Shown here: positions 1 through 64,000 of the stretch, piece by piece
Position numbering within the stretch: the first letter of the stretch is position 1
Layout: the number at the start of each line of letters is the position of its first letter
Assembly (NCBI GenBank): GCA_040756035.1
Contig: JBFLZV010000005.1
Coordinates: 147-64,146 of the forward strand
Reading direction: 5' to 3'
Source of the DNA: Pseudomonadota bacterium
Lineage (GTDB): Bacteria; Pseudomonadota; Gammaproteobacteria; SURF-13
DNA length: 64,000 nt
Notes under the pieces: generated by a model
Database searches by the model: none
What the model saw: only the letters and a program-made list of their open reading frames with translations
Told to the model about the DNA's origin: nothing
Made by a program: the position numbers and the translations under genes

Positions 1-176
1 GTGAATTGGAGGCGTTGTGCGCCGGCTCGCAGTCGGCGGTGTCGCAATTCCTGGCGCGGATGCGCGCCGAAGGTTTGGTGGCGGCGCGCCGCGAGGGTCA
101 ATTCGTGTTTTACCGAATTTCCGATCCGAAGATTTTCAAATTGATCGAATCATTACGAAAGGTTTTTTGTCACTGA
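1..176 (+). CDS. ArsR/SmtB-family transcriptional regulator, C-terminal part (BigR/SqrR-like persulfide sensor candidate); 5'-truncated by window edge
   Basis: Frame-3 translation ...LCAGSQSAVSQFLARMRAEGLVAARREGQFVFYRISDPKIFKLIESLRKVFCH* is a typical ArsR winged-HTH recognition helix and wing. Stop codon at 174-176. Sits directly upstream of DUF442, SDO and TauE genes. Confidence 0.6.
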   Translation, partial: ELEALCAGSQSAVSQFLARMRAEGLVAARREGQFVFYRISDPKIFKLIESLRKVFCH

Positions 177-186
177 GGAGGTTACG

Positions 187-621
187 ATGCTGTATCGAGT
201 GAATGAGCGTTTCAGTTTCGGCGATGAATCCACGCCGGAGCAATTAAAAAACCTGGCGGCGCAGGGTTACAAGACCGTCATCGATTTGTGCACGCCCGAG
301 GAAGGGCGGCAGATCGCGGCGGCGCAGGCGCAGCAGGCCGGCCTGGCTCTGCGGCAGGTGCCGGTGTCTGTGAACGCGCTAAGCGCGGACACCGTGCAGA
401 AATTTATCGACAGCGCCGGCCATGCGGCGGGGCCGGTATACGTGCGCTGCGCGAGCGGCAAGCGCGCCGGACTGATGACGCTGCTGGCGCTGGCCACCGA
501 GGAGAATTGGCCGGAGGAAAAATTCTTCGAGCAAGTGCATGCGGCGGGCTTTGATTGCTCCAGTGCGCCGGCGCTGGCGCAGTTCGCGCAGGAGTATATG
601 CGGGGTTTGAGAAACCGTTGA
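187..621 (+). CDS. DUF442 domain protein (Blh N-terminal-like, rhodanese/phosphatase-like fold) of the sulfide detox operon
   Basis: 144 aa. Strong RBS GAGGAGG at 174-180. Motif VYVRCASGKRAG resembles a Cys-containing CX5R-type loop. Followed 16 nt later by the MBL-fold dioxygenase, as in a split Blh. Confidence 0.6.
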   Translation: MLYRVNERFSFGDESTPEQLKNLAAQGYKTVIDLCTPEEGRQIAAAQAQQAGLALRQVPVSVNALSADTVQKFIDSAGHAAGPVYVRCASGKRAGLMTLLALATEENWPEEKFFEQVHAAGFDCSSAPALAQFAQEYMRGLRNR

Positions 622-637
622 TGGCGGGAGGTGCGAC

Positions 638-1357
638 GTGATATTTCGGCAATTATTCGATGGTGAATCGAGCACCTATACTTATTTAATAGGCGATGAG
701 CGTACGCGCGAGGCGGTGCTGGTCGATCCGGTGCTGGAGCAGGTGGACAGAGACGTCAAGCTGTTGCAGGAACTCGGGCTCACGCTGAAGTTTTGTCTGG
801 AAACGCACGTGCATGCCGATCACATCACCGGCACGGCGCGGCTGCGCGAGGTGACCGGCTGCCAGGGCATTGTGCCCGCCGGCGCGCAGGTCGATTGCGC
901 GGACCGCTTTATCCGCGACGGCGAAACCGTGCAGATCGGCGACGTGACTGTTCAAGCCATCGCCACGCCGGGGCATACCGATAGCCACATGGCGTACCTG
1001 GTGAACGGCGAACGCGTGCTCACCGGCGACGCGCTGTTGATCCGCGGTTGCGGGCGCACCGACTTTCAAAGCGGCAACGCCGCGCAGCTCTACGATTCCG
1101 TGACCGGACGCTTGTACGCGCTGCCGGAAAATACCGCGGTATATCCGGCGCACGATTACCGTGGCCATACGGTATCCACCGTCGGCGAAGAACGCCGCTG
1201 GAATCCGCGCTTCGCGGGGCGTGACCGCAAGAGCTTCGTCGAGTACATGAACAGCCTCAAGCTGCCGTACCCGAAGAAGATCATGGAGGCGTTGCCCGCG
1301 AATGAGCAATGCGGAAACGTGAAAGACGGCGCGCAGCCGACGCCGCAGGCGGTATAA
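638..1357 (+). CDS. persulfide dioxygenase (ETHE1/SDO family, metallo-beta-lactamase fold)
   Basis: 239 aa. HVHADH metal-binding motif, TPGHT and AHDY motifs typical of glyoxalase-II/ETHE1 enzymes. GTG start with GGGAGG RBS. Confidence 0.8.
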   Translation: MIFRQLFDGESSTYTYLIGDERTREAVLVDPVLEQVDRDVKLLQELGLTLKFCLETHVHADHITGTARLREVTGCQGIVPAGAQVDCADRFIRDGETVQIGDVTVQAIATPGHTDSHMAYLVNGERVLTGDALLIRGCGRTDFQSGNAAQLYDSVTGRLYALPENTAVYPAHDYRGHTVSTVGEERRWNPRFAGRDRKSFVEYMNSLKLPYPKKIMEALPANEQCGNVKDGAQPTPQAV

Positions 1358-1360
1358 GGC

Positions 1361-2140
1361 GTGACGGCGTGGCTCATCGGGCTGACCTTCGCCGGGCTCA
1401 TCGGCGTCAGCATGGGCCTGTTGGGCGGCGGTGGATCGGTGCTGGCCGTGCCGGTGTTCGTGTACGTGCTCGGCGTGCCGCCCAAGCCCGCGATAGCGAT
1501 GACGCTCATCGTCATCGCCGCGGTGAGCTTGATCGCCGCGCTGTATCACTGGCGCGCCGGTAATCTCAATTTCAAGACCGCGCTCAAATTCGGCGCGGCG
1601 ATGGTGCCGGGCTCGTATCTGGGCGCCAAGGCGGCGGCACTGCCGTTTATCACCGGCGAAGTGCAAATGGCGTTGCTGGCCGTTGTGATGCTGGTCGCGG
1701 CGTCGTTTATGATATATCGTAGCCTCCGCGGTTTGCCCGCGGAAGAAAATTTGTTCGGTTTTTACCCGAAGCCGCTGTGCCGGCGCTGCGGATTGTGGAT
1801 GATGACCGAGGGTCTCGGCGTCGGACTGCTGACCGGTCTGGTGGGCGTGGGCGGCGGCTTCGCCATCGTGCCGGCCTTGGTGCTGCTCGGCAATACGCCG
1901 ATGCGCGAGGCCATAGGCACGTCGCTGCTGGTGATCGCGATCAGCGCGGCGGCGGCGTTCACCGGCTATCTCGGCCAAGTGAGCTTGGATATATACCTGA
2001 TGTCCGTTTTTACGATCATCGCCGGCGGGGGCGCGCTGGCCGGCGCGCTGCTGACGCGCGTCCTGCACCCCATGCAGTTACAGCGCGGTTTCGCCTACTT
2101 TCTGGCACTGGTGGCCGTTTTCATTTTATGGAAACTTTAA
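1361..2140 (+). CDS. TauE/SafE (DUF81) sulfite/anion exporter family membrane protein
   Basis: 259 aa, polytopic and Gly-rich (LLGGGGSVLAVPVFVYVLGV, second repeat GVGGGFAIVPALVLLG), a two-repeat 4-TM architecture. Third gene of the BigR-type operon. Confidence 0.75.
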   Translation: MTAWLIGLTFAGLIGVSMGLLGGGGSVLAVPVFVYVLGVPPKPAIAMTLIVIAAVSLIAALYHWRAGNLNFKTALKFGAAMVPGSYLGAKAAALPFITGEVQMALLAVVMLVAASFMIYRSLRGLPAEENLFGFYPKPLCRRCGLWMMTEGLGVGLLTGLVGVGGGFAIVPALVLLGNTPMREAIGTSLLVIAISAAAAFTGYLGQVSLDIYLMSVFTIIAGGGALAGALLTRVLHPMQLQRGFAYFLALVAVFILWKL

Positions 2141-2174
2141 GCAGTCCCCTTTCGCGGCGCACCGGAGCGCCGGC

Positions 2175-2666
2175 ATGATTATTTCGCTGATCGTGGCGAT
2201 GGCGCAAAACCGCGTTATCGGCAGAGACAATGCTCTGCCCTGGCGCTTGCCGGCGGACTTGCACTATTTCAAGCACACCACGCTCGGCAAACCCATCGTC
2301 ATGGGACGCAAGACCTTCGAGTCCATCGGCAAGCCGCTGCCGGGGCGCGCCAATATCATTATTACTCAGGACAAAAACTATCACGCCGCCGGCTGCTGGG
2401 TGGTGCACTCCATCGATGAAGCGTTGCGCGTAACGCAGAGCAACGCGGAGGTAATGGTGATCGGCGGGGCTAAATTATTCGAGCAAATGCTGCCCAGGGC
2501 CACGCGCATTTATCTCACGGAAATTCATCAGGATATTCCCGGCGACACCTACTTCCCGGAATTGAACCGCGATGCGTGGCGCGAGACGCAGCGCATCGAC
2601 TGCGCGCCGGATGAAAAGAACCCTTACGCGTACAGTTTTGTGGTGCTGGAGAAGGCCCCAAAATAG
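2175..2666 (+). CDS. folA: dihydrofolate reductase
   Basis: 163 aa. MIISLIVAMAQNRVIGRDNALPWRLPADLHYFKHTTLGKPIVMGRKTFESIG is a canonical DHFR N-terminus. Confidence 0.9.
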   Translation: MIISLIVAMAQNRVIGRDNALPWRLPADLHYFKHTTLGKPIVMGRKTFESIGKPLPGRANIIITQDKNYHAAGCWVVHSIDEALRVTQSNAEVMVIGGAKLFEQMLPRATRIYLTEIHQDIPGDTYFPELNRDAWRETQRIDCAPDEKNPYAYSFVVLEKAPK

Positions 2667-2694
2667 TGATTGCAGAGCCTGTTTTTTAGGCTTA

Positions 2695-2875
2695 TCTTAA
2701 GGAACCTCTGATTAATTCAGAGGCTCCTCTTTGCTGGGCAGGAAGCCCGAATGCCGCAGGCGGTCGCTCTCGGATCCCTGTCCTCCGCGACACTTGCGTA
2801 TCCCTGCGCATCGCAGGATGCGCAAGAGCGGCGGTGCTCTGATAATTCCTGAGATGGGGTTATTCAGAGTCTCTA
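2695..2875. repeat. Modular palindromic intergenic element, family 1, copy A (degenerate: modules P1, P2, P5 present)
   Basis: AACCTCTGATTAATTCAGAGGCT palindrome at 2703-2725, GTATCCCTGCGCATCGCAGGATGCG hairpin, GCTCTGATAATTCC...GGTTATTCAGAGTCTC palindrome. Same modules recur at 17946-18075, 20937-21087 and 55575-55725. Confidence 0.6.
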
Positions 2876-2949
2876 TTAAATGCGAGAACGGTTATCGGCG
2901 CTACTACCAGTTTGCTTGTCGATGAACGGCTATTAAGCCCGGGAGGTGT

Positions 2950-3162
2950 GTGATGACTTGTAACGTTGGCACGGCGGAAAGAGCCGTGCGCATTGTGTTG
3001 GGCATCGCGCTGTTATCCTTGCTGTTTATCCTGGAGGGTAACGCGAAATACTTGGGCCTGTTTGGGCTGGTGCTGCTGGCTACCGCGGCGGTGCGTTGGT
3101 GTCCGGTTTGGGCCCTATTCGGCGTTAACACATGCGGCGCGCAGAAAAAGTCCGCTACCTGA
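2950..3162 (+). CDS. DUF2892 (YgaP C-terminal-like) small inner-membrane protein
   Basis: 70 aa, two TM helices and the conserved C-terminal CPVWALFGVNTCG motif. GGGAGG RBS 6 nt upstream. Confidence 0.5.
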   Translation: MMTCNVGTAERAVRIVLGIALLSLLFILEGNAKYLGLFGLVLLATAAVRWCPVWALFGVNTCGAQKKSAT

Positions 3163-3232
3163 TGACCTAAGGATTGCAGCAAGTTCGCCAAAATCCGGTC
3201 ATAAATTTTATATCACCGTGAATTTAAGCGCC

Positions 3233-4672
3233 ATGCTTAAACAGATTTTGCTCGTCTCTTTGCTTGCTCTGAGCGGCGCAGCGGCCGTGCAGGCCGCCGT
3301 GCCGGATACCGCGCCTGCGTTGTCCGAAAAAATGGTGGGGCGCGTGGATGTCGCCGGTTGGAAGGACGTCTCGTTTCGCGTGAGTCCGGATGGCAAGCGC
3401 TATGCCTACGTGGTGCAAGCAGGCGAGAAGCAAGCGGTGGTGGTGGACGGCAAGCGCGGCAAATTTTACGACGGCATCGGTGAGCACGCCGGGTTTTTCA
3501 GCCCCGACAGCCGCCGCGTGGCGTACGTTGCGTTGAGTAATGGCGCGTGGCGCGTAGTGCTCGACGGCGTGGAGGGACCGGCCTACGACGCCCTATCGAA
3601 TCCGGTGTTCAGCCCCGACAGCCGCCGCGTCGCCTATAAGGCCAAGCTGAACGGTCAAGCGTTCGTGGTGCTGGACGGTAAGCGCGGCGCGCCGTACGCC
3701 GGCTTGGGCACGCGCGAGCAACCCCTACTGTTCAGTTCCGACAGCCGTCGGTTGGCGTATGTAGCCGCGCAGGACGGCAAGGAATTCGCGGTGATCGACG
3801 GGCGGGCCGGCAAGCCTTATGACTTAATCGGCTCGCGCAGCATAGTATTCAGTCCCGACGGCAAGCGTGTCGCGTACCGCGCCGTGCGCGGCGGTTCCAC
3901 CGTGGTTGTCATCGACGGCGAAGAGCATCAGCCGTATCCCGTGATCGGCATCAGCGCGCCGCGCTTCAGCCCCGACAGTCGGAATTTGGTTTACGTCGCC
4001 GGTGACGGCGTCAAGAAATTCGTAGTGCTCAACGGTGAAGAGCAAGCGGCGTACGATGAAGTGCTTACCTTCTCGCCGGTGTTCAGCCCCGACAGCCGCC
4101 GCGTCGCCTACGTGGTCAGGCACGCGGGCAGGGAGTTCGTGGTGGTCGACGGCAAGGAGGGAAAAAAGTATGATCACATCGCGCAGGAAAGCCCGGTATT
4201 CAGCCCCGATAGCAAGCACGTCGCCTACGTCGCCCAGCAGGATGGCAAGGCCTTCGCCGTAATCGACGGCGCGGAAGGCAAGGCTTATGATTACGTCGGC
4301 GAATTGAAACCGTTTTTCAGTCCCGACGGCAAGCGGGTCGCGTACCGCGCCAGCCGTGATGGGAAGATGCGCGTGGTGGTGGATGGCGTTGAGCAGAAAG
4401 AGTACGATGCCATCGGCAACGGCAATCCGTTGTTCAGCCCGGATGGCGAGCATGTCGCTTATCGCGCGCAGGGGGCTCGCGGCGGCGTGGTGGTGGTGGA
4501 TGGCGCCGAGGGCAAGCCTTACGATTTAATCCTGCCCGAAATCAGATTCGATGCGCCGGACCGGTTGCATTACCTGGCGATAAAAAATGACAATATTTAT
4601 TTAGTCTCGCACAAAGCGGTCAGGACAGGCGCGCATGGATTACGCGCAACTGCGCTATTAACTCGGCGATAA
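3233..4672 (+). CDS. secreted tandem-repeat protein: ten ~40-aa repeats (FSPDGKRVAY...VVVDGxEGKxYD), PD40/TolB-like beta-propeller-blade-like
   Basis: Signal peptide MLKQILLVSLLALSGAAAVQAAV. Ten consecutive repeats are visible in protein and DNA (TTCAGCCCCGACAGCCGCCGCGTCGCCTAC recurs). The ORF-track start at 2966 is an out-of-context N-extension overlapping the DUF2892 gene; trimmed to the in-frame ATG 3233. Confidence 0.6.
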   Translation: MLKQILLVSLLALSGAAAVQAAVPDTAPALSEKMVGRVDVAGWKDVSFRVSPDGKRYAYVVQAGEKQAVVVDGKRGKFYDGIGEHAGFFSPDSRRVAYVALSNGAWRVVLDGVEGPAYDALSNPVFSPDSRRVAYKAKLNGQAFVVLDGKRGAPYAGLGTREQPLLFSSDSRRLAYVAAQDGKEFAVIDGRAGKPYDLIGSRSIVFSPDGKRVAYRAVRGGSTVVVIDGEEHQPYPVIGISAPRFSPDSRNLVYVAGDGVKKFVVLNGEEQAAYDEVLTFSPVFSPDSRRVAYVVRHAGREFVVVDGKEGKKYDHIAQESPVFSPDSKHVAYVAQQDGKAFAVIDGAEGKAYDYVGELKPFFSPDGKRVAYRASRDGKMRVVVDGVEQKEYDAIGNGNPLFSPDGEHVAYRAQGARGGVVVVDGAEGKPYDLILPEIRFDAPDRLHYLAIKNDNIYLVSHKAVRTGAHGLRATALLTRR

Positions 4673-4803
4673 AATATATCTCTATATTATTTTGTCGCCG
4701 TCGCCCAGGCCGGTACATGCCCGGCCTGGTCTCTCGCGGCTTAAGGCCGCAGCAAGGCTCCATGCCTTACTCAACTCGGTAATAAGTACCGCTGAGTTAA
4801 TAG
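4658..4803 (+). repeat. MITE-like structured repeat, family 2, copy 1
   Basis: TTAACTCGGCGATAAAATATATCTCTATATTATTTTGTCGCC hairpin, CCAGGCCGGTACATGCCCGGCCTGG hairpin, GCGGCTTAAGGCCGC hairpin, terminal ...CGCTGAGTTAATAG. Near-identical copies at 12143-12288 (inverted) and 45619-45764. Supplies the last 4 codons and stop of the repeat protein. Confidence 0.6.
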
Positions 4804-4840
4804 TAAAGGGCCGAAAATCCGTTTAGAATTTTCGTCCGGC

Positions 4841-5671
4841 TCAGGCATCCGGCCGCGCGTACGCCGGACACTGCACGCTTGTCCATTCAGGACGGCCGTC
4901 CAGGCGCAGCGCCGTCAATTTACCCCCCCATAAGCATCCGCTGTCCAGTGAATACGCCCCGTCGTCTTCACACGCCCCCAGCGTCGACCAGTGGCCGAAT
5001 AGAATGCGTGCGCCGCGGCTGCGCCGTTCGGGCAACGTAAACCAAGGTCGATACGGCGCGGGCGCGCTGCCGGGCGGCCCTTTTTCCTGCAGCGCCAGGC
5101 AGCCGCGCGCGTCGCAAAAGCGCAGCCGCGTAAAGCAGTTGACGATAAAACGCAATCGTTCCCATCCACCGAGATCGTCCGACCAGCATTGCGGCTGATC
5201 GCCGTACATATGTTGCAAGAATGCGCCATAATTCGGCCCGCGCAACGCAGCCTCGACCTCGGCGGCGCACGCTTGCGCCCGCGCTAAATCCCACTGCGGC
5301 GGCAAGCCGGCGTGGATCAACGTACAGCCCAACGTTTCATCATGATGCAGCAGCGGGCGGCGGCGCAACCAGTCGAGCAGCTCGGCGCGGTCCGGTGCAT
5401 TCAGCACATCGTCGAACGTGTCGCCGGGGCGGCGGTGCTCGCAACCGTGCGCTACCGCCAGCAAATGCAAATCGTGATTGCCCAGCACGGTCACGGCGCG
5501 CTCGCCCAGTCCCTTGACGAAACGCATGACCTCCAGCGAACGCGGCCCGCGGTTTACCAGATCGCCGCAAAACCAAACTTCGTCACGGCGCGCATCGAAG
5601 TCGATGGCCTCGAAAAGCTCGAGCAGCTCATCAAAACAGCCCTGCACGTCGCCGACGGCGTAAACGGCCAT
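4841..5671 (-). CDS. apaH: bis(5'-nucleosyl)-tetraphosphatase (symmetrical), ApaH
   Basis: 276 aa. MAVYAVGDVQGCFDELLELF, GDLVNRGP and GNHD calcineurin-like phosphoesterase motifs. Confidence 0.85.
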   Translation of the reverse strand: MAVYAVGDVQGCFDELLELFEAIDFDARRDEVWFCGDLVNRGPRSLEVMRFVKGLGERAVTVLGNHDLHLLAVAHGCEHRRPGDTFDDVLNAPDRAELLDWLRRRPLLHHDETLGCTLIHAGLPPQWDLARAQACAAEVEAALRGPNYGAFLQHMYGDQPQCWSDDLGGWERLRFIVNCFTRLRFCDARGCLALQEKGPPGSAPAPYRPWFTLPERRSRGARILFGHWSTLGACEDDGAYSLDSGCLWGGKLTALRLDGRPEWTSVQCPAYARPDA

Positions 5672-5857
5672 GGTTCAAACTCCTCGCCGCGGCGGACGCC
5701 GGCCGCGCGGCGCGGCGTTTTTGCCGAAAGGGAGCGGGCGGTGTCCGTTGAACTTGAGAAAGTACACACTGTCTAGAAAGTTGAGTGAATTTTTCAAGGG
5801 ATTAGTCGCCTCAATGGTCATGCTTAACTCTATTTAACCAACTGTGAGGAAAATTTT

Positions 5858-6475
5858 ATGGACAAGAAACTCGCTATTGTCACCACCAGCTTAGTACTGT
5901 TCTCCGGGGCGGCGCTAGCCATACCCACACATAAGGATTTTTTGGCCCTGGACGCCGACAAAGACGGCTATTTGAGCACGGAAGAGTATCAAGGGTATCA
6001 AAACAGTTTGCAAAAGGATTTTGGTCAAGCCGATGTGAGCCAGGACGGCAAGGTCAGCCTGGATGAATTCAAGGCCTCGTCGAAGATTTGGAATGATCCG
6101 TTCGCCGGCGCCGGCAGCCCGTTGACGCCGCCGATGGTTTCAGGGGCTCAAGTCTCAGTGGCACGAACCACCGACGCGGCCGGAGCGGAGACCTCTCAGC
6201 AAATGTCCGGGGCCGTGGCGTCAGGCGACATCCCCGCGTTCGAAGAGTTGGATAAGAACAAGGACGACAAACTGAGCAAGCAGGAGTATGAAGCCGCTGA
6301 AGGTGCGCGAATGAGAGGCGCTGAGACCCAAAAGCAAATCCAGAAAGACATAGATAAACCCGGTATGCTGCAAGAGGAAGTAATGGAGGCCACCGACCCC
6401 AAAATGTTGCAGGATGGGGCGAGCGACGTGGGTAAACCAGCCCAAGGCGGCGGACAATCGGGCGGCGGTCAGTAA
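5858..6475 (+). CDS. secreted EF-hand calcium-binding protein (paralog 1)
   Basis: 205 aa. Signal peptide. EF-hand loops DADKDGYLSTEE, DVSQDGKVSLDE, LDKNKDDKLSKQE. GAGGA RBS. Confidence 0.7.
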   Translation: MDKKLAIVTTSLVLFSGAALAIPTHKDFLALDADKDGYLSTEEYQGYQNSLQKDFGQADVSQDGKVSLDEFKASSKIWNDPFAGAGSPLTPPMVSGAQVSVARTTDAAGAETSQQMSGAVASGDIPAFEELDKNKDDKLSKQEYEAAEGARMRGAETQKQIQKDIDKPGMLQEEVMEATDPKMLQDGASDVGKPAQGGGQSGGGQ

Positions 6476-6616
6476 CGTAAATTGAAAGCCGCTTGGCGAT
6501 TTGTCCCGGCGCGCAACGGAACTTTAATTGCGCCGCCGCTCTCTTAAAGTTAAGAGCATCCGAATGGTGCTCTTAGCCTATCTAATCTTTATTAAAAACT
6601 TAAGGAGGAGTATTTC

Positions 6617-6940
6617 ATGGAAAAGAAATTATTGGCAGCTTTAACTCTGAGCATTTTTTCCGGCGCCGCGTTGGCGGCCAGTATGCCGTCTTTTGACAGC
6701 CTGGATACGAATAAAGACGGCAGCTTGAGCAAGAGCGAGTACGAAGCCGCTAAAACCGTGCGCGGCAGCAGCACCGGCGGCGCATCGGGGAGCGGCGATA
6801 CCACCAGCGGCACCATGGGCGGGGCCGAATCCCCCAGCGGGGGCTCCTCCGGTACGAGTGGTTCCAGCGGCTCTTCCGGTTCGACGGGCGGTTCCAGCGG
6901 GTCGAGCAGCGGCTCTTCTTCCGGAAGTTCCTCACCGTAA
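6617..6940 (+). CDS. secreted EF-hand protein (paralog 2) with Ser/Gly-rich disordered tail
   Basis: 107 aa. Signal peptide. DTNKDGSLSKSE EF loop. C-terminal (SG)n tract SGSSGSSGSTGGSSGSSSGSSSGSSSP. AAGGAGG RBS. Confidence 0.65.
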   Translation: MEKKLLAALTLSIFSGAALAASMPSFDSLDTNKDGSLSKSEYEAAKTVRGSSTGGASGSGDTTSGTMGGAESPSGGSSGTSGSSGSSGSTGGSSGSSSGSSSGSSSP

Positions 6941-6990
6941 ACCAACGTAAACAGTTTGGTTATCGTCTCTCTTCGTTAAACTCCTGAATC

Positions 6991-7036
6991 AGCCCCGCTG
7001 CAGTCGTCATGTGCTGCAAGCGGGGCTGCTTTTTTA
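6991..7036 (+). terminator. rho-independent terminator after EF-hand gene 2
   Basis: AGCCCCGCTGCAGTCGTCATGTGCTGCAAGCGGGGCTG stem followed by CTTTTTT. Confidence 0.6.
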
Positions 7037-7178
7037 AAATGCCGAGATTTTTTTCAAACCGTCTTCATTCGATTGAACTTTGTCGAAGCTCTGACTCTAA
7101 AATTAATACTAAATAAAGATGCGAGTCGATTGCAAAGCGTTCATTAACGGAGTTCAAATTGTCACGGAGGCGTAATGT

Positions 7179-7487
7179 ATGGATATGAATAAAGAGGAAC
7201 CGGAAAATCGCGGCAAGCGCGGCGGTGAAATAGTCAGTCGTGATCGCGAGCACATGGCGGAGATCGGCCGCAAGGGCGGTAAGGCGGTGAGCCAGAATCG
7301 CCAGCACATGGCGGAGATTGGGCGCAGGGGCGGGGTGACGGTGAGTCAGAATCGCGAACACATGGCGCTTATAGGGCGCAAAGGCGGCGCCACGGTCAGC
7401 CGGGATCGCCGGCATATGTCGGAAATCGGCAAAAGAGGCGGCAGGGCGCGGGGCGGCGCGCACGAGTCGGAAGGACGCGCGCAGTAA
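7179..7487 (+). CDS. KGG-repeat general stress protein (YciG/ConJ-like)
   Basis: 102 aa. Four tandem repeats REHMAEIGRKGG-x-VSxxRxHM. KGG-motif stress proteins are commonly sigma-S controlled. Confidence 0.65.
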   Translation: MDMNKEEPENRGKRGGEIVSRDREHMAEIGRKGGKAVSQNRQHMAEIGRRGGVTVSQNREHMALIGRKGGATVSRDRRHMSEIGKRGGRARGGAHESEGRAQ

Positions 7488-7556
7488 AGGAAAGAAAAGT
7501 GCGGCGTGTTGCCGGTTATCATCGTGCAACAGGCCGCGTTTTTATTGGAGGGCGTA

Positions 7557-8327
7557 ATGAAAAGGAAATTCCTGGCCTCGGCCATCATGGGACTATGCGC
7601 CGGCGGCGTGGTTGCCCAGCCTCAGCCCATGAATTTTGATCAATTGGATAAGAATGATGATGGCTTTATCAGCCGTGAAGAAGCGAGCGCCATGGAAGGA
7701 TTGCAAGACAACTTCTCCAGGGCGGATGCGCAGAAGGACGGCAGGCTCAGCATTTCGGAGTATCAGGCGTTCATCAAAGACGTGCACGGCGCCGAGGGGC
7801 CCGGCGATCAATCCGCCAGTCAAATGAGCGGCAGCGCCGCGGGCGGCGGTGGGCAGGCGCCTGTTTTGCCCGGTTTCGATCAGCTCGATATCAACAAAGA
7901 CGGTCTCGTCATCGACACCGAGTATCAGGCTTTCCTGTTGAAGCAGCAACAATCCGGCGGCGGCCAAGTACAAGGCAGCGCAGCCGCCTCCGACAATACC
8001 GTGGCGGCGCCGGTGGCGATCATCTGGGCGGTGGCGGACAGCGCGGACATCAATAAAGATAAACAACTGAGCCAGGATGAGCTGATGAGCGAGTTCAGGC
8101 AGGCGGATCGCAACGGCGACAACACGCTGAACGAGACGGAGCTCAGTAACTTCAGGAAAGAGCTGCGGCAACTGGGTCAATCGCCGCAAGGCGGGTCTTC
8201 GCAAAGAATGCAGGGCGCCGGCTCTTCGGAATCACCCTCGCAAACCATGCCGTCACAGAGCGGGCGGAGTCAGCAAAACGGTATGCAGCAGCAAGGCGGT
8301 TCATCGGGAACGCAGTCCACGCAATAA
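7557..8327 (+). CDS. secreted EF-hand calcium-binding protein (paralog 3) with Gln/Ser/Gly-rich tail
   Basis: Start moved to ATG 7557 (GGAG RBS, signal peptide MKRKFLASAIMGLCAGGVVA). EF loops LDKNDDGFISREE, DAQKDGRLSISE, LDINKDGLVIDTE, ADINKDKQLSQDE, DRNGDNTLNETE. Confidence 0.65.
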   Translation: MKRKFLASAIMGLCAGGVVAQPQPMNFDQLDKNDDGFISREEASAMEGLQDNFSRADAQKDGRLSISEYQAFIKDVHGAEGPGDQSASQMSGSAAGGGGQAPVLPGFDQLDINKDGLVIDTEYQAFLLKQQQSGGGQVQGSAAASDNTVAAPVAIIWAVADSADINKDKQLSQDELMSEFRQADRNGDNTLNETELSNFRKELRQLGQSPQGGSSQRMQGAGSSESPSQTMPSQSGRSQQNGMQQQGGSSGTQSTQ

Positions 8328-8664
8328 AATCGTAAGATGCGCGGCGCAGCCGTAGGCGGCCCCGCATAGATGGTGCGCAGGAGTGTGCGCCAACGCCATG
8401 CCAAGGGCGAAATGCGTAAGTATTGAGCAGGCTACACGGGCAAAGCAGCGAAGCTGCCTTGCGGGTGCGCAGGAGGCACACCCGGGACGTTACGCGCAGC
8501 AGGAAGCGCAGCGTAAAAGTAGCCGTGGGCTTTATGCGTAGCCAGGAGGCGCAGCATAGAGGCGTGGTTAAGCCGGCAAGGGCGGCGCAGGAAGCGCGGC
8601 ATTGCCGGCGCTTTTACTGATATCCGGCAATGAATATTACCGGGTTAGTTCCGTGGCGGTGAGA

Positions 8665-9507
8665 TCACGTAGCGCCGCCGCGGCTCATTTTATATACCGC
8701 CCAGTCCATCATGCGCCCCGGCAGCACGCGCCGTAGCAAGGCGACGAAGTGCGTCGGTAGGCCAACGTAGTAGTGCGCGCACGGATGCGCGGACTCCAGC
8801 GCGTGGATGACTTTTTTCAGCACCGCGCGCGGATGCGACGAAAATAAACCGCCGCGCGGTTTGATCAAGCGTTGTTCCATGCGCGCATAATTGGCCGCGT
8901 GCGCATTGGATTCAGTCTTGGCGTGGCGGCGGTAAGCGGCCAGCGCGTTACTGCGGAAGCGCGTCTCCGTGGGGCCGGGTTCGATCAGCGCCGCATGCAC
9001 GCCGCTGTCGCGCAGCTCCAGGCGCAGCGTGTCCATCAATCCCTCCAGCGCGAACTTGCTGGCGTTGTAGGCGCCGCGATACGGAAACGCCACCAACCCC
9101 AGCAGCGAGCTAATGGTGATGACGCGGCCGTGTCCTTGCGCGCGCAATACCGGCAGCACCAGGTTGGTCAGCTCCAGCGCGCCGAATACGTTGGTCTCGA
9201 ACTGCGCGCGCAGCGCCGCGCGCGTGAGATCCTCCACCGCGCCGGGTTGGCCGTAGCCCGCATTGTTGATAAGCGCATAAAGTTGCCCATTGCCGCGCGC
9301 CAACACCTCCTGCACGGCTTGCCGGATGGATGCGGAATCGTCCAGATCGAGGCGCACCGCTTCGAGCCCCTGCGCCGCCAGTGCGCTTACGTCCTCGGGT
9401 TTGCGCGCGCCGGCGAACACCCGATAGCCGCGCGCTTGCAGGCCCACGGCCAGACACTGACCGATGCCGCTGGAGCAGCCGGTGATGAGCACGGATTTTT
9501 CTTTCAC
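8665..9507 (-). CDS. SDR-family short-chain dehydrogenase/reductase
   Basis: 280 aa. N-terminal TGCSSGIG Rossmann motif, NNAG, and YxxxK catalytic pair (YNASK). Confidence 0.8.
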   Translation of the reverse strand: MKEKSVLITGCSSGIGQCLAVGLQARGYRVFAGARKPEDVSALAAQGLEAVRLDLDDSASIRQAVQEVLARGNGQLYALINNAGYGQPGAVEDLTRAALRAQFETNVFGALELTNLVLPVLRAQGHGRVITISSLLGLVAFPYRGAYNASKFALEGLMDTLRLELRDSGVHAALIEPGPTETRFRSNALAAYRRHAKTESNAHAANYARMEQRLIKPRGGLFSSHPRAVLKKVIHALESAHPCAHYYVGLPTHFVALLRRVLPGRMMDWAVYKMSRGGAT

Positions 9508-9527
9508 GTTGTTATTCTTACAGAGCG

Positions 9528-10196
9528 CTAAGCCAATAATACCGCGACCAAGCCGGTGAGAAAAATCCCGTCGAATGTGCCCGCGCCGCCGATGGAGGCC
9601 AGTGGCGCGCCCATCTTGCGGATGTCCTTGAGGCGCAGCAAGTCGGCGCCGATCAGCACGCCCAGCGTACCGCCGATGTACGCCAGCGGCGCGCTTTGTT
9701 GCGGATCGATGGCGATCGCGGCCAGCGCGGCGGTGACCGGCGCGATGAAGATCGGCATGGTGACGCCAAGGCCGGACACGGGTCGGCTGGCCACGCGGCT
9801 GATCGCCGCCACGATGGTGATCACCAGCACGACGTCGAACGGATGCAGCACATTGTGGCGCATCAGATAAACGGAAAAAAGCAGCGGGATCAGCGCGCCG
9901 CCCACGTTCAGCGCGATCAAGGTTTTACCCTTGAAGTCGCGCTGATTTTTGCGCACCAGTTCGCGCCATGGCGCGGGTACGGTTTCCAAATCGACGGGGC
10001 TGGCCTTCACGCTGAACAGCGGCAGATTGATCATGCTGCCGATCAGCGAAGCGAACAACAGCGTGAAGGCCGAGCTTTGCGAGAGGCCCAGTTTGTCGAA
10101 GGCGATGGTGAGTGCGCCGATCTGCACGAACGCCAGCAAAAAGCCGACCAGGAACACCAGCAGCGCGAATTGCAATGGCGAAAAGGACGGGCGCAT
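9528..10196 (-). CDS. integral membrane protein (possibly DUF1614 family)
   Basis: 222 aa, multiple hydrophobic helices. No catalytic motif recognised. Confidence 0.4.
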   Translation of the reverse strand: MRPSFSPLQFALLVFLVGFLLAFVQIGALTIAFDKLGLSQSSAFTLLFASLIGSMINLPLFSVKASPVDLETVPAPWRELVRKNQRDFKGKTLIALNVGGALIPLLFSVYLMRHNVLHPFDVVLVITIVAAISRVASRPVSGLGVTMPIFIAPVTAALAAIAIDPQQSAPLAYIGGTLGVLIGADLLRLKDIRKMGAPLASIGGAGTFDGIFLTGLVAVLLA

Positions 10197-10214
10197 GGAA
10201 ATAAGTCGGCGGCG

Positions 10215-12020
10215 TTAACCGAGAACGGCGTGATCTTGTTTACGCCGCTCCTCCTGCTGCAATGCCCACATATGAGCATAGACCCTGTCCTGCGTCAGCA
10301 GTTCACGGTGCGTGCCGCGCTCCACGATGCGCCCCTGATCCATCACCAAAATTTGATCGGCGTCGATGACGGTGGACAGCCGATGCGCGATCACCAGCGT
10401 GGTATGGTGCGCCGCCACTTCGCGCAGCGCGTCGAGAATGGCCTGCTCCGATTTAGAATCCAGCGCCGAGGTCGCCTCGTCGAAAATCAAAATGCGCGGG
10501 TCTTTAAGAATGGTGCGCGCGATGGCGACGCGCTGCTTCTCGCCGCCGGACAGTTTCAATCCGCGCTCGCCCACCAGCGTGTCGTAACCGTTTGGCAGGC
10601 TCTCGATGAACTCGTGGATGTGCGCGAGCCGCGCGGCGCGCAGCACTTGCTCGCGGCTCGCCTCGGGACGCGCGTAGGCGATGTTGTAGTAAATGCTGTC
10701 ATTGAACAGCACGGTGTCCTGCGGCACGATGCCGATGGCGGCTCGCAAACTTTTTTGCGTCACGTCGCGGATGTCCTGGCCGTTGATGGTGATGCGCCCG
10801 CGCGTCACGTCATAAAAGCGGAACAATAAGCGCGCCAGGGTGGATTTGCCGGCGCCGCTCGGTCCCACCACCGCGACCTTGTGACCGGGAGGGATGGCGA
10901 AGCTGACGTCGAACAAAATTTGCCGGTTGGCGTCGTAGCCGAAATCGACGTGCTCGAAGGCCACGCGCCCGTCGCCCACCTCGAGCGGCGCGGCGTTTGG
11001 CCGGTCTTGCACTTCGGGATATTGCCGCAGCAGATTGAACATATGCTCCATGTCGGCCAGCGAATTTTTTATTTCGCGGTACACGAAGCCGAGAAAGTTG
11101 AGCGGGATGAACATTTGGATTAAAAACGCATTGACCAGCACCAGGTCACCGAGCGTCATGGTGCCGCGCGTCACCTCGGCGCTGGCCATAATCATCAGCA
11201 CCGTCACGCCCACGGCGATGATGGCGCTCTGCCCGAAGTTGAGCACGGCCAGCGAGGTTTGGTTTTTCACCGCGGCGCGTTCCCACACCTGCATGTTTTC
11301 GTCGTAGCGCCGCGCCTCGTAATCCTCATTGCCGAAATACTTCACGGTTTCATAATTGAGCAGACTGTCAATGGCGCGCGTGTTGGCCTTGGAGTCCATT
11401 TCATTCTTGGCGCGCACGTAGCCCATGCGCCACTCGGTGATGACCAGCGTGAAGCCGACGTACACCAACAGCGCCACGAACGTGACGACGGCGTACCAGA
11501 CGCTGTATTTGGCGAACAGGATGGCCGCCACCATGCCGATTTCCAGCAGCGTGGGCAGGATATTGAACAGCATGAAAGTGAGCAGAAAGCTAATGCCGCG
11601 CGTGCCGCGCTCGATGTCGCGCGACAGGCCGCCGGTTTGGCGCTCCAGGTGAAAGCGCAGCGCCAGCGCGTGCAGATGGCGGAACACCCTGAGCGCCACG
11701 CGGCGGATGGCGCGCTGCGTCACCTTGGCGAACACCGCGTCGCGCAATTCGCCGAACAGGCTGCTGGCCAGGCGCAGCAGGCCGTAGCCGAGCAGCAGCG
11801 CCAATGGCAAAATCAGCACGTCGTGGCGCGCGGCATCCAGGGCATCGACGATTTCCTTGAGCGCCAGCGGCACGCCGACGTTGGCCACTTTCGCCAATAC
11901 CAGGCACGCCATGGCCAGCAGCGCGCGTCCACGGAACTCCCATAAATAAGGAAGCAGGCTGTGGATGGTGGTCCAATCGCCGCGCCCGTCTCTGGGAGTG
12001 GTTGCAGAATAACCGCGCAT
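10215..12020 (-). CDS. ABC transporter permease/ATP-binding fusion, Atm1/HMT1-like exporter
   Basis: 601 aa. N-terminal 6-TM domain. Walker A GPSGAGKST, ABC signature LSGGEKQR, Walker B ILIFDEATSALD. Confidence 0.8.
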   Translation of the reverse strand: MRGYSATTPRDGRGDWTTIHSLLPYLWEFRGRALLAMACLVLAKVANVGVPLALKEIVDALDAARHDVLILPLALLLGYGLLRLASSLFGELRDAVFAKVTQRAIRRVALRVFRHLHALALRFHLERQTGGLSRDIERGTRGISFLLTFMLFNILPTLLEIGMVAAILFAKYSVWYAVVTFVALLVYVGFTLVITEWRMGYVRAKNEMDSKANTRAIDSLLNYETVKYFGNEDYEARRYDENMQVWERAAVKNQTSLAVLNFGQSAIIAVGVTVLMIMASAEVTRGTMTLGDLVLVNAFLIQMFIPLNFLGFVYREIKNSLADMEHMFNLLRQYPEVQDRPNAAPLEVGDGRVAFEHVDFGYDANRQILFDVSFAIPPGHKVAVVGPSGAGKSTLARLLFRFYDVTRGRITINGQDIRDVTQKSLRAAIGIVPQDTVLFNDSIYYNIAYARPEASREQVLRAARLAHIHEFIESLPNGYDTLVGERGLKLSGGEKQRVAIARTILKDPRILIFDEATSALDSKSEQAILDALREVAAHHTTLVIAHRLSTVIDADQILVMDQGRIVERGTHRELLTQDRVYAHMWALQQEERRKQDHAVLG

Positions 12021-12142
12021 AAAAGCACCAAGTATAGGGGAGGGCGGCCGTTACCCGCCGCTGCATTATAGCGTATAATAAACGTTTGACTTTGCCCGTG
12101 TTTGTACGTGGCGCTGTAGCCTTGAAGTTCGAAGATTTATTT

Positions 12143-12288
12143 TATTAACCCGGCGGGATGTATTGCGGGGTTGAGCAAGGCACGGATGCCCTGACGCGGC
12201 CTTAAGCCGCGCGAGACCAGGCCGGGCATGTACCGGCCTGGGCGGCGGCGATAAACTATATGGATATAGTTTATCGCCGAGTTAATAG
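12143..12288 (-). repeat. MITE-like structured repeat, family 2, copy 2 (inverted orientation)
   Basis: The reverse complement matches copy 1/3 modules: CCAGGCCGGGCATGTACCGGCCTGG, GCGGCCTTAAGCCGC, TAAACTATATGGATATAGTTTATCGCC. Lies in the promoter region of fmdB. Confidence 0.6.
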
Positions 12289-12304
12289 CTGTGAAGGTAA
12301 CGCA

Positions 12305-12604
12305 ATGCCTACTTACGAATATCAATGTAATGCTTGCAGTCATCAGTTTGAGGCTCTGCAAAAAATGAGCGATGCGCCGCTCACCGAGTGTCCCGCATGC
12401 GGCAAGCCGCAGTTGCGCAAAATGATGTCGGCCGGCGCGTTCCACTTGAAGGGCAGCGGCTGGTATCAAACCGATTTCAAGAACGCCGGCAAGAAAAAGG
12501 CCGAGGCGGCGGATAAGAAATCGGGAGACGGCGCCGCTCTGCCTACGGCAAGCACCAAGGAAACCGGCGGCGAGGCCAAAACTTCTGCGACTACGGCAGA
12601 GTAG
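12305..12604 (+). CDS. FmdB-family zinc-ribbon protein
   Basis: MPTYEYQCNACSHQFEALQKMSDAPLTECPACG CxxC...CxxC zinc ribbon. The ORF-track N-extension (12260) is a translation of the repeat element; trimmed to the MPTYEY start. Confidence 0.7.
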   Translation: MPTYEYQCNACSHQFEALQKMSDAPLTECPACGKPQLRKMMSAGAFHLKGSGWYQTDFKNAGKKKAEAADKKSGDGAALPTASTKETGGEAKTSATTAE

Positions 12605-12605
12605 C

Positions 12606-13301
12606 GTGTCCACTAAACAACATTCCGGTGAAACAACGTCCACGGTGACGACGCTGCGCCGTTACCTGATCGCCGGCCTACTGGTGTGGCTGCCGCTGGG
12701 TGTCACGGTGCTGGTCATTAAGCTGCTGGTCGACGTGATGGACGGCACGCTGTCGCTGCTGCCCGACGCCTGGCAGCCCGACGCGCTGCTCGGTTTCCAT
12801 TTGCCCGGCCTAGGCGTGGTGCTGTCCATCACCATCGTGCTGGTCACCGGCATGGTGGTGGCCAACCTATTCGGGCGCCGCCTAGTGGAAATTTGGGAAG
12901 GGCTGCTGGCGCGCATTCCACTGGTGCGCTCCATTTATGCGGGTGTGAAGCAAGTCGCGGAAACGCTGTTCTCGCCCGGCGGTCAATCGTTCCGCAAAGT
13001 GGTGCTCATCGAATATCCGCGCCGTGGCCTGTGGACATTGGCGTTCCAAACCGGCAACGGCGTCGGCGAGGCGCAAACACGCACCGGTGAAGATGTGATC
13101 AATGTCTACGTGCCGACCACGCCCAATCCCACCTCCGGATTCTTTCTCATGGTGCCGCGCCAGGACGCGGTGGAGCTGGACATGACGGTGGACGAAGGTC
13201 TCAAGATGATCATCTCCATGGGCGTGGTGGTGCCGGAGTGGCGCAAGCGCGCGCTGATGGTCGGAACATCTTCACGCAAAGACGCAAAGGCGCAAAGTTA
13301 A
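12606..13301 (+). CDS. DUF502-family membrane protein
   Basis: 231 aa. TM segments and conserved VPTTPNPTSGFFLMVP motif. Conserved fmdB-DUF502-aspS gene order. Confidence 0.7.
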   Translation: MSTKQHSGETTSTVTTLRRYLIAGLLVWLPLGVTVLVIKLLVDVMDGTLSLLPDAWQPDALLGFHLPGLGVVLSITIVLVTGMVVANLFGRRLVEIWEGLLARIPLVRSIYAGVKQVAETLFSPGGQSFRKVVLIEYPRRGLWTLAFQTGNGVGEAQTRTGEDVINVYVPTTPNPTSGFFLMVPRQDAVELDMTVDEGLKMIISMGVVVPEWRKRALMVGTSSRKDAKAQS

Positions 13302-13403
13302 AAATCAGTTCAACAGTATCCATAATTTATGATTTTTTTAGTGGACTTAAATCTTTGTGTGTTTTGCGGCTTTGCGTGAGATATATTCTCTAGGATTTTT
13401 CCC

Positions 13404-15203
13404 ATGCGTACTCATTACTGCGGCCACCTCAACGAATCCCTGCTCGATCAGGAGGTCACGCTGTGCGGCTGGGTGCATCGGCGGCGCGACCATGGCGGCG
13501 TGATTTTCATCGACCTGCGCGACCGCGAGGGTTTGGTGCAGATCGTGTTCGACCCCGCCGATCCCGGCACCTTCGCGCAGGCCGAGCGTGTGCGCGGCGA
13601 GTATGTATTGCGCGTCGTAGGCCACGTGCGCCGCCGCCCGCCGGGTACCGAGAACCCGCACCTCGCCAGCGGCCGAGTCGAGGTCGCCTGCCGCGCCGTG
13701 GAAATTCTGAATACCGCGCAGACGCCGCCGTTCCAGCTCGATGAGGAAGGCGTCAGCGAAGAAAACCGCCTGCGCTATCGCTACATCGACCTGCGCCGCC
13801 CGGAGATGCAGGGCCGCCTGCGCATGCGCGCGCACATCACACGCGTGCTGCGCCGCTTTCTCGACGAGCACGGCTTCCTGGACGTGGAGACGCCGTTTCT
13901 CACCAAGGCCACGCCGGAAGGCGCGCGCGACTACCTGGTGCCGAGCCGCACCCACCCCGGCGAATTCTTCGCTCTGCCGCAGTCGCCGCAGTTGTTCAAG
14001 CAGTTGCTCATGATGGGCGGCATCGACCGTTACTACCAAATCGTGCGCTGTTTCCGCGACGAAGACCTGCGCGCCGACCGCCAGCCGGAATTCACGCAGA
14101 TCGACATCGAAACCTCGTTCATGGACGAACAGGCGATCACGCATCTCATGGAGGCGCTGATCCGCGAAGTGTTCGAGCAAGTGCTGCACGTCACGCTGCC
14201 CGAACCCTTCCCGCGCATGACCCATGCCGAGGCCATGGCGCGCTTCGGCGTGGACAAGCCCGATCTGCGCATTCCGTTGGAGCTGGCCGACGTCGGTGAT
14301 CTCATGCGCAACGTTGAATTCAAGGTGTTCTCCGGTCCGGCCAACGATCCCGATGGTCGCGTGGCGGCGCTGCGTCTGCCCGGCGGCGCCGAGCTGAGCC
14401 GCAAGGAACTCGACGATTACACGCAGTTCGTCGCCATCTACGGCGCCAAGGGGCTTGCTTACATCAAGGTCAACGATGCCGCGCAAGGTCGTGATGGATT
14501 GCAGTCGCCGATTCTAAAATTCCTGCCCGACGATGTGATCGCCGCCATCCTGCAACGCACCGGCGCAAAAACCGGCGACTTGATTTTCTTCGGCGCCGAC
14601 CGCGCGCAAATCGTCAACGAGGCGCTCGGCGCGCTGCGCATCAAGCTCGGCCACGACCGTGGCCTGGTGCAAGCCGGCTGGCGTCCGCTGTGGGTGGTCG
14701 ACTTTCCCATGTTCGAGTGGAGCGCCGAGGATAAGCGCTGGCAGGCCCTGCATCACCCGTTCACCGCGCCCAAGGTGGATTCCATCGAAGCGCTGCAAGC
14801 CGACCCCGGCGCGTGCCTGTCGCGCGCCTACGACATGGTGCTGAACGGCACCGAACTCGGCGGCGGCTCGGTGCGCATTCATCGCAGCGAAATGCAGTCC
14901 GTGGTGTTCCGTCTGCTCGGCATCAATGAAACGGAGGCGCAGGAAAAATTCGGCTTCCTGCTCGAGGCGCTTAAATACGGCTGCCCGCCGCACGGCGGTA
15001 TCGCCTTCGGCCTCGACCGGCTTGCCATGCTCATGAGCGGCGCGCACTCCATTCGCGAAGTCATGGCCTTCCCCAAAACCCAAACCGCCGCCTGCCCGCT
15101 CACCAACGCGCCGTCGCCGGTCACCGAGGCGCAGTTGCGCGAACTCGGCATACGCCTGCGCCAGCAGCCGGTTAAAGAAGCGCCGCAAGCAGCGGCTAAA
15201 TAA
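13404..15203 (+). CDS. aspS: aspartate--tRNA ligase
   Basis: 599 aa. [43 protein letters not shown], class II aaRS motifs, [13 protein letters not shown]. Confidence 0.95.
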
Positions 15204-15223
15204 GGCCGCCCCCACGCTTGCTA

Positions 15224-15254
15224 TATGACCATAGTCATATTATTATGGTCATAT
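15224..15254. promoter_or_regulatory. perfect inverted repeat ATATGACCATA-N9-TATGGTCATAT: putative operator/promoter of the Phd-VapC pair
   Basis: 11-bp arms located 20-50 bp upstream of the antitoxin start. Type II TA operons are typically autoregulated at such palindromes. Confidence 0.4.
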
Positions 15255-15274
15255 TTGCAGAGGAGGGTGAACCA

Positions 15275-15499
15275 GTGAAGATACCCGCCGGGCAATTCAA
15301 GGCGCGCTGCCTGAAGCTCATGGAGGAGGTGCGCCTGCGCCGCGCCGAGATCATCATTACCAAGCATGGAAAGCCGGTCGCTAAGCTGGTACCCGCGGAA
15401 GAGCGCGCCGCGCCGCTGCTGGGCTTTTTGAAAGGCACGGTCGATATCAAGGGCGACATCGTGAAGCCCGTCGGCGAGGCATGGGAAGCCGATGGCTAA
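15275..15499 (+). CDS. type II antitoxin, Phd/YefM family
   Basis: GTG start with AGGAGGG RBS at 15261-15267. IPAGQFKARCLKLMEEVRLRRAEIIITKHGKPVAKLVP matches the Phd/YefM fold. Overlaps the toxin start by 8 nt. Confidence 0.6.
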   Translation: MKIPAGQFKARCLKLMEEVRLRRAEIIITKHGKPVAKLVPAEERAAPLLGFLKGTVDIKGDIVKPVGEAWEADG

Positions 15500-15920
15500 G
15501 ACCATCCCGTTGCTGCTCGACACCCACGCCTGGGTGTGGCTCATGAATGGCGACGAGGATAAGTTTTCCGCGGCCAGCCGCAAGATAATTCAGCATGCCG
15601 GTCAACGGGGCCTGCTGCGCGTATCTATTTTATCGGTGTGGGAAGTGGGCATGCTGGAGTCCAAGGGCCGCTTGAAATTTTCGCGGCCCTGTCTGGATTG
15701 GATCAATGCCGCGCTGTCCGCACCGGGCATAGCACTCGCACCGCTCGAGCCGCAGGCGGCCGTCGAAAGCAGCCGCTTGCCCGGCAGCTTTCACGGCGAC
15801 CCGGTGGACCGGATGCTGGTCGCTACGGCGCGACACCTCGGCGCGACGCTGCTCACGCAAGATGATAAGATTATCCGCTACGGCAAACAGCATTCCGTGT
15901 CGGTCATGACTTTGAGCTAG
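15492..15920 (+). CDS. type II toxin, PIN-domain VapC family
   Basis: 142 aa. LLLDTHAWVWL N-terminal acidic-pocket motif, conserved D residues, translational coupling to the antitoxin. Confidence 0.7.
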   Translation: MAKTIPLLLDTHAWVWLMNGDEDKFSAASRKIIQHAGQRGLLRVSILSVWEVGMLESKGRLKFSRPCLDWINAALSAPGIALAPLEPQAAVESSRLPGSFHGDPVDRMLVATARHLGATLLTQDDKIIRYGKQHSVSVMTLS

Positions 15921-15939
15921 CACCGGTCATTAATTTCTT

Positions 15940-17061
15940 ATGGCAACTCTGCCGATCAAATCCGATCCCTATTACCAAGACGACCGCGTCTCCGGCAAGA
16001 TGCGCAGGGAATCGCGCGTGCCGAAAACACCGGCGCCGCCGCTCGCGTACCGTGACGAACGTTTCACCGACGAGGTCGCCGCGGCCACGCAGCCGATCTG
16101 GGAGCAAGTGCACGACCTCATCCCCGACGTGGAGTGGCTGCTCAAGGCGCCGCTGATTTATAAAATCAATCAGCTCAAGCGCGCGCGGCGCGCGATTATC
16201 CTGGCGCACAATTATCAAACGCCGGACATTTTCCACGGCGTGGCGGATTTTCGCGGCGACTCGTTGGAGTTGGCGCGGCGCGCCGCGGCGCTGGGGTCGG
16301 ACGAGGCGCCCATCGTGGTGATGTGCGGCGTGCACTTCATGGCCGAGACGGTGAAAATACTCTCGCCGCGGCGCACCGTGCTGATTCCGGACACGGAGGC
16401 CGGCTGTTCGCTGGCCGAGAGCATTACCGGCGCCGACGTGCGCTTGCTGAAGGAGCGTTATCCCGGCGCGCCGGTGGTGAGTTACGTCAACACTTCGGCG
16501 GAAGTGAAGGCGGAGTCGGATTTTTGCTGCACCTCCAGCAATGCGCTGCAAATCGTGGAGGCCGCGGCGCGCGAGTTCGGCGTGCAGCGCGCTATCATGC
16601 TGCCGGACTATTATCTGGCCAAGAACGTCGCGGCGCAAACCACCATCGAGATCATCGCCTGGGCCGGCACCTGCATGGTGCACGAGCGCTTCACGCCGGA
16701 ACAAATCCGCGAGCTGCGCGCGCAGTTTCCCAACGTGCGCGTGCTGGCGCATCCGGAGTGCCCGCCGGAAGTGTGCGCGGAGGCGGATTTCGTCGGCTCG
16801 ACATCGGGCATGATTAGAGACGTGGGCACGTCGGGCGCGGCCAAGGTGGTGATGATCACCGAATGCGCGATGGCCGACAACGTCGCCGCCGCGCACCCCG
16901 GCGTGGACTTCGTGCGCCCCTGTGTGTTGTGCCCGCACATGCAACGCATCACGTTGGCGAAGATTCTAACCTGCCTGGAAACCTTGCGGCCCGAAGTTCA
17001 CGTCGCGCCCGACGTCGCCGCGCGCGCGCGCCGCGCCGTGGAACGGATGCTATCGGTGTAG
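15940..17061 (+). CDS. nadA: quinolinate synthase A
   Basis: 373 aa. ILAHNYQ, VMCGVHFMAETVKIL, CTSSNALQIVE, MVHERF motifs and Cys ligands for the [4Fe-4S] cluster. Confidence 0.9.
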   Translation: MATLPIKSDPYYQDDRVSGKMRRESRVPKTPAPPLAYRDERFTDEVAAATQPIWEQVHDLIPDVEWLLKAPLIYKINQLKRARRAIILAHNYQTPDIFHGVADFRGDSLELARRAAALGSDEAPIVVMCGVHFMAETVKILSPRRTVLIPDTEAGCSLAESITGADVRLLKERYPGAPVVSYVNTSAEVKAESDFCCTSSNALQIVEAAAREFGVQRAIMLPDYYLAKNVAAQTTIEIIAWAGTCMVHERFTPEQIRELRAQFPNVRVLAHPECPPEVCAEADFVGSTSGMIRDVGTSGAAKVVMITECAMADNVAAAHPGVDFVRPCVLCPHMQRITLAKILTCLETLRPEVHVAPDVAARARRAVERMLSV

Positions 17062-17128
17062 GGTGGGCACGTTGTTTGTGCCCACCGGTCAAGATTACGC
17101 GTGGGCACAAAAGGCGTGCCCACCCTAC
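17058..17128. repeat. REP-like palindromic doublet (GTAGGGTGGGCAC ... GTGCCCACCCTAC) between convergent nadA and an SDR gene
   Basis: Two hairpins GTGGGCAC-N-GTGCCCAC nested in an outer 13-bp inverted repeat. Related single unit at 31238-31266. Likely a bidirectional terminator or REP element. Confidence 0.5.
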
Positions 17129-17133
17129 GTTTT

Positions 17134-17826
17134 TCACCACGGTAATTCCTTGCCCTCGTAACTGAAAAATTTCCCGGTGTCCTTGAGCGTAAAGCCGTCG
17201 ATGATTTTGCGCATGCCGCGCACACTGACTTGCGGGGTGATCTCGGCATTAGGCCCGCCCATGTCTGTCCGCACCCAGCCGGGGTGCAGGAGCAGCGCGC
17301 CGATGCCGTGCGATTTGAGGTCGATGGATAAACTCACCATCACGGCGTTCAGCGCCGCTTTGCTGGAGCGGTAAGGGTAGTAGCCGCCGCTGCGGTTGTC
17401 GGCCATGCTGCCCATCAAGCTGGTGATCGCCGCGATCAGGCGTTTCTGGCTGTGCGCCACGTGCACCAGAAACGCCTCGGCCATTTTCGCCGCGGCCAGC
17501 GTGTTGACGCGAAAACTTTCTATCCACGCTTCATAGTCGAGGTGGCGAAACTCTTCGCCGTGATCGTGATAGATGCCGGCATTGTTGAGCAGTACGTCGA
17601 TGGTTTCGTGCGCGAGGTCGCCGGCCAGGGCGTCGATCTGCCGGTGGTCGCGCACGTCCACGCCATGGTAGCTGAGATTTTTATGCTTTTTGGCGAGATC
17701 GCTGAGCGCGCCGGCGCAGTGCGGGTCGCGGCAACAGGCGTACACGCGCCAGCCATCTTCGGCGTATTGGCGCGCGAATTCCAACCCCAGGCCGCGATTC
17801 GAACCGGTAATGAGGATGCTGGGCAT
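17134..17826 (-). CDS. SDR-family oxidoreductase (CsgA/C-factor-like short-chain dehydrogenase)
   Basis: 230 aa. ITGSNRGLG Rossmann motif, NNAG, YRSSK catalytic Y-x3-K. Confidence 0.8.
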   Translation of the reverse strand: MPSILITGSNRGLGLEFARQYAEDGWRVYACCRDPHCAGALSDLAKKHKNLSYHGVDVRDHRQIDALAGDLAHETIDVLLNNAGIYHDHGEEFRHLDYEAWIESFRVNTLAAAKMAEAFLVHVAHSQKRLIAAITSLMGSMADNRSGGYYPYRSSKAALNAVMVSLSIDLKSHGIGALLLHPGWVRTDMGGPNAEITPQVSVRGMRKIIDGFTLKDTGKFFSYEGKELPW

Positions 17827-17945
17827 GAGAAAAACTCCTTTACTTTATGGAAGCCCTGAAATTCCATCCTAACGCTACGCAATCCTGCTACGCTTGGATA
17901 CCGGGGTTTGCTCTTCATGGCAAACCCACTTGCCGTGTCGCGGCG

Positions 17946-18075
17946 CGCCCATGAAATTTTCAGAGACGAAAGAACAAAAAATATGATTTTTTTCTTAATT
18001 TTCAATTTTTTATGTAATTGAAAAATGGCGATGCATCCCTGCATCGCAGGAATCTCTGAGTAACTCAGAGATTCC
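17946..18075. repeat. Modular palindromic intergenic element, family 1, copy B
   Basis: Modules P5 (half)-P4-P3-P2-P1: GCGATGCATCCCTGCATCGCAGG hairpin and GGAATCTCTGAGTAACTCAGAGATTCC 27-bp palindrome. Abuts the CBS gene stop. Confidence 0.6.
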
Positions 18076-18699
18076 TTACGAAGCAATCAGCCGGCGCTCG
18101 ATTTGATCCTCCATCAATACAGCCTCCAACTCAGCGAAGCTTTGCACCTTGCCGGAAGGCTGGATGTCCACGCCGAGTTGTTTGCCGATTTGCGTGGTGG
18201 AGAATATGCCGCGGATGACGTGTTCGCCGCCGCGCGGATTTTCCAGCACCAGGGCGTGCTGGCGCCCCGCCTCTTTGAGGGTGAGGATAATATCACCCAC
18301 ACTGGCGTGCAAGACGTCGTCGATGTGCAGCGCTTGTATTTTTTCATTCGGCGTCATGACGTGCTCGACCAGTAAATCCTCGCGGCGTATGCGCGTGCGC
18401 GCCAGATAGTGCACCGGTTTCTCGCCGAGGATGTCGCGCGCGGTAATGACGCCGAGCACATTGTCTTCGTTATCGGTCACCAGCAGCAACCGCACCTCGG
18501 CGTGGATCATTTTCTGCAAGGCCGTATCCATGGCGGCGTCGGGTCTGATGGTGACCGCCTTGACGCGCTTCAGGTCGGTCATAACGTCGAGCGCGGAGCT
18601 GTTAGGTTTTACTCTCTCCGGCAGGCCTTGTCCGTAGCGGCAAAACGAGGTGCCGGTGCGCAGGGTGTAAGAAGGGAGCGCTTTATATGACATAGCCAT
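18076..18699 (-). CDS. CBS-domain pair protein
   Basis: 207 aa. Two CBS motifs (DVMTDLKRVKAVTIRPDAAMDTALQKMIHAEVRLLLVTD..., VEHVMTPNEKIQALHIDDVLHASVGDIILTLKEAGRQHALVL). Confidence 0.7.
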   Translation of the reverse strand: MAMSYKALPSYTLRTGTSFCRYGQGLPERVKPNSSALDVMTDLKRVKAVTIRPDAAMDTALQKMIHAEVRLLLVTDNEDNVLGVITARDILGEKPVHYLARTRIRREDLLVEHVMTPNEKIQALHIDDVLHASVGDIILTLKEAGRQHALVLENPRGGEHVIRGIFSTTQIGKQLGVDIQPSGKVQSFAELEAVLMEDQIERRLIAS

Positions 18700-18776
18700 G
18701 TCGCCTCCTCCCGCTGTGCGGGTGTATGCTTTCTATGACCTCCAACTGCACGAATGATTCGCCGCTCCGGCGCGCG

Positions 18777-20162
18777 TTATGTCGGCGTTGCCGCGCGCTG
18801 CGGGCTTTGCGTGAAGGCGAACAGTAAATAGGCCAGCAGCGCCGCCGCCAGCGAGCCGAGATACGTGTAGGGCAGTTCGCCGACGTACTCGCCGTAAAAC
18901 CACACCAGCGCGCCCGCCGCCAATGCGGCGTAAGCGCTCTGCGCGCCGCCGCAGCGCGTGAACAGGCCGAACACGACAATGATGAAAATGCCCGCGCCGC
19001 CGAATGCCGAGGCGTCCGCCACCAGCTCGTAAATGCCGTCCGCCGACAAGGCCAGCACGTAGGCGATTACGCCGAACACGATGACACCCACGCGCGCGAT
19101 GCGCACCTTGGTTTGCTCGGTGACGCGCGGCCACAGCGGCACGATTAAGTTGTGCGAGGCGAGCGCACCGGCGGCGAGCAGCGCGCTGTCGACGGTGGAG
19201 AGTATGGCGGAAATCAACGCGCCGGCGAAAAGAATATACAAAATGGTGGGCAACTGTTGTTGCGCGATCAGCGGCAGAATTTGTTCGCCGTCGCTCACGC
19301 CCGGCATCACGCTGAACGCGGCCAAGCCGATGGTCACCGGGATCAGGCCGACCAGCAGATAAAGGCCGCCGCCCAGCAGCGTGGCGCGCTGCGCGATGGC
19401 CGGCGAGCGGGTGGCGAGGATGCGCGCCACCATTTCCTGCGCGACCACCGAACCGAGCGTGGGCACCGCCCATTTTTCCAGCGTGGCCAGCAACGATGCA
19501 TCCTGGCCGCCGAACAGATTCAAGCGCTCCGGCTTGATGGCTTGTCCGAGTGCTTCCACGCCGCCGATGTTGTGCGTGAACACCACGAATATGATTACCA
19601 ATCCCACGATCAAGACAATGCCCTGCACAAGGTCGGTAACGGCGTCGGCGCGCAGGCCGCCGTACACCGTATAGATAATCACCACCAGCGCGGCGATGGT
19701 GATGGCGATCGCCACGCCGAGTTCCGACGAGGCCGACAGCACTTGCCCGAACGCGCGGATTTGCGCGGCGGCCCACATCACCGAGGTGGGCACCATCATC
19801 AGCACCGCAATGCGCTCCACGCCGGGGGAATAGCGTGCGCGGAATAAATCCGCCAGCGTGGTGAAGCCGCGCCGCCACAGGGGAATGGCGAAGAATAGCC
19901 CCATCAGGATCAGGCACAGCCCGTAGCCGAACGGGTCCGCGGCGCCGCCGGACAAGCCTTCGTCGTACACGCGGCCCGCCGCGCCCATGCAGGTTTCCGC
20001 GCCGAACCAAGTGGCGAAAATCGAAAACGTCGCCAGCCCGTAGCCGAGGCTGCGCCCGGCCAGCAGATAATCGGCTTCGGTCTTGATGCGCCGCGACACC
20101 AGCACGCCGATCAAAAGCTGCGCCAGGATGTAAACGAAAACTCCGATTAATACCGCGTTCAT
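18777..20162 (-). CDS. sodium:solute symporter (SSF) family transporter
   Basis: Trimmed to MNAVLIGVFVYILAQLL start, 462 aa. ~13 TM helices, GRSLG and FGAETCMGAAG motifs typical of SSF. Confidence 0.8.
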   Translation of the reverse strand: MNAVLIGVFVYILAQLLIGVLVSRRIKTEADYLLAGRSLGYGLATFSIFATWFGAETCMGAAGRVYDEGLSGGAADPFGYGLCLILMGLFFAIPLWRRGFTTLADLFRARYSPGVERIAVLMMVPTSVMWAAAQIRAFGQVLSASSELGVAIAITIAALVVIIYTVYGGLRADAVTDLVQGIVLIVGLVIIFVVFTHNIGGVEALGQAIKPERLNLFGGQDASLLATLEKWAVPTLGSVVAQEMVARILATRSPAIAQRATLLGGGLYLLVGLIPVTIGLAAFSVMPGVSDGEQILPLIAQQQLPTILYILFAGALISAILSTVDSALLAAGALASHNLIVPLWPRVTEQTKVRIARVGVIVFGVIAYVLALSADGIYELVADASAFGGAGIFIIVVFGLFTRCGGAQSAYAALAAGALVWFYGEYVGELPYTYLGSLAAALLAYLLFAFTQSPQRAATPT

Positions 20163-20232
20163 TATCGTTTGGCCTAATACATAAAATGCGCATAGTAGCG
20201 CGTAGCGCGGCGATGTTAAACTGCCGTTTTGT

Positions 20233-20883
20233 ATGGCGGCGAGGCGCGGCGTGGTGAAAGAAATCGTGGTGCTCGTGCACGGCTTATGGATGACCGGCTG
20301 GGACATGCTGCTGCTGCGTTGCCGCTTGCGGCGCTGCGGCTTCGACGCGCGGCAGTTTTCGTATCCGTCCGTAAGAAAAAACGTGCGGGAAAACGCCGCC
20401 GCGCTGCAACGCTTCGCGCAAACCCTCGAGGCGCCGACCGTGCACTTCGTCGGCCACAGCCTGGGCGGACTGGTGATTCTGCAACTGTTCCAGGATTTTC
20501 CCACGCAACGCCCCGGTCGCGTCGTGCTGCTCGGCACGCCCTACGGCGGTTGTCACGCGGCGCGGCGCTTGGCGCGCTACGCGCTGTGGCGCCGGTTCAT
20601 GGGGTGCAGCTTGGAAGGCGGGCTGCTCGGCGGCGGACCGGAATGGCGCGCGCAACGCGATCTGGGCGTAATCGCCGGCACGTTCCCGCTGGGCGGCGGG
20701 TTGTGGCTGGGAGGTGTGCCGCGTCCCAACGACGGCACCATAGCCGTGGCGGAGACGCGGGTGCCGAAGATGACCGCGCACTTGACGTTGCCGGTGTCGC
20801 ACATGGGCATGTTGCTTTCCGCCGAAACGGCGCGGCAAACCTGCGCGTTTCTTAAAACCGGACGCTTTGAAACATCGCGCTAA
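20233..20883 (+). CDS. alpha/beta-fold hydrolase (lipase/esterase-like)
   Basis: 216 aa. HG oxyanion motif (VVLVHGLWM), nucleophile elbow GHSLGG. Confidence 0.65.
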   Translation: MAARRGVVKEIVVLVHGLWMTGWDMLLLRCRLRRCGFDARQFSYPSVRKNVRENAAALQRFAQTLEAPTVHFVGHSLGGLVILQLFQDFPTQRPGRVVLLGTPYGGCHAARRLARYALWRRFMGCSLEGGLLGGGPEWRAQRDLGVIAGTFPLGGGLWLGGVPRPNDGTIAVAETRVPKMTAHLTLPVSHMGMLLSAETARQTCAFLKTGRFETSR

Positions 20884-20936
20884 CGCGCGGTGGTTGGGCC
20901 GTGCGCAACACGATGCTACACTATATTATTAGATAA

Positions 20937-21087
20937 GGAATCTCTGATTTATTCAGAGATTCCTGCGCTACAGGGATGTAGCGCCATTTTTCAAATACGT
21001 AAGTATTTGAAAAATGAAGAAAAGCAAAAATCACATTTTTGCTTTTCGTGCTCTGATAATTCCTGGATGGAATTATTCAGAGTTTCC
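20937..21087. repeat. Modular palindromic intergenic element, family 1, copy C (full length: P1-P2-P3-P4-P5)
   Basis: GGAATCTCTGATTTATTCAGAGATTCC, GCGCTACAGGGATGTAGCGC, TTTTCAAATACGTAAGTATTTGAAAA, GAAAAGCAAAAATCACATTTTTGCTTTTC, GCTCTGATAATTCCTGGATGGAATTATTCAGAG: five consecutive hairpins. Confidence 0.65.
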
Positions 21088-21116
21088 ATAATTTATCGGA
21101 GCAGCGTGGAGTTCCT

Positions 21117-21863
21117 ATGGCAGGTCATAGCAAATGGGCCAATATTCAGCATCGCAAGGGCGCGCAAGACGCCAAGCGCGGCAAGATTTTCACCAAGCTG
21201 ATCCGTGAGATCACCGTCGCCGCGCGCATGCAGGGGGCCGATCCGAAGACCAACCCGCGCCTGCGCGCCGCTATCGACAAAGCCCTCGACAATAACATGA
21301 CGCGCGACACCATCGAGCGCGCCATCAAACGCGGCGCGGGCGCGCTGGAAGGCAGCCACTACGAAGAAGTGCGCTACGAAGGCTACGGGCCGGGCGGCGC
21401 GGCGGTCATGGTGGACTGCATGACCGACAATCACGTGCGCACCGTGGCCGAGGTGCGCCACGCTTTCACCAAGTGCGGCGGCAACATGGGCACCGACGGC
21501 TCGGTGGCCTATCTATTCAGCAAGGTCGGCGTGCTGAGTTACGCGCCGGGCAGCGACGAAGACAAAATCATGGAGGTGGCGCTGGAGGCCGGCGCGCAGG
21601 ACGTCGTCAGCAACGATGACGGCTCCATTGACGTGCTCACCGCGCCGGAGGATTTTGCCGCCGTCAAACAGGCCATGCTCGACGCCGACCTGGAACCGGA
21701 ACAAGCCGAACTTACCATGCGCGCCGCCACCAATGTTAAATTGAGCGGCGATGATGCGCTGAAAATGCTGAAGCTGCTGGACATGCTGGAAGATTTGGAC
21801 GATGTGCAGAACGTCTACTCCAACGCGGACATCGACGAAGAGGTAGTCGCCCAAGCGGTATAG
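21117..21863 (+). CDS. yebC: YebC/PmpR-family transcriptional regulator
   Basis: 248 aa. [32 protein letters not shown] canonical N-terminus. Conserved yebC-ruvCAB order. Confidence 0.9.
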
Positions 21864-21874
21864 GGCACCTTCAC

Positions 21875-22399
21875 GTGGCGCAGAGCTTACGCATACTTGG
21901 CATCGACCCCGGCTCGCTCATCACCGGCTTCGGCGTCATCGACGTCAACGGCCACGCCGCCGAGTATGTCGCCAGCGGCTGCGTGCGCATTACGCAGGAG
22001 GCGCTGGCCGATCGCTTAAAAGTCATTTTCGAGGGCGTGCAGGAATTGCTGGCGACCTACCAACCCGCGGAAATAGTCGTTGAACGCGTGTTCCTGCACC
22101 GCAACGCCGACTCGGCGCTCAAACTCGGTCAGGCGCGCGGCGCCGCGATCTGCGCCGCCGCCGTGCAATCCCTGCCGCTGCACGAATACACACCCGCGCA
22201 AATCAAGCAGGCCATCGTCGGCAAGGGTAACGCCGGCAAGGAACAAGTTCAGCACATGGTGAAGATATTGCTCAAGCTGCCCGCCGCGCCGCAGGCCGAC
22301 GCCGCGGACGCGCTGGCCGTGGCGCTGTGCCACTGCCACACGCGCCAGTTGCTCGGTCAGACGGGCGGCGTAGCTTGGCGCAAGGGGCGCACGCGATGA
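21875..22399 (+). CDS. ruvC: crossover junction endodeoxyribonuclease RuvC
   Basis: GTG start. [17 protein letters not shown] (catalytic Asp), EIVVERVF. Confidence 0.9.
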
Positions 22400-23016
22400 T
22401 CGGTCGCCTGCACGGCACCTTGCTGGCGCGCCAGGCGCCGTATTTATTGATCGACGTACACGGCGTGGGCTACGAAGTCGAAGCGCCCATGACCACCTTC
22501 TACGAATTGCCCGCGGTCGGCGCGCAAGTGACCCTGTACACGCATCTCGTGGTGCGCGATGATGCGCACTTATTATACGGTTTCGCCGCCGAATCCGAGC
22601 GCGCGCTGTTCCGCAGCCTTATCAAAGTGAGCGGCGTCGGCGCCAAGCTGGCGCTGACCATCTTGTCCGGCATGTCGGCGGCGGGCTTCGCGCGCTGCGT
22701 GCAACACAACGACAGCGCCAGCCTCACGCGCTTGCCCGGCATCGGCAAAAAAACCGCCGAGCGGTTGATACTGGAAATGCGCGATCGCCTGGCCGATTGG
22801 CAAACCGGCCACGGCGCGGCGCTGCCCGGCGCGCCCGCGCTCGCCGCGGGTCCCGGCGATGCATCGAGCGATGCGATCAGCGCCCTGGTGGCGCTCGGCT
22901 ACAAGCCGCAAGAGGCGAGCCGCATGGTGCACGGTATCGACGCCGAGGGTCTGTCCAGCGAACAAATCATCCGCCGGGCGCTACAATCCTTGGTTAAAGA
23001 AGCGCCGGTGAAATAA
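22396..23016 (+). CDS. ruvA: Holliday junction branch migration protein RuvA
   Basis: [28 protein letters not shown]; HhH motifs [13 protein letters not shown] and [19 protein letters not shown] overlap with ruvC. Confidence 0.9.
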
Positions 23017-23024
23017 CGCTGGAT

Positions 23025-23060
23025 ACGTACGTACATATTTTGTAAAATATGTACGTACGT
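23025..23060. promoter_or_regulatory. perfect 17-bp inverted repeat ACGTACGTACATATTTT-gt-AAAATATGTACGTACGT: putative operator of the inserted TA pair
   Basis: Located immediately after the ruvA stop and 15 bp before the antitoxin RBS (GAGGA). Confidence 0.45.
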
Positions 23061-23074
23061 ATGAGGATGATGTT

Positions 23075-23350
23075 ATGAAAACCGCAAGTGGAAAAAAAAC
23101 CTCGGGCAAGCGCGCGGCGAAAAAGTACACCGCCACGCAACTGCGCCAGGAGATTTATAAAGTGCTCGACACCGTACTGGAAACCGGCGTGCCGGTGGAG
23201 GTGGAGAGGCGCGGGCGGGCACTGAGGATCAGCGCCGTCGAAGCGCCGGACAAGCTCGACCGGCTGGCGCCGCACCCGGACTATATCGTCGGTGATCCGG
23301 AAGAGTTGGTGCATCTAGATTGGTCGGCGAAGTGGCGTCCGTATGTGTAA
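23075..23350 (+). CDS. type II antitoxin (Phd/YefM-like) with basic N-terminal tail
   Basis: 91 aa. TATQLRQEIYKVLDTVLETGVPVEVERRGRALRI resembles the Phd/YefM fold. Precedes a PIN toxin by 12 nt. Confidence 0.55.
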   Translation: MKTASGKKTSGKRAAKKYTATQLRQEIYKVLDTVLETGVPVEVERRGRALRISAVEAPDKLDRLAPHPDYIVGDPEELVHLDWSAKWRPYV

Positions 23351-23362
23351 GCCGCCGAGCGC

Positions 23363-23737
23363 ATGATTTATCTCGACACGCATGTGGTCGCGTGGCTCTA
23401 TCAGGGCGCGCGGGCGCAGTTCAGCAAGCGCGCGCAGGCGCTCATCGCCGATAACGCGCTGAGCATATCGCCCATGGTGGTGTTGGAGTTGGACTATTTA
23501 TATGAGACGAAGCGTGTGCGCGAACCCGCCGCGCGGGTCCTGCGCCATTTGCAAAGACAGCTGGCCTTGTCGATTTGCGATAAACCGTTTGCGGACATTG
23601 TCGCCGCGGCGCACTATTGCGCGTGGACGCGCGACCCCTTCGACCGCCTGATCGTGGCGCACGCGAGCCTGGAAGAAAACACCTTGTTAACAAAAGATAA
23701 AGCGATCCACGCTCACTATCGCGCCGCCGTGTGGTAG
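23363..23737 (+). CDS. PIN-domain toxin (VapC-like)
   Basis: 124 aa. [13 protein letters not shown]-terminus with conserved Asp, [13 protein letters not shown]-terminal PIN motif. Confidence 0.65.
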
Positions 23738-23751
23738 TTTGTGAGGTGCCC

Positions 23752-24816
23752 ATGATACAGAGTGACCGCTTAATTGCCCCACAAAGCCAATCGTGCGAGG
23801 ACGAGGTGATCGAGCACAACGTGCGTCCGGCGCGGCTCGCCGATTACGTGGGCCAGGCCGCGGTGCGCGAGCAGATGGAAATTTTCATCGCCGCCGCCAA
23901 GAGCCGCCGCGAGGCGCTCGACCACGTGCTCATCTTCGGCCCGCCGGGACTCGGCAAGACCACGCTCGCGCACATCATCGCGCACGAACTGGGCGTGAAC
24001 ATCAAATCCACTTCCGGCCCGGTGCTGGAGCGTGCCGGCGATCTCGCGGCGCTGCTCACCAATCTGGAGCCGCACGACGTACTGTTCGTCGACGAGATTC
24101 ACCGCTTGAGTCCGGTGGTGGAGGAGGTGCTGTACCCGGCTCTGGAAGATTACCAACTCGACATCATGATCGGCGAAGGTCCGGCGGCGCGCTCCATCAA
24201 GCTCGACCTGCCACCGTTCACGCTGGTCGGCGCCACCACGCGCGCGGGCCTGCTTACTTCGCCGCTGCGCGACCGTTTCGGCATCGTGCAGCGTTTGGAG
24301 TTTTATTCGACCGAGGAATTGTGTCGCATCGTGAGTCGCTCGGCGCATATCCTGGACGTGAGCATCGACGCGGAAGGCGCCGAGCGCATCGCCGGCCGCT
24401 CGCGCGGCACGCCGCGCATCGCCAATCGCCTATTGCGCCGCGTGCGCGATTACGCGCAGGTGCGCGCCGATGGGCGCGTCACGCGCGACATCGCGGAGCG
24501 CGCGTTGGACATTCTGGACGTGGACAGCAACGGCTTCGACATGATGGACCGCAAACTGCTGCTCGCGGTCATCCAAAAATTCGACGGCGGGCCGGTGGGC
24601 ATCGACAATCTGGCGGCGGCCATCGGCGAAGAGCGCGGCACCATCGAGGACGTGCTGGAACCGTTTCTGATTCAGCAGGGTTTTCTCATGCGCACCCCGC
24701 GCGGACGGCAGGCTACGCGCGCCGCCTACGCGCACTTCGGCCTGCCTTGTCCGAAACTCGATGCCGCCCTGTCGGAAACCGCTCTGCAGCAGACGTTGTT
24801 CGGCGAAAAAGAATAA
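23752..24816 (+). CDS. ruvB: Holliday junction ATP-dependent DNA helicase RuvB
   Basis: Start ATG 23752 (GAGGTG RBS). Walker [10 protein letters not shown], Walker [10 protein letters not shown], sensor residues. The ORF-track start 23731 is an in-frame extension. Confidence 0.95.
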
Positions 24817-24935
24817 ATTGAATTTCGCGTGGCAAGGAATTTTTTGCAATACTCGCAGTCTACGGGGAATACGCACGGGCGGACTTGATCCGGTGTTATT
24901 AAAATGAAAGAATCCCCGCTGCCTGAAAAACTTCC

Positions 24936-25346
24936 ATGAAAGAATTCATCTGGCCGGTGCGCGTCTATTACGAAGACACCGACAGCGGCGGCGTCGTGTA
25001 TTACGCCAACTATCTCAAATTCATGGAGCGCGCGCGCAGCGAATGGCTGCGCAGCCTCGGCTTCGAGCAGGATGAACTGGCGCGCAGCCTCGGCGTGCTG
25101 TTCGTGGTGCGCGCGGTAACGATGAATTTTTGCAAGCCGGGGCGCTTTAATGAATTACTGAACGTCAGCGTCAAAGTCGCGGAGCGCGGCAAGGCCACAT
25201 TGAGTTTCGAGCAGAACGTAATGAATAGTATGGATAACGCCGTGTTGTGCAGCGGGCGCGTCAAGCTGGCCTGCGTCGACGCCGCCACCTGGAACCCGCG
25301 GCCCGTGCCCGCCCCCATCCTCACGGAGATTTCTCGTGACCACTGA
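24936..25346 (+). CDS. ybgC: tol-pal system-associated acyl-CoA thioesterase
   Basis: 136 aa. Hotdog fold, YYEDTDSGGVVYYANYLKF motif. Immediately upstream of tolQ. Confidence 0.85.
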   Translation: MKEFIWPVRVYYEDTDSGGVVYYANYLKFMERARSEWLRSLGFEQDELARSLGVLFVVRAVTMNFCKPGRFNELLNVSVKVAERGKATLSFEQNVMNSMDNAVLCSGRVKLACVDAATWNPRPVPAPILTEISRDH

Positions 25347-26007
25347 TTTGTCCATTGTGCATTTGATCATCAACGCGAGCGTGCTGGTGCAGCTCGTCAT
25401 GCTGTTGTTGCTCGCCGTATCGATGGTGTCATGGACTATGATCTTTCGTAAGCGCGCCGCGCTGCAACAGGCGCGCGCCGCGGCGGATGAATTTGAATCG
25501 CGTTTCTGGTCGGGCAAGGATTTGAACGCGCTGTACGGGCAAATCTCGCGCCGTGAGCGCGCGCAAGGCATGGAGGCCATTTTCGAGGCCGGCTTTCAGG
25601 AGTTCGCGCGCCTGCGCAAGCAGCCGGAGATCGAGCCTATGGCGGTGTTGGAAGGCGCGCAGCGCAGTATGCGCGTGGCGCTGTCGCGCGAGATCGACAC
25701 GCTGGAAGTCAATCTGCCGTTCCTCGCCACGGTTGGTTCCACCAGCCCGTATATCGGATTGTTCGGCACCGTGTGGGGCATCATGAATTCGTTTCGCGGA
25801 CTGGGCAACGTGCACCAAGCCACGCTCGCCATGGTGGCGCCGGGCATCGCCGAGGCGCTGATCGCCACCGCCATGGGCCTGTTCGCCGCCATCCCCGCGG
25901 TGATCGCCTATAACGCCTTCGCCAACGATGTCGAGCGTCTCATCAATCGCTACGACGCGTTCCTCGAAGAATTCTCCACCATTCTGCAACGTCAGGCGCA
26001 CAGCTAA
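25336..26007 (+). CDS. tolQ: Tol-Pal system protein TolQ
   Basis: 223 aa. MotA/ExbB family, 3 TM helices, conserved operon order. Confidence 0.9.
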   Translation: MTTDLSIVHLIINASVLVQLVMLLLLAVSMVSWTMIFRKRAALQQARAAADEFESRFWSGKDLNALYGQISRRERAQGMEAIFEAGFQEFARLRKQPEIEPMAVLEGAQRSMRVALSREIDTLEVNLPFLATVGSTSPYIGLFGTVWGIMNSFRGLGNVHQATLAMVAPGIAEALIATAMGLFAAIPAVIAYNAFANDVERLINRYDAFLEEFSTILQRQAHS

Positions 26008-26447
26008 TGGCCATCACTCGTCAACGCGCGCGCAAGCTGCCCATGGCCGAGATGAACGTCGTGCCGTATATCGACGTGATGTTGGTGCTGCTGGTCATTT
26101 TCATGATTACCGCGCCGCTGCTCGCGCAGGGCGTGAAGGTCGATCTGCCGCAGGCCGCCTCCGAACCGATTCCGCCGGAGCAGAAGGAGCCGCTGCTCGT
26201 CACCGTCGACGCGCAAGGTGCGTATTACCTGAGTGTCGGCGACAACCGCGATCAACCGATCGACGCGGAGACTCTGCAGGCGCGCGTCGGCGCGGTGCTG
26301 CGCAATCAACCCGCCACGCCGATCCTGGTGCGCGGCGACAAAAACGCCAATTACGGCCAAGTGGTCGCGGTGATGTCGCTGCTGCAAGGCGCGGGCGCGC
26401 CGAGCGTGGGCCTGGTCACCGAGACGCCGTCCGCCGTCGCACCGTGA
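26007..26447 (+). CDS. tolR: Tol-Pal system protein TolR
   Basis: 146 aa. MAEMNVVPYIDVMLVLLVIFMITAPLL ExbD/TolR signature. Confidence 0.9.
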   Translation: MAITRQRARKLPMAEMNVVPYIDVMLVLLVIFMITAPLLAQGVKVDLPQAASEPIPPEQKEPLLVTVDAQGAYYLSVGDNRDQPIDAETLQARVGAVLRNQPATPILVRGDKNANYGQVVAVMSLLQGAGAPSVGLVTETPSAVAP

Positions 26448-26457
26448 CGCACCGCTC

Positions 26458-27414
26458 ATGCTAGAAAAACTGCGCGACAACATCCGCCCCATCACCTTCG
26501 CCGTGCTGGTGCATGCGGCGCTCATCGCCCTGCTGGTGGTGGGGCTGGATTGGACGCCCAAGGTGCAGCCGCAGAGCGCGGGCCAGACGCCGGCGGTGCA
26601 GGCCAGCGTGGTCGACGAGGCCAAGGTGCAGGCCGAAATGCGTCGTAAAAAAGAGGAAGACTTGCGCAAGAAACAGCAGGAGCAAGAACGCCAGAAGAAA
26701 TTGGAAGAGCAGGCCAAGCAGGCCGAGAAGGCGCGCGTCGACGAGGAGAAACGCTTGGCGGAGGCGGAGGCGCAGCGCAAAAAGGCCGTCGAGGAGGCCG
26801 CCCGGCAGCAACGCGAGGAGGCCGAGCGCCTGGAGAAACTGAAGCAGGAGCAAGTGGCCATCGAGCAAAAGCGCCAGCAGGAAGAAAAGCGCCTCGCCGA
26901 AATAAAAGAAAAGCAGGCCGCGGAAGAGAAGCGTCACCAGGAGCTGGAGCAAAAACGCATCGCCGAAGAAAAGCGTTTGGCGGAAGAAGAAACTAAACGT
27001 AAAATCGAAGCGGAGAAAAAGCAAAAGGCCGAGGAAGAGGAAAGGAAGCGCCGCGAGGCCAAGAAGCTGCTGGAGGAACAAATCGCCGCCGAAGAGCAAG
27101 CCGCCGCCGCGGCGGCGCGCGAGCAGGAGGTGCGCAGCCTGCTCGCCCAGTACACCGCTTTGATAAAGCAAAAGGTCACGCGCAACTGGATCAAGCCGCC
27201 GAGCGCGCGGCCCGGCATGTCGTGCACGGTGCGGGTACGCCTGATCCCCGGCGGCGAAGTCACCGGCGCGCAAGTCACCGTGAGCAGCGGCGACGCGGTA
27301 TTCGACCGCTCCGTGGAAAGCGCGGTGCTCAGGTCTTCGCCGCTGCCCTTGCCGCCCGACCCGGCCGTGCTGGAATCGATCAACCGGGAAATCGAATTTG
27401 TATTTAGACCCTAA
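26458..27414 (+). CDS. tolA: Tol-Pal system protein TolA
   Basis: 318 aa. N-terminal TM helix, long E/K/A/Q-rich helical domain, C-terminal TolA domain. Confidence 0.85.
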   Translation: MLEKLRDNIRPITFAVLVHAALIALLVVGLDWTPKVQPQSAGQTPAVQASVVDEAKVQAEMRRKKEEDLRKKQQEQERQKKLEEQAKQAEKARVDEEKRLAEAEAQRKKAVEEAARQQREEAERLEKLKQEQVAIEQKRQQEEKRLAEIKEKQAAEEKRHQELEQKRIAEEKRLAEEETKRKIEAEKKQKAEEEERKRREAKKLLEEQIAAEEQAAAAAAREQEVRSLLAQYTALIKQKVTRNWIKPPSARPGMSCTVRVRLIPGGEVTGAQVTVSSGDAVFDRSVESAVLRSSPLPLPPDPAVLESINREIEFVFRP

Positions 27415-27418
27415 AAAC

Positions 27419-27490
27419 TAGTAACAAGTGACAAGTTTCAAGTAACAAGAGAAACCTTTTCTTGCAACTTGTAACTTGCTACTTGTAACT
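27419..27490. repeat. tolA-tolB intergenic extended hairpin built from heptamer repeats (xACAAGT x4 / CTTGxAA x4)
   Basis: GTAACAAGTGACAAGTTTCAAGTAACAAGAG ... CTTGCAACTTGTAACTTGCTACTTGTAACT. The left arm repeats ACAAGT, the right arm repeats its complement ACTTG. Ends 6 nt before the tolB RBS AGGAGG. Confidence 0.5.
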
Positions 27491-27507
27491 CCTTTCAGGA
27501 GGTTAGC

Positions 27508-28806
27508 GTGTTAAAACAATTTTTCTTAGCTTGCATGATAGCGTTGCTGGCGCCCGCCGCCCACGCCGCTCTTACCATCGAGATCACCGAGGGCGTGGAG
27601 GGCGCGCTGCCTATCGCCATCGTGCCGTTCGGTTTGGAAGGCGGCGCGCCGCCGGAAGATATTTCCGCCATCGTGGCCGCCGACCTCAAGCGCAGCGGAC
27701 GCTTCGCGCCGCTGCCGGAGCGGGATTTGCTGGCGCGCCCGCACGAATCCGGGCAGGTCAACTTCGCCGATTGGCGCGTGCTGGGCACCGATAATCTGGT
27801 GATCGGCAAAGTGCGCGCCGTCGGCCCCGGCCAATATGCGGTCCAATTCAAATTGTTCGACGTGTTTCGCGGCGCGGAATTGACCGGCTACAACTTCACC
27901 GCCGGCGCGCAGGAACTGCGCACCGTGGCGCATCAAATCAGCGACATTATTTATGAAACGCTGACCGGCGAGCGCGGCGCGTTCAACACGCGCATCGCTT
28001 ATATCACCGCCTCGCCCATCGTCAAGAAATCGCGCACTTACATGCTGCAAGTCGCCGACTCCGACGGTTTCAACGCGCAGACCATCATGACTTCCAAGCA
28101 GCCGGTGCTGTCGCCGGCCTGGTCACCGGACGGCACGCGGCTCGCGTATTTGTCGTTCGAGAATCGCCGTCCGCAAATTTTCATTCAGGACATCGCCAGC
28201 GGGCGGCGCGAATTGCTCGCCTCGTATCCGGGCCTGAACGGCGCGCCGGCCTGGTCGCCGGATGGGCGGCGCCTGGCGCTCACTTTATCCAAAGACGGTA
28301 ATCCGGAAATCTATGTGTTAAACTTAGCGTCCAAGGCGCTCACCCGCCTGACGACCAATCCGGCCATCGATACCGAACCGGCGTGGTCGCCGGACGGGAC
28401 CACCATCGTATTCACGTCCGATCGCGGCGGGCGCCCGCAGTTATATAAGATGTCAGCCGAAGGGGGCAACGCGCAGCGCGTCACCTTTCAGGGGGACTAC
28501 AACGCCAGGGGGAGATTTTCACCCAACGGAGAGCTGCTCGCCATGGTGCAAGGCCAGGGCGGCGCCTACCGTATCGCGGTGCTGGACCTCAAGACCGGTG
28601 AGTCGCGCACGTTGACCGGACGGGCCCTGGACGAATCGCCCAGTTTCGCTCCCAACGGCAGTATGATAATTTACGCCACCAACAACGCCCAGGGCGAACT
28701 GGCGGCGGTGTCCATCGACGGCCGCGTGCATCAGCGCCTGGCCGTGCAGGAAGGCGACGTGCGTGAACCGGCTTGGTCGCCGTTCAGTCAGGATACGTTA
28801 CGTTAA
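27508..28806 (+). CDS. tolB: Tol-Pal system beta-propeller protein TolB
   Basis: 432 aa, GTG start. Signal peptide, repeated PAWSPDG PD40 repeats. Confidence 0.95.
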
Positions 28807-28848
28807 ATCCATAGCAACTTTAATTTAATAGAAAGATAGGAGTGCGTC

Positions 28849-29367
28849 ATGAAAGTGTTTTCCCATTTACTGCTGGTTACCCTGTCCGTGCTCGTGCTGT
28901 ACGGTTGCGCGAGCACTACTACCAAGGACGGCGCGGCGGTGGAAGATAAGAGCGCCCCGGGCGCGGAGACGAGCGGCGCCGGACAAGGCGGCGTGGCGGG
29001 CGACATGGACAACCCGGCCAGCCCGCTGTACAAGCGCGTCGTCTATTTCGACTTCGACAGCAGCGAAGTCAAGGCGGAAGACCGCCCCACGCTTTCCGCG
29101 CACGCCAAGCACCTCGCGGCCAACCCCGACGAGCTGGTCACGCTGGAAGGCCACGCCGACGAGCGCGGCTCGCGCGAGTATAACCTGGCGCTGGGCGAGC
29201 GCCGCGCCAACGCCGTTCGGCAGTTGTTGATGGCCGAAGGCGTTGCCGCCAACCAGATTCAAACCGTCAGCTACGGCGAGGAAAAGCCGGTGGCGACCGG
29301 GCACGATGAAGAGTCCTGGGGCCAGAACCGCCGCGTCGAGCTGGTCTACAGCAACCGCGGTCAGTAG
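28849..29367 (+). CDS. pal: peptidoglycan-associated lipoprotein Pal
   Basis: 172 aa. Lipobox LYGCAS. OmpA-like domain VYFDFDSSEV...GHADERGSREYNLALGERRA. Confidence 0.9.
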   Translation: MKVFSHLLLVTLSVLVLYGCASTTTKDGAAVEDKSAPGAETSGAGQGGVAGDMDNPASPLYKRVVYFDFDSSEVKAEDRPTLSAHAKHLAANPDELVTLEGHADERGSREYNLALGERRANAVRQLLMAEGVAANQIQTVSYGEEKPVATGHDEESWGQNRRVELVYSNRGQ

Positions 29368-30392
29368 TGACGTTGCGCACGGGCAAGCGGCGGCCGCTCC
29401 GCGTTATCGCGGCAGGACTGCTGCTTGCCTGCGCGCCGCTGGCGTGGGCCGCGGACGAAAAACTTTCCGATAAGGAACGCATCGCGCGGCTCGAGCAGCT
29501 CTGGGAGAGCCAGGGTCTCGCTGAGATCGTGGCGCGCCTTCAAGCCTTGCAGCAGGAAATGCAGCGCATGCACGGCGAACTCGAGGTGCAGGCGCACAAC
29601 CTCGAACAACTGCAACGCAGCCAGCGCGAGGCCGCGCAGGATTTCGATCGGCGGCTGCGCCTGATCGAGGAGCGGCAGGAGCGGCTGACGTCACAAGGTA
29701 GCGTGGTCGCGCCGACGCTGGACACAACGGCGGCCATGGCCCCCGCGGTGTCGGACGCGCCGCTTGCGGCTAACGCCGCGCCCACGCCTCCCGCATCAGC
29801 CGGTGTAACGCCGCCGTCCGCGCCGACGCCCGACTCCGCCGAATCGGTTGCCCCACAGCAACCGATCCCGGAAACAGCCCCTGGCGCGTCCTCGCTCGGC
29901 AATCCCGTCGAGCCTGCCGCCCCAGCCTCGCCATCCATGGCGAGTCGTTCGCCGTCTTCAACGGCTCACCCCTCCGACGCCACGGCGGTCTCCCCGGACG
30001 GCGGCGAACAGACCGCGTACCAACAGGCGTTCAATCTCCTCAAGGACGGCCGTTACGACAAGGCCATCGCCGGTTTTCAGGATTTCCTCACGCGTTACCC
30101 CAACGCGGCCAACGCCCCCAACGCGCAGTACTGGATGGGCGAAGCCTATTACGTCAAGCGCGATTTCAAGAACGCGCAACAGGCGTTCCAAGCCCTGCTC
30201 GAACGCTACCCCACCACCGCCAAACGTCCCGACGCCACGCTCAAGATCGGTTTCGTCCACTATGAGCTGGGCCAATGGAACGACGCGCGCAAAGTGCTGA
30301 GCGAAGTGCAGAACGCCTATCCCGGCACGCCCGCCGCCAAGCTCGCCGCGAATCGTTTGGAGAAGATGAAGAAGGAAGGGCGAGGCGGCTAA
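29367..30392 (+). CDS. cpoB: cell division coordinator CpoB (YbgF)
   Basis: 341 aa, GTG start overlapping the pal stop. Signal peptide, N-terminal coiled coil, P/A/S-rich linker, C-terminal TPR repeats (YWMGEAYY..., LKIGFVHYELGQW). Confidence 0.85.
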   Translation: MTLRTGKRRPLRVIAAGLLLACAPLAWAADEKLSDKERIARLEQLWESQGLAEIVARLQALQQEMQRMHGELEVQAHNLEQLQRSQREAAQDFDRRLRLIEERQERLTSQGSVVAPTLDTTAAMAPAVSDAPLAANAAPTPPASAGVTPPSAPTPDSAESVAPQQPIPETAPGASSLGNPVEPAAPASPSMASRSPSSTAHPSDATAVSPDGGEQTAYQQAFNLLKDGRYDKAIAGFQDFLTRYPNAANAPNAQYWMGEAYYVKRDFKNAQQAFQALLERYPTTAKRPDATLKIGFVHYELGQWNDARKVLSEVQNAYPGTPAAKLAANRLEKMKKEGRGG

Positions 30393-30554
30393 GCCGCCGA
30401 GCGCCGGTGCAGGAAGTGCCGGCCGGGGTTTAAAGGAACTATTAAGTCGCGCCAAGGATGGCAAAATGCGGTGCGGTGATTCCGGTAAGAGTAGGTCGGC
30501 TCAAGCCGAAGACGGAGCCGACGTCGGTAGTCCAAGTCGTAGTAAAATACTTTC

Positions 30555-31229
30555 ATGTCCTCGGCAACCTCCCAACTAGCCGCGGCGGATCAGACGCTGC
30601 GCATCACCGAAATCTTCTATTCCCTGCAAGGCGAAACCCGCACCGTAGGCCTGCCCACCGTGTTCGTGCGCCTCACCGGTTGCCCGCTGCGCTGTGGCTA
30701 TTGCGACACCGCCTATGCTTTTTACGGCGGGCGGAAAATGACGCTCGATGAAGTGCTCGATCAAGTCGCCGCTCACCAACCACGCTATGTCACCGTCACC
30801 GGCGGCGAGCCGCTCGCGCAGAAAACGTGCTTAACGCTGCTCAGCCGCTTGTGCAACGCCGGCTATGAGGTATCGCTGGAGACCAGCGGCGCGTTGGACG
30901 TGTCGACGGTCGACGCGCGCGTCGTCAAAATCGTCGATTTCAAAACGCCCGGCTCCGGCGAACAGGAAAAAAATCTTTACGCCAACGTCGCGCATCTCCT
31001 GCCGCACGATCAAGTCAAATTCGTATTGTGCGATCGCCGCGATTATGAATGGGCAAAAGACATGCTCGCGCGCCACAATCTGGCCGCGCGCTGCGAGATA
31101 TTGTTCTCACCGAGCTATCAGCAACTCAAAGCCGCCGATCTAGCGAACTGGATACTCGAAGACCGTTTGCCGGTGCGTTTACAAATACAGTTGCACAAAT
31201 ATTTATGGGGCGATGTGCCGGGGAGATAG
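30555..31229 (+). CDS. queE: 7-carboxy-7-deazaguanine synthase QueE (radical SAM)
   Basis: 224 aa. LRITEIFYSLQGE, CPLRCGYCDT radical-SAM Cys motif. Confidence 0.85.
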   Translation: MSSATSQLAAADQTLRITEIFYSLQGETRTVGLPTVFVRLTGCPLRCGYCDTAYAFYGGRKMTLDEVLDQVAAHQPRYVTVTGGEPLAQKTCLTLLSRLCNAGYEVSLETSGALDVSTVDARVVKIVDFKTPGSGEQEKNLYANVAHLLPHDQVKFVLCDRRDYEWAKDMLARHNLAARCEILFSPSYQQLKAADLANWILEDRLPVRLQIQLHKYLWGDVPGR

Positions 31230-31237
31230 TGGCGAGC

Positions 31238-31266
31238 AGGGTAGGGTGGGCACGGTTTTTGTACCC
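31238..31266. repeat. REP-like single unit (GTAGGGTGGGCACGG ... CGTGCC) between queE and queC
   Basis: Shares the GTAGGGTGGGCAC core with the doublet at 17058-17128. GGCACG/CGTGCC stem. Confidence 0.35.
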
Positions 31267-31296
31267 ACGTGCCGTCTTACCGTTACCTAACCTTTT

Positions 31297-31995
31297 ATGA
31301 AAATGGCCCACACCAAACCAAAAGCCGTCGTGCTGGTCTCCGGCGGACTCGATTCCGCCGTCACGCTGGCTATTGCGGGAGAACAAGGCTTTGTCTGTCA
31401 CGCCTTAAGTTTCGATTACGGCCAGCGCCACCGCGCCGAGCTGGCCGCCGCCGTGCGCGTTGCCGCGAGTCTGGACGCGATCGAGCATAAAGTCATCACG
31501 CTCGACCTCGGCGCCATCGGCGGTTCGGCGCTCACCGATCCCGCCATCGCCGTGCCGCATACGCCGCAAAGCGGTATTCCCGTCACCTACGTGCCGGCGC
31601 GCAATGCAGTGTTTTTGGCGCTGGCGCTCGGCTGGGCTGAGGTGCTGGACGCCGCCGATTTGTTCATCGGCGTCAACGCCGTGGACTATTCCGGCTATCC
31701 GGATTGCCGCCCGGAATTCATCGCCGCCTTCGAAAACCTGGCGCGGCTCGCCACCAAGGCAGGTGTCGAGGGGCGGCGCTTCACCTGCCATACGCCGCTG
31801 ATCCGTTTGAGCAAGGCCGAGATCATCAAGGAGGGCGCGCGCCTCGGCGTGGACTTCGCGCAAACCGTGTCTTGTTACAGCGCCGACACGCAAGGCCGCG
31901 CCTGCGGCCGCTGCGACGCCTGCCGCCTGCGCGCCGCGGGTTTTCAGGCAGCGGGTATCGCCGACCCCACGCGGTACAAAACGGCTGCACAGTAA
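31297..31995 (+). CDS. queC: 7-cyano-7-deazaguanine synthase QueC
   Basis: 232 aa. [14 protein letters not shown]-loop; C-terminal zinc Cys cluster [10 protein letters not shown]. Confidence 0.9.
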
Positions 31996-32141
31996 ATTTT
32001 CCATGGCGTTCGAAGTGTATAAATATTAAAATAATAGGCTTTCCAACAGGAATGGTCACGCAGCGTTACCCTCACCCGCATCTCTTCTCCCATGGGGAGA
32101 TGGGACGAGCCGAGGCGCTTGCGCGCATCTATGTTTACTTG

Positions 32142-32217
32142 GGGCCGTTAGCTCAGCCGGTAGAGCAGCAGACTTTTAATCTGTTGGTCGTGCGTTCGAT
32201 CCGCACACGGCCCACCA
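32142..32217 (+). tRNA. tRNA-Lys (anticodon UUU)
   Basis: GGGCCGTTAGCTCAGCCGGTAGAGCAGCAGACTTTTAATCTGTTGGTCGTGCGTTCGATCCGCACACGGCCCACCA. 7-bp acceptor stem GGGCCGT/ACGGCCC, D arm, anticodon loop CTTTTAA, T-loop GTTCGATCC, encoded CCA. Confidence 0.9.
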
Positions 32218-32232
32218 CTAAATTATTTTTGA

Positions 32233-32958
32233 TTACTTCCGCACCAGGATGTTGTTGATGACTTGATTTACGCCCGCCACGTACCAAGCATCCCATTCCG
32301 CCATTTTCCTATCCTCTTCCGTGTTCACAAAACCTTCCAGCGTCACCACGCGGTCGCGCGTGCTGACGCGAATCTGATCGGCGTCCAGCAGCGGGTCTTT
32401 TTCCAACACCAGTAGCAGCGCGTCGGTGATCTCGTCGTCGCTGTCGCGCTCGGGTGGCTCCACGCGCAGATTGTTGACCACGTCGCGGCAGCCGGGCGCC
32501 CACCACGCCAGTACGCCGGCCAGACGTCGGTGCGAAAGACTGATGACCCAGCCGTCCAAGGTGGCGACGCCGTCTTGTAAGGAAATCTCGATGGAGCCGC
32601 CGGGATCGACGCTGATATCACGCAACGTTTCCAGCCGCCCTTTGTCGTGCACCTTTACGCTGCAATTCCGCAAAGCCGGTTCTTGCAGCAGAAAATTGCA
32701 TACCGCGTCGCGCGTGGCGCCGTCGCCTTTGCGCTGCGCCGGCGCCACGCGCAGCCTATCCGTCACGCGCCTCACACCGTCGGTTGCGGCGGCCAACTGC
32801 GCGGCCAATCTTTTTACGGCGATATTTTCCACTTCGCCGTCTAAAAATGCCGTGCCGCCAAACACGTTCACGCGGATCGGATGGCTGTGCAGGTTGATGC
32901 GCGGCTCATGCTCCAGCGCCGATTGAATTTGCTTTACGATACTTTCCGCAGTGGTCAT
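32233..32958 (-). CDS. BON-domain protein (OsmY-like, three BON repeats)
   Basis: 241 aa. Three repeats of the DxxIxxxVxxAL...V-V-V-xxGxVTLxGxV pattern. Confidence 0.7.
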   Translation of the reverse strand: MTTAESIVKQIQSALEHEPRINLHSHPIRVNVFGGTAFLDGEVENIAVKRLAAQLAAATDGVRRVTDRLRVAPAQRKGDGATRDAVCNFLLQEPALRNCSVKVHDKGRLETLRDISVDPGGSIEISLQDGVATLDGWVISLSHRRLAGVLAWWAPGCRDVVNNLRVEPPERDSDDEITDALLLVLEKDPLLDADQIRVSTRDRVVTLEGFVNTEEDRKMAEWDAWYVAGVNQVINNILVRK

Positions 32959-32967
32959 GTGCGCTGC

Positions 32968-33297
32968 TTAAACTATGATACCGGACGATTGCTTCGCGTC
33001 GGACATGGCGCCGATCATTTGCTTATAGCGCTTCCATTCGGTGGCCGGCCAAGCTTCCGCATGAGAATGGCCGTACGCACGAATCAGCGTGCACACCTTG
33101 GCCGCAGTCTCGTTGTCCGGCGCATCGAACACGTCCACATAATCATAAGGCCCAAGCACGGCGTAATCATGCAGCCATTTCACTTGCGGGCACTGGCTGC
33201 GGATATTACTCATCGCTTGGCGCTCCAAGTCTTCCAGCGAGCGGGGCGAGCGTAGCGCATCGGGCGACACGCGGGTAAGCATGATGAAAACGGACAT
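32968..33297 (-). CDS. GYD-domain protein
   Basis: Trimmed to [10 protein letters not shown] start (AGGAGG RBS 33305-33310), 110 aa. [24 protein letters not shown] signature. The ORF-track 176-aa form is an upstream extension. Confidence 0.6.
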
Positions 33298-33542
33298 GAT
33301 GTGTTCCTCCTTGGTTTGGGATGGGGGCGGTATGGTGTGGGGATTCCGTTGACCTCTCCCCCGCGGCTTCATTGCCGCGCCCATTATCAGTATAACATCG
33401 CGAAAAAGCACGGATGGGAAGAAATTAGGGGGGTTAACAATCTCGCGCGAGCTTTGATTTAAATCAAGGCGCCATGAAATATATGTATTTATATTCAAAG
33501 CTCAAACCAGATATTTTCCATGTGACTTAAGGAGGAACAGCT

Positions 33543-34061
33543 ATGGCGACGGAAAAGGCGAACAAGCAGGAGATATCCATTTCTCACAGGGGGCAAGAGG
33601 CGCAAAGGATCACGCCCGCCCGTTTGTTGAGTCCGTTTGAGGAAATGGACCGTATTTTTGAGAATTTTTTCTCGCGCGGCTGGCTACAGCCATTCCAGTG
33701 GCGGCCCAGGTGGGGCGAATTGGCAATGCCCCTCAACGGCAATATACCGCACGTGGACGTGATCGATCGCGATAACGAAATTGTGGTGCGCGCCGAGGTG
33801 CCCGGCGTGGATAAAAAAGACCTGGATGTTTCAATGACCGACAACACCATCACCATCAAAGGTGAAACCAAGTACGAGGAAGAGGAGGAAAAGGGCGACT
33901 ATTACCGCTGCGAACTCACGCACGGCGCGTTTGCGCGCACCATCCCGCTGCCCGGCGCGGTGGATGCTTCCAAGGCCAAGGCAACGTATCACGAAGGGGT
34001 GTTGGAAATGAACCTGCCCAAGCTGGAGAAGTCCAAGCGGCACAGCATCAAAGTGGAGTAA
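33543..34061 (+). CDS. Hsp20/alpha-crystallin family small heat-shock protein
   Basis: 172 aa. AAGGAGG RBS. Alpha-crystallin domain (VDVIDRDNEIVVRAEVPGVDKKDLDVSMTDNTITIKGE...GVLEMNLPK). Confidence 0.85.
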   Translation: MATEKANKQEISISHRGQEAQRITPARLLSPFEEMDRIFENFFSRGWLQPFQWRPRWGELAMPLNGNIPHVDVIDRDNEIVVRAEVPGVDKKDLDVSMTDNTITIKGETKYEEEEEKGDYYRCELTHGAFARTIPLPGAVDASKAKATYHEGVLEMNLPKLEKSKRHSIKVE

Positions 34062-34098
34062 GGCTAGCGATACTTATCAAGATCGGCACAGGAGGTGA

Positions 34099-34329
34099 TT
34101 GATGGCCAGACCCAAAAAGGCCCTAAGCATAGTCGAGAATTCCGCTGCCGCGGAGGCGGAAATCCATAAAACGGTCACGCCCGAAGAGCGCGAGCGCATG
34201 ATCGCCGAGGCCGCCTATTACCGCGCGGAGCGCCGCGCCTTCCAGGGCGGCGACCCCGATCTGGACTGGCTGGAAGCGGAGGCCGAGATCGACCGCAAGC
34301 TGGGTATAGAAAGCGTAGAAGAGGAATGA
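34099..34329 (+). CDS. DUF2934-family small protein
   Basis: 76 aa. ERMIAEAAYYRAERRAFQGGDPDLDWLEAEAEI matches the DUF2934 core. ACAGGAGG RBS. Confidence 0.6.
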   Translation: MMARPKKALSIVENSAAAEAEIHKTVTPEERERMIAEAAYYRAERRAFQGGDPDLDWLEAEAEIDRKLGIESVEEE

Positions 34330-34620
34330 CCGCAACGGCGGGACGTTAATCTAAACATCTGAAGTTACTGCCGCATTACAGAATGGAGGCCAAATCCGTC
34401 GCTCCCGCGCAAGCGGGAGCCCGGAAAGAGATTCCGGATTCCCGCGGAGTTTACCCCGTACTCCGATATGGGGCGGGAATGACGACCGATGAGTACCTTA
34501 TTTTGTCGCCATGGATGGATTACGTGTACAGGTTCCGTTTTTCCGGCGGAGGGGTGGTTTCGCGGACCAAAACCGACTATGCTAATGGGCAGTGAATGAG
34601 TAGCGTGAATTCGTAAGCCT

Positions 34621-34779
34621 ATGCCCGCCAAAACGCAGAACACCTTGTGGATTGTCCTTACCGTCTCATTGATCGTTACCCTGTTGCTGATGCTCGGCGC
34701 CTATTTGATGACGCAGACCACCATGATGGACGGCATTATGGGTGTATTGTTTCATCACACCGCTATGCAGGAACGTTAG
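34621..34779 (+). CDS. hypothetical 52-aa single-TM small protein (not in ORF track, <60 aa)
   Basis: MPAKTQNTLWIVLTVSLIVTLLLMLGAYLMTQTTMMDGIMGVLFHHTAMQER. One hydrophobic helix, no convincing RBS. Follows a 290-bp hairpin-rich untranslated region. Confidence 0.25.
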   Translation: MPAKTQNTLWIVLTVSLIVTLLLMLGAYLMTQTTMMDGIMGVLFHHTAMQER

Positions 34780-34791
34780 CTAGTCCTCGGC

Positions 34792-35445
34792 TTAGGTCTT
34801 TCCGTAAAATTTGACGCCGAGTTTAATTTTTCCCCTGCCGGTGGCGCGGCGGTGGCGGTTGGTGTCGCGCAGCGAGTAGACGCAGCCGCAGTATTCCTGC
34901 TGATAAAAATTTTCCTGCTTGGAGATTTCCACGGTGCGCTGGCTGCCGCCGCCCTTGCGCCAGTTGAAGGTCCAATACGTCAGGCCCGCATGACGCGCCG
35001 CGGCGCGCTCGCCGCAGCGGTTGATTTGCTCCATATCCTTCCAGCGCGAAATGCCCAGGGAACTGGTGAACACCGGGAAGCCGTGTTCCACGGCGTACAG
35101 CGCGGCGCGCTCGAAGCGCATATCGAAGCAGGCCGTGCAGCGCGCGCCGCGCTCCGGCTCGTATTCCAATCCCTTGACGCGCGCAAACCAGTTGTCCGTG
35201 TCATAGTCGAGATCGACGAACGGCACGCCGAGCTTGTCCGCGTAGCGCATATTTTCCGACTTGCGCAGCAAATACTCCTGCCGCGGATGGATGTTCGGGT
35301 TGTAGAACAAAATGGTGTAGTCGATGCCGGAGCGGTGCATCTCGCTCATGATGTCCGCCGCGCACGGCGCGCAGCAGGAGTGCAGCAGTACGCGCGACGC
35401 GCCGTGCGGAGCGGCCAGCGCGGGACGCGGGGTGGGGGATTTCAT
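34792..35445 (-). CDS. queH: epoxyqueuosine reductase QueH (DUF208)
   Basis: Trimmed to MKSPTP start (217 aa). LLHSCCAPC and later CGC Cys motifs for the [4Fe-4S] cluster. Confidence 0.8.
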
Positions 35446-35773
35446 GGATGAGCGCCTCTGCGTGTCGAATACTATTTTCAGGCTACTACGCCGCCCCGGC
35501 GGATACAATCCGGGGTGGTAAGTTTACCGAGAGGGCGCATCGGCGTCCACGCCGGGCGCCGCCCGGCACAGTGTTCACACCATGAACACGGCTGTGACGG
35601 GCGCGCAGGCGGGCTGGCGCGTTGCCGCCCGTTATTGCGTTCATTAAAAGAATATTATAGGATCGGAACAGTTTGGCTTGAACTTGCCGTTCAATGGCTG
35701 AATCCGGCATGGCGCCGACTGCCGCTAAACAATACAGGCTTGCCGTTAATAACGATAATTATGAGGATTTTAA

Positions 35774-37048
35774 ATGGGTGAAATCCGTCCGGCTGGGCAA
35801 ATAATAAAAGCATGTCTGTTCGGTGCGCTGTGCGTGGCGTCCTGGTCGAGCCAGGCTGCGCCGGAAAGCGCCGCGCAGGCTGACGTCATACAGCCCCACA
35901 TCTCCGCCAGCACCCTGCACGATAGCAATATATTCCGCCTTTCCAAGAGCAGTAATCCGCAGACCACGCTCGGCACCAGCGAAAAATCCGACACCGTCAA
36001 TCGTTTGGAGGCGGGCCTCGACGTCAACCTGCCGATCAGCCGGCAACGATTGCTGCTGGGCGCCAGCATAGGCCGTAATTGGTACGACCGCTTTAGTTTC
36101 CTGAATAACACCGACAAGAGGGCGAACGGCACGCTGCTGTGGGAAATCGGTAACCAGTGGAGCGGCGATCTCGGCACTACCTACGAAGAAACCATCGCCA
36201 GCTTCGGCGATTTGCAAACCCGGGTGCGCGATGAGATTACGCGCAAGAGAAATTTCGTCAACGCCGCCTATCTGTTCCATCCCAGTTGGCAACTGCACGG
36301 CGGCGTGGAAACCTACGACCTGGACCGCTCGCGCCTGCCCGACCGTAATCGCGAGGAAACGCTCAGCAAACTGGGCCTGCGCTACATCAGCCGCGCCGAC
36401 AACTATATCGACCTGGAAGCGCGCTACACCGACGCCGATTTCCCCAACCGCACCACGTCCGGGTCCTTATCCGGAACGGTGGGCCCCGGCGAGGAATTTT
36501 TACTGACAGTCACACCGATCGACAACGCTTTTGACCAGACCGAACTGCGCGGCGAAGTCGATTGGCGTTACAGCAAGTCGCACGTCAACGCGCGCCTGGG
36601 CTACTTGAAGCGCGATCACGAACAATTCCCGGCCCGCGATTTCAGCGGCGGCGTGGCGCGCCTGACCTACGACTGGAACATAACGGGCAAAACGCTGCTG
36701 AATTTCGCCGCATGGCGCGAAGTGCGCTCCACCGAAGACCTGCTTTCCAGTTATGTCGTGAGCAAGGGTTTTAGTTTCACGCCGACTTGGGATGCCACGT
36801 CCAAAATCAGTTTGCGGCTGCGGCTGGCGCGCGAAGAAGTGGATTTCCGCGGCGATCCCGGCGTGGCGGCGGGCGTGTCCACGCTCCGCGAAGACACGGT
36901 GCGCACCGCCACCTTGTCGCTCAACTACGCGCCGTTTGATAACACGCAATTTATTTTGGGCTATGAGAGGCAAAAGCGCGAATCGACGCGTAATCTCGCC
37001 GACTACACCTACGACAACGTAAACGCATCGGTGAGAGTGGATTTTTAA
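35774..37048 (+). CDS. PEP-CTERM-system-associated outer-membrane beta-barrel protein (TIGR03016-like)
   Basis: 424 aa. Signal peptide, alternating amphipathic beta-strand pattern, C-terminal aromatic residue (…VRVDF). First gene of the EPS locus. Confidence 0.55.
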   Translation: MGEIRPAGQIIKACLFGALCVASWSSQAAPESAAQADVIQPHISASTLHDSNIFRLSKSSNPQTTLGTSEKSDTVNRLEAGLDVNLPISRQRLLLGASIGRNWYDRFSFLNNTDKRANGTLLWEIGNQWSGDLGTTYEETIASFGDLQTRVRDEITRKRNFVNAAYLFHPSWQLHGGVETYDLDRSRLPDRNREETLSKLGLRYISRADNYIDLEARYTDADFPNRTTSGSLSGTVGPGEEFLLTVTPIDNAFDQTELRGEVDWRYSKSHVNARLGYLKRDHEQFPARDFSGGVARLTYDWNITGKTLLNFAAWREVRSTEDLLSSYVVSKGFSFTPTWDATSKISLRLRLAREEVDFRGDPGVAAGVSTLREDTVRTATLSLNYAPFDNTQFILGYERQKRESTRNLADYTYDNVNASVRVDF

Positions 37049-37216
37049 ATCACTACTCTTGACTTACCTTGATGGGGGAGCTAAGTTAGCAAGCACGAAC
37101 TGATAAATTACATTATGAAAAATATGTATCGTTAGCTTAACACTTCGCCGCAACACTCGGCGGGCTCAGCGCGTATAGCCGGTCCGCTTACCGATGAACG
37201 AATTTTCATATGGATA

Positions 37217-38887
37217 ATGAAAATGCTCACACAACATGGAACGTTGCACACCGATGTTTTTCCTCTCCCCTTACAAGCTGACGCGCCGGCGCTCATCGCC
37301 CCTTACGGCGGCGAACTGGTTAATTTGCTGGCCGATGAATCACAGGTCCAGCGCTTAAAACGGGAGGCCATCGCTCTCCCCTCCCTCGAACTCAATCCCT
37401 GGCAGCTCGCCGATCTGGAATTGCTGCTCAACGGCGGATTTTCGCCGCTGCGCGGTTTCATGAATCAAGCCGACTACGAGAGCGTGCTAAGTCGTATGCG
37501 CACCGGCGACGGCTTGTTTTGGCCCGTGCCGCTGGTGCTGGACGTCACCGCGGAAGCGGCTCGGCAACTCGCGCCGGAAAGCCGAGCCGCGTTACGCGAC
37601 GCGGAGGGCGTGTTGCTGGCGATACTCAATGTCAGCGACGTGTGGCAAGCGGATAAAGAGCGCGAGGCGCGCTTATTCCACGGCGCATCCGCTGCCGCTC
37701 GTCCCGGCGCGGTGCGGCCTAGGCGCGACTATTACGTGGGCGGCGCGGTGCAGGGTCTTGCGTTACCGGTGCGCTATGATTACCGCGCGCTGCGCCGGAC
37801 GCCCGCGCAATTACGCAAAGCGTTCACGGCGCGCGGCTGGACGCGCATCGCCGCTTTCCAGGCGGACGATCCGCTTCACGATGCGGCCCTCAGGGAAGCG
37901 CTGCGCGCGGCGCACCAGTGTGAGGCGAAATTACTGATCCATCCGCTCACCGGAACCCCAACCAGCGAGGACATCCATCACTTTCATCGCGTGCGCTGCT
38001 ATCAGAACATGGTGGCGCAACTTCCCAAATCAGAGGCCGCGCTGGCGCTGTTGCCGCTGGCGTCTCACCATGGCGCCGACGCGCGTACCACACTGTGGCA
38101 CGCCATTATTCACCGCAACCACGGATGCTCGCATTTTATCGCCGACACCGGCACGCTTGCACCGCGCATGGACGGCGTGCGCGCGGATGCCGAAGCGGCG
38201 CAAACGCCGGCGGCGCGTTGCCGGGAGCTTACCGGCGTCGAGTTGCTTCCCCTCGAAGCCATGGGGCGTGACGCAACTAATGCGGCGATCAACGTGTACA
38301 CCAGCCCATCGCTCGGCGATTGGCAGCCGCACAAACTTTATGTCCCGCGCGCCACGCGCGGCTTCACGGTGTTTTTCACGGGGCTGTCCGGCGCGGGAAA
38401 ATCCACATTGGCCAAGGCGCTCGCGGCGCACCTCATGGAATCGAGCGAACGCCAAGTGTCGTTGCTGGACGGCGACATTGTACGCAAACACCTCTCTAAC
38501 GAGCTGGGTTTCTCCAAAGAGCATCGAGACATCAACGTGCTGCGCATCGGTTACGTCAGCAGCGAAATCACCAAGCATCGCGGCATAGCCATTTGCGCGC
38601 CGATCGCTCCCTACCGGGCCACACGGCGCGCGGTGCGCGCCATGATCGAGCCGTACGGCGGATTTTTCGAAATCTACGTCGCCACCCCGCTCACGGTGTG
38701 CGAGCGGCGCGACGGCAAAGGGCTGTACGCCAAGGCGCGCGCCGGAATCATCAAGGAATTTACCGGTATCAGCGACCCGTATGAGACGCCCGAGTCTCCC
38801 GATTTGACGGTCGACACCTCGAATCAGTCGCCGGAACAAACGGTGCAGCGTATTCTGGATAAATTATGCGAGGAGGGTTTTATCTAA
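37217..38887 (+). CDS. cysC: adenylylsulfate (APS) kinase CysC with N-terminal motif-degenerate ATP-sulfurylase-like domain
   Basis: 556 aa. C-terminal APS-kinase P-loop GLSGAGKST, LLDGDIVR, and C-terminal FTGISDPYE. The N-terminal ~380 aa has the Sat fold, but canonical motifs are replaced: QTRN->QADD, HxxH->HDAA, GRDHAG->HRNHGC. Confidence 0.8.
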   Translation: MKMLTQHGTLHTDVFPLPLQADAPALIAPYGGELVNLLADESQVQRLKREAIALPSLELNPWQLADLELLLNGGFSPLRGFMNQADYESVLSRMRTGDGLFWPVPLVLDVTAEAARQLAPESRAALRDAEGVLLAILNVSDVWQADKEREARLFHGASAAARPGAVRPRRDYYVGGAVQGLALPVRYDYRALRRTPAQLRKAFTARGWTRIAAFQADDPLHDAALREALRAAHQCEAKLLIHPLTGTPTSEDIHHFHRVRCYQNMVAQLPKSEAALALLPLASHHGADARTTLWHAIIHRNHGCSHFIADTGTLAPRMDGVRADAEAAQTPAARCRELTGVELLPLEAMGRDATNAAINVYTSPSLGDWQPHKLYVPRATRGFTVFFTGLSGAGKSTLAKALAAHLMESSERQVSLLDGDIVRKHLSNELGFSKEHRDINVLRIGYVSSEITKHRGIAICAPIAPYRATRRAVRAMIEPYGGFFEIYVATPLTVCERRDGKGLYAKARAGIIKEFTGISDPYETPESPDLTVDTSNQSPEQTVQRILDKLCEEGFI

Positions 38888-38959
38888 GGTCACAGACGTA
38901 CAAAACGCGTGAGCAGGAAGCTCATGCCTTATAGCCGTCGCTAAGGATCGGCGATAAAA

Positions 38960-40348
38960 ATGATTAGTGATGAACTACCGCATATCTCTCTCTGGGAGCG
39001 CTTGATAAATCCCGTGGTGGTGGTAAGCACTTTGCCGGCGGCAACGTTGTTCTACGGAAAGACGTTCGACGGTTACTATTTGGTGCTGGCCATCATCGTC
39101 TTTTTCATTTCATCACAGCTCTTCGAAAAAGTCACGCTGTTACGCTCACTGCGCAAGGTGCATCTTTTGACCCATGCGCAGGATATCCTCTTTGCATGGT
39201 CGACCGTCGTCGTCATCATTTTCATCCTGGGCTACGCAACCAAGCTCAATACCCAATACTCACAAGACGTTATTTTGCTGTGGCTGATCGCCTCTCCCAT
39301 AGCGTTGCTCGCGGCGCACGTCATTACCCGCGCTTGCCTCGCCAGACTTACGCGGCTGACCGATAAAAAGCGTAGCGTGGTCATCGCCGGCGCCAACGAA
39401 CTGGCCAGACAACTGGTAAAGACCATCAAAAACGAGCCTTATCTGGGCATGGAGATAAAGGGGCTGTTCGATGACCGCAGCCGCGAGCGCCTGAACGGCT
39501 GCAACGGCGAGATTGCGCTGTGCGGGCGCATCAAGGATTTGCCGGAATTCGTCGCCAAAAAGAAAATCAACATCATCTACATTACGCTGCCCATGTCGTC
39601 ACGCCCGCAGATCATGAAGCTGTTACAGGATTTGTATGACAGCACGGCGTCCATCTACTTCGTGCTCGATATTTTCGTCTTTGACCTCATTCAGCCGCGC
39701 ATCGACACCATTAAAGGCATACCGGTGGTGGCCATTTGCGAGAGCCCGTTTTGCGGCGTGAACGGCGTTATAAAGAACGCCAGCGACATACTCATCGCAG
39801 CCGTTATTTTACTGCTGATTTCACCATTGATGCTGTTAATCGCGTTGGGAGTGAAGCTAAGTTCGCCCGGGCCGGTGCTGTTCAAGCAGCGCCGTTACGG
39901 ACTGAACGGTGAAGAGATCAAGGTATATAAGTTCCGTACCATGACGGTGTGCGAAGACGGTGACTGCGTCGCGCAGGCAACCAAGAACGACCAGCGCGTG
40001 ACCCGCTTCGGCGCCTTCCTGCGCAAAACGTCGCTCGACGAACTGCCGCAGTTCATCAACGTGCTGCGCGGCGAAATGAGCATCGTCGGCCCGCGCCCGC
40101 ACGCGGTGGCGCACAACGAGCTGTACAGAAAATACATCCGAGGGTACATGCTGCGCCACAAGGTCAAGCCCGGCATCACCGGTTGGGCGCAGGTGCACGG
40201 TTTGCGCGGCGAAACAGAAACCATGGACAAGATGCGCGCACGCATCGATTACGACCTCGATTATTTAAGAAATTGGTCGTTGTCTCTGGACGTGTGGATA
40301 ATCATCAGAACCATCATGGTCATGTTCAAGCAACCCAATGCATATTGA
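38960..40348 (+). CDS. undecaprenyl-phosphate sugar phosphotransferase (EPS priming glycosyltransferase, WbaP/WcaJ/EpsB-2 family)
   Basis: 462 aa. N-terminal TM helices, central Rossmann-like domain, C-terminal bacterial sugar-transferase domain ([26 protein letters not shown]...SIVGPRP). Confidence 0.85.
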
Positions 40349-40409
40349 TGGTAAAGAGGGTTGTGCGAGCATTCTAGAGGGAGAGGTGCATATCAAGGGA
40401 GTATGCAAA

Positions 40410-41048
40410 ATGACAATAGTGAAGACTATGAAAGAAAGAGTGATGCAGGCATCGCGGGGTAAAAAGCTGGAGCACTTTTGCTCGCTTTACAAAGGCGGGA
40501 CCATACTCGACGTGGGTGTTTCATCTCACGCTCGTATCCAGCGGGAAAACCTATTTCTGGAGAAACTCAGGTACAGCCCGGAACTCTACACGGGACTGGG
40601 CGTGGAGGATTTGACCGAAATAGCCGCCGCGCATCCCGGCAAGCACTTTATTCGCTATGGCGGAGGCAGATTCCCGTTTAAGGATAAAGAGTTTGATTGG
40701 GCTCCCTCCAACGCCGTAATCGAGCAAGTCGGCGATGATAGTGCGCAGCTTTTGTTCATTAACGATATGCTGCGCGTGGCAAAGCAAGTATTCTTTGCAA
40801 CGCCTAATAAATTTTTCCACGTGGAAAGCCATACTAACGTTGTTCTGTTGCATCGGCTGCCTGGGCGAGTGTTTTATCAATGGCGCGATCGCCGTAAGAA
40901 GTATTGGGATGAAAACAATATTCGTTTGTTGGGCTATGGAAAGTTATGTAGCCTTATGAAGAATTCCAATGCAGAAACATACCGGATATATAAAAACCAT
41001 ATGTTCGGATGGCCCATGATGTTCACGGTTACTTGCACGGCCGCCTGA
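40410..41048 (+). CDS. putative SAM-dependent methyltransferase (lower-GC block)
   Basis: Start set at MTIVKT (AAGGGA RBS). GTILDVGVSSH resembles SAM-binding motif I. Local GC is markedly lower than the flanks. Confidence 0.45.
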   Translation: MTIVKTMKERVMQASRGKKLEHFCSLYKGGTILDVGVSSHARIQRENLFLEKLRYSPELYTGLGVEDLTEIAAAHPGKHFIRYGGGRFPFKDKEFDWAPSNAVIEQVGDDSAQLLFINDMLRVAKQVFFATPNKFFHVESHTNVVLLHRLPGRVFYQWRDRRKKYWDENNIRLLGYGKLCSLMKNSNAETYRIYKNHMFGWPMMFTVTCTAA

Positions 41049-41127
41049 TGAGCCATTTTAACGTGATCTAGTCAAGGGCATATTCCCTTGGGTTTGGTGG
41101 AAGACAAGGTTATACGGAGCGGTATTT

Positions 41128-41967
41128 ATGCCTACCATGCATGACGTATTGACGGAAGAAGAAATGTCCGAATTTAGGATAAATCCGGAAATTTCGAGAT
41201 ATTTGGAACTGGTTAGAGAGAAGTCGGGACTGGAAAAGGATCAATTCCGCATTTTGGATTGGGGATGCGGCCGGGGCCGGGCGGTGGGTTTGCTTAGAAA
41301 TCTCGGCTACGACGCTTACGGTGTGGATATTAGCCAGGAATTTTTGAGCAAGGGTAAGCAATATTTTATAAACAGGGAAGAAAATCCGGATGATTTTCTC
41401 TTTCTGATAAGCGAGGAGTGCAAGACGTGCTTCCACAATGATTTTTTTCACTTTATCTTCTCTTACCAAGTGCTCGAGCATGTGCAGGCTGTTGATCTTC
41501 TGTCCGAAGAAATAAGCAGGGTGTTGGCGCCGAACGGCGTATGTTTACACATCTATCCGGCTCACAAGCATATTATAGAAGGACATTTATTTATGCCTTT
41601 TGTCCACTGGCTGCCTAAAAGCGCTATACGGAAAGCAGCGATTTTAATGTTCGTGGCCCTCGGTATTGAGCCTCGCTGGCAGCGGTTGCAGGGTAAGGGC
41701 ATCCTCGAGAAAGCCAGGGCCTACTATGAGTTCAGCAAGAACGAGACGTTCTATCGCAGCTATGGCGTAAATAAGAATATCTTTGAGAAGAACGGCTTCA
41801 ACGTGGACTTCGTTACTATAGATAATCCACTGTTATATAAATACGGACCGCTTCGTAAATTAATGAAATTACCTTTCATTAAGAGACTGATTGGCTGGGG
41901 CTTGCTCAATTTTAAGTCGGTAGAGCTGTTGTTAACCAAGGGGAATCTACCGGTCGTCCGGCGTTGA
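41128..41967 (+). CDS. class I SAM-dependent methyltransferase
   Basis: 279 aa. Motif I ILDWGCGRGRAV, acidic motif II DAYGVDIS, motif III-like VLEHV. Lower GC. Confidence 0.65.
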   Translation: MPTMHDVLTEEEMSEFRINPEISRYLELVREKSGLEKDQFRILDWGCGRGRAVGLLRNLGYDAYGVDISQEFLSKGKQYFINREENPDDFLFLISEECKTCFHNDFFHFIFSYQVLEHVQAVDLLSEEISRVLAPNGVCLHIYPAHKHIIEGHLFMPFVHWLPKSAIRKAAILMFVALGIEPRWQRLQGKGILEKARAYYEFSKNETFYRSYGVNKNIFEKNGFNVDFVTIDNPLLYKYGPLRKLMKLPFIKRLIGWGLLNFKSVELLLTKGNLPVVRR

Positions 41968-42194
41968 GTTAGTGCCGCCGGCCTATTTTCTTTCTCTCAC
42001 AAGGCGACACATTTTGTCACATAGTGACGCATAGCCATCCCTCCGCACGTGCGCGGGTTGCGCATAATTTCCAACGCCGCGTCGAAAATAAACATAATTT
42101 TTGTTTTCAAAAACCGCTAATACCGCAGCAGGACTAGCTCTGCGCGCAAATTTCATTTCACCCGCCGGTTCTGGGTGGGTCTCGCATCCCTTTT

Positions 42195-42210
42195 TGGCAC
42201 GCATCATGCT
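42195..42210 (+). promoter_or_regulatory. sigma-54 (RpoN) -24/-12 promoter TGGCACG-N4-ATGCT
   Basis: TGGCACGCATCATGC. GG and GC are spaced exactly as in the consensus TGGCACG-N4-TTGCW. It lies 54 nt upstream of the secreted-protein start; predicted TSS ~42221. Confidence 0.5.
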
Positions 42211-42263
42211 CTTATCCTCCGCGAGAAGCAGGCAGCTTTTGTCTTGCATATTCGGAGGAGATT

Positions 42264-43274
42264 GTGATGAAGAATGTTATTTCCCGGCTCGCTTCTATGC
42301 TGTTGGGTCTTGTCTTAATAATGGGGGTGGCGGCGCCGGCGCAGGCCGCGTTCCCAAACAAGTATCATCCGGGTCACTACATGTTGACCTATTTCGGCGC
42401 CACAGAGCTTAACGCCTTTAAGCCTATTATTAATAATCCGAATTTTGTGGGTGTGCAGAAGCGCTACAAATGGCGCACCCTGGAGCCCACGCGCGGCAAA
42501 TACGATTTTTCCATGATTATCCGGGATCTTAATTATCTGCGCAGCTTACCTATGCCTAAGCGGCTAATTATCCAAGTTACCGTTACCGGAGATGAAAAGG
42601 GGCTGCCGCACGCCCCCGATTATTTGAGAACGCCTGAATTTGACGGCGGCGTATACACGTCAACGTTCCCAGTGCGCTACGTTAGGACCAAACAGTGGAA
42701 TACGGCCGTGCAGGATAGGCTCATAGCCCTGTTCCGCGCCTTAGGGGCGCGTTTTGACAAAGAGCCTTACTTCGAGGGCGTAGTGTTGGATGAAACCGCT
42801 ACGGGTATTCGTCTCCATCAGTGGACGGCGGCTAACTATACGGCCGAGAAGGCATATAATGGCCACAAACGCATCATGGCCGGCTTGAAGGCGGCCTTTC
42901 CGAATACTATGTGCATTCAATTCATTAATTTCTTTTCCGGTGCAAACGCTAAGGATGGATTGAATAAAATCGCCGGACTGATTCAATATGCGCATCAGAT
43001 CGGCATGGGCATCGGCGGCCCGGACATCCATGTGGGCGGCACCGAGCCGAGTTACCCTTACTTCACTACTTATAACGGCAGTATGCCGTTGACCGCCGCC
43101 GTACAGTGGGAAGACTACGACTGGGTCAGCCCCACGGGTAGCATCGCCACGGTGCCGAAAATTTTCGACTTCGCACGCAATAAATTGCACCTGAATTATA
43201 TCTTCTGGCTGCAAAGAGAGCCCTACTTCTCAACGCAAGTGGTGCCGCTGGTGCGGCGCATGGGCGCTCCTTAA
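42264..43274 (+). CDS. secreted hypothetical protein (possible polysaccharide-active TIM-barrel enzyme)
   Basis: 336 aa. Signal peptide ending AAPAQAAF. No diagnostic motif recognised. GGAGG RBS. Driven by the sigma-54 promoter above. Confidence 0.5.
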   Translation: MMKNVISRLASMLLGLVLIMGVAAPAQAAFPNKYHPGHYMLTYFGATELNAFKPIINNPNFVGVQKRYKWRTLEPTRGKYDFSMIIRDLNYLRSLPMPKRLIIQVTVTGDEKGLPHAPDYLRTPEFDGGVYTSTFPVRYVRTKQWNTAVQDRLIALFRALGARFDKEPYFEGVVLDETATGIRLHQWTAANYTAEKAYNGHKRIMAGLKAAFPNTMCIQFINFFSGANAKDGLNKIAGLIQYAHQIGMGIGGPDIHVGGTEPSYPYFTTYNGSMPLTAAVQWEDYDWVSPTGSIATVPKIFDFARNKLHLNYIFWLQREPYFSTQVVPLVRRMGAP

Positions 43275-43304
43275 GCGTAGGAGCCAAGGTTGGCAAGGGG
43301 GGGG

Positions 43305-43345
43305 GGGGCTTTGTCCCCCCCTTTGTTTTTTTCGGCTATGTTTCC
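43305..43345. terminator. bidirectional terminator with G12/C8 homopolymer stem and T-run
   Basis: GGGGGGGGGGGGCTTTGTCCCCCCCCTTTGTTTTTTTCGG between convergent genes (42264-43274 + and 43336-45609 -). Confidence 0.5.
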
Positions 43346-45609
43346 GGTATGGCGGCCAATTCGAAGTAGGTCGTCGGTCCATGGCTGAGTTGGGTGGTAT
43401 CCAGAGTGAAACGGACGGCGCCCGGCGATTTCTCGATGGGAATGGCGTCCATGCGGTTACCGTTTAACGTCGTTGAAAACAGGCGCATGTCGTCCGCGGC
43501 CTCATGTTCTAAAGTGATTTTTACCCGTGCTGCGCGCATGAGCACCGGCAGTGTGCCCAACTCGTATAATTCTGTTCTGTCATCCGAAAATCGCATCTTG
43601 GAATTTAGCGCATCGGTAGCAAGAATAACAAGGATGCGTTTGCTGTCGGACAAAGGATGTCCATCGACCGACGATACCGCAACCAAGGCCGGCGTGCTGG
43701 CCGATTCAATTTTAAGCTGATTCAGCTTAAGCGGCAGCCCACCATCGAAAACCACTGCTTCCGTATTGGGCGTGATGACGCGCATGCGCCGTTCATGGGT
43801 TTCCAATAGGATTTCTCCGGTATCGCTGTGGTAAATACCTTTTTCCGGATCGGTAAGGTTATTTGTGGAGATAATTTTAGATTTTTTTAACAATGCTGTT
43901 TTCTCCATCAAAGGCGATGTGTTTTTTTTACCCAGCTTAACGGCCGCTTTATCGACGGCGGTTTTTATGGCGCCGGCAGGCGATGACGGGAGGGCCAGTG
44001 TTAAATCGGACCCCGAGGCCGGCGATTTTTTAACTTCTTCACTTCCCGTCCAACGTAAGCCGATGCCGGTGATGAATGCCAGCGTGCTAATATCTTCGGG
44101 TATGGGCCGCCAGCGCCCGCGCCCTTCGTTGAATACCGATTGCGGCGTCATTTCGATGTTTATTTTGGATTGTGCGGGCTGGACATCGGTGCGCCGGAAT
44201 AGTAACGTGGCTAGCGTTTCGCCGGCGCGCGCCACCGGGTCCATGCCCACGCCGAAGGGGTAAATGGCGGTATATCTTTTCGGTGCGTGCTTGTCATAGG
44301 TCAGCACGACTGGTGTTGCATAGCGGGCGATGCCGTCCCAGTCTTGCAGCGCCGCATAAGCGGGGATGGTGATGCCGGCCTCGCGCCGCCAGGGGTTCCA
44401 GAAGGGGTGGTCGTATTCATCGACGAGAAAGGGTTTTCCGATGTAGCGCGAGGAGGCGAAGTTGCGCGCGTAGGGTATCTCGTCGGAAATCGAGCTGGTC
44501 GCCGCCTGTTTGGTGCCGGGGCGTACGAAGTTGGACGGATGGTCGTAATAGCCGTGCTGCGTGACGAGTTCGAGCTCGTGCTCCACTACCCGTGAATATA
44601 CGCTTCTACCGTTGTTGTAGTTGGTGATCAAGCCACGGTAGCCTTCTTTACGCAGAAAGTCGGTTGCCCAGCGCAGGGTGCGGACTTCGAGGTCCGCGAA
44701 GAATCTTAATAGATCGGTGTGGCGCGGCGACGATTCCTTCAATTCGGGTAGGGTTACCTGCTCTATGCCGGTAATGCTCTCGTCTCCCCAGGCGCGGCGG
44801 ATGCTCGAGGCATTCCCGTATTTATTCAACAGCCATCGCCTGAAGGGGTCGAGAAGATCATCCTGATAACCGCTCTTGGTTAAATATTCCAGCCCGCTTT
44901 CGTTCACCAAGGTGAGTATCGCCAAGGCGGGATCCTGCAACGTTGCTAGTTTGGTATAGGGATTCTTTTTGCCCAGAATGGTCGTAACCATTCTTTTCCA
45001 ATGTTTCTGGGCGGACTCGTGTAAGTGAACGTCCAGTCGGAGATTGCGCTTGCTGGCGGGATTGCTCGGCGCATAGACGCCTCCCCAGTTGGTGGCGGCG
45101 TCGATCATCCAGTAAATGCCTTGGCGCTTCAATGCCGCGAGTAAGTAGTGGAAGCGATTCAACGCTTCCGGCCCGTAATCGAAATCTTTTTTACGACCTT
45201 CCATTAATACAGTGTCTATAAAATGGAATCTAACCAAATTATACCCGCGCATACGTAATTGTTCGGCCAGATCATCGGCGGCGGCGTGATCAGGAAACGG
45301 ACCAAAGGGGCCTCCGAACAGCATCGGTGCGCACAAAAAACGCACGCGCGGTCCCGAACCATTATCGAGGGCGAGATGGCCACGGTCGTTGACGCCGATA
45401 AAGCTCATGCCGGACTTTGGCGAAGGGCCGAATAAACCGGAAAAATCCAAAATGCTTCCCTGTTCAATTTGTAAATTAGTATCCTTGACGGCGAGCCACT
45501 CATCCTTATTCACCTGATCATCGGCAAATGTGACCGGGGTCTGGAATAGTAGCGCAGAAATTGCAAAGGCATAGGCAATTAGGTGCTGTTTCATATTTGT
45601 TCGATCCAT
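43336..45609 (-). CDS. secreted glycoside-hydrolase-like protein (GH5/GH42-type TIM barrel, NE and E catalytic candidates)
   Basis: 757 aa. Signal peptide (MKQHLIAYAFAISALLFQTPVTFA). LVNESG (acid/base NE) and VDEYDHPFW (nucleophile E) motifs. Sits in the EPS locus. Confidence 0.5.
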   Translation of the reverse strand: MDRTNMKQHLIAYAFAISALLFQTPVTFADDQVNKDEWLAVKDTNLQIEQGSILDFSGLFGPSPKSGMSFIGVNDRGHLALDNGSGPRVRFLCAPMLFGGPFGPFPDHAAADDLAEQLRMRGYNLVRFHFIDTVLMEGRKKDFDYGPEALNRFHYLLAALKRQGIYWMIDAATNWGGVYAPSNPASKRNLRLDVHLHESAQKHWKRMVTTILGKKNPYTKLATLQDPALAILTLVNESGLEYLTKSGYQDDLLDPFRRWLLNKYGNASSIRRAWGDESITGIEQVTLPELKESSPRHTDLLRFFADLEVRTLRWATDFLRKEGYRGLITNYNNGRSVYSRVVEHELELVTQHGYYDHPSNFVRPGTKQAATSSISDEIPYARNFASSRYIGKPFLVDEYDHPFWNPWRREAGITIPAYAALQDWDGIARYATPVVLTYDKHAPKRYTAIYPFGVGMDPVARAGETLATLLFRRTDVQPAQSKINIEMTPQSVFNEGRGRWRPIPEDISTLAFITGIGLRWTGSEEVKKSPASGSDLTLALPSSPAGAIKTAVDKAAVKLGKKNTSPLMEKTALLKKSKIISTNNLTDPEKGIYHSDTGEILLETHERRMRVITPNTEAVVFDGGLPLKLNQLKIESASTPALVAVSSVDGHPLSDSKRILVILATDALNSKMRFSDDRTELYELGTLPVLMRAARVKITLEHEAADDMRLFSTTLNGNRMDAIPIEKSPGAVRFTLDTTQLSHGPTTYFELAAIPET

Positions 45610-45618
45610 TTTGGTTAG

Positions 45619-45764
45619 TTATTAACTCGGCGACAAAATATATCCCTATATTTTGTCGCCCTCGACCAGGCGGTACCTGCCCGGCCTGGTCTCGCGCGGC
45701 TTAAGGCCGCGTCAAGGCATCCGTGCCTTGCTCAACCCGGCAATAAATCCCGCCTGGTTAATAT
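45619..45764 (+). repeat. MITE-like structured repeat, family 2, copy 3
   Basis: TTATTAACTCGGCGACAAAATATATCCCTATATTTTGTCGCC, CCAGGCGGTACCTGCCCGGCCTGG, GCGGCTTAAGGCCGC, terminal CGCCTGGTTAATA. Sits between the GH gene start and the wzx stop. Confidence 0.6.
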
Positions 45765-45771
45765 TCCACGG

Positions 45772-47355
45772 TTACCATACGATCCAGTTACGGCCTATGA
45801 AGCGGTTTAGCAGCGCTCTCTCGGAAGGCAGGAAAGGTTTCCAGAGGTATCCGAAGAGTAAAAACAGCCCGACGGTGGCAAGTCCGGCCAGCAAGGAGCC
45901 TATAAGACCCGGAATTAATAACGTTATGGAGGCGCCCAGTATTCCGGATGCCAGGGCAAGCACCATGATGCGGACGATGCCTTGCCAGTGCGGATGATAA
46001 GGATGGTTTTTCGCGCGCAGCCGCTTTACGATGTATACGTTTTCAAACCATGCAATAAGCAATATGCCGGCTAACATTCCGGGCAGGCCGTACAGCAGCA
46101 TGGCGGCGATTTGCAGCATCCCCGCCAGCGAAGCCCACAGGTTGGCCACAAGCAGCAGCCAACTTTCCTCCACGGCGTTGAGTATGAGTTTCAAGACTAG
46201 CCCGTGACTGTAAAACATCAGGCTCACCATTAGTCCGGTAAGCAGCCACACGGTGTTCGTATATTTCCCCGCGGTAATGAAGTCGATAACGGGAGCGCCG
46301 CATAGGGCGAGCCAAACGGTGGCCGGCGCAAGCACAAAGAGGTTGATCTTTACTATGATAGAACCCATTTCGTTGAGGGTGGAAAACTCGCGCCGCTCGG
46401 CGTAGCGGGCCATGAACACGGGTTCGATAAGGCCCAGCATTAGAATGGCGGGCAGGTAGTTCCGCATCATTCCGGTAATGGCGAAAGCAAAACCCAGAGC
46501 CGCGGTTTGAATGCTCCCTAAATAGGCGGCGCTGATCAGTTTCATAGTGTTGGAGCTGACGATCAGGCCGATCAAATTTGGAAGATAATTGTGCCAGCCG
46601 AAGCGCCATAAGCGTGCCGGAGAAATATCAAATCTTTTTGCGGCGGTATCCGTGCTCTTAAATAAGCCGAGATGGGCGTGCAATATAACCAGCATATACA
46701 ATGCGGCCAAGCTGACCGCGATGGTTTGCACCCGCACCACTTGCATAAGCGACAGACCGCCCATCAAGGCGAGTATCAGCAGCAAGGCCGCCAATTTGGT
46801 GAGCCACTCCAGGGCCATGGCGCGCGTGGCGTTCCTTTGCAACAACAGGGCTTGCAAAGTACGGGATAGATGAACCGCTATGCACGCAAGGAAAATGTAC
46901 AGTGCGAAAGGCCATATCACGTTGCTGTGGTTGTCCAGTGACAGGAAACCGGAAATGGAATCCGAGAACAGCAGTATCGGAATAAGTGCGACCCCTATAA
47001 AAATCGCGCGCAGTCCAAGAAGTTTCCATGATAATCCGGCTAGCTGGGCTTCCGCTCTTTGCGTTCTAAGGGCGGGGAGAAATTTTGGGATAACGCGATC
47101 CAGGCCGCCGTCGCTGATGATTCCGAGCGTAACGAGCAGGCCGGTCAGGGCCGTGTAGGCTCCGTAGGTCTCCACCGGCAGAATACGAACCAGCAGAATG
47201 GCCACGGTGAACGACACAATGGCGGTCATGCCGCGTCCCAGAAGATAATGCCACATGCTGGCGCGAACCTTTCTGCCGCTGTAGTAGGATGTTTTTGACA
47301 TTGAAATTGCGTCGGCGGATTTTTCCATAACGAATAATGTGCTTCCTTTTGGCAT
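45772..47355 (-). CDS. wzx: Wzx-type polysaccharide flippase (MOP superfamily)
   Basis: 527 aa (start may be the internal MEKSADAISM at 47328), ~12-14 TM helices. Confidence 0.7.
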   Translation of the reverse strand: MPKGSTLFVMEKSADAISMSKTSYYSGRKVRASMWHYLLGRGMTAIVSFTVAILLVRILPVETYGAYTALTGLLVTLGIISDGGLDRVIPKFLPALRTQRAEAQLAGLSWKLLGLRAIFIGVALIPILLFSDSISGFLSLDNHSNVIWPFALYIFLACIAVHLSRTLQALLLQRNATRAMALEWLTKLAALLLILALMGGLSLMQVVRVQTIAVSLAALYMLVILHAHLGLFKSTDTAAKRFDISPARLWRFGWHNYLPNLIGLIVSSNTMKLISAAYLGSIQTAALGFAFAITGMMRNYLPAILMLGLIEPVFMARYAERREFSTLNEMGSIIVKINLFVLAPATVWLALCGAPVIDFITAGKYTNTVWLLTGLMVSLMFYSHGLVLKLILNAVEESWLLLVANLWASLAGMLQIAAMLLYGLPGMLAGILLIAWFENVYIVKRLRAKNHPYHPHWQGIVRIMVLALASGILGASITLLIPGLIGSLLAGLATVGLFLLFGYLWKPFLPSERALLNRFIGRNWIVW

Positions 47356-47423
47356 GGTCTTTGTTATGCGGCCGCGGAGTTGCCCAACAATGCTTGAACA
47401 ACCTCATGTGATTTCGCCGAATC

Positions 47424-48635
47424 CTATATTCTCGGATAAGCGTTAAACGCCCACTGAACGGCCTGATAAAATGTCGTGGCGGGCTCCAGGATTTCCTTGC
47501 CGGCCTGTTGGGCGCCTTGCCTCAAGCGCGTATAAAGCACGCGATCATGAACAAGCTCGTGAATTTTTTTTCTAAGATCGGGAACCGAGTCGGGGATGAA
47601 TAACAAGCCGTTAATGCGGTCTTTCACAAGATACGGAAACGGACCGAACGCGGGGGCTATAACCGGTATGCCCATGGCCAGGCCCTCCATGGCGGCCATG
47701 CAGCGGCCTTCCGGAAAGCAGCTTTTGGTGGGAGTGACCACAATATAACTGTTGCGGATAACGCCGGCCAGCTCGTCACGCCCCAGCGTTCCGCGGAGAA
47801 CGACTCGATTGCCCAAGCTCAGGATGGATATCCGGTCCTTCAGCCCGTTGAGATCGTATCCACCGCCAACGTAAACCAGCCTTATATCAGCGCATGACTC
47901 AAGCAGCTCACGGCAGGCTTCGAGCAGATCGAACACGCCCTTGGTATAATCTATTCTGCCGATGTAGGTAATGGACTTGTAATGATTATCACCGTGGGCC
48001 GGCGCGTTGTCGTTAGCCCCCGGCCGCTCCCATAGATCTTTGAGCCCGCAATCGAATTCCTTGATGCGATGCTCCGGAATGCCGATATCCAAAAGCTGCT
48101 GTCGCAGATAAGGCCCATGGCAGATGGCGGTATTCACCCTGCGCAATATGTATTTGTTGATTTTAGCGATCAGCCGTTTGCGCGGACCGTGGCCGCTGTA
48201 TTCCAGGCGATTATGCAGTGAAAAAACCAGCGGCACGGAAAACAGCTTCGAGTAGATGAACGCCGCCCACAAAGGGTAACCGAGGCTGCCGCACAAGGCT
48301 CTGGTCGGCTTAAAGCGGGCAAGATGCAAAAGTATCCCGCCGAATGACAGCGTGCGCGCTACGGCCGCACCCATCGCTCCCAGCGCGGGAATGCTCATGC
48401 GCATAACGTATGCTCGTATATTCCTATGCCTGTAGTAGTCGCTGTATTTTTGGCTGGAGATGAGCAGTAGGGGACAATCTCCGACATGGGATAAAAAATC
48501 GGCAATGAAAGCATTGGGGCCACCGCTCGGAATGGCCGCCGGGTTTTTTATGAGCGATTTAAGCTGGAGAATTACATCGCCGTTTTTGATATATGCGTAC
48601 CGATGTTTAATTTCCATGCGCCTATCCTTGGACAT
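47424..48635 (-). CDS. GT4-family glycosyltransferase
   Basis: 403 aa (start may be MEIKHRY at 48617, avoiding overlap). C-terminal E-x7-E motif EGRCMAAMEGLAMGIPVIA. Confidence 0.8.
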   Translation of the reverse strand: MSKDRRMEIKHRYAYIKNGDVILQLKSLIKNPAAIPSGGPNAFIADFLSHVGDCPLLLISSQKYSDYYRHRNIRAYVMRMSIPALGAMGAAVARTLSFGGILLHLARFKPTRALCGSLGYPLWAAFIYSKLFSVPLVFSLHNRLEYSGHGPRKRLIAKINKYILRRVNTAICHGPYLRQQLLDIGIPEHRIKEFDCGLKDLWERPGANDNAPAHGDNHYKSITYIGRIDYTKGVFDLLEACRELLESCADIRLVYVGGGYDLNGLKDRISILSLGNRVVLRGTLGRDELAGVIRNSYIVVTPTKSCFPEGRCMAAMEGLAMGIPVIAPAFGPFPYLVKDRINGLLFIPDSVPDLRKKIHELVHDRVLYTRLRQGAQQAGKEILEPATTFYQAVQWAFNAYPRI

Positions 48636-49542
48636 TCTTTTGCACGGCTTGGAGATGGCTTGGACTTGTCAAGTAGCCGTAACGAATAAGCATATCTTTA
48701 AGGCTGGATTCGATCTCCGCCAGTTGCGTAGGCGCTAAATCCCGCTCATAAGCGTTTTTCCTGTCGCTGACCAGTGCTAATTTTTCAAAATGCTTGTTGA
48801 AGCGGCTGCTCCAAGGCAGGCCGCAGAACTGCATGGCGGCTCTTAGCGTGCTGTGTGGATTTTCTAAAAAGTCCTCGTAGCGCATCAAGAAATACTTATC
48901 TTTTCCCAACGGCCGGCCGGAGCGCTCGTACGAGTCTATGAGCAGTTTCCAATTAATGGCGGCCAGGCGCGGAAAAGACTGGGCGCCGGCATTCCATTCG
49001 TCCAGGTAATGTTGAGGGAGCGCACCCCACAGCCAATTTTCCGGGCCGCGATAGCCGTCCCACCATGGCATCTGTAGCCAGGAATTCGCCACGGCGCGAC
49101 CATCCCGAATGACGTGAATGAATTTCGCCTCGGGAAATATTTTCGAAAAAAAGCCTAGGCGCGGCCAGCCGGTATATTTATGTATGAAAAATTCCTTACC
49201 CTGACTGACATAGCGCTCGTTGAAGAAGTTTTGAAACTTGCCTTGCAGCCACGGCGTCACGTCATCGGCTTCCAAGTCGCGGCAGGGGCTTGCATAGATC
49301 GTGGATACGTTTCGTGAAATCAGTCTGTAGGCTTCCGAAGGCGCAAAGCGTATGCGTCCCTTGGCCGTCCAGCGAGACGGTAAATTTCTAAATAGAGGGT
49401 TATTCCATTTTCCCGATAAGTTCAGGAGCGGCAGATTATCTTCGACGTTCGATATAAATCCGACGTCTTCGTGCCTGGCCAGCACCTCGTGGATCAGCGA
49501 GGAGCCGCAGCGGCCCGTCCCCACGATAAACACCAGATTCAT
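48622..49542 (-). CDS. sulfotransferase-family protein (PAPS-dependent)
   Basis: Trimmed to MNLVFIVGTGRCGSS start (ATGA overlap with the upstream GT2 stop). 5'-PSB-like P-loop GTGRCGSS, 3'-PB-like RDGRAVANS. Confidence 0.7.
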   Translation of the reverse strand: MNLVFIVGTGRCGSSLIHEVLARHEDVGFISNVEDNLPLLNLSGKWNNPLFRNLPSRWTAKGRIRFAPSEAYRLISRNVSTIYASPCRDLEADDVTPWLQGKFQNFFNERYVSQGKEFFIHKYTGWPRLGFFSKIFPEAKFIHVIRDGRAVANSWLQMPWWDGYRGPENWLWGALPQHYLDEWNAGAQSFPRLAAINWKLLIDSYERSGRPLGKDKYFLMRYEDFLENPHSTLRAAMQFCGLPWSSRFNKHFEKLALVSDRKNAYERDLAPTQLAEIESSLKDMLIRYGYLTSPSHLQAVQKNVQG

Positions 49543-50603
49543 GCGTCGGACTCCGCTCGTGTACCGGGACTGCGTATGGCCGCGGGAGAGAGTAAAATTT
49601 TGTGGCTGATAGCTTCTTCCGGGCCGCGTTGTTTGCGTATGAATCCGAGCAGGGTGGCCAGGCCGAATACATGCCATGCGGCAATGGCGTATATGCCGCA
49701 TTTAATGCCCTTCTTCAAGACCGCGAATAATGCGGCGAGCAGAGCGGCCGCGAGCAGAAGGTAAGTAACCGGCGCAGGCAGAAAAGCAACGGATAGCCCC
49801 AACGACAACCAGAAAAATACAACCGCCAGGAAGACCTTGAATTCCCGGGCTGCCCTGTAGAAGTAGGGCTTGCCTAGGGCCGAGCGCAGCAGCTCGCCCG
49901 GGCCCCGCGCGTAGCGTGTGCGGAAGCGCCGTATAAGCAGTTTGTATTCCGGCAGGGTATGGCCATAGTGCAGCACGGACACGCTGGGGATGCGTACTAA
50001 AAGCCAATTTTTGGCGCGTAGCCGCAGCGCAAGCTCCAGTTCTTCAAACGAGTGTAAGTTTCTATTGGAAAAGTAACCGACCGACACCAGCGCATCGCGC
50101 CGGTAAAGTCCGCCCATATTCAGGCGATCCACAATCCCAGGCCTCATATGTGATGGGGGATTGTATTTTCTGGCCAAGAATATCAGGTTGGCGGCGTTTA
50201 CTTCCTCCACCATGCCGCCGACGCCGGCGACGTTGGCGTGGTTTTCCAGGTAGTGCAGGGCCTTGCGTATAAAGTCCGCGCGTAATTCCATATCGCCGTC
50301 CATGAGATAGATGTATTCGCCGCGGCAAATTTGAAAGCCGAGTTGCGGAGCGATGCCGCAACTGCGCTCCCCGGCGTCGAACAGCTGCACGACGGTAACG
50401 GGAAAGCCTAACGCGATCTGCGCCGTCTTGTCGGTGGACAGGCAATCCACGACAATGACTTCGGCATCCCATCCCGCTACGGCGGACAACGCGGAGCCGA
50501 CGGCGTTCGCGATGTTATTTTCCTCGTTGAACGCCTTGATAATGATGCTGACAAGGCAGTCGTGGGCGCCGCGCCGAGTGTTGGGATTTATTAAAAGCTT
50601 CAT
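49539..50603 (-). CDS. GT2-family glycosyltransferase with C-terminal TM helices
   Basis: 354 aa. VSIIIKAFNEENNI N-terminal GT-A motif, DGD (LMDGDMEL) DxD motif, C-terminal hydrophobic segment. Confidence 0.75.
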   Translation of the reverse strand: MKLLINPNTRRGAHDCLVSIIIKAFNEENNIANAVGSALSAVAGWDAEVIVVDCLSTDKTAQIALGFPVTVVQLFDAGERSCGIAPQLGFQICRGEYIYLMDGDMELRADFIRKALHYLENHANVAGVGGMVEEVNAANLIFLARKYNPPSHMRPGIVDRLNMGGLYRRDALVSVGYFSNRNLHSFEELELALRLRAKNWLLVRIPSVSVLHYGHTLPEYKLLIRRFRTRYARGPGELLRSALGKPYFYRAAREFKVFLAVVFFWLSLGLSVAFLPAPVTYLLLAAALLAALFAVLKKGIKCGIYAIAAWHVFGLATLLGFIRKQRGPEEAISHKILLSPAAIRSPGTRAESDA

Positions 50604-50627
50604 GGCATCCTTGCGCAGATGTGGTGT

Positions 50628-52199
50628 TTAATTTCGATACAAAGCGTTTTTCTTATGGGCTTGTTTCTCCAGCCAGGCCAGCAATCCGAACGCCGTCATG
50701 AATATGAACATCGCCGGTGGCGCGTACGGTATGTCAGGGCGGTAGAATAGCGAAACGACAAACAGCGGTATAATTGCATGCAGTCCTCGAGCGAGGGATT
50801 TCTGCCACGGATTTAGATTATCGGAACGTGACAGCCTGCGCGCGGATCGATATCCACATATAATCAGCAGCAAGAAGGCGCAAAGGCCGAGGATTCCGGT
50901 TTCCCATAGAATAACGGCAGCGCCGCTGCCGTCTATGCGCAGCGGAACATAGCGCGCCGCAACGTTTCCGATTCCCAGCCCCTGCGTGCGCGAGGCGCCG
51001 AGTCCATGCCCGATTAACAGGCGGGCGTCTTTGTTGGTCTTGTGTTGTCCCCACCAGAATTCCAGAACTTCGCGGCGCGTCATAAGCCCCAGCTCGCGGT
51101 GCTCGACGCCGGCGCGTTTGTTGAAGCTGTAGCTCGACAGGTGTTTTATGTTGTCTTCGAGACTGCGCCCGGTGGCGGACCAGTGGAACGCCTGATAGGC
51201 GAGCAATACCACGCTCAGGGACAACACTACCAACAGGCTGCCCACGATGAATGAACCGGGCCGCTGATACAGATTGTCTTTGTACAAGATCAATAGGGCC
51301 AGCGGCAGGTAAATAAAAATAACTTTAACCTCCATGAGCAATAACGGGCTTCCGAGCAAGAATATCGCCAAACCGAGTTTACGCTTTGCGATTACGCCGT
51401 GCTTATAAAGGCTCAGCATCACAATAATCAGGATGACTAAATACAGCGCCAAGACGGCGGTAAGTCCGCCGGCCTCCATGCTGCCGCCGAACGTTCCGAC
51501 TACGCTGTCGGATGCCTCGACTGTGCCGAGTCCCATTTCCAGACGCGACGATCTTACGAACAGGTATTGATACAGCACCGGAATAAACTGCGCCAGTCCT
51601 ATAAGCGCAAAACCCAGCAGCCAACGCCTTACGGTGTCTTTATCGAGCGGCACAAGGGCGAGGGCGGCCCACACGCCGCCGAAAAGCAGGATGCTCTTCA
51701 TCGAGAGAATGATCTGCCACGTTGGAGGCCGGTTGATCAAGGTGGATAGCAGGGCGATTGCCAGCAACAGCCACGCGCTGGTTGCCGTTGAGGAAAGGCC
51801 CGTTCTGGCCGGGGCTTGGGAAAGGCGCGAGGTCACGGCCGGTACGAACAGCATGGCCGCCAAGCCGTAGGTAATCCACCATGCCTGGTGCAGGGTGGGT
51901 ATGAAATATTGCACCGTACCGGCCAGCACTAGGGTGCCGATCAGCGTCAGCCAGAGCAGCGTGACCGGCTGCGTGGATAGGAGTAATCCGGTTAGCGCGC
52001 CGGCGAATAATATTGTGTAGAGCGGTTGCCCGCTCGCGGCGAGGAGACCCATCATGGCGGCGCTGAATAGCGCCAACATATAAGGTCCGACATTCCACAA
52101 AATATCAGTGCGATTATTCACAGGGCGGCCTGATTCGGTAGACCATGCTTTGAGTTGATTACGAATTTGTATTTGACGGCCCGTTCCCAAATCGGCCAC
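50628..52199 (-). CDS. Wzy/O-antigen-ligase-family membrane protein (exosortase-system-associated)
   Basis: 523 aa, >10 TM helices with a large periplasmic loop. N-terminus overlaps the sulfotransferase gene by 82 nt, so the true start may be an internal Met (e.g. MLALFSAAMMG, ~52079). Confidence 0.6.
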   Translation of the reverse strand: MADLGTGRQIQIRNQLKAWSTESGRPVNNRTDILWNVGPYMLALFSAAMMGLLAASGQPLYTILFAGALTGLLLSTQPVTLLWLTLIGTLVLAGTVQYFIPTLHQAWWITYGLAAMLFVPAVTSRLSQAPARTGLSSTATSAWLLLAIALLSTLINRPPTWQIILSMKSILLFGGVWAALALVPLDKDTVRRWLLGFALIGLAQFIPVLYQYLFVRSSRLEMGLGTVEASDSVVGTFGGSMEAGGLTAVLALYLVILIIVMLSLYKHGVIAKRKLGLAIFLLGSPLLLMEVKVIFIYLPLALLILYKDNLYQRPGSFIVGSLLVVLSLSVVLLAYQAFHWSATGRSLEDNIKHLSSYSFNKRAGVEHRELGLMTRREVLEFWWGQHKTNKDARLLIGHGLGASRTQGLGIGNVAARYVPLRIDGSGAAVILWETGILGLCAFLLLIICGYRSARRLSRSDNLNPWQKSLARGLHAIIPLFVVSLFYRPDIPYAPPAMFIFMTAFGLLAWLEKQAHKKNALYRN

Positions 52200-53026
52200 G
52201 GCAGGGTGTCTCTGCCCAGCAAGTCCGCCAGATCCAAGACTTCACCGGTCAGCTCGCGTTCAAGATAACGCCTGGTTTCCGGTAGCATAGGCGGCGCAAG
52301 GCTGCGCAGCGAAACAGTGTTGGCGCGAAGTATGCCGGCAATCAATCGACTATGCTTCAGGCGCGCGACCGCTCCATGAAAGCCGGCATTGCGTCCCCAT
52401 CGAGCGGTTTCTTTAAATAACATGTTCAGGGATTGTAGGCGCGGCTTGCGGCTTTCATTGGCGCGCTTCTCGGCGAAGCTGGACGTGTGGCGGGCGTCTA
52501 TTTCGAGGAACTGATAAAGCCGCCGCGCCTGTTCATCGGCGGCAAGTTCGATTTCTTCCTGAAACATTACTAGAATCTGATCGCGCCGGAAACGCGCCAG
52601 CCAGCGCTTGAGGTGTGTGGCGTAGCGTGATTGTTCAAGGTACATGGGATTATTGGCGAGGCCGGCCTCGAAGCTCAGGTTGTCCCCTCGGTGGTGGCCC
52701 GCGCGAATCTCGTGGAGATGATTGGAATAAGCCCTCTCCAGGGGATCGCGCAACGCTACGATGATTTTAAAATGCGGGTTGTACTGCCATGCACGCAGCG
52801 GCGCTTCGCTGTCGTAAAAGTACGAAGGTGAGATTTCTCCGGCCGCGATGCAGCCGCCAAGGTCGAAGTGCCGCTCATACCATTGAAAGCCGCGATCGTA
52901 GTAGTGGGAGAAAAAATCGAGTTCCTTGGGCGTGCTGACGCAAACCTGCGGGTGATCCTGCAGGATGCGGTGTATCCACGTGGAGGCGCACTTCTGCGCC
53001 CCGATGCCGAGGTACGTGGGCTTCAT
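52118..53026 (-). CDS. sulfotransferase (PAPS-dependent)
   Basis: 302 aa. 5'-PSB motif GIGAQKCASTW (K-x-x-T-W type), 3'-PB motif VALRDPLERAYS. Confidence 0.75.
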   Translation of the reverse strand: MKPTYLGIGAQKCASTWIHRILQDHPQVCVSTPKELDFFSHYYDRGFQWYERHFDLGGCIAAGEISPSYFYDSEAPLRAWQYNPHFKIIVALRDPLERAYSNHLHEIRAGHHRGDNLSFEAGLANNPMYLEQSRYATHLKRWLARFRRDQILVMFQEEIELAADEQARRLYQFLEIDARHTSSFAEKRANESRKPRLQSLNMLFKETARWGRNAGFHGAVARLKHSRLIAGILRANTVSLRSLAPPMLPETRRYLERELTGEVLDLADLLGRDTLPWPIWERAVKYKFVINSKHGLPNQAAL

Positions 53027-53709
53027 GCCTTGTGGACTCCCAGCAGTCGCGCAAGGGCCGGCTCACTCAGCGCGGACAGCAGCGCGTCGAGAAACTCCTG
53101 TTGCAGCCGGTAGGCCGCGTCGGCGTCGTTGCCGATGCTGGATACGCGCATCAGCAGGCCGTCCGGAATGCGTCCGCTCAAGCTGTAACGCATTTGCGCG
53201 AGTTTCTGTTGCAGGCCGCTGATCACCACTCGGTCGCCGGTGGTGATCCAGTACGTGATCGGTTCGACGCGCTCGCCGCGCACGGCGATCAACCGGCGCG
53301 CCGGAACTTGGCGCTGCGCGACGCGCAGTACCGTGTCATGGCGCCGGCTGATTTGAAAACCTTGCACGGCGTAACAGGTCTCCGGGCGGTGTACACGCAG
53401 CGTGTCGCTTTGGTCGCCGCCGTATGCGATGGACAGCATTACGCGCATGCCGCGGCCGTCGACATAGATGCGCGCCAGCGTCTGCTGATAATATTTTGCG
53501 ATCGTGGCCTGCGCGGCCGGGTTCACCATGAGCGGCCGGATGCTTTGGTCCTCGCGCCACGCGCCGAATTGCCTGGGGATTAAACTTTCCAAATCCCCGG
53601 GTGATCTTTGCGCCGCCAGCTTTTGCGTGGGCGTCAGCAGCAAGGCCAAGCCGGCCGCCGTAAACAGCGCCATGCTCACCCACCAGGATTTTACGCCGCA
53701 CGCATTCAC
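53023..53709 (-). CDS. epsI: EpsI-family exosortase-associated protein
   Basis: 228 aa. N-terminal signal/TM. Overlaps the exosortase stop by 4 nt, the usual exosortase-EpsI pairing. Confidence 0.7.
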   Translation of the reverse strand: MNACGVKSWWVSMALFTAAGLALLLTPTQKLAAQRSPGDLESLIPRQFGAWREDQSIRPLMVNPAAQATIAKYYQQTLARIYVDGRGMRVMLSIAYGGDQSDTLRVHRPETCYAVQGFQISRRHDTVLRVAQRQVPARRLIAVRGERVEPITYWITTGDRVVISGLQQKLAQMRYSLSGRIPDGLLMRVSSIGNDADAAYRLQQEFLDALLSALSEPALARLLGVHKA

Positions 53710-54581
53710 GCCGTGCGCCCCCTATTTACCGCGGAAAGCATCTGATCCATTAAAAAGAGGCAGGACAGAGTGATGCTAAATTCTACGAGACCCGCGAGGT
53801 CGTGTAGAAAACCCTGTCCCGCCTCATCGCCCAAATGGTAAGTGACGAGCACCAGCGCTATCACGCGCAAGGTGTTGGCCAGCAGCGCGATAGGCAGGAT
53901 ACCGATGAGTAAGGCGGCGTTGTGCCAAGTGCTCATCCGCCCGCGTAAATGGATGAACAGCGCGCCCAAGGCGCTCAGCGCAAACAACGAATAAATGCCG
54001 GAACAGGCATCGTCGACCAACAGCTGATAAGGGCCGATGCTCAGCGTTACGCCGCTGCGCGCCACGGGATAGCCGAACCAGTAAAGCAATTGTTCGGCCC
54101 ACAGAGAGATATAATGCTTAAGCGGGCCGGTGAAATAATCGATGATGAACGAGGGCAGGGGCACGAGGAACACTAAAAACATTACCGGAAACAAAAGTTC
54201 ACGCAGCGTCTTTGCGCCCTTGAGGAGCAGGATAACGCCGCTGAATACCGCGAGCTGCGATCCCACCTCCAGGAGCAGAATATCCTGGGAGCGCCCCAGC
54301 ACGTACATTAGCAATCCCGGCCCGAGCAACAGTGCGCCGAGCGTCGTGCGCTGCGCATCGTCCGCCAGGAGCAGCGCGCGGCGTTTTTTCCACAGCAGAC
54401 CCAGCGCCACGACGAGTATGATGAAGCCGTGCGCGTATTCCGGTTTTTGCCACGCCCCGGTGGCTAGCTTGAAATAAGTGGGCGCGTAAAGCGCCGCCAA
54501 GCCGAGCGCCACCGGCCACGCGGCGCCCGCGCCGATAAGGCGATGCGGCAAGGTCGGCGTAATGTTGATGGCGGCCGTCAT
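53706..54581 (-). CDS. xrtA: exosortase (XrtA-type)
   Basis: 291 aa, 8 TM helices. Catalytic Cys motif DDACSGIYSL and conserved Arg motif LANTLRVIAL. Confidence 0.8.
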   Translation of the reverse strand: MTAAINITPTLPHRLIGAGAAWPVALGLAALYAPTYFKLATGAWQKPEYAHGFIILVVALGLLWKKRRALLLADDAQRTTLGALLLGPGLLMYVLGRSQDILLLEVGSQLAVFSGVILLLKGAKTLRELLFPVMFLVFLVPLPSFIIDYFTGPLKHYISLWAEQLLYWFGYPVARSGVTLSIGPYQLLVDDACSGIYSLFALSALGALFIHLRGRMSTWHNAALLIGILPIALLANTLRVIALVLVTYHLGDEAGQGFLHDLAGLVEFSITLSCLFLMDQMLSAVNRGRTA

Positions 54582-54652
54582 GGAAGGTCAGCGATCCTTG
54601 TGTATGCGTAAACTGTAATGCGGCGCATGAGTCGCTGCGCGCAGCTCCTGGA

Positions 54653-55549
54653 TTAAAATTGGTTGAACACCGCACCGGCCACTTCCACGTTGGCCGCTCT
54701 TATTCTCTTGAGAAAATTTTTCGCTCGGGCAAGGTGCGTCGTATTCTTGCGCACCACCACCAGCGCCGTGGCGTACGCGGCGGCGGCCTGCGCCATGATA
54801 GCCTGGGCGTCGGCGTTATACTCGCCCGCCGGCGTGTCGATCAGGATGGCGTCGTAGTGATTGGATAATTCGTGCATCAACTGGCCAAAGGCGGCGCGGC
54901 TCAGCAGTTCCAACGGATTCGGCGGGATAGGACCGGCGGTCAACACGGAAAGATTCATAAAAAACGGCACGTTCTGTATGGTCTCGGCGCCCATGCGGCC
55001 GCTCAGCACGGTGGACAAGCCGATACCGTTGTTCAAGTTGAAAATGTTGTGCTGCCGCGGATTGCGTAAGTCGGCGTCGATGAGCAGGGTGTTGCCGCCG
55101 AGCTGCGCAAAGGCCACGGCGAGATTGGCGGCGACGTAGCTGCGGCCCTCGCCGCGCTCCGGGCTGATCACCACCCGCGTCTTGTATTCCACGCTGAACT
55201 TGCGCAGCAGCAACTGATTGCGCAGGCTGCGCAGCGCCTCGGATTGCGGGCTGAACGGTTCGTAGGCGGCGACCAGTTCTTTACTGAAGTCGCCGTCCTG
55301 TTTCTCCAGATAGGGATACTCGAACTGGCGGGCCAAGGCGAACTGAATGTCTTGCTTGGACAGCAGGCGCAGCTTGAGCGCCGCCTCGCCGAAGCGTACG
55401 CCGCGCTCTTTTTGGAAGCGCGCGATACGCTCGGCGTTTTCCTGCTTGAGCCTGCCGGCATCCATGAGAATTTTGCCGATGCTGCGGTCGTGAGTGCTGA
55501 CCACCATGCGCGGCGCATTGGAGCGGCTGTTCAATAAGGGCTGGTTCAT
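54653..55549 (-). CDS. BY-kinase-like P-loop ATPase (PEP-CTERM-locus tyrosine autokinase family)
   Basis: 298 aa. Walker A SPERGEGRSYVAANLAVAFAQ, Walker A' LLIDADLR, Walker B AILIDTPAG. Confidence 0.7.
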   Translation of the reverse strand: MNQPLLNSRSNAPRMVVSTHDRSIGKILMDAGRLKQENAERIARFQKERGVRFGEAALKLRLLSKQDIQFALARQFEYPYLEKQDGDFSKELVAAYEPFSPQSEALRSLRNQLLLRKFSVEYKTRVVISPERGEGRSYVAANLAVAFAQLGGNTLLIDADLRNPRQHNIFNLNNGIGLSTVLSGRMGAETIQNVPFFMNLSVLTAGPIPPNPLELLSRAAFGQLMHELSNHYDAILIDTPAGEYNADAQAIMAQAAAAYATALVVVRKNTTHLARAKNFLKRIRAANVEVAGAVFNQF

Positions 55550-55574
55550 AAAATTAAGTCTCCGTGATTTCTAT

Positions 55575-55725
55575 GGAAACTCTGAAAATTCCATCCATGG
55601 AATTTTCAGAGACGAAAAACGAAAATGTGTTTTCGTTTCTCTTCATTTTTCAATCGCCCGAAGCGATTGAAAAATAGCGATGCATCCCTGCGCTGCAAAA
55701 TCTCTGAATAAATTCAGAGATTTCC
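55575..55725. repeat. Modular palindromic intergenic element, family 1, copy D (P5-P4-P3-P2-P1, inverted relative to copy C)
   Basis: CTCTGAAAATTCCATCCATGGAATTTTCAGAG perfect palindrome, GAAAAACGAAAATGTGTTTTCGTTTCTC, TTTTCAATCGCCCGAAGCGATTGAAAA, GCATCCCTGCGCTGCAA, AATCTCTGAATAAATTCAGAGATTTCC. Abuts the wzz stop. Confidence 0.65.
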
Positions 55726-57161
55726 TAGGCGGCACGGAGTAGACGCTCCAGGCCGGGTATAAATTTTCCTGGATGCTTCTTCGCCTTTACATTGGCCTGT
55801 CTCTTGACCAGCACGCCAACCACGGGCAGCCCCAGGTCCTCGCTCACATCTTCCTCGGAGCGGATGTAGCGGTTGGCCATTTCGGTCATCAGTGCCAGCC
55901 CCACCCCAAGAAGACCGCCGAAGAAAATGGCCAAAGCGACATTCAGCAGAGCCTTCGGATGCGATGGTTCGATCGGCTCGATGGCCGGCGTGAGCAGCGT
56001 CACGTTGGTTTGGCTTAGCTGGCTTTCCATGTTGGTTTCGTTGAAGCGCTGCAACGCCGTGTCATAGGCGCGCTGCGCGTTTTCTACGTCGCGCATGAGC
56101 ACGGAAATATCGTCGCGCTGCTTGCGCAACTCCAGGACGCGCGCCTTTTGCGCAGCGAGCATGGCCTTCAGGGCTGCTTCGCGCTGCGTGGCGAGCTGCG
56201 CGTTGTTGACGATTCCGCCCGTAGCATTGATGATTTCCGCGTTTATTTTTTTGCGCATATTCTCGATGTCCGCGAGCGCACGCTGATACTGCGGATGATT
56301 TTTGCCTACCCCGGATAATTCCGAAAGCCGCGCCTCTTGTCTGGCCAGCTCGGCCTTTAGACCTTGAATATAGGGATTGGCGATGACCTCCGGCAGAGAC
56401 TCCAGCGCAATGCCCTTGTCCGGAGAACTCTGCGCCTGGTTTTGGCGCGACAACGTATCCTGGGTTTGCGCCTGCGCAGTAACCAACTGCGTGGAAAGTT
56501 CCGCCAGCCGAGCGTTCTCGATATCCAAGCGCTCATCGGTCGCTACGATGCCGTTTTGTTGCTGATAGGACGATAGCTTGGTCTGCGCCGTTTCCAAATT
56601 ACTCCGCAATATTTTTAGCTGTTCGTTGAACCAGCCGGCCACTTCGCGCGCCGGCTCGATGCGCAATTCCAAGCTGGTTTTTATATAAGCCTGCGCAAAG
56701 GCGTTGGCCACGGCGCTGGCGAAGCGCGGATCGGTGGAGGTATAGCTTAAATTGATCATGCTGCTGTCGGCGGAGGGTTCCACTTCGACATCTTTTAGAA
56801 GCATGTCGGCCAACCAATCGCGGATGGAACCTCTCCCCTCTGTCGCCTTCTCGAACTGCTCCTGTGCGTCGGGGTTGGCGTCGAGCTGTAGGCTGTCCAC
56901 CACCTTCAGGGCCACCCGATGGCTCAAGAGAATATCCTTCTGCGTAGCCATCTGACCGGACAGTAACTGCGCGTGCGGCGCCGTGCCGGCGCCGGTGATC
57001 GGATCGCTGTGCTTGAAATCCACCACGAGCTGCACGTTCGCCGTGTAGGATTTCGGCAGCAAATAACTGACGAGAGCGGCGGAGGCCACGGTTACGACCA
57101 GGGTGAATAAAACAATCCACACGCGGGCGCGTAATATAAGTAAAAGTCTTTGCAGATTCAT
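55725..57161 (-). CDS. polysaccharide chain-length determinant protein (Wzz/PCP family, PEP-CTERM-locus subtype)
   Basis: 478 aa. N- and C-terminal TM helices flanking a long coiled-coil periplasmic domain. Confidence 0.8.
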   Translation of the reverse strand: MNLQRLLLILRARVWIVLFTLVVTVASAALVSYLLPKSYTANVQLVVDFKHSDPITGAGTAPHAQLLSGQMATQKDILLSHRVALKVVDSLQLDANPDAQEQFEKATEGRGSIRDWLADMLLKDVEVEPSADSSMINLSYTSTDPRFASAVANAFAQAYIKTSLELRIEPAREVAGWFNEQLKILRSNLETAQTKLSSYQQQNGIVATDERLDIENARLAELSTQLVTAQAQTQDTLSRQNQAQSSPDKGIALESLPEVIANPYIQGLKAELARQEARLSELSGVGKNHPQYQRALADIENMRKKINAEIINATGGIVNNAQLATQREAALKAMLAAQKARVLELRKQRDDISVLMRDVENAQRAYDTALQRFNETNMESQLSQTNVTLLTPAIEPIEPSHPKALLNVALAIFFGGLLGVGLALMTEMANRYIRSEEDVSEDLGLPVVGVLVKRQANVKAKKHPGKFIPGLERLLRAA

Positions 57162-57188
57162 GTTGTGACCTCGATGTTATGTCCGCGG

Positions 57189-57989
57189 CTAGAACAGGCT
57201 TTCCTTCACGTATACCACGTCATCGGCCTGCAATGCGTCGGTTAGGCCAACCTGCAGCGTCTGCTGCTGGCCGTCGGCGCCGCGCCGGTTTATCTTCAAT
57301 CCGCGTTCCGTGCCGCGTTCCGATAGTCCGCCGCCCATGGACAGCGCCTGCATAACCGTCATGTTGCGCTCCAAGCGGTAGGCGCCGGAACGCTGCACCT
57401 CGCCGTAAATGTAAAACACCGGGGCGCGCGGAATGTAGATAATGTCGCCGTCGGAAACCTGAATGTTATTTTTCAAACTTGCGGAGTGAAACAAGTCGGC
57501 CAGATCGATATCGTACTTGACGGTTTTTCCGCCCTCATGCTTGATGAGCGTAACGTAATCCGCCCCGTTCTCGCCCACACCGCCGGCCAGTGAAATAAGA
57601 TCGAGCACGGCGGCGCCCGGGCCGTCGATGGGGTATTTGCCCGGTTTGCTGACTTGGCCAAGCACCGAAACCTGCTGACTGCGGTATTCCATAATGCTGA
57701 TGTTGACTTGTGGCTGCTCGACGTAACCGCCCTGCTTCAACAACGTCGCCAGTTTCGCTTCCGCCGCACTGCGCGACAGCCCGCCGACCGTCACTTCGCC
57801 GAGCAGCGGGAAGGTGACATTGCCGGCTCCCGTCAACTGCGTTTCGGTGGTCATGTCGGGATGTTCGTACACGGTGATTTTCACGATATCGCCGGGACCC
57901 AATTTATATTCATCCACCGCATACGTCGGCGCGACGGCGAGCATAAGTGCGAAGCCTACAAAATAGAGTAATGATTTCAGAACTTTCAT
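57189..57989 (-). CDS. polysaccharide export protein (Wza/EpsA-like, PEP-CTERM-system-associated)
   Basis: 266 aa. Signal peptide. YKLGPGDIVKITVYEHPD Poly_export motif, SLBB domain. Confidence 0.85.
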   Translation of the reverse strand: MKVLKSLLYFVGFALMLAVAPTYAVDEYKLGPGDIVKITVYEHPDMTTETQLTGAGNVTFPLLGEVTVGGLSRSAAEAKLATLLKQGGYVEQPQVNISIMEYRSQQVSVLGQVSKPGKYPIDGPGAAVLDLISLAGGVGENGADYVTLIKHEGGKTVKYDIDLADLFHSASLKNNIQVSDGDIIYIPRAPVFYIYGEVQRSGAYRLERNMTVMQALSMGGGLSERGTERGLKINRRGADGQQQTLQVGLTDALQADDVVYVKESLF

Positions 57990-58030
57990 GATTGCACCCC
58001 TGAGTATCTGTAATGAAAAATTAAACCCGG

Positions 58031-58933
58031 TTACTTGTTGCCTTGCGGCGTGTCCACTACCAGCGTCTGCCGCGCTGCGGCAGGCTGGATGTGAGCAAAC
58101 TTTCCTACGTACTCAATCGACGCCATGCTGCGCAGGCGTTGCAGCTCACGGCGCACGGCCTCTTTGCGCTTCTCATTCAACAGAAAACCCTCTATCAGCG
58201 GAAACGCCTGCGCCTCGCTGAGAGGATGTTCAACGGCATCGACGAGTTCGAATACCGTGGAATCAGAATCTTCCTTGATAAACAAAATTTCTCCCTTTCC
58301 CATGGGATAAATTTTTTCTAATAGCTCGAAAGGCAGCATCCCCGCCGGCTTCATGACGCTCATTTCTTGAAACGGAATATTTTGCATGCGCAGCCAAGCG
58401 GTAATTTCATCGGCGGATTGCAGCGTGCGCACTTTTTCATCGAGCACGGGCGTCAACGCGGAGCTTTTCCACGTGATGCTGCGCAGCGTGTAAATCTTGC
58501 TTTTGGAAAATAGTTCGGGATGGCCGGTAAAGTAACTTTTTATTTCCTCGCGCGTGGGTTGCGGCACACTGGAGGTGCGCCTGCTCAAATACGCCTGCGC
58601 TAGGATTTGCTGTTCGGCCTTGGCAAAGCTGCGCAACACGTGCGGATCGCGATGTAAGTTCTCGGCGCGCGCCTTTTGCGCGGCGAGATTTTGATCGATC
58701 AGCGCATCGACTATTTGCAGAGAAGGTTTTTCCGAATTTGCGTCGATTTCCGCGCCCAGCAAGGCAATCTCATCATTGACTTGATGAATGGTGATTTCCT
58801 CGCCGTTCACCCTCACGACGCTTTGGCTTGCGACGCGCGGCTTTTCCGGGCGCTGTTCGCACCCGCCGGCGGTAAGCAGCAGTGCGGCGCATAACAGCGG
58901 CGCGCTGTATTTTGAATGTGTATTCCTAATCAT
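58031..58933 (-). CDS. epsD: EpsD-family lipoprotein, SurA/PPIase-like
   Basis: Start set at MIRNTHSKYSAPLLCAALLLTAGGC (lipobox LTAGGC). SurA-N-like chaperone domain. Confidence 0.6.
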   Translation of the reverse strand: MIRNTHSKYSAPLLCAALLLTAGGCEQRPEKPRVASQSVVRVNGEEITIHQVNDEIALLGAEIDANSEKPSLQIVDALIDQNLAAQKARAENLHRDPHVLRSFAKAEQQILAQAYLSRRTSSVPQPTREEIKSYFTGHPELFSKSKIYTLRSITWKSSALTPVLDEKVRTLQSADEITAWLRMQNIPFQEMSVMKPAGMLPFELLEKIYPMGKGEILFIKEDSDSTVFELVDAVEHPLSEAQAFPLIEGFLLNEKRKEAVRRELQRLRSMASIEYVGKFAHIQPAAARQTLVVDTPQGNK

Positions 58934-59094
58934 GTGCAACAGATCCCCGGTTGCAAACCCCAAAGAAATGTTCGACCCGGCGCGGCTAGTGTGCCCGCCG
59001 CCGGGTGAACAATGGACGTCCCTGTCCTGTTACCTCGCCGTTGTTCCCTAGGCGAGTGTCCACTCATGCTCTCCCTATGGCCGCGTGGCGATCG

Positions 59095-59577
59095 TTAAGC
59101 CAATCCGAGCTTGGGCGCCGACCTGGCGCTGCGACGTAACTGATAAGCGATCAAACCCAACCCCACCAACAATAACGCCCACTCATGGGGCTCGGGTACG
59201 GGGGGTACAGGAACCGTACCTTCAAAGATTAATGATTTTCCTAATACACCGGCAAAATGGTTGCCGCTTCCGTTGGCTCGGAATATAAAACTTCCGGGAC
59301 CTTCATGGCTTCTTATAATGTTGTAGCCGCCGTTACCGTTGCTTGTCCCGACCCAAAAACCTAAAAACGTACGCGCGGGATTATAATTAGTGACGGTTAG
59401 CTTAACTTCGTAAAGACCATCCAGGTTGCCCACGTTAAAGTCACTGTTAATGATCTTCCAGATGTTTAGCTTGACAGTGTTTGAGTGATGTGAATTGTTT
59501 GCAGCTTGCGCCGTGCCGGCGAGTGAAATGAACAAACTTACAATAACTGCTTTCCATAGCATGTTCGTTTTATTCAT
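59095..59577 (-). CDS. PEP-CTERM sorting-domain protein (exosortase substrate)
   Basis: 160 aa. Signal peptide. C-terminal VPEPHEWALLLVGLGLIAYQLRRSAR = PEP motif + TM helix + basic cluster. Confidence 0.8.
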   Translation of the reverse strand: MNKTNMLWKAVIVSLFISLAGTAQAANNSHHSNTVKLNIWKIINSDFNVGNLDGLYEVKLTVTNYNPARTFLGFWVGTSNGNGGYNIIRSHEGPGSFIFRANGSGNHFAGVLGKSLIFEGTVPVPPVPEPHEWALLLVGLGLIAYQLRRSARSAPKLGLA

Positions 59578-59619
59578 GACGCAATTCCCTTTGAATTAAT
59601 TATGAGTAATCAATAAAGA

Positions 59620-59634
59620 GCAACAGTTGTGCCA
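59620..59634 (-). promoter_or_regulatory. sigma-54 promoter TGGCAC-N5-TTGC driving the PEP-CTERM gene
   Basis: Plus strand GCAACAGTTGTGCCA; reverse complement TGGCACAACTGTTGC is a consensus -24/-12 element. Lies 43-57 nt upstream of the ATG (59577). Confidence 0.6.
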
Positions 59635-59761
59635 AGTTAACAAGGCAATGATTTTTTTATAGTTTTTATAAAATTTTTTGGATTTTAAAATAAATATGTA
59701 TCGTTATATTTACAAATAAAGCCGAGCTTGAGGAAAAAGCCCTACAGTAAAAACAAAATGA

Positions 59762-59781
59762 TTTACAAAGTGTTTTGTAAA
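59762..59781. promoter_or_regulatory. inverted repeat TTTACAAA-GTGT-TTTGTAAA: candidate enhancer (UAS) for a sigma-54 activator
   Basis: 8-bp arms, ~130-150 bp upstream of the -24 element, within a 280-bp AT-rich region. Confidence 0.35.
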
Positions 59782-59862
59782 GCTTTTGAAACAGCGATGA
59801 AAAGCGGGGGAGGGAGCCGGAAGTGAATAGAATACGCCCTTCCATGGCGTGAAGATTAAGCG

Positions 59863-60675
59863 CTACAGACGGATGATTTTTTTATCCGTCGCGGCAGAGC
59901 CTTGGGTTTTAATAGCAGCGCCCGGCCAGACACCCGACCAGAAAACGGAAATTTTGCCGTCCGGCCCGGGTGCGCCGAGCCAGGACAAGGCTTGTAGTAA
60001 CTCGGATTGCTTGGCGCCGGGTTGCGCGGAGAAGGAGCCGGTGAATTGATAATTTCCGTCCGGTTTCAGCGTGAGCACGCCTTGCGCCTTGAGCGGCCCG
60101 CCCTTATCGAGCAGGGTGCCTTTCACGCCCGTGTTGTCCGTGACGATGTTCATAGTAAACGCGCCGAGCGTAACCGGCTGCGGTGTTATAAACGCAGCAT
60201 TTTCCCAGTTGAGCGTGCCGCGCGCCGCGACCACGGCGCCGTCGATTTCTATTTCATCAAGCCGTGCGCGCAGCACGCCTTCCGGTTTGGCGGCAAGCGC
60301 CGTGAACAGCGGAGCGAGTTCGCCTACCGCGAATTGGCCTGCTACATCGGTGAAACGTGTGGCGCCGGTCAAGGTGCGCGTCACGTGGCCACGCGCGTCG
60401 GTGAGACCATCGCGTGCCGCCCAGCTTGCCTCGATACGGCCCAGCAGCAATGTCCAGGGATGTGCTTCCCAAGTCACTTTCCCAAGCCGATAATAACCAC
60501 TGAGTTCGGCGTCCTGCGCGCGTCCTGACCATACGCTGCCTTCCAAGCCGTAGAGGCGCAGCGGCGTCAAGCTGTTTTTAAACCAGTCGTAGGCGTGCGC
60601 CGCGGGCAGGGTGGCGATAAGGAAAATACCGTACGCGACAAGTGCAAGCAGCGCGTAGCGCAACCAGGATTTCAC
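59863..60675 (-). CDS. gspN: type II secretion system protein N
   Basis: 270 aa. N-terminal TM helix, periplasmic domain. Last gene of a gspJKLMN run. Confidence 0.7.
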   Translation of the reverse strand: MKSWLRYALLALVAYGIFLIATLPAAHAYDWFKNSLTPLRLYGLEGSVWSGRAQDAELSGYYRLGKVTWEAHPWTLLLGRIEASWAARDGLTDARGHVTRTLTGATRFTDVAGQFAVGELAPLFTALAAKPEGVLRARLDEIEIDGAVVAARGTLNWENAAFITPQPVTLGAFTMNIVTDNTGVKGTLLDKGGPLKAQGVLTLKPDGNYQFTGSFSAQPGAKQSELLQALSWLGAPGPDGKISVFWSGVWPGAAIKTQGSAATDKKIIRL

Positions 60676-61163
60676 GCGCCCGCTCCTTGCAGCGATACGC
60701 GCGCGTTGATCAAGCCGGGCGCGGCTTGCCGCTCCACTACGATGTTTTGCACGCGCACGCCGTTGTTGCGCTGCAAGTTATCCAGCCACAGTACCGTATC
60801 GTCGAAGCTGGCCTGTTCCAGCCATACGCGCACGGTGTTGCGCCCTTCCGGCTCGACGCGCTTCACGGCGCCGCCCAAGCGTCCGCTCTTGGCCGATTGA
60901 TCGACCACCGCGAGCAGCGATTGGCCGTCGCTGACTTGCGCGGCGCCGGGATGCGCGGCGCGCAACTGCGCGGCTTGTTGCGCGGCCTGTTGCATCCACG
61001 CAAGCAGTGCTTGATTTTCCTTCACGCTTTGGCGCAACTGCTGTGCGTGGCTGGTGACGGGTTGCCAGACGAGGAAATAAATCGACGCCAGCAACAGCAC
61101 CGCGGCGCCGATGAGTAGGGCGCGGCGGTCATTAGGGCGCAGTTGCATGAACCATTTCTTCAT
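60672..61163 (-). CDS. gspM: type II secretion system protein M
   Basis: 163 aa. Single TM helix (ALLIGAAVLLLASIYFLVW). 4-nt overlap with gspL. Confidence 0.75.
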   Translation of the reverse strand: MKKWFMQLRPNDRRALLIGAAVLLLASIYFLVWQPVTSHAQQLRQSVKENQALLAWMQQAAQQAAQLRAAHPGAAQVSDGQSLLAVVDQSAKSGRLGGAVKRVEPEGRNTVRVWLEQASFDDTVLWLDNLQRNNGVRVQNIVVERQAAPGLINARVSLQGAGA

Positions 61164-62383
61164 GATTTTTTCGCTTGTATTTGCAAGCGGCTTTGCACTT
61201 TGTCTTCCTGCGAGGTGGCGGATTGAATGTCCACGTTGAGTTGCGCGGCCAGGCGTTGCTTGAGCTGGTCCAGCGCCTGCAAGTCCTTGATCTCGAGATC
61301 GACGTTGAGCTGGCCGTCCTTGTAGCTCACGGTGCGCAAATCCAGATTAGGCGTATCTTTGAATGGTGCGCCGCTACGCGCCAGCAACTCCAAAAAGCCT
61401 TGGTCGCCTTGTCCGGCGCCGCGCAGCGCGTCCAACTGACGCTGCATTTGCACGCGCGGGTTCACCACCTTGCGTGATTCCGGGAAGGTTTGCAGATAGA
61501 CGCGCTGGATTTGCTGTTGCAACGCCTGATTTTCGCGGCTTAGGCGGTATATTTCATGTGCCGTCATGCCGCCTTGCAGAATCAGCCACGCTCCCAGCAG
61601 CGCCGCCGCCGCGCGCCACGGTCGCCACAGTTTGCCGAGTTGTTCGCGGCGGCTGTAGTCGCCTTGCATTAAATTAACGGCGTCTTGCTCGTCGAAGCCT
61701 CGCGCCAGCAGCAGCAACGGCTCCTCGGTGACGGCCTTGCCGATCACTTCCACGCCGAGTTCCCCGGAGAGACGCGGCGCATCGGAGCCGTAATGTAAAA
61801 TCTGAATACGCGCGGGCTTGGCGGATTCCGCCGCGCCGAGCAGGCTGGTCAGCATGAGTTCCAAGCTAATTAAATCCGCGGCCAGCCCGGATTGCGCGCC
61901 GTTGCGCACCAGGGCGCCGCGCTCGGGAAGAATGAGCACCGTCCACGCGTCCGGCGTGAGCGGTACGCCGAGCGTTTCCGGCGTCAGCACGTCGGGCTGG
62001 ATGCCGGCCTCGCGCAGCGCGCCCAGCCAGCGCTCCATGCGCGTGCGCGCCACCACGGCGGCGTTGATTTGCTTGTCTGCGTTGCGCCGGCCCACGGCGA
62101 AGTGCAGGTCTTCCACGTCGCAGGCGAGTTGTTCCTCCAGCACGAAGGGCAGCGCCTGGGCGATGCGCGCGCGATTTTGGCTGGGTATCGCGACGCGCGT
62201 GAGCAGCACGTCGCCGCCCGGCGCGAACACGATGACTCGGCAGCCGGCGGCAGAAGCCGCCGCGTCCGCGAGCGCGCCGTGCGCGACCGCGCCGAGCGGC
62301 TGGCCGGATGCGGAGTAGCGCACCCAGCTTGCGGGAGCATCGTCGGACGCGCCGAGACGGATGAAGAGTTTGTCACGCATCAA
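61160..62383 (-). CDS. gspL: type II secretion system protein L
   Basis: 407 aa. Cytoplasmic actin-like domain, TM helix (LGKLWRPWRAAAALLGAWLILQ), periplasmic domain. Confidence 0.8.
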   Translation of the reverse strand: MMRDKLFIRLGASDDAPASWVRYSASGQPLGAVAHGALADAAASAAGCRVIVFAPGGDVLLTRVAIPSQNRARIAQALPFVLEEQLACDVEDLHFAVGRRNADKQINAAVVARTRMERWLGALREAGIQPDVLTPETLGVPLTPDAWTVLILPERGALVRNGAQSGLAADLISLELMLTSLLGAAESAKPARIQILHYGSDAPRLSGELGVEVIGKAVTEEPLLLLARGFDEQDAVNLMQGDYSRREQLGKLWRPWRAAAALLGAWLILQGGMTAHEIYRLSRENQALQQQIQRVYLQTFPESRKVVNPRVQMQRQLDALRGAGQGDQGFLELLARSGAPFKDTPNLDLRTVSYKDGQLNVDLEIKDLQALDQLKQRLAAQLNVDIQSATSQEDKVQSRLQIQAKKS

Positions 62384-63327
62384 TAGCTACCTTGACCACG
62401 TTCGATGACCTTTACTTTACCTTCCAAACTGCGTTGCACCACGCTATATAACTGTACCTGGCCGCGCCCCGCCTGGCTACTGGACACGACCAGAAAATAA
62501 CGGCTCGATACCGCAAGCTTATCGACCGGCAATGCTCGTCCGGCCAGCGCCGGATGCGCGCGAAACTCGTCGACGTTGGCGTACGGTTTGACCTTGCGCG
62601 CGTTCAGCAGCGCATTGGCGTCCGAGGCGCTGACGCCGTCGGCCAGCGCCGCCAGCACCGGCGCGGGCGCGGTGTTGACGTTGATTTTTGTGGACTCCGG
62701 CAGGGTCGGCAGGGCCGTAACGAACGGCGCGAGAGCCTGATAAACCTGCGGCGTGTAGCCTTTCACGAGCAGCAATTCAGTTACGCTCACCAGCGGCCTG
62801 TTGGCCGCGCGATACGGCGGCGTGCGCTTTAGATATTCCGCGTCTTCCGCGCCGCTGGGGATGGTCAGCTCCACGTTTTTATCGATCCAATCCACCAGCG
62901 GCTGCGCCAACTCCGGCTCCAGTTTCAAGCTGCTCAGCAGGCGCTGAAAAATTTTTACGTCTTCCGCGCTGGGTTGATCGTCCGGACCTACCAAATTATT
63001 TAAATTAAAACGCCCTTGTAAGTCTTCGATTTGCCCGGCCACTTTGCCGCCTTCGACCTCGATCGGCGCCAGCGCGGTGGCCCAGTCCTCGTTCAAATTA
63101 TCGGCCTGCGCATTCTTGACCATGTCCTTGGCGAGCAGTCCGCGCGCCCAGTTCTCCACGCCCAGCGCGTACAAATACGTCTGACCGCTGTCGAAGATGT
63201 TGCCGGTGCGGCGAATGTCCAACTGCTGGCGCGAGGCCATGCCGACCGCCAGCACCGCGACGATGGCGGTGATGAGCAGCGCGGTGATCAGCGCCACGCC
63301 GCGTTGTTGCGAGCGCCGCGCGGTCAT
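62380..63327 (-). CDS. gspK: type II secretion system minor pseudopilin K
   Basis: Trimmed to MTARRSQQRGVALITALLITAIVAVLAVGMA (GspK-type N-terminus lacking the Glu5 pilin residue). The ORF-track 356-aa form is an Arg-rich upstream extension. Confidence 0.8.
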   Translation of the reverse strand: MTARRSQQRGVALITALLITAIVAVLAVGMASRQQLDIRRTGNIFDSGQTYLYALGVENWARGLLAKDMVKNAQADNLNEDWATALAPIEVEGGKVAGQIEDLQGRFNLNNLVGPDDQPSAEDVKIFQRLLSSLKLEPELAQPLVDWIDKNVELTIPSGAEDAEYLKRTPPYRAANRPLVSVTELLLVKGYTPQVYQALAPFVTALPTLPESTKINVNTAPAPVLAALADGVSASDANALLNARKVKPYANVDEFRAHPALAGRALPVDKLAVSSRYFLVVSSSQAGRGQVQLYSVVQRSLEGKVKVIERGQGSY

Positions 63328-64000
63328 GCGCCGTCCGCGACGCGGAACAGCCGCGTAATGCGCCCCCAGCCTTCCACGTCGATACTGAATTCGACGGCGC
63401 GCGGCAGCGGTTCCGTCACCGTATTGCTGGCGCGGTCGATGAGCGGCCACTGCCGCTGCGCGGCGAACTTGGCGTCGAAGAAACGCACCTCGACGGCGTT
63501 GACGTTTTCCAACAGCACGGCGTCTTGCGGCGCGCTGTTCGGCGCGCGGTCCAGCGCGACCCAGGTGCTGCGCAGCAGTTGTTGATCTTTTACCGCATAT
63601 GCCACGCGCTGCAAACCGCTGCGCGCCGCCAGCCCCGGATTGCGCCAGCCCGTGCGTGTGAACTCCAGCAGCGGCTCGCCTTGCTCCACGCCGCGCATGG
63701 CGGGTTGTTCGCTGTCGTAGTTATCGCGGATTTTGCGATTCACCGCCTGTTCGATGTCGCGCTCCATCAGCGTAAACGCCAGTTGCAGCGCGGCCAGTTG
63801 CGCGGCTTGCTGTTCGACGCGCGCGCGTGTATCGAGCGCGTTGCGCAGTCCGCCGTAGGCCATGGCGGCCAGCACGGCGAAGATGGCGACAGCCACCAGC
63901 AACTCCAGCAATGTAAAACCGCATGAGGAGTGAGGCGTGAGGTGTGAGGCGCGGCCTATGGCCGGTGAGGAGTGAGGAGTTAGGGGTGAGGGGTAAAACC
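63324..64000 (-). CDS. gspJ: type II secretion system minor pseudopilin J, 5' end unresolved (runs to window edge in frame)
   Basis: Prepilin N-methylation motif G-FTLLELLVAVAIFAVLAAMAYGG encoded at 63840-63920. No in-frame ATG before it within the window; the upstream in-frame sequence is encoded by GTGAGG heptamer arrays. Confidence 0.65.
   Translation of the reverse strand, partial: FYPSPLTPHSSPAIGRASHLTPHSSCGFTLLELLVAVAIFAVLAAMAYGGLRNALDTRARVEQQAAQLAALQLAFTLMERDIEQAVNRKIRDNYDSEQPAMRGVEQGEPLLEFTRTGWRNPGLAARSGLQRVAYAVKDQQLLRSTWVALDRAPNSAPQDAVLLENVNAVEVRFFDAKFAAQRQWPLIDRASNTVTEPLPRAVEFSIDVEGWGRITRLFRVADGA
63922..63998. repeat. two arrays of four GTGAGGN heptamers flanking a CGGCC-TAT-GGCCG hairpin
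   Basis: ATGAGGA GTGAGGC GTGAGGT GTGAGGC gcggcctatggccg GTGAGGA GTGAGGA GTTAGGG GTGAGGG, at the 5' end of gspJ. Confidence 0.5.

Follow-up and report, generated by a model that had tools for sequence, protein, structure and literature searches.

An apparently undescribed family of small, hairpin-rich repeats of mobile type in Gammaproteobacteria

Three positions in a 64-kb stretch of gammaproteobacterial DNA (64,000 nt, analyzed over its whole length and referred to here as the window) carry related sequences of about 145 nt. A sequence-only reading of this DNA had taken them for a dispersed element of MITE architecture. This raises the question of whether the sequence is a mobile repeat and, if so, to which kind of element it belongs. 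Here, we describe the ends, hairpins and gene context of the three copies, the corresponding sites in relatives and similar repeats in other genomes, and weigh the ways in which such a repeat may have spread or been kept.

Ends, hairpins and neighboring genes of the three copies

Copy 1 (c1) occupies positions 4656-4802 on the plus strand (147 nt), copy 2 (c2) is inverted and lies at 12143-12287 on the minus strand (145 nt), and copy 3 (c3) is found at 45620-45763 on the plus strand (144 nt). Their pairwise identity in the 64-kb window is 84-90% (blastn, E 2e-41 to 8e-53), and a 29-mer from the repeat center had 0 matches in 100 shuffles. All three copies that had been proposed are thus present, at coordinates differing by just 1-2 nt, and the proposed identity of about 85-90% agrees with the measured one. 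No fourth copy was detected within the window by nhmmer and a covariance model. The count of three applies to the 64-kb window, as the source genome is outside the collections searched; these collections held no exact protein match to the ABCB transporter gene of the window, and exact scans with the central 23-24-mer of the repeat gave 0 matches in genome contigs and 0 in metagenome contigs. Reading frames within the repeat are broken by indels between copies, which indicates a small, multi-copy sequence without coding capacity. A role in small-peptide coding was rejected for the same lack of frame conservation.

Every copy is framed by TATTAACTCGGCG...CGCYNRGTTAATA, and homology among the copies ends precisely at TATTAAC...GTTAATA. 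The imperfect terminal inverted repeats noted previously are confirmed; they are 13 nt long, with 1-2 mismatches in each copy. The left end, TATTAACTCGGCG, is identical in 3/3 copies (c1, 4656-4668; c2, 12275-12287; c3, 45620-45632, plus strand). The right end reads CGCCTGGTTAATA in c3 (45751-45763, plus strand) and CGCTGAGTTAATA in c1 (4790-4802), where it departs from the CGCCNGG consensus given earlier; in c2, it is located at 12143-12155. The end motif is present three times in each element, i.e., at the left, at the right and internally.

Each copy contains five hairpins (H1-H5). H1 (c1, 4665-4699; c2, 12247-12278; c3, 45629-45660, plus strand) has a 14-bp stem, which in c3 is GGCGACAAAATATA / TATATTTTGTCGCC. 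It is followed by H2 (c1, 4705-4729; c2, 12217-12241; c3, 45666-45689, plus strand), with the arms CCAGGCGG..CCGGCCTGG in c3, and by H3 (c1, 4736-4750; c2, 12195-12211; c3, 45695-45711, plus strand), CGCGGC-TTAAG-GCCGCG in c3. These are the three internal hairpins of the sequence-only reading, all of which are real, and two more bring the total to five. H4 (c1, 4754-4768; c2, 12177-12192; c3, 45713-45730, plus strand) is CAAGGCATCCGTGCCTTG, with the arrangement CAAGGCA-TCCG-TGCCTTG in c3. H5 (c1, 4771-4800; c2, 12145-12174; c3, 45732-45761, plus strand) consists of the third, internally placed end motif (TCAACCCGGCA) and the right end, which pair with each other; in c3, internal TCAACCCGGC pairs with GCCTGGTTAA. 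Folded as RNA, the copies reach -66 to -76 kcal/mol, with z scores of -6 to -8.5 on both strands.

The gene context differs from copy to copy. c1 sits between two convergent genes, one for a PD40-repeat protein (2966-4672, plus strand) and a Metallophos gene (4841-5671, minus strand), and its first 17 nt form the end of the PD40-repeat ORF (568 aa). The last five codons of this ORF (L-L-T-R-R), rather than four as previously counted, and its TAA stop codon (4670-4672, plus strand) fall within c1. With the element and one TA taken out, the restored ORF would end in ...ATALVKGRKSV* and not in ...ATALLTRR*. The proposal that the element provides gene 3' ends therefore holds for c1, and for this copy only.

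c2 is found between two divergent genes, that of the ABCB transporter (10215-12020, minus strand) and fmdB, which encodes a Zn_ribbon_8 protein (12305-12604, plus strand), 122 nt from the ABCB ATG and 17 nt upstream of the fmdB ATG (12305). It had been assigned to the fmdB promoter. Its position next to fmdB is as described, and a TATAAT hexamer facing fmdB (12074-12079, plus strand), outside the element and conserved in 7/7 relatives, is located 63 nt upstream of c2. This hexamer was missed by a consensus promoter scan. If it is the -10 box of fmdB, c2 would be within the fmdB 5' UTR, which we consider more likely than a location in the promoter.

c3, as proposed, is placed between a wzx-like gene and a GH gene. 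It takes up most of the 177 nt that separate the wzx-like stop codon (45772-45774) from the probable GH start (45594), lying 8 nt after the former, 10 nt before the first GH ATG and 25 nt before a signal-peptide ATG. Since both genes are on the minus strand, c3 is antisense to wzx/GH transcription. The copies thus follow no orientation rule and are sense, antisense or upstream relative to neighboring genes. Promoter and terminator scans around them gave nothing above chance and no T-tract terminator, which led us to discard the idea that the element brings a promoter or intrinsic terminator with it.

The presence of the element explains several oddities of the window. The predicted ORFs at 45653-45997 (plus strand) and 12137-12643 (minus strand) begin in the element; they are spurious, as had been suspected, and, instead of being just translations of it, run mostly antisense through real genes. 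Besides these two ORF calls, the element accounts for the odd C-terminal end of the PD40-repeat protein, and it makes clear why the spacers at fmdB and in the wzx-GH interval are unusually long.

Empty sites in relatives and a wider family

The sites of c1 and c2 are empty in 7/7 syntenic relatives (80-88% ABCB protein identity), a comparison that is not base-exact. The spacer at the c1 site measures -4 to 117 nt in the relatives versus 168 nt in the window, and that at the c2 site 131-248 nt versus 284 nt, the surplus coinciding with the element. About 100 kb of DNA from the seven relatives contained no full copy of the repeat. Base-exact insertion boundaries were obtained neither from these relatives nor from alignments of the loci L026, L029 and L028, which are too diverged. 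At another locus, L001, a degenerate H1+H2 fragment occupies a site where the spacer of the window is 18 nt, so that, between the window and L001, the element is gained and lost in both directions.

The same architecture was found in a Pseudomonadota MAG of 62% GC and, densely, in Marinagarivorans-like genomes (49-50% GC). With the covariance model, L006 scored 103 bits, L026 98 bits, and L029 89 and 68 bits. Seven members are present in 21 kb of L029 and four in 13 kb of L026; the density in Marinagarivorans-like DNA is about one element per 3 kb, and two members, L029-B and L029-C, are only 16 nt apart. L028, which is syntenic, has 0 members and is empty where L029 carries copies, although again not at base resolution. 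Both empty sites and further family members were therefore found, the two observations on whose absence the sequence-only reading had said that its dispersed element would fall.

The family occurs in two forms. The long form is a mosaic of 90-175 nt framed by the same end motif, which is kept in L006, L011, L026 and L029 and in genomes of 49-62% GC, whereas modules of the interior have been exchanged or lost. H1 is the most widely conserved module; H2 is missing in L006, and Marinagarivorans-type copies have a longer, different hairpin in its place. The short form is a solo hairpin of 36 nt that is built from the terminal motif, is homologous to H5 and has a conserved loop (ACTAAAnnnn). Solo hairpins occur in L026, L029 and L011; the window has none and contains the 145-nt form only.

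Among the 25 loci returned by scans with the H1 pattern, a relationship to the element was seen for L006, L011, L026 and L003, the last of which shares its contig with L001. The remaining loci are mostly intrinsic terminators in Psychrobacter or Saprospiraceae; high-GC soil contigs contributed others, which represent a 31-bp palindrome without relation to the repeat. BLAST gave no plasmid matches to the elements of the window or L026, and a scan of viral contigs with the solo hairpin gave 0 matches. A full-text literature search for the end motif yielded chance primer matches only, and nothing on such repeats was found in papers on Marinagarivorans. We conclude that these sequences make up a family of small repeats of mobile type in Gammaproteobacteria that appears not to have been described, and that the family, though new, belongs to a known kind.

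Nine independent assemblies of one Marinagarivorans-like species break at an identical base, 31 nt inside a copy. Such breaks are expected where a repeat is present in many copies, and metagenome assemblies do break at this one. Strain polymorphism was not seen among ten contigs of the L029 species, which are identical where they overlap and end in the repeat.

Compensatory change in the hairpins

Ten base pairs show compensatory changes, a number reached by 0/500 shuffles, with slid controls giving 0-3. These changes preserve H1, H4 and H5. In H4, the loop is kept and the stem is altered by compensatory pairs in other lineages, and the loops of H3 and H4 are conserved between lineages. Between c1 and c2/c3, the right end and the internal motif differ in a coordinated way, and H5 stays paired. 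In addition, copies in L026 and L029 are 89-93% identical, whereas the flanking coding DNA is 75-82% identical.

Such conservation could mean that the hairpins, and not mobility, are what the host keeps, as a cis-acting structure selected at the RNA level (an mRNA stabilizer, processing site, terminator or insulator). Consistent with this idea, 3/3 copies are probably transcribed (at the 3' end of the PD40 mRNA, in the fmdB 5' UTR and in the wzx-GH spacer), and the repeat folds very stably on both strands, as noted above. However, the copies occur in both orientations relative to transcription, and a strand asymmetry of G.U pairs is absent (G.U versus A.C, 10 versus 8). The failure of the promoter and terminator scans also argues against it, as does Rfam, in which no family matches the repeat at gathering or permissive thresholds; the best scores around the copies are 10-24 bits against thresholds of 35-90 (best E 0.09), and only a tRNA passes in the window. 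Furthermore, the same genes in seven relatives are without the element and thus do not need it, and quasipalindrome-templated correction can mimic compensatory change. We therefore regard an RNA-level role as quite unlikely. An independent sRNA gene was considered and rejected.

Possible enzyme class and known counterparts

The explanation we prefer, with a probability of roughly 0.55, is that the repeat is a non-autonomous mobile element, MITE-like in a broad sense; our best guess for its enzyme is a conventional end-binding (DDE-type) transposase duplicating TA. The 13-nt inverted ends (TATTAACYCGGCG) would be recognized by a transposase whose gene lies elsewhere in the genome, and a cassette of 144-147 nt would have been inserted at three intergenic or gene-end positions in the lineage of the window. 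If the enzyme duplicates TA, the element proper would be TTAAC...GTTAA. The left and right end motifs may together move the whole cassette, and the internal and right motifs the H5 hairpin alone; the latter would account for the 36-nt solos in relatives. As likely by-products, the PD40 gene would have acquired a new stop codon and a tail of five residues at c1, the probable fmdB 5' UTR 145 nt of strong hairpins at c2, and the putative wzx-GH intercistronic RNA the same hairpins at c3.

TA flanks every intact end (the right-hand TA is missing at one solo, L026c), and TA, or TTAA, within the terminal palindrome is indistinguishable from the element's own ends. Duplication of the TTA/TAA flanks had been suggested as a check; no direct repeat was seen outside the TATTAAC...GTTAATA palindrome, and the sole candidate is the internal TA. 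The autonomous transposase that had been anticipated was not found either, as neither a transposase nor an integrase or Y1 gene was found in the window (about 58 ORFs) or in the 26 ORFs checked at L006, L011 and L026, all of which carry family members, and no transposase was seen at 11 related loci. Thus, the repeat is small, non-coding and multi-copy, with inverted ends and empty sites, as MITE architecture implies, and is a candidate MITE in the strict sense, with no target-site duplication seen outside the palindrome and no transposase found in the DNA covered. A DDE-type MITE does not require the compensatory changes in H1, H4 and H5 or the conservation of copies between L026 and L029, and 36-nt solos are unusually short for one; these observations count against it.

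Several known repeats are of a similar kind. The ERIC/IRU sequences of Enterobacteriaceae and Vibrio are imperfect palindromes of about 127 bp, with TA reported at insertion sites. The repeat described here resembles them in size class, inverted ends, intergenic or co-transcribed placement in either orientation, presence/absence variation, occurrence in several genera and association with TA, but shares no sequence similarity, and its five separate hairpins and internal third end motif differ from the one long imperfect palindrome of ERIC. Correia/NEMIS elements of Neisseria are 104-155 bp long, with 26-bp TIRs and a TA duplication, and no partner transposase is known near them. They, too, are miniature, non-coding elements with TA-flanked inverted ends that can alter neighboring transcripts; however, the present repeat has 13-nt rather than 26-nt ends, an unrelated sequence and independently conserved interior hairpins. 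No IHF site was identified in it. RIMEs, Rhizobium-specific intergenic mosaic elements of about 100-plus bp with several palindromes, are likewise intergenic multi-palindrome mosaics limited to some lineages, but they belong to a different phylum class and are unrelated in sequence, so that the likeness is one of kind only. An ordinary kind of element is thus indicated, and no new kind of system is implied.

The short solos bring in another possibility, namely that the repeat is a REP/BIME-like palindrome that moves in single-stranded form through the action of a tyrosine (HUH) transposase (RAYT or TIRYT type). The enzyme would recognize the hairpin foot TATTAACCCGGC/GCCGGGTTAATA, which in solos closes a 10-nt loop; in the form of 145-175 nt, the left and right ends would pair and close a large structured loop of H1-H4. 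Applied to seven copies, RNAalifold indeed favors pairing of the two ends in a closing stem of 12 bp. The repeat is similar to REP/BIME/REPIN-RAYT and TIR families in its extragenic location, high density and clustering and in the 36-nt palindromic solos of relatives with their conserved loops; it is a mosaic of hairpin units, like BIMEs, and its hairpins are preserved by compensatory change, as in REP-type systems. The maintained pairing of H5 fits this possibility, and the changes in H1 and H4, being without strand bias, fit DNA hairpins usable on both strands. The solos, the density and the compensatory changes fit a REP/BIME-like element as well as they fit a DDE-type MITE.

REP sequences are imperfect palindromes of 20-40 nt that are abundant in extragenic DNA, a description that suits the solos of L026, L029 and L011. 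One of their ends bears a GTAG (or CGTC) tag that is left unpaired, and tyrosine-transposase (TIRYT) genes are also described next to untagged inverted repeats, these repeats making up moderately abundant families (Di Nocera et al. 2013, PMC3733652). In the present repeat, the GTAG or CGTC tag is absent from the ends, which are TATTAAC/GTTAATA, as is an inverted doublet of identical hairpins. No Y1 gene was seen at any locus, nor a RAYT or TIRYT gene flanked by the repeat in the DNA covered, and the window lacks solos. Moreover, IS200/IS605 elements have paired end hairpins, whereas H1 and H5 share no sequence relationship, and an IS200/IS605-type element was rejected for this reason. Finally, the window has a classical GTAG-tagged REP doublet of its own (17058-17128), and an untagged repeat would therefore need a second, different enzyme. 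Taken together, movement by an HUH enzyme is possible but doubtful.

An integron attC-type or other hairpin recombination site is far less plausible. AAC and GTT do occur in inverted orientation at the ends, and the length would suit an attC site, but agreement with the R''/R' boxes (RYYYAAC and GTTRRRY) is limited to 5/7 positions for each of TATTAAC and GTTAATA, the stem is continuous without an unpaired spacer or extrahelical bases, and no integrase is encoded in the window. The copies are also 7-33 kb apart, in mixed orientation and among housekeeping genes instead of cassettes. We consider this explanation highly improbable.

The family offers a tractable case of the spread of small palindromic repeats. 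Hairpins of 36 nt and mosaics of 90-175 nt share one end motif, interior hairpins evolve through compensatory changes, and the carrier genomes differ widely in GC content. The partner enzyme, if found, could tell whether untagged palindromes move by DDE or HUH chemistry. A more far-reaching scenario, which appears unlikely, is an undescribed untagged REP-like system (cassette plus 36-nt solos) common to distant Gammaproteobacteria (a soil lineage, 59% GC; the 62%-GC MAG; marine Cellvibrionaceae, 49-50% GC), subject to purifying selection for structure in the single strand and dependent on an unrecognized hairpin-binding enzyme or host factor. If true, this would be a second partnership of the REP/RAYT type in the same genome beside the GTAG-tagged REP family. 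The latter is separate from the repeat described here and, in addition to the doublet mentioned above, is represented in the window at 31241-31268.

Copies of the element and their genomic settings

Three dispersed copies of the element, a hairpin-rich non-coding repeat of ~145 nt, were reported by the sequence-only reading, and all are present. Sequence comparison places them at 4656-4802 (+; copy 1), 12143-12287 (-; copy 2) and 45620-45763 (+; copy 3), with pairwise identities of 84-90% and copy-versus-copy blastn E-values of 2e-41 to 8e-53 (64-kb window, 58.7% GC). The central 29-mer occurred in none of 100 shuffles, and central 23-24-mers had no exact match in genome or metagenome contigs. 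The left limit of homology falls exactly at TATTAAC and the right limit exactly at GTTAATA. All copies share an identical left end, TATTAACTCGGCG; as reverse complements, the right ends read TATTAACTCAGCG, TATTAACCCGGCG and TATTAACCAGGCG. Neither a profile HMM nor a covariance model (CM) detected a fourth copy in the window, where a fuzzy search for the 13-nt end motif returned nothing but the six known ends and chance-level near matches.

On folding as DNA or RNA, the element forms five hairpins (H1-H5, left to right), which include the three proposed previously but exceed that total. H1 (GGCGAYAAAMTATA...) has a stem of 14 bp that begins with four bases of the left end; H2 is CCAGGCCGG...CCGGCCTGG, H3 is CGCGGC-TTAAG-GCCGCG and H4 is CAAGGCA-TCCG-TGCCTTG. 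In H5, a third, internal end motif, TCAACCCGGCA, direct relative to the left end, is paired with the right end. As RNA, the copies fold with energies of -66 to -76 kcal/mol, and both strands give z of -6 to -8.5. A conserved coding frame was ruled out, since the copies differ by one- and three-base indels.

By Pfam, the gene content of the window is that of an ordinary chromosome (DHFR, aspS, nadA, ruvCAB, tolQRAB-pal, queC, queE); a sulfate-activation gene, an exosortase/EPS cluster, T2SS genes and a tRNA-Lys are also present, and no transposase, integrase or Y1 enzyme was found among ~58 ORFs. The copies follow no orientation rule relative to transcription. Copy 1 lies between convergent genes and provides the C-terminal tail and the TAA stop for a PD40-repeat protein of 568 aa. 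It had been credited with four codons and the stop; the stop holds, but the first 17 nt encode L-L-T-R-R plus TAA. Removal of the element and one TA would restore the tail ...ATALVKGRKSV*. The PD40-repeat gene does contain repeats, as described previously, with at least eight units of 111-123 nt at 3491-4468 that belong to repeat families D1 and D2 and are 60-97% identical.

Copy 2 is inverted in the spacer between the divergent ABCB transporter and fmdB genes, ending 17 nt upstream of the fmdB ATG. Its assigned position before fmdB is correct, but a TATAAT hexamer facing fmdB (12074-12079), kept in all seven relatives, lies 63 nt upstream of the copy, so that the fmdB 5' UTR is a more likely location than the promoter. 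Copy 3 indeed separates the wzx-like and GH genes: it fills 144 of the 177 nt from the wzx-like stop to the signal-peptide ATG of the GH protein, antisense to both. Two ORFs regarded as mere translations of the element are spurious, but consist mostly of sequence antisense to real genes.

Presence and absence in other genomes

The window ABCB protein had no exact match in the searched collections, its best homologue being 88% identical. We compared seven syntenic relatives with 80-88% ABCB identity (L001=L003, L002, L039/L040, L041, L042 and L043). The empty sites sought by the earlier reading were found: the copy 1 and copy 2 sites lack the element in these relatives, which are too diverged for base-exact boundaries. 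Where the window has 168 nt at the copy 1 site, the convergent genes of three relatives overlap by 4 nt, and those of the others are separated by 47, 66 and 117 nt. At the copy 2 site, spacers of 131-248 nt compare with 284 nt in the window, whose surplus DNA coincides exactly with the element in a multiple alignment. The CM found no full copy in ~100 kb of the relatives' DNA. L001 carries a degenerate H1+H2 fragment immediately 3' of ABCB (nhmmer E 2e-6), where the window spacer is 18 nt. The empty sites and this fragment indicate that the family is gained and lost within the clade.

A pattern fitting H1 of all known instances was then run on genome and metagenome contig collections. In a Pseudomonadota MAG (L006, 62.5% GC), the element is 115 nt long and comprises H1, H4 and H5 (CM, 103 bits). 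L026, a 198-kb contig of 49% GC that is Marinagarivorans-like by protein search, has a 173-nt version (98 bits) ordered end, H1, H2', H3, H4, H5, end, in which a longer, different hairpin (H2') replaces H2, as well as one 105-nt variant and two 36-nt solo hairpins. These solos are inverted end motifs around a 10-nt loop; solos are homologous to H5, loop ACTAAAnnnn included. A Marinagarivorans MAG (L011) contains an end-H1-end hairpin and one solo. In L029, which is syntenic and Marinagarivorans-like, 21 kb contain seven members (a pair of oppositely oriented full copies, two solos, one internally deleted, one truncated and one fragment), and the matching places of the syntenic L028 hold none. 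In the L029 species, nine independent assemblies (L030-L038) all stop at one base, 31 nt into a copy and 130 nt after a DUF5610 gene. Branching of the assembly graph at a repeat of high copy number is expected to give such a shared break; the element thus fragments metagenome assemblies. Between L026 and L029, the copies are 89-93% identical, against 75-82% for the coding DNA around them; identity between Marinagarivorans-type and window-type copies is 59-69%.

Conserved pairing and the nature of the element

Structure conservation was tested on seven full copies (five sequences in an earlier version). Of the cells in the five-hairpin structure, 86% are paired, and ten pairs are changed on both sides, a number reached in 0 of 500 shuffles; a control with partners slid by 1-3 columns gave 0-3. 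The double-sided changes fall in H1 (3 pairs), H4 (4 pairs, loop conserved) and H5, where the internal motif and right end co-vary (copy 1 has T/A, the other two have C/G). With 10 G.T against 8 A.C mismatches, the two types are balanced and therefore do not point to one RNA strand. RNAalifold, run on the same alignment, favours pairing of the two ends with each other in a closing stem of 12 bp, so the right end is predicted to pair either locally (H5) or with the left end. These data, from few sequences, show that the hairpins are maintained; given that number, and since templated mutation can "correct" quasipalindromes, maintenance does not imply its cause. An RNA or DNA structure selected by the host is an improbable reading, and attC sites, whose tests the element fails, a very remote one.

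We consider the element a mobile repeat in the broad sense, with a DDE/TA enzyme as the best guess (probability roughly 0.55). It is small and non-coding, with sharp inverted ends and no orientation rule; relatives differ in having it, some genomes hold it in abundance, and its ends are kept despite variable interior modules, all of which fits non-autonomous mobility. An end-binding transposase would act on a pair of motifs, left and right or internal and right. TA flanks every intact end, which makes an IS630/Tc1-like TA duplication at insertion possible; the palindrome itself also supplies TA, rendering such a duplication indistinguishable.

Mobilization by an HUH enzyme that recognises hairpins (RAYT/TIRYT type) would account equally well for the long form and the solos, the foot TATTAACCCGGC/GCCGGGTTAATA closing the 10-nt loop of a solo or the entire H1-H4 array. 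A GTAG or CGTC tag, which the element lacks, defines REPs according to Di Nocera et al. (PMC3733652); repeat families formed by untagged inverted repeats that bracket tyrosine-transposase genes are also on record there. Because a GTAG REP doublet is present in the window as well, the element is a separate family. We regard HUH mobilization as less likely than the DDE/TA reading. No matching Rfam family, plasmid sequence or paper was found; ERIC, Correia, BIME and RIME elements are similar in kind, but none matches in sequence. The element is a new family of a known kind of repeat. It is unusual in that the end motif occurs a third time, internally, that a solo form of 36 nt exists, that interior hairpins evolve by compensatory change and that genomes of 49-62% GC carry it; these features make it a reasonable study object rather than a surprise.

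Other repeats

GTAG-tagged, classical REP-like hairpins (GTAGGGTGGGCAC-N7-GTGCCCAC), probably the "first" dispersed element of the sequence-only reading, occur at 17058-17085(+), 17101-17128(-) and 31241-31268(+); the pattern has four matches in the window versus 0 expected by chance. The pair at 17058-17128 is an inverted, REPIN-like doublet with the nadA stop on one side and a convergent SDR gene on the other; 31241-31268 is a singleton downstream of queE. A third dispersed repeat (~130 nt, 76% identity; conserved blocks CCATGRAATTTTCAGAGACGAAA, ATTGAAAAATRGCGATGCATCCCTGC and TCAGAGATT) lies at 17940-18075 and 55590-55725, each copy between two minus-strand genes. An AT-rich 30-mer, TTATGAAAAATATGTATCGTTAGCTTAACA, at 37113-37142, 59378-59407 and 59685-59714 (63-80% identity), is found upstream of the sulfate-activation gene and also close to an ORF of 160 aa that adjoins the EPS cluster and has no Pfam match; it may be a shared regulatory site. 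Four tandem 54-nt units (7221-7436, 69-74% identity) fall within overlapping ORFs 7065-7529(-) and 7179-7487(+), neither with a Pfam match. Between convergent genes, 8615-8650 forms a weak H5-like hairpin, ATCCGGCAATGAATATTACCGGGTTAG, similar to L006 H5 (CM E ~1, not significant), which could be a decayed solo.

Outside the window, a perfect 31-bp palindrome, GGCGACAAAATAGACSGTCTATTTTGTCGCC, occurs with unrelated flanks on seven high-GC contigs from soil and rhizosphere metagenomes (L014, L016, L019-L022 and L027); this palindrome and the Marinagarivorans-type element have the H1 arm GGCGACAAAATAGA in common. L028, which is without the TATTAAC family, has a different GTAG-core repeat, AAAATGTAGGCAGCGAAGC...CTGGCTAG, in corresponding spacers at 1580-1650 and 11410-11470.

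Follow-up and report, generated by a model that had tools for sequence, protein, structure and literature searches.

A family of 151-bp, five-hairpin intergenic repeats with IS5-group-type ends and conserved GGA loops

The Correia (CREE) elements of Neisseria and the ERIC elements of enterobacteria are about 100-160 bp long, multi-copy and intergenic, have terminal inverted repeats, and are co-transcribed as stable RNA structures; the Correia elements have a TA duplication, a 26-bp repeat, an IHF site and end-to-end pairing. In the REP/BIME elements of Escherichia coli, intergenic palindromes at gene ends form mosaic arrays; REPs depend on RAYT and are not known to have either terminal repeats flanking a unit or a duplication. 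The BOX, RUP and SPRITE elements of pneumococci have a modular make-up of hairpin-forming boxes, include some with terminator-like hairpins, and are found clustered and nested (PMC10969869). The insertion sequence IS5 has the target 5'-YTAR-3' (PMC5009759). Serial hairpins with (A)NGGA loops on one strand are found in the CsrB, RsmY and RsmZ sRNAs, which are single regulated genes; the published consensus of RsmE is (A/U)CANGGANG(U/A), and that of CsrA from SELEX is RUACARGGAUGU with the GGA in a hairpin loop (PMC6849547, PMC7652899), CAGGAUG being the CsrB repeat (PMC7652899).

The element described here is a previously undescribed, non-coding repeat of 151 bp, of which the window (the whole 64,000-nucleotide stretch of DNA that was analysed) contains two complete copies (C and D), one truncated copy (B) and one chimera (A). 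It is small, multi-copy, intergenic and bounded by terminal inverted repeats like the Correia and ERIC elements, but unlike the Correia elements it has a 4-bp duplication at YTAR, 11-19-nt ends of the IS5 type and five independent covarying hairpins. Its modular build from hairpin boxes is also that of BOX, RUP and SPRITE, which differ in having Firmicutes hosts, other sequences, and transposases that are different or unknown; only here are the end modules back-to-back IS5-type repeats and are GGA loops conserved. It resembles REP/BIME in being a mosaic of intergenic palindromes at gene ends, yet possesses the flanking terminal repeats and the duplication that REPs lack. The best overall explanation is that the repeats are a MITE, a non-autonomous DNA transposon of about 151 bp with IS5-group-type ends, and this is very probably correct. 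Its mobility and family assignment are well supported; functions beyond mobility, including roles at the RNA level, are putative. The IS5-type ends with their duplication and the conserved GGA loops are the two most informative features.

Anatomy and distribution of the family

The locations of the window copies and the modules of copy C are collected in Table 1. All four copies claimed in an earlier note on this DNA are real, their stated positions being exact or off by a few bases, and a scan of the window with a covariance model built from relatives found no copy beyond these. The claim that copies have up to five modules in common stands for C and D, which are complete; B is without the 3′ arm of hairpin 5 and without the right terminal repeat, and A keeps only the two terminal modules of the family, hairpins 1 and 5, which enclose different GC-rich hairpins. 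What had been read as an inversion of module order in oppositely oriented copies is merely the reverse complement of one fixed order. The 27-nt palindrome pattern occurs exactly at 18049-18075 and 20937-20963 and with three mismatches at 2701-2727 (shuffles expect none), and the GC-rich module is matched at 18028-18050 and 55677-55699. The predicted fold of copy C is a row of five perfect hairpins (-78.7 kcal/mol, z = -12.3 versus shuffles).

Table 1. Positions of the four window copies, their neighbours and the parts of copy C
Feature	Position	Strand	Description
Copy A	2701-2875	+	Chimera; 49.8 bits with the covariance model (2701-2874)
Copy B	17952-18075	-	Truncated; 84.8 bits with the covariance model
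Copy C	20937-21087	+	151 nt, complete; focal copy; 172.7 bits with covariance model R1, all 152 model positions
Copy C neighbours			Upstream alpha/beta-hydrolase gene, stop at 20883; downstream yebC, start at 21117
Left target-site duplication of C	20933-20936	.	ATAA, same as 21088-21091
Hairpin 1 (H1) of C	20937-20963	+	Left terminal repeat GGAATCTCTGA, then its own inverse after 5 nt
Hairpin 2 (H2) of C	20965-20984	+	GC-rich 8-bp stem, loop GGGA, GGA at 20974-20976
Hairpin 3 (H3) of C	20985-21016	+	AT-rich 14-bp stem
Hairpin 4 (H4) of C	21019-21047	+	13-bp stem; terminator-like score on the minus strand
Hairpin 5 (H5) of C	21050-21083	+	Loop UGGAU, GGA at 21065-21067; 3′ arm enters the right terminal repeat
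Right terminal inverted repeat of C	21077-21087	+	TCAGAGTTTCC, reverse complement GGAAACTCTGA
Right target-site duplication of C	21088-21091	.	ATAA
Copy D	55575-55725	-	Complete, diverged; 113 bits with the covariance model (55575-55724)
Copy D neighbours			Interior of EPS operon: Wzz/EpsF-like gene on one side, epsG on the other

The placement at gene ends that had been noticed earlier is correct for the window: all four copies lie downstream of a gene end, and all four are in the sense orientation with respect to both neighbour genes. Copy B begins right behind the stop codon (TAA, 18076-18078) of a CBS-domain gene, and copy D shares its first base with the stop codon (TAG, 55725-55727) of the Wzz/EpsF-like gene. 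The flanks of copy D, CTAG and ATAG, match at three of four positions provided that the end is set one base inward, and copy A is flanked by TTAA on both sides (2697-2700 and 2876-2879) if its right end is taken to be one base longer than usual.

The window copies are not the only ones, as the refutation test of the earlier note would require, but belong to a much larger set. The end-palindrome pattern was found in at least 111 stretches from at least 36 species-representative genomes, and full-length elements scoring at least 100 bits are present in 18 genomes besides the source genome. Full-length copies number 32 in what was sampled of the metagenome-assembled genome JALTLT01 and nine in what was sampled of Pseudomarimonas arenosa. 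For copies in the metagenome-assembled genome JAQBXX01 the identity to copy C is 94-95%, compared with only about 78-80% for the coding DNA that the window and JAQBXX01 have in common. The family offers a marker by which horizontal spread among Gamma-, Beta- and Zetaproteobacteria can be followed across genomes. A second MITE family, F2, possesses the same inner hairpins H2-H4 between unrelated ends. The window has no match in Rfam at the gathering score, and copy C matches no Csr/Rsm family up to E = 10; the covariance model is a possible seed for an RNA or DNA family entry. A literature search with the literal sequence of the element returned unrelated primer matches only.

Terminal repeats, target duplications and the IS5 group

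The 150-152 nt of the element are entirely filled by the five hairpins, and there is no transposase gene. Alignment of 45 full-length copies, drawn from at least 12 genomes, shows sharp element boundaries and terminal repeats: the inverted repeats of 11 nt are GGAATCTCTGA on the left and TCAGAG(C/T)TTCC on the right, the reverse complement of which, GGAA(A/G/T)CTCTGA, pairs with the left repeat. The 4-bp sequences flanking the element are identical in 22 of these 45 copies (5000 permutations of the pairings gave a mean of 3.6 and a maximum of 12) and match at three or more of the four positions in 39 (permuted mean 17.6, maximum 28), about half of the copies having imperfect flanks. The duplicated 4-mers are diverse (ATAA, CTAA, TTAG, TGAA, CTGA, ACAG, TCAA, TTGA and TAAG), and the composition of the flanks (T30/C8/A6, T32, A36 and A35/G8 at successive positions of the 45 copies) defines the target as (T/C)TA(A/G). 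Solo H1 palindromes of 26-28 nt also have perfect 4-bp duplications, at loci L018 (GTAA), L034 (TTAA) and L072 (TTAG). The sole orthologous pair found (L097 and L110) has the element in both members. Searches for an empty site returned only relatives at most 55% identical when metagenomes were scanned with the neighbouring hydrolase, and only nearest homologues of about 63-64% identity by way of EpsG; the synteny of locus L100 of JAQBXX01 with the window ends before the site of copy B and yielded no empty site.

The comparison to a MITE made in the earlier note agrees with the terminal inverted repeats, the small size, the many dispersed copies in both orientations and the target-site duplication, which it had proposed to look for. 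Its description of the element as a mosaic is also apt, as copy A and family F2 show exchange of end modules and inner core. An IS5-group DDE transposase acting in trans would bind GGAATCTCTGA at one end and TCAGAG(C/T)TTCC at the other, and would insert the element at (T/C)TA(A/G) with the 4-bp duplication seen in the flanks. Copies would be expected to settle in AT-rich intergenic spots, often precisely on stop codons as B and D did, because the target holds TAA or TAG, which is rare in GC-rich coding DNA; the family marks insertion hot-spots at stop codons. Each terminal repeat is contained in a local hairpin of its own, H1 or H5, around an exchangeable core of H2-H4 that is shared with F2.

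The involvement of the IS5 group is predicted from the ends and the target. The target composition of the family (T/C, T, A, A/G) equals the YTAR target of IS5, and the terminal repeats, judging by their sequence, are of the GGAAGGT..GAA.AA type, as in the IS5 group. The repeats of E. coli IS5, taken from NC_000913, are GGAAGGTGCGAATAAG and GGAAGGTGCGAACAAGTCC. Plasmid CP077786 of Xanthomonas perforans carries a 1158-bp IS5-group IS with inverted repeats GGAAGGTCTGAACAAC and a transposase 54% identical to InsH. It also bears a 151-bp MITE whose repeats are GGAAGCTCTGAACAAC; at least 11 copies of this MITE are present, each flanked by a perfect duplication (CTAA, TTAG or CTAG). The extended right end of other copies of the five-hairpin family, in reverse complement GGAAGCTCTGAATAAG, matches the X. 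perforans inverted repeat at 13 of 16 positions, and the end GGAAAGTCTGAATAAGTCC of a P. arenosa copy matches the IRR of E. coli IS5 at 15 of 19, which is similarity and not identity. The end type in common with the X. perforans and E. coli elements can be written GGAAG(G/C)TCTGAA(C/T)AA, for which E. coli IS5 has GGAAGGTGCGAA(T/C)AAG. The X. perforans MITE also has the same length of 151 bp and the 4-bp duplication at YTAR. In contrast, its interior is unrelated and is not matched by model R1; it is a single long hairpin closed by both ends, whereas the present family has five serial hairpins; and its matching IS is on the same plasmid, whereas none was found beside the five-hairpin family.

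A partner transposase was sought in the window and about 760 kb of loci by tblastn with InsH, with no match; the same DNA contains no repeat pairs 0.3-3 kb apart around an orf that could be an autonomous partner, and an all-against-all megablast found no IS-sized repeated segments. The whole element has no blastn match among the plasmids of PLSDB. The pair of IS and MITE in X. perforans was encountered when PLSDB was searched with the element end alone. That search also returned a 104-bp element at one fixed site in 763 plasmids, which offered no route to a parent IS.

Conservation of the hairpins and the GGA loops

In a model-based alignment of 48 sequences, 96% of the cells are paired, compared to 35-52% in slid controls. 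Both sides have changed in 47 of 60 pairs, amounting to 436 cells versus 113 in shuffles, a control that overstates the significance, as related sequences were aligned by fitting them to the structure. Two-sided changes were found in 13 of the 14 pairs of H3 and in all 13 pairs of H4, the stem pairs of H2 covary, and the paired cells are 93.5% Watson-Crick and 2.5% G-U. A plain MAFFT alignment analysed with RNAalifold, superseded by the model-based alignment, had yielded hairpins 1, 2 and 4 but missed 3 and 5 through misalignment. All five hairpins are maintained by paired substitutions in at least 19 genomes, with H2 and H5 presenting an invariant GGA loop on one strand.

The best-conserved unpaired bases of the element are the GGA of the H2 and H5 loops (CANGGAUG), a sequence that fits the CsrA/RsmA consensus; apart from these and three single bases, no unpaired columns are at least 95% conserved. 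The first base of the loop takes any of four values and the GGA is 96-98% conserved. The conserved model positions of H2 (C35 A36 N37 G38 G39 A40 N41 G42) spell CANGGANG, and H2 reads ACANGGAUGU in 21 and GCANGGAUGC in 11 of the 48 sequences; H5 reads NGGAUG, with the loop variants CCAGGAUGG, UCAGGGAUGA and CCAUGGAUGG. The signal is specific to one strand: CANGGANG occurs 59 times in the forward direction and twice in reverse among the 48 elements, and G-U pairs outnumber A-C mismatches in 27 sequences, the opposite being the case in five. From the paired substitutions together with the invariant GGA on one strand, selection on the single-stranded form of that strand is inferred, most likely as RNA read through from neighbour genes, in the lineages in which the element propagates. 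The orientations of 69 copies show no bias with respect to flanking genes (6 co-oriented versus 8 opposed between tandem genes, and 38 sense versus 42 antisense flanks) by a rough test that used an orf and codon-position rule and left about 40% of flanks uncalled, which argues against selection on single copies as sense-strand RNA modules.

Alternatively, the hairpins may be without function, both for the host and at the RNA level: the palindromes might be kept by correction through template switching or be used only in transposition, as hairpin or cruciform ends, the element being purely selfish. Template switching within a hairpin during replication can yield paired changes without selection. 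The small proportion of G-U pairs and the lack of orientation bias would agree with this alternative, as would the location of both terminal repeats within local palindromes, the evident mobility of the 27-nt H1 palindrome alone, and recent bursts of near-identical copies such as the 32 of JALTLT01, which differ by 106 substitutions in total, too few for testing selection on the loops. A process at the DNA level should be strand-symmetric, however, and neither the forward bias of the GGA motif nor the excess of G-U over A-C is. Furthermore, the two GGATG loop motifs are direct and not inverted, unlike transposase sites at two ends; the loops are better conserved than the stems; and the related Xanthomonas MITE lacks serial hairpins of this kind and transposes all the same. 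A purely selfish explanation of the hairpins is possible but is not expected to be correct.

At the other extreme, the element might be chiefly a carrier of predicted CsrA/RsmA-binding hairpins that places neighbour genes under Csr/Rsm control or titrates the regulator like CsrB or RsmZ, the transposon ends serving only its spread. This is rather unlikely, even though H2 equals the published consensus position by position (copy C reads CUACAGGGAUGUAG), the H5 loops also fit, and variation is confined to the N positions. The motif has been kept despite unrelated stems and even unrelated terminal repeats, in F2 and in a Halothiobacillus variant, and the strand-specific signal and the sense orientation of all four window copies also speak for it. 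NGGA loops are also present in an unrelated repeat family of the window, R2, which would fit the same interpretation. Against it are the lack of orientation bias among the 69 copies; the presence of only two sites per element, about 92 nt apart; the lack of an identified promoter and of an Rfam Csr/Rsm match; the fact that neither the window nor the sampled loci showed a csrA gene (which is uninformative about the host genomes); and the lack, in the literature searched, of any precedent linking CsrA to MITEs or REPs. The resemblance to the CsrB, RsmY and RsmZ sRNAs extends to the serial hairpins, the (A)NGGA loops on one strand and the fit of H2 to the SELEX and RsmE consensus, but here there are two GGA loops only, with no known promoter of their own, in a multi-copy mobile element instead of a single regulated gene.

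A related proposal combines the MITE with its loops: the family and F2 together may constitute a mobile cassette of CsrA/RsmA-binding hairpins, by which high-affinity GGA-loop sites would have been scattered beside start and stop codons. This too is unlikely. The Csr/Rsm regulon would thereby be rewired, and the transcribed copies, tens to hundreds in number, would jointly serve as a distributed sponge for the regulator. Such a cassette would account for loops that are more conserved than stems, for strand specificity, for the occurrence of one core with two unrelated sets of ends, and for an element that differs less between genomes than their coding DNA does.

Terminator-like features and gene context

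The earlier note had suggested that the element could act as a terminator, and this is supported in part. In copy C, H2 is CUACAGGGAUGUAG followed by CATTTTTC, a terminator-like combination; H2 with its T-run has a terminator-like score in C and B, and H4 has one on the minus strand of C, where it is followed by TTCATTTTTC. Both T-runs, the one behind H2 on the plus strand and the one behind H4 on the minus strand, are supplied by the arms of H3. Copy D has no terminator-like score, and in other subfamilies the T-run is absent: H2 is followed by an A-run in the copies of JALTLT01, DTYI01 and Mariprofundus and by no run in those of Pseudomarimonas. Terminator-like features are limited to some subfamilies. 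In the subfamily of the window, the T-runs of H3 would complete two terminator-like structures that face each other, one with H2 on the plus strand and the other with H4 on the minus strand, and the most likely local effect would be termination or insulation together with 3′-end stabilisation of the flanking transcripts. In addition, any sense transcript would gain CsrA/RsmA binding sites through the GGA loops.

A further rival makes the copies dispersed intrinsic terminators or insulators that work in both directions and are kept by the host at gene ends, like pneumococcal SPRITE, with mobility incidental. The scores of H2 in C and B and of H4 on the opposite strand of C would agree with that role, as would the position of all four window copies downstream of a gene end, with B and D at a stop codon. 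It is quite improbable all the same: besides the subfamilies without T-runs and copy D without a score, many copies elsewhere are near gene starts or between divergent genes (nine start/start contexts), a strong terminator at the site of copy D would be polar, as this copy separates the Wzz/EpsF-like gene from epsG within one operon, and the YTAR target accounts for the position at stop codons. Another suggestion of the earlier note, an IHF site, was not borne out, as WATCAANNNNTTR, looked for by eye in hairpin 3, has no consistent match there. The earlier label BIME-like would place the repeats among the REP/BIME elements, with spread by a RAYT (Y1) transposase; this has in its favour the clustering of short intergenic palindromes in both orientations and the mosaic modules but is highly improbable, as the whole 151-nt unit is bounded by true terminal inverted repeats and variable 4-bp duplications, the solo H1 palindromes have duplications too, the aligned copies have no REP-type conserved head (GTAG type), and REPs are not known to make target duplications.

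With a MITE as the preferred reading, the combination of five covarying hairpins, a core common to two families and conserved GGA loops makes the family a test case for whether bacterial MITEs are retained and propagated as RNA modules with a regulatory role. Direct tests of binding, transcription and mobility would be possible in Pseudomarimonas arenosa CAU 1598, a host that is in culture. The family also breaks up short-read assemblies of its lineage: same-species short-read contigs end inside H5 in all four cases shown for copy C and in all seven shown for copy D.

Copies, boundaries and spread of the family

All four copies (A to D) named in the earlier note were found in the window (table), and a scan with a covariance model matched exactly these four. 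Copy C, the focal copy, folds into five consecutive perfect hairpins (H1 to H5; -78.7 kcal/mol, z = -12.3), its reverse strand folds similarly, and the 27-nt palindrome with up to three mismatches occurs three times in the window as opposed to none in 100 shuffles; the palindrome counts and the fold exclude chance as the source of the module patterns. The sharing of modules described previously holds in full for copies C and D and in part for B and A, and what had been taken for inverted module order is the reverse complement of a single fixed order, H1 to H5.

An alignment of 45 full-length copies has sharp boundaries, with a start GGAATCTCTGA and an end TCAGAG(C/T)TTCC that are inverted repeats of each other. 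The outer 4-nt flanks are identical in 22 of the 45 copies and match at three or more positions in 39, compared to means of 3.6 and 17.6 and maxima of 12 and 28 in 5000 permuted pairings; one further copy likewise has perfect 4-bp flanks. The tetramer is ATAA at copy C and TTAA, CTAA, TTAG, TGAA, CTGA, ACAG, TCAA, TTGA or TAAG at others, and because it varies between copies it is a target-site duplication outside the element. With terminal inverted repeats and duplications both present, the comparison to a MITE is supported, whereas no support emerged for a BIME or for binding of IHF or gyrase.

The family extends far beyond the window: in a collection with a single genome for each species, the H1 palindrome was present in at least 111 stretches of at least 36 genomes among the matches listed, including many gammaproteobacterial MAGs, Pseudomarimonas arenosa CAU 1598 and other Lysobacterales, Halothiobacillus, a Thiotrichales MAG, Cellvibrionaceae, Sedimenticola, a Gallionellales MAG, a Bordetella MAG and Mariprofundus. 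Among the matches listed, short-read contigs of the same organism stop within H5 at copy C (4 of 4) and copy D (7 of 7), and copies that occupy unrelated sites in the MAG JAQBXX01 share 94-95% identity with copy C; both observations fit a multicopy repeat. Coding DNA common to JAQBXX01 and the window is only ~78-80% identical, which points to horizontal spread, to a strongly constrained propagating lineage, or to a combination of the two. Neither Rfam nor the literature searched contained a match, and very probably the family is a true MITE, widespread and seemingly new to the literature, whose ends are of the IS5-group type and whose insertions duplicate YTAR sites.

Table. Coordinates of repeats and genes (window positions unless a record is named)
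Feature	Location	Strand	Remarks
Copy C	20937-21087	+	complete
Copy D	55575-55725	-	complete
Copy B	17952-18075	-	ends in loop of last module
Copy A	2701-2875	+	first and last modules only; interior a different GC-rich sequence
F2 (second MITE family)	L056:2132-2293, L052:4155-4316, L095:6444-6606		sampled database stretches; ~13 more, mostly JALTLT01
1158-bp IS	CP077786.1 37410-38567, 95695-96852		example copies
151-bp Xanthomonas MITE	CP077786.1 17775-17925, 56368-56518		example copies
R2 repeat, ~145 nt	12146-12290	+	
R2 repeat	45617-45763	-	
R2 repeat	4654-4758	-	partial
104-bp element	L204:2504-2607		K. pneumoniae plasmid NZ_CP025458.1
GC-rich hairpin	17091-17140, 31229-31278		intergenic; inverted relative orientation
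PhdYeFM-antitoxin/PIN-toxin pair	23075-23737		between ruvA and ruvB
Second PIN-domain ORF	15492-15920		
568-aa ORF	2966-4672		directly 3' of copy A
117-nt (39-aa) tandem repeats	3439-4531		within 568-aa ORF; at least 8 units
54-nt tandem repeats	7221-7436		four units, 69-74% identity
Low-G+C region	40000-50000, 58000-60000		G+C 0.48-0.54; ~0.60-0.63 elsewhere in window

A probable link to the IS5 group

At the duplicated sites the four positions are T/C, T, A and A/G, as in the 4-bp IS5 target 5'-YTAR-3' (PMC5009759). Because of this target, copies lie at gene ends, as had been remarked: copy B begins immediately after a TAA stop, and copy D has one base in common with a TAG stop. The ends of IS5 read from the E. 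coli K-12 genome are GGAAGGTGCGAATAAG and GGAAGGTGCGAACAAGTCC; the right end of the family, as reverse complement, is GGAAGCTCTGAATAAG(TCC), and that of P. arenosa is GGAAAGTCTGAATAAGTCC.

A plasmid search with the family's right end led to Xanthomonas perforans plasmid CP077786 (stretches L207-L209), on which a 1158-bp IS with inverted repeats GGAAGGTCTGAACAAC and GGAAGGTCTGATCAAC is present six times. Its transposase has 54% identity to InsH, and the 4-bp flanks agree on both sides in three of the six (TTAG/TTAG once, CTAA/CTAA twice). A 151-bp MITE occurs on the same plasmid at least 11 times, in every case with perfect CTAA, TTAG or CTAG duplications; its repeats, GGAAGCTCTGAACAAC, match those of the IS at 15 of 16 positions. 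A different IS5-family IS, matching the NCBIfam IS5 transposase model, directly adjoins one of the MITE copies. The plasmid record CP077786.1 is without annotation. This IS/MITE pair demonstrably ties the repeat type to an IS5-group transposase and YTAR duplications, and by sequence comparison the repeats of IS5, the window's family and the Xanthomonas IS and MITE form a similarity chain. No partner IS was found in the window or the sampled loci, and no empty site among the relatives and same-organism contigs covered; therefore we only infer that an IS5-group enzyme would mobilise the window's family.

Serial hairpins, exchangeable modules and GGA loops

The Xanthomonas MITE has the conventional fold, one long hairpin closed by both ends, whereas in the window's family each terminal repeat sits within a local hairpin of its own: in H1 the inverse of the left repeat follows the repeat itself after 5 nt, H5 consists of part of a forward repeat, then a loop, then the right repeat, and three further hairpins (the core, H2 to H4) lie between. 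Solo H1 units (26-28 nt) with perfect GTAA, TTAA or TTAG duplications occur in other genomes, so two back-to-back repeats appear to be the smallest mobile unit.

The covariance model was built from 27 diverse copies, and its 48 best matches (19 genomes) were aligned. In this alignment 96% of cells are paired, falling to 35-52% when partners are slid by one to three columns; both-sided changes affect 47 of 60 pairs and 436 cells, compared to 113 ± 9 in shuffles, a comparison to be read with the caveats that the model guided the alignment and that its members are related sequences. H1 is near invariant, as expected for transposase sites, while H2 to H5 covary throughout, and the P. arenosa copies build these five hairpins from GC-rich sequence instead. 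Template switching during replication can keep palindromes perfect without selection.

The term mosaic used in the earlier note is apt, since modules are exchanged between elements. Copy A retains H1 and H5 around another core; F2, a 162-bp MITE with repeats CAGG(C/A)TGTTGAAAAA and TTAA, CTAA or ATAA-type duplications, shares the H2-H3-H4 core of the window's family but flanks it with unrelated hairpins, its end hairpin having the loop CC-AGGA-UGG; and a Halothiobacillus variant differs again in its ends. F2, absent from the window, numbers at least 14 copies in the sample of the MAG JALTLT01 and one in JAQBXX01. Copies of the two families often lie side by side or one inside the other.

Apart from the terminal repeats, conservation in unpaired columns of the 48 sequences is highest for the loop GGA of H2 (96-98%), the loop GGA(T) of H5 (GGA 96-98%, T 91%) and three single bases, and all four bases occur directly before each GGA. 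Together with the pairs that close its loop, H2 has the sequence C-A-N-G-G-A-N-G (CUACAGGGAUGUAG in copy C), the N positions being precisely those that vary; H5 loops read CCAGGAUGG, UCAGGGAUGA or CCAUGGAUGG. By comparison, the RsmE consensus is (A/U)CANGGANG(U/A) and the CsrA SELEX consensus RUACARGGAUGU, with ACA and GGA invariant and GGA in a hairpin loop (PMC6849547, PMC7652899), and H2 fits both; the CsrB repeat is CAGGAUG (PMC7652899). The motif is strand-specific, CANGGANG occurring 59 times on the forward strand of the 48 elements and twice on the reverse; among mismatches G-U outnumbers A-C (70 to 38; in 27 sequences, with the reverse in five). The two GGA motifs might be transposase sites at the two ends, but their direct rather than inverted orientation speaks against this, and they are kept in F2 and the Halothiobacillus variant despite unrelated stems. 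The architecture of serial covarying hairpins, swappable core and GGA loops is distinctive and supports a less certain reading, in which the element could be a mobile carrier of hairpins that bind the global regulator CsrA/RsmA; this is regarded as rather improbable. No csrA gene was seen in the window or the sampled loci, nor was a promoter identified.

The suggestion of a terminator applies at most to some subfamilies: H2 is followed by CATTTTTC in copies C and B, and H4 by a T-run on the opposite strand of copy C, but such features are absent from copy D and from several subfamilies. A rough test of 69 copies, with ORFs called by a codon-position GC rule that left ~40% of flanks uncalled, did not show the copies to favour either orientation with respect to the genes beside them; therefore the sense orientation of all four window copies may be chance.

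Other repeats and genes

R2, a repeat unrelated to the present family, has terminal repeats TTAACYNGGCG with TA on both sides (IS630/mariner-like), 95% identity between two copies over 93 nt, and likewise five hairpins (-77.7 kcal/mol, z = -5.4), several with NGGA(U) loops. There may be a third short repeat, a GC-rich hairpin (GTGGGCAC...GTGCCCAC). The 104-bp element (repeats GGAAGCTCTGAAAAAGCCC / GGGCTTTTTCAGACCTTCC) is 100% identical in 763 PLSDB plasmids of Klebsiella, Citrobacter, E. coli, Aeromonas and Pseudomonas, always at a single site, with the korC/klcA (antirestriction) region downstream and a Tn3-type tnpR or IS26 alongside; an IS of the IS5/IS1182 type may have left it as a MITE-like remnant.

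The toxin-antitoxin pair interrupts the yebC-ruvCAB-tolQRAB-pal cluster. The 39-aa repeats (FSPDSRRVAY...) look like those of a PD40 or beta-propeller-type protein, and the 54-nt repeats are apparently coding (18-aa units). The region of low G+C surrounds an EPS/PEP-CTERM exosortase locus (a Wzz/EpsF-like gene, epsG, EpsH, EpsI and a sulfotransferase) and may be horizontally acquired. Of 5.8 billion proteins, none exceeds ~64% identity to the window's EpsG; therefore the lineage is poorly sampled.

Follow-up and report, generated by a model that had tools for sequence, protein, structure and literature searches.

A probable Phd-PIN toxin-antitoxin module inserted between ruvA and ruvB in a gammaproteobacterial lineage

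What lies between ruvA and ruvB in this contig, how did it get there and what might it mean for the expression of ruvB? In the window, by which we mean the whole 64-kb stretch of DNA that was analysed, ruvA (22396-23016, plus strand; TIGR00084, 219 bits, with RuvA_N, HHH_5 and RuvA_C domains) overlaps the ruvC stop with its start. The ruvB gene (23752-24816, plus strand; NF000868, 533 bits), however, is separated from the end of ruvA by 735 nt, which contain a perfect inverted repeat, an ORF for a 91-aa antitoxin and an ORF for a 124-aa PIN-domain protein. The insert extends from approximately 23017 to 23737 and is very compact, with no spare DNA. A preliminary description had proposed that a 720-bp cassette with an antitoxin and a toxin of these lengths splits ruvA and ruvB; the two ORFs, the size of about 720 bp and the position of the features are all confirmed, with small corrections. 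The 14 nt between the PIN stop codon and ruvB (TTTGTGAGGTGCCC, 23738-23751, plus strand) include a Shine-Dalgarno sequence, GAGG, at 23743-23746, and resemble the leader TTTGAGGATGCC found at the empty site of the nearest genome relative. Judged by its sequence, this segment is the retained native ruvB leader.

In that relative (L001) only 18 nt separate the ruvA stop from the ruvB start, which indicates that the cassette between the two genes is an insertion. None of the 80 RuvA-containing loci sampled in a scan of GTDB species carries it. All 14 contigs encoding exactly the same RuvA, on the other hand, contain the cassette with an identical junction, so that a presence/absence polymorphism within the species was rejected. 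Moreover, a second lineage (lineage B), whose RuvA is 75% identical, shows the same ruvA-antitoxin-PIN-ruvB order in 17 contigs. The source is apparently a metagenome-assembled genome, which might raise the suspicion that the junction is an assembly artefact or else a very recent mobile-element insertion. This is effectively refuted by the 14 identical junctions, of which the seven shown stem from seven different sequencing runs, by the 17 contigs of lineage B and by the GC content of the cassette (59-66%), which is close to that of the neighbouring DNA. There is also no transposase or integrase gene in or beside the cassette, and the features expected of a mobile cassette, such as terminal repeats flanking positions 23017 and 23737 or a target duplication, were not found. 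Likewise, its ends show no junction scars. One candidate target-site duplication was considered, since TGAGGATG in front of the antitoxin gene and TGAGGTG in front of ruvB are each similar to the leader sequence at the empty site. It was rejected because the first copy has the operator on its upstream side and because the match is absent in lineage B; the similarity between GAGGATG and GAGGTG is that of the Shine-Dalgarno consensus.

Comparison of the window lineage with lineage B gives a dN/dS of 0.14 (dS 1.17) for the antitoxin gene and of 0.08 (dS 1.29) for the PIN gene. The divergence of the cassette (dS of about 1.2) is about equal to that of the flanking genes, whose dS values are 0.99 for ruvC, 0.96 for ruvA and 0.51 for ruvB. 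These sequence comparisons point to strong purifying selection on the cassette (dN/dS 0.08-0.14) and to an insertion that is old, not recent, and fixed in two diverged lineages. In a tree inferred from RuvC, RuvA and RuvB (599 columns, 200 bootstraps), the window lineage, lineage B and the nearest relative form a clade in 200 of 200 bootstraps, whereas the grouping of the two cassette-bearing lineages to the exclusion of that relative is weak (121 of 200). The data are best read as a single insertion in an ancestor shared by at least two lineages of Gammaproteobacteria that are relatives of the Thiohalomonadales, followed by vertical inheritance; given the weak grouping, there may alternatively have been an earlier gain and then a precise loss in the nearest relative. 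The insertion proposed in the preliminary description is thus supported by the empty site and by the absence of the cassette from the 80 scanned loci. Its further proposal of a clean integration into a conserved DNA-repair operon holds only in part: since the insertion is old, shared by two diverged lineages and free of junction scars, we are not looking at a fresh integration event.

The first gene of the cassette (23075-23350, plus strand) is preceded by the Shine-Dalgarno sequence GAGGA (23063-23067, plus strand), which from reading the sequence lies 7 nt before the ATG. PF02604 and an AlphaFold model searched with Foldseek assign a Phd/YefM-fold N-terminal domain to its 91-aa product. The protein itself scores 25.5 bits against PF02604 (E = 1.1e-5), which is below the gathering cut-off of 29.8, and 42 of its 43 aligned relatives match the same family (E <= 0.01; best 1.1e-9). 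The core of the AF2 model (pLDDT of about 80) has the order beta-alpha-beta-beta-alpha, and all PDB entries at Foldseek ranks 1-37 are Phd/YefM/RelJ-type antitoxins (probability 0.87-1.0, rmsd 1.1-2.5 A over 36-44 residues). The Foldseek E-values are only 0.04 or higher, because the domain comprises just about 40 residues, and the sequence similarity to Phd is marginal (E 0.26-0.77). The preliminary description had called the protein a Phd/YefM-like antitoxin, with the proviso that the ORF should match some antitoxin fold. Both the family matches and the 37 top structural neighbours bear this out: as modelled, the antitoxin has the Phd/YefM fold. Its N-terminal extension (residues 1-16; 23075-23122, plus strand) is rich in Lys and Arg and is found only in the two ruvAB-resident lineages, and a C-terminal motif, DPEELVHLDWSxxW, is conserved across the family.

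[quoted passage not shown] Its 124-aa product is a predicted VapC-type PIN-domain toxin that matches PF01850 over residues 2-117 with 46.2 bits (cut-off 23.6) and has the acidic residues D5, E42, D94 and D112. Across 55 homologues D5, D91, D94 and D112 never vary, and at least 90% keep E42. The AlphaFold model (pLDDT 96.3) has 26 PDB matches at E <= 1e-3, led by VapC toxins, the closest being VapC of Rickettsia, Shigella, Klebsiella and Mycobacterium (TM 0.57-0.73). Identity to solved VapCs is 14-24%, and the sole sequence-level match in the PDB is VapC26 (E = 0.037). Thus, the family score, the conserved acidic residues and the structural neighbours agree with the earlier designation as a PIN toxin. 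Neither the antitoxin nor the PIN protein has a match in NCBIfam or in PADLOC, and from the PADLOC result membership in a defence system was rejected.

Some PIN-like nucleases act on DNA flaps. The protein could therefore be imagined as a structure-specific DNA nuclease that works with RuvAB in recombination and is no toxin, although the only point in favour of this is its position between ruvA and ruvB. We consider it highly improbable, since the structural neighbours are VapC RNase toxins, the gene is absent from the closest relative and the homologues are almost always paired with a Phd-type partner. A member of the antitoxin family is found directly upstream of the PIN homologue in 74 of 80 metagenomic loci, none of which is near ruv genes, and three further homologous loci are in unrelated neighbourhoods. 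A scan of JGI metagenomes for the cassette returned nothing above 57% and no match near ruv genes. A search of 5.8 billion proteins recovered, besides the exact match, a single lineage at 80% identity, all others being at 60% or below.

Between ruvA and the antitoxin gene lies the inverted repeat (23023-23062), a perfect dyad whose arms ATACGTACGTACATATTTT (23023-23041) and AAAATATGTACGTACGTAT (23044-23062) have 19 nt each, are 100% complementary and flank a non-palindromic 2-nt centre, GT. The preliminary description had reported a perfect palindrome with 17-bp arms and 36 bp in total; the dyad is indeed perfect and includes these arms, but its real arms are longer and the whole repeat measures 40 bp. 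It is the longest perfect inverted repeat of the window, and in 20 block shuffles the arms never exceeded 12 nt. Within the dyad are two (ACGT)n boxes, TACGTACGTAC (23024-23034) and GTACGTACGTA (23051-23061). Each is self-palindromic and has two GTAC cores 4 bp apart, which makes four cores across the two boxes; the centre-to-centre distance of the boxes is 27 bp in the window and 21 bp in lineage B. Dyad and boxes overlap a predicted sigma-70 promoter (23020-23048, plus strand) that consists of TGGATA (23020-23025), a 17-nt spacer and TAAAAT (23043-23048). The promoter calls are consensus matches only; this one is the sole match in 22300-24900, and no second promoter was found there. Lineage B has TGGACA-N17-TAAAAT in the same register, and a gap-free alignment of the two lineages runs through promoter and operator despite near-saturated synonymous sites. 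The dyad is kept as well: in this comparison of two sequences, two pairs have changed on both sides and are still complementary.

The boxes are not a peculiarity of this junction. Of 68 regions upstream of related antitoxin genes, 52 contain (ACGT)n boxes that are 7 nt or longer, compared to 6 of 1761 control windows. In 28 of the 52 box-bearing regions they are paired, with centre-to-centre distances of 18-27 bp (median of about 22), which places the 27 bp of the window at the edge of the family range. The same paired boxes precede homologous antitoxin genes throughout the family and coincide in part with the predicted promoter, which makes it very probable that the palindrome serves the TA module as its operator, of the cognate type, as had been suggested. 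At the level of anatomy, the palindromic operator over its own promoter that accompanies autoregulation of type II TA modules is present. The operators of YefM and Phd are likewise paired palindromes with GTAC cores (PMC1802561), although their spacing is different. Two other kinds of element were looked for. Rfam, at gathering thresholds, reports only a tRNA (32142-32214), and a known RNA element was rejected. SOS control was rejected too, since there is no LexA box (CTGT-N8-ACAG) in the whole 64-kb window.

The palindrome might alternatively act mainly as RNA and not as a protein-binding operator: a hairpin at the 3' end of ruvA transcripts could terminate them weakly, stabilise them or serve as a target of RNase III, which would uncouple ruvA from the genes downstream. 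It begins 7 nt past the ruvA stop codon, the 18-bp stem has a predicted stability of about -23.5 kcal/mol (z = -6.5 compared to shuffles), a stable hairpin is also predicted in lineage B, and the pair changes on both sides suit RNA pairing equally well as a DNA dyad. However, the stem is not followed by a U-tract, and the (ACGT)n boxes recur before dozens of homologous antitoxin genes with unrelated surroundings; there, the sequence between the boxes lacks self-complementarity and would form no long hairpin. Moreover, the boxes overlap the predicted promoter, and antitoxins of the Phd/YefM fold are known to recognise GTAC cores. We therefore regard a mainly RNA-based role as unlikely. The hairpin and the operator roles of the palindrome are mutually compatible.

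Our preferred reading, which sequence and structure models make a strong one, is that the cassette probably constitutes a functional chromosomal type II TA module, in which a Phd/YefM-fold antitoxin is paired with a PIN ribonuclease toxin of the VapC type, and that it was inserted with its own promoter and operator. It would have entered the 18-nt spacer between ruvA and ruvB together with these elements. As in YefM-YoeB and Phd-Doc, antitoxin dimers, aided by bound toxin, would occupy both boxes and, by covering the promoter, repress transcription of the module that encodes them, while the C-terminal tail (DPEELVHLDW...) would wrap around the PIN active site and neutralise it. Loss of the labile antitoxin would then free the RNase.

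Elements of this kind are well known, and only the place is slightly unusual: the pairing of a Phd-fold antitoxin with a PIN toxin and operators with GTAC cores are both known already. The cassette antitoxin shares its N-terminal DNA-binding fold with YefM-YoeB of E. coli and Phd-Doc of phage P1, and like these systems the cassette has two short GTAC-core palindromes over the -10 element of its own promoter (PMC1802561). The toxins, in contrast, are YoeB/RelE or Doc in those systems and a PIN domain here. The cassette box, a run of (ACGT)n with two GTAC cores 4 bp apart, also differs from those of YefM/Phd, as does the box spacing (about 22 bp in the cassette family, with 27 in the window and 21 in lineage B, compared to 12-13 bp) and the C-terminal toxin-binding motif. 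With VapBC systems, such as VapC of Shigella and Salmonella, VapBC2 of Rickettsia felis and the VapCs of M. tuberculosis, the cassette has in common the PIN fold, the four conserved acidic residues and a small toxin gene downstream of the antitoxin. The classical VapB proteins in those structures, however, are of the AbrB or RHH type, whereas the antitoxin of the cassette is Phd-type. This combination is a recognised class that accounts for about 22% of PIN TA pairs (PMC5499597).

How unusual is the place? Our literature search found no report of a TA module between ruvA and ruvB. The earlier statement that the two genes are almost universally adjacent is too strong for this clade, since approximately 20 of 78 informative relatives (about 26%) either have other genes at the junction or lack ruvB there. 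Occupants include cspA, a phasin gene and others, and in another gammaproteobacterium, Methylomarinum sp. (L055; OZ255706.1), an unrelated type II TA pair, HicAB, lies at the same junction on the same strand. Its families, HicB_lk_antitox and HicA_toxin, differ from those of the cassette, and the two insertions are independent. Foreign elements in DNA-repair gene clusters have a further parallel. SpyCI islands are described in the mutS-mutL operon of Streptococcus pyogenes, where they can alter the expression of the downstream repair gene (PMC4129442). They are large, excisable, phage-like islands that act as a reversible switch, whereas the cassette is a fixed element of 720 bp without mobility genes or signs of excision.

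For ruvB, the arrangement suggests that its transcripts may come by two routes, read-through from yebC-ruvC-ruvA and the TA promoter, because the gap is only 14 nt, the native ribosome-binding site is present and no terminator follows the PIN stop. On the plus strand, no terminator-like site was found between the PIN gene and ruvB and no intrinsic terminator after ruvA or the PIN gene in 22300-24900; therefore, the cassette and ruvB are likely co-transcribed. The repressor bound to the operator, or the 18-bp hairpin in read-through transcripts, could in addition modulate transcription arriving from yebC-ruvC-ruvA. The effects on ruvB that had been proposed, decoupling from ruvA or control by the TA operator, may thus occur and fit the anatomy of the locus.

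It could even be that the module is domesticated, and kept mainly for a stress-responsive promoter and operator that controls ruvB, or for stabilising the ruv locus, with toxin activity being secondary. The module has stayed at this exact site in both lineages over a divergence of about 1 in dS, the cassette is compact, the gap before ruvB is short and free of terminators, and only in the ruvAB-resident lineages does the antitoxin carry the basic N-terminal extension. Yet strong purifying selection acts on both proteins, all catalytic residues of the PIN domain included, just as it does in a normal TA module, cassette-free relatives express ruvB without it, and addictive retention alone could account for its persistence. 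We deem such domestication rather improbable compared to an ordinary TA module. A wider and speculative proposal, which we likewise find doubtful, is that small self-regulated modules have landed repeatedly in the ruvA-ruvB spacer of these gammaproteobacteria, and that here the TA promoter and operator were co-opted, so that ruvB output, the RuvA:RuvB ratio and branch migration became tied to the toxin:antitoxin state, the basic N-terminal arm being part of the adaptation. If this were true, ruvB would be de-repressed when stress degrades the antitoxin and otherwise be blocked by the bound repressor, and branch migration of Holliday junctions would follow the toxin:antitoxin state.

For the family, the (ACGT)n boxes, which come in pairs separated by about two helical turns, provide a clear operator motif. 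The Phd-PIN subfamily in question is widespread but uncharacterised, and it lacks both an NCBIfam model and any closely related solved structure. For the organism, if the arrangement is as we read it, and the cassette is not simply one more chromosomal TA module, the locus would be a natural and long-lived case of a repair gene, ruvB, directly behind an autoregulated TA promoter, and it might be used to ask whether chromosomal TA modules rewire how adjacent housekeeping genes are expressed.

In the window, yebC (21117-21863), ruvC (21875-22399), ruvA (22396-23016), ruvB (23752-24816, ATG start), ybgC (24936-25346) and tolQ (from 25336 onwards) follow each other on the forward strand. Between ruvA and ruvB lies an insert of some 720 bp (about 23017-23737), which starts 3 nt past the ruvA stop codon. 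On the same strand it contains an inverted repeat, a sigma-70-like site detected by a consensus-type promoter scan (TGGATA-N17-TAAAAT, 23020-23048), an ORF of 91 aa (23075-23350) with GAGGA ahead of its start and an ORF of 124 aa (23363-23737), whose stop codon is separated from the ruvB ATG by 14 nt (TTTGTGAGGTGCCC). The ORF coordinates, together with domain matches, bear out the two-gene toxin-antitoxin (TA) cassette splitting ruvA and ruvB that the preliminary description had reported from sequence; the finding is real and its interpretation was essentially right.

The 124-aa protein matches PF01850 with 46 bits (cut-off 23.6) and no NCBIfam model. The PIN acidic set is present: across 55 aligned homologues D5, D91, D94 and D112 never vary, and E42 is kept in 90% or more. 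The AlphaFold2 model built from this alignment has a mean pLDDT of 96.3, and a Foldseek search of the PDB returned 26 matches at E <= 1e-3 (TM 0.57-0.73), the top neighbours being VapC of Rickettsia felis, Shigella, Klebsiella, Mycobacterium and Haemophilus as well as FitB. By sequence, the nearest solved structure is M. tuberculosis VapC26, at E = 0.037. Domain match, acidic residues and predicted VapC-like fold support the proposal that the second ORF encodes a PIN toxin.

The 91-aa protein matches PF02604 (Phd/YefM) at E = 1.1e-5 with 25.5 bits, under the gathering score of 29.8 bits, and 42 of 43 aligned relatives match the same family at E <= 0.01. Its AlphaFold2 model (core pLDDT about 80) has the order beta-alpha-beta-beta-alpha. 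Against the PDB, Foldseek places antitoxins of the Phd, YefM, RelJ and related types at ranks 1-37 without exception, at probabilities of 0.87-1.0 and an rmsd of 1.1-2.5 A across 36-44 residues; the shortness of the domain keeps the E-values no better than 0.04. Thus, the PF02604 matches and the structural neighbours of the model point to an antitoxin fold, as the initial reading of this ORF implied. Members of the family are usually 72-77 aa long and share a conserved C-terminal DPEELVHLDWSxEW, which presumably binds the toxin. At its N-terminus the window protein has about 16 extra residues rich in Lys and Arg (23075-23122, MKTASGKKTSGKRAAK), as does its counterpart in lineage B, a second lineage with the same gene order (contig L081, 1287-1334, MKVANKAVPKQQAVKK); almost none of the remaining members identified has this extension. 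Between the lineages the extension is poorly conserved in sequence, yet basic in both, and it must be translated, since an alternative in-frame start codon is absent.

The PIN family has 804 matches among 5.8 billion proteins and occurs in many phyla. An antitoxin homologue lies directly upstream of the PIN gene in 74 of 80 metagenomic loci (PIN homologues of 45-57% identity), usually overlapping it or at most 30 nt away, and none of the 80 loci adjoins ruvA, ruvB, ruvC, yebC or ybgC. Three more loci, read gene by gene, have unrelated housekeeping genes on either side and no mobility genes in the vicinity; two contain the antitoxin-PIN pair, and the third (L182) lacks a called PIN gene beside the antitoxin. 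PIN toxins with Phd-fold antitoxins are a recognised class that accounts for about 22% of PIN TA pairs (PMC5499597). The window also holds a second, distantly related Phd/YefM and PIN pair (15218-15920, forward strand), flanked by the aspS stop at 15203 and a nadA-like gene at 15940. Its antitoxin, whose likely true start is a GTG at 15276, reaches 34 bits against PF02604, and its PIN protein (142 aa, 52 bits on PF01850) is 26% identical to the one resident between ruvA and ruvB. Directly upstream of this pair is its own, different near-palindrome (15223-15254, ATATGACCATAGTCAT/ATTATTATGGTCATAT).

A RuvA scan restricted to one genome per species yielded 80 loci (RuvA 57-78% identical), mostly from Thiohalomonadales, Thiohalophilus, Thiogranum and unclassified gammaproteobacterial MAGs, none of which encodes the antitoxin or the PIN protein. 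In the closest relative, L001 (RuvA 78% identical), ruvA and ruvB are 18 nt apart (TAA-aactttgaggatgccgtc-TTG), and the ruvB leader resembles the 14 nt retained upstream of ruvB in the window, and this resemblance sets the right-hand end of the insert at the PIN stop. The empty site in L001 and the absence from all 80 relatives confirm that the cassette is an insertion. Its GC content (59-66%) is near that of the adjoining genes, and no transposase, integrase or flanking repeats are present at the cassette.

The insertion is old and fixed. A protein search recovered the order ruvC-ruvA-antitoxin-PIN-ruvB on 17 short lineage B contigs (runs ERR112759xx), whose products are 73% (RuvC), 75% (RuvA), about 86% (RuvB), 74% (antitoxin) and 80% (PIN) identical to those of the window. 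Nei-Gojobori dS and dN/dS between the two lineages are 1.17 and 0.14 for the antitoxin, 1.29 and 0.08 for PIN, 0.99 and 0.21 for ruvC, 0.96 and 0.16 for ruvA, and 0.51 and 0.18 for ruvB. Thus, the cassette diverged alongside its neighbours, under purifying selection that was at least as strong. Moreover, all 14 contigs with an exact RuvA also carry it. In a tree of RuvC, RuvA and RuvB, all 200 bootstraps unite the window with lineage B and L001, but only 121 of 200 pair the window with lineage B. The simplest history is a single gain in the ancestor of the window and lineage B; alternatively, the cassette may have been gained earlier and lost precisely in L001. The spacers of lineage B and the window measure 100 versus 58 nt (ruvA-antitoxin), 37 versus 12 nt (antitoxin-PIN) and 28 versus 14 nt (PIN-ruvB), which makes the window copy the more compacted version.

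The genes ruvA and ruvB had been regarded as almost universally adjacent, which is too strong for this clade: they lie at most 200 nt apart in 58 of 78 informative relatives, are separated by 336-2531 nt in 15, and in five ruvB is not found within 1.7-6 kb downstream of ruvA, so that the junction is interrupted in about 26% of those sampled. In Thiogranum it contains a DUF2007 gene and, on the opposite strand, genes for an esterase and an alcohol dehydrogenase; elsewhere it holds genes for DUF3179, an EamA transporter (Endozoicomonas), a cold-shock protein, DUF2721, a phasin or a nitroreductase. These intervening genes indicate that the junction is permissive in this gammaproteobacterial group. 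Interrupted loci include L032, L041, L045, L047, L066 and L051 (Thiogranum and relatives); L036 and L071; L064 and L079; L078; L060; L033; and L002, L008, L010 and L061. A nitroreductase gene follows ruvA in L002, L008 and L010; ruvB is absent within 6 kb downstream in L008, L010 and L061, and L002 has only 1.7 kb of downstream sequence. In the chromosome of Methylomarinum sp. (L055, 6569-7103; OZ255706.1), the junction is occupied by a HicB-like antitoxin (PF15919) together with a HicA toxin (PF07927), a second, unrelated TA type that arrived there independently. Our literature search found no report of a TA module between ruvA and ruvB.

The two arms of the inverted repeat (23023-23041 and 23044-23062) flank a 2-nt GT centre and are complementary at every position; the preliminary description had recognised the palindrome but made each arm two bases shorter than its real 19 nt. 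No other perfect inverted repeat in the 64-kb window is as long, and arms never exceeded 12 nt in 20 composition-preserving block shuffles. The sole sigma-70-like site within 22300-24900 sits inside it. Other palindromes in the window include three consecutive perfect hairpins (arms of 12, 14 and 13 nt) in the AT-rich spacer upstream of yebC (20936-21047), the first of which (AGGAATCTCTGA...TCAGAGATTCCT) has a near-exact copy at 18048-18076, and palindromes of the related CTCTGA/TCAGAG type at 55580-55611, 55645-55675 and 55698-55723; these look like a dispersed REP-like or terminator-like family. Two more long, perfect inverted repeats occur at 12246-12279 (CGGCGATAAACTATAT gg ATATAGTTTATCGCCG, 16-nt arms) and 45629-45660 (GGCGACAAAATATA tccc TATATTTTGTCGCC, 14-nt arms).

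Boxes, defined as (ACGT)n runs of at least 7 nt, are present in the 100 nt upstream of 52 of 68 antitoxin family genes, compared to 6 of 1761 control windows of 100 nt from the same contigs. They are paired in 28 of the 68 regions, 18-27 nt apart from centre to centre (median near 22). The boxes of the window, TACGTACGTAC (23024-23034) and GTACGTACGTA (23051-23061), are 27 nt apart, the upper extreme of the family, and those of lineage B 21 nt. Every box is self-complementary with two GTAC cores, and the predicted promoter overlaps or abuts the boxes in every case, the precise geometry differing among family members. Experiments have defined the operators of YefM, a pair of TGTACA palindromes spaced by 12 bp, and of Phd, a pair of GTAC-core palindromes spaced by 13 bp, both of which overlap the -10 region (PMC1802561); they share the paired GTAC-core palindromes with the window, but are more closely spaced. 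Judged by its sequence, the palindrome between ruvA and ruvB is of the operator type of this antitoxin family.

The window and lineage B can be aligned across promoter and operator without a gap (TGGACA-N17-TAAAAT in lineage B), with 35 of 47 positions identical and the dyad centre the same. Two pairs of the dyad have changed on both sides yet remain complementary, and four end pairs are lost in lineage B; from two sequences, the paired changes are suggestive of a conserved dyad. Inside each lineage (7 and 10 contigs) the repeat is invariant. In L081 (1221-1273) it runs outward through a bulge (ATGGA...TCCAT), so that the -35 hexamer is partly paired with bases 3' of the right box. The palindrome might instead act mainly as an RNA hairpin at the 3' end of the ruvA transcript: in read-through transcripts it is predicted to fold into an 18-bp hairpin (about -23.5 kcal/mol, z = -6.5). 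However, the stem is not followed by a U-tract, and we therefore retain an RNA-level role as a possible secondary function beside that of a putative operator.

Altogether, the ruv cluster probably harbours a functional Phd-fold/PIN TA module with its own operator. By analogy to the YefM/Phd and VapBC paradigms, antitoxin dimers, joined by the toxin as co-repressor, would occupy both boxes and repress the promoter, and the C-terminal tail of the antitoxin would neutralise the PIN RNase. A scan of the forward strand from ruvA to ruvB found no terminator-like site, and co-transcription of ruvB with the cassette is somewhat favoured; ruvB would then be transcribed both from the TA promoter and by read-through from yebC-ruvC-ruvA. 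Phd-fold/PIN type II modules are already known and the cassette, as another one, would not greatly surprise a specialist; mildly unusual are its conserved site in the ruv cluster and the lineage-specific basic N-terminal arm of the antitoxin. A useful by-product is the motif of paired (ACGT)n boxes, which provides a defined candidate operator motif for an uncharacterised Phd-PIN subfamily.
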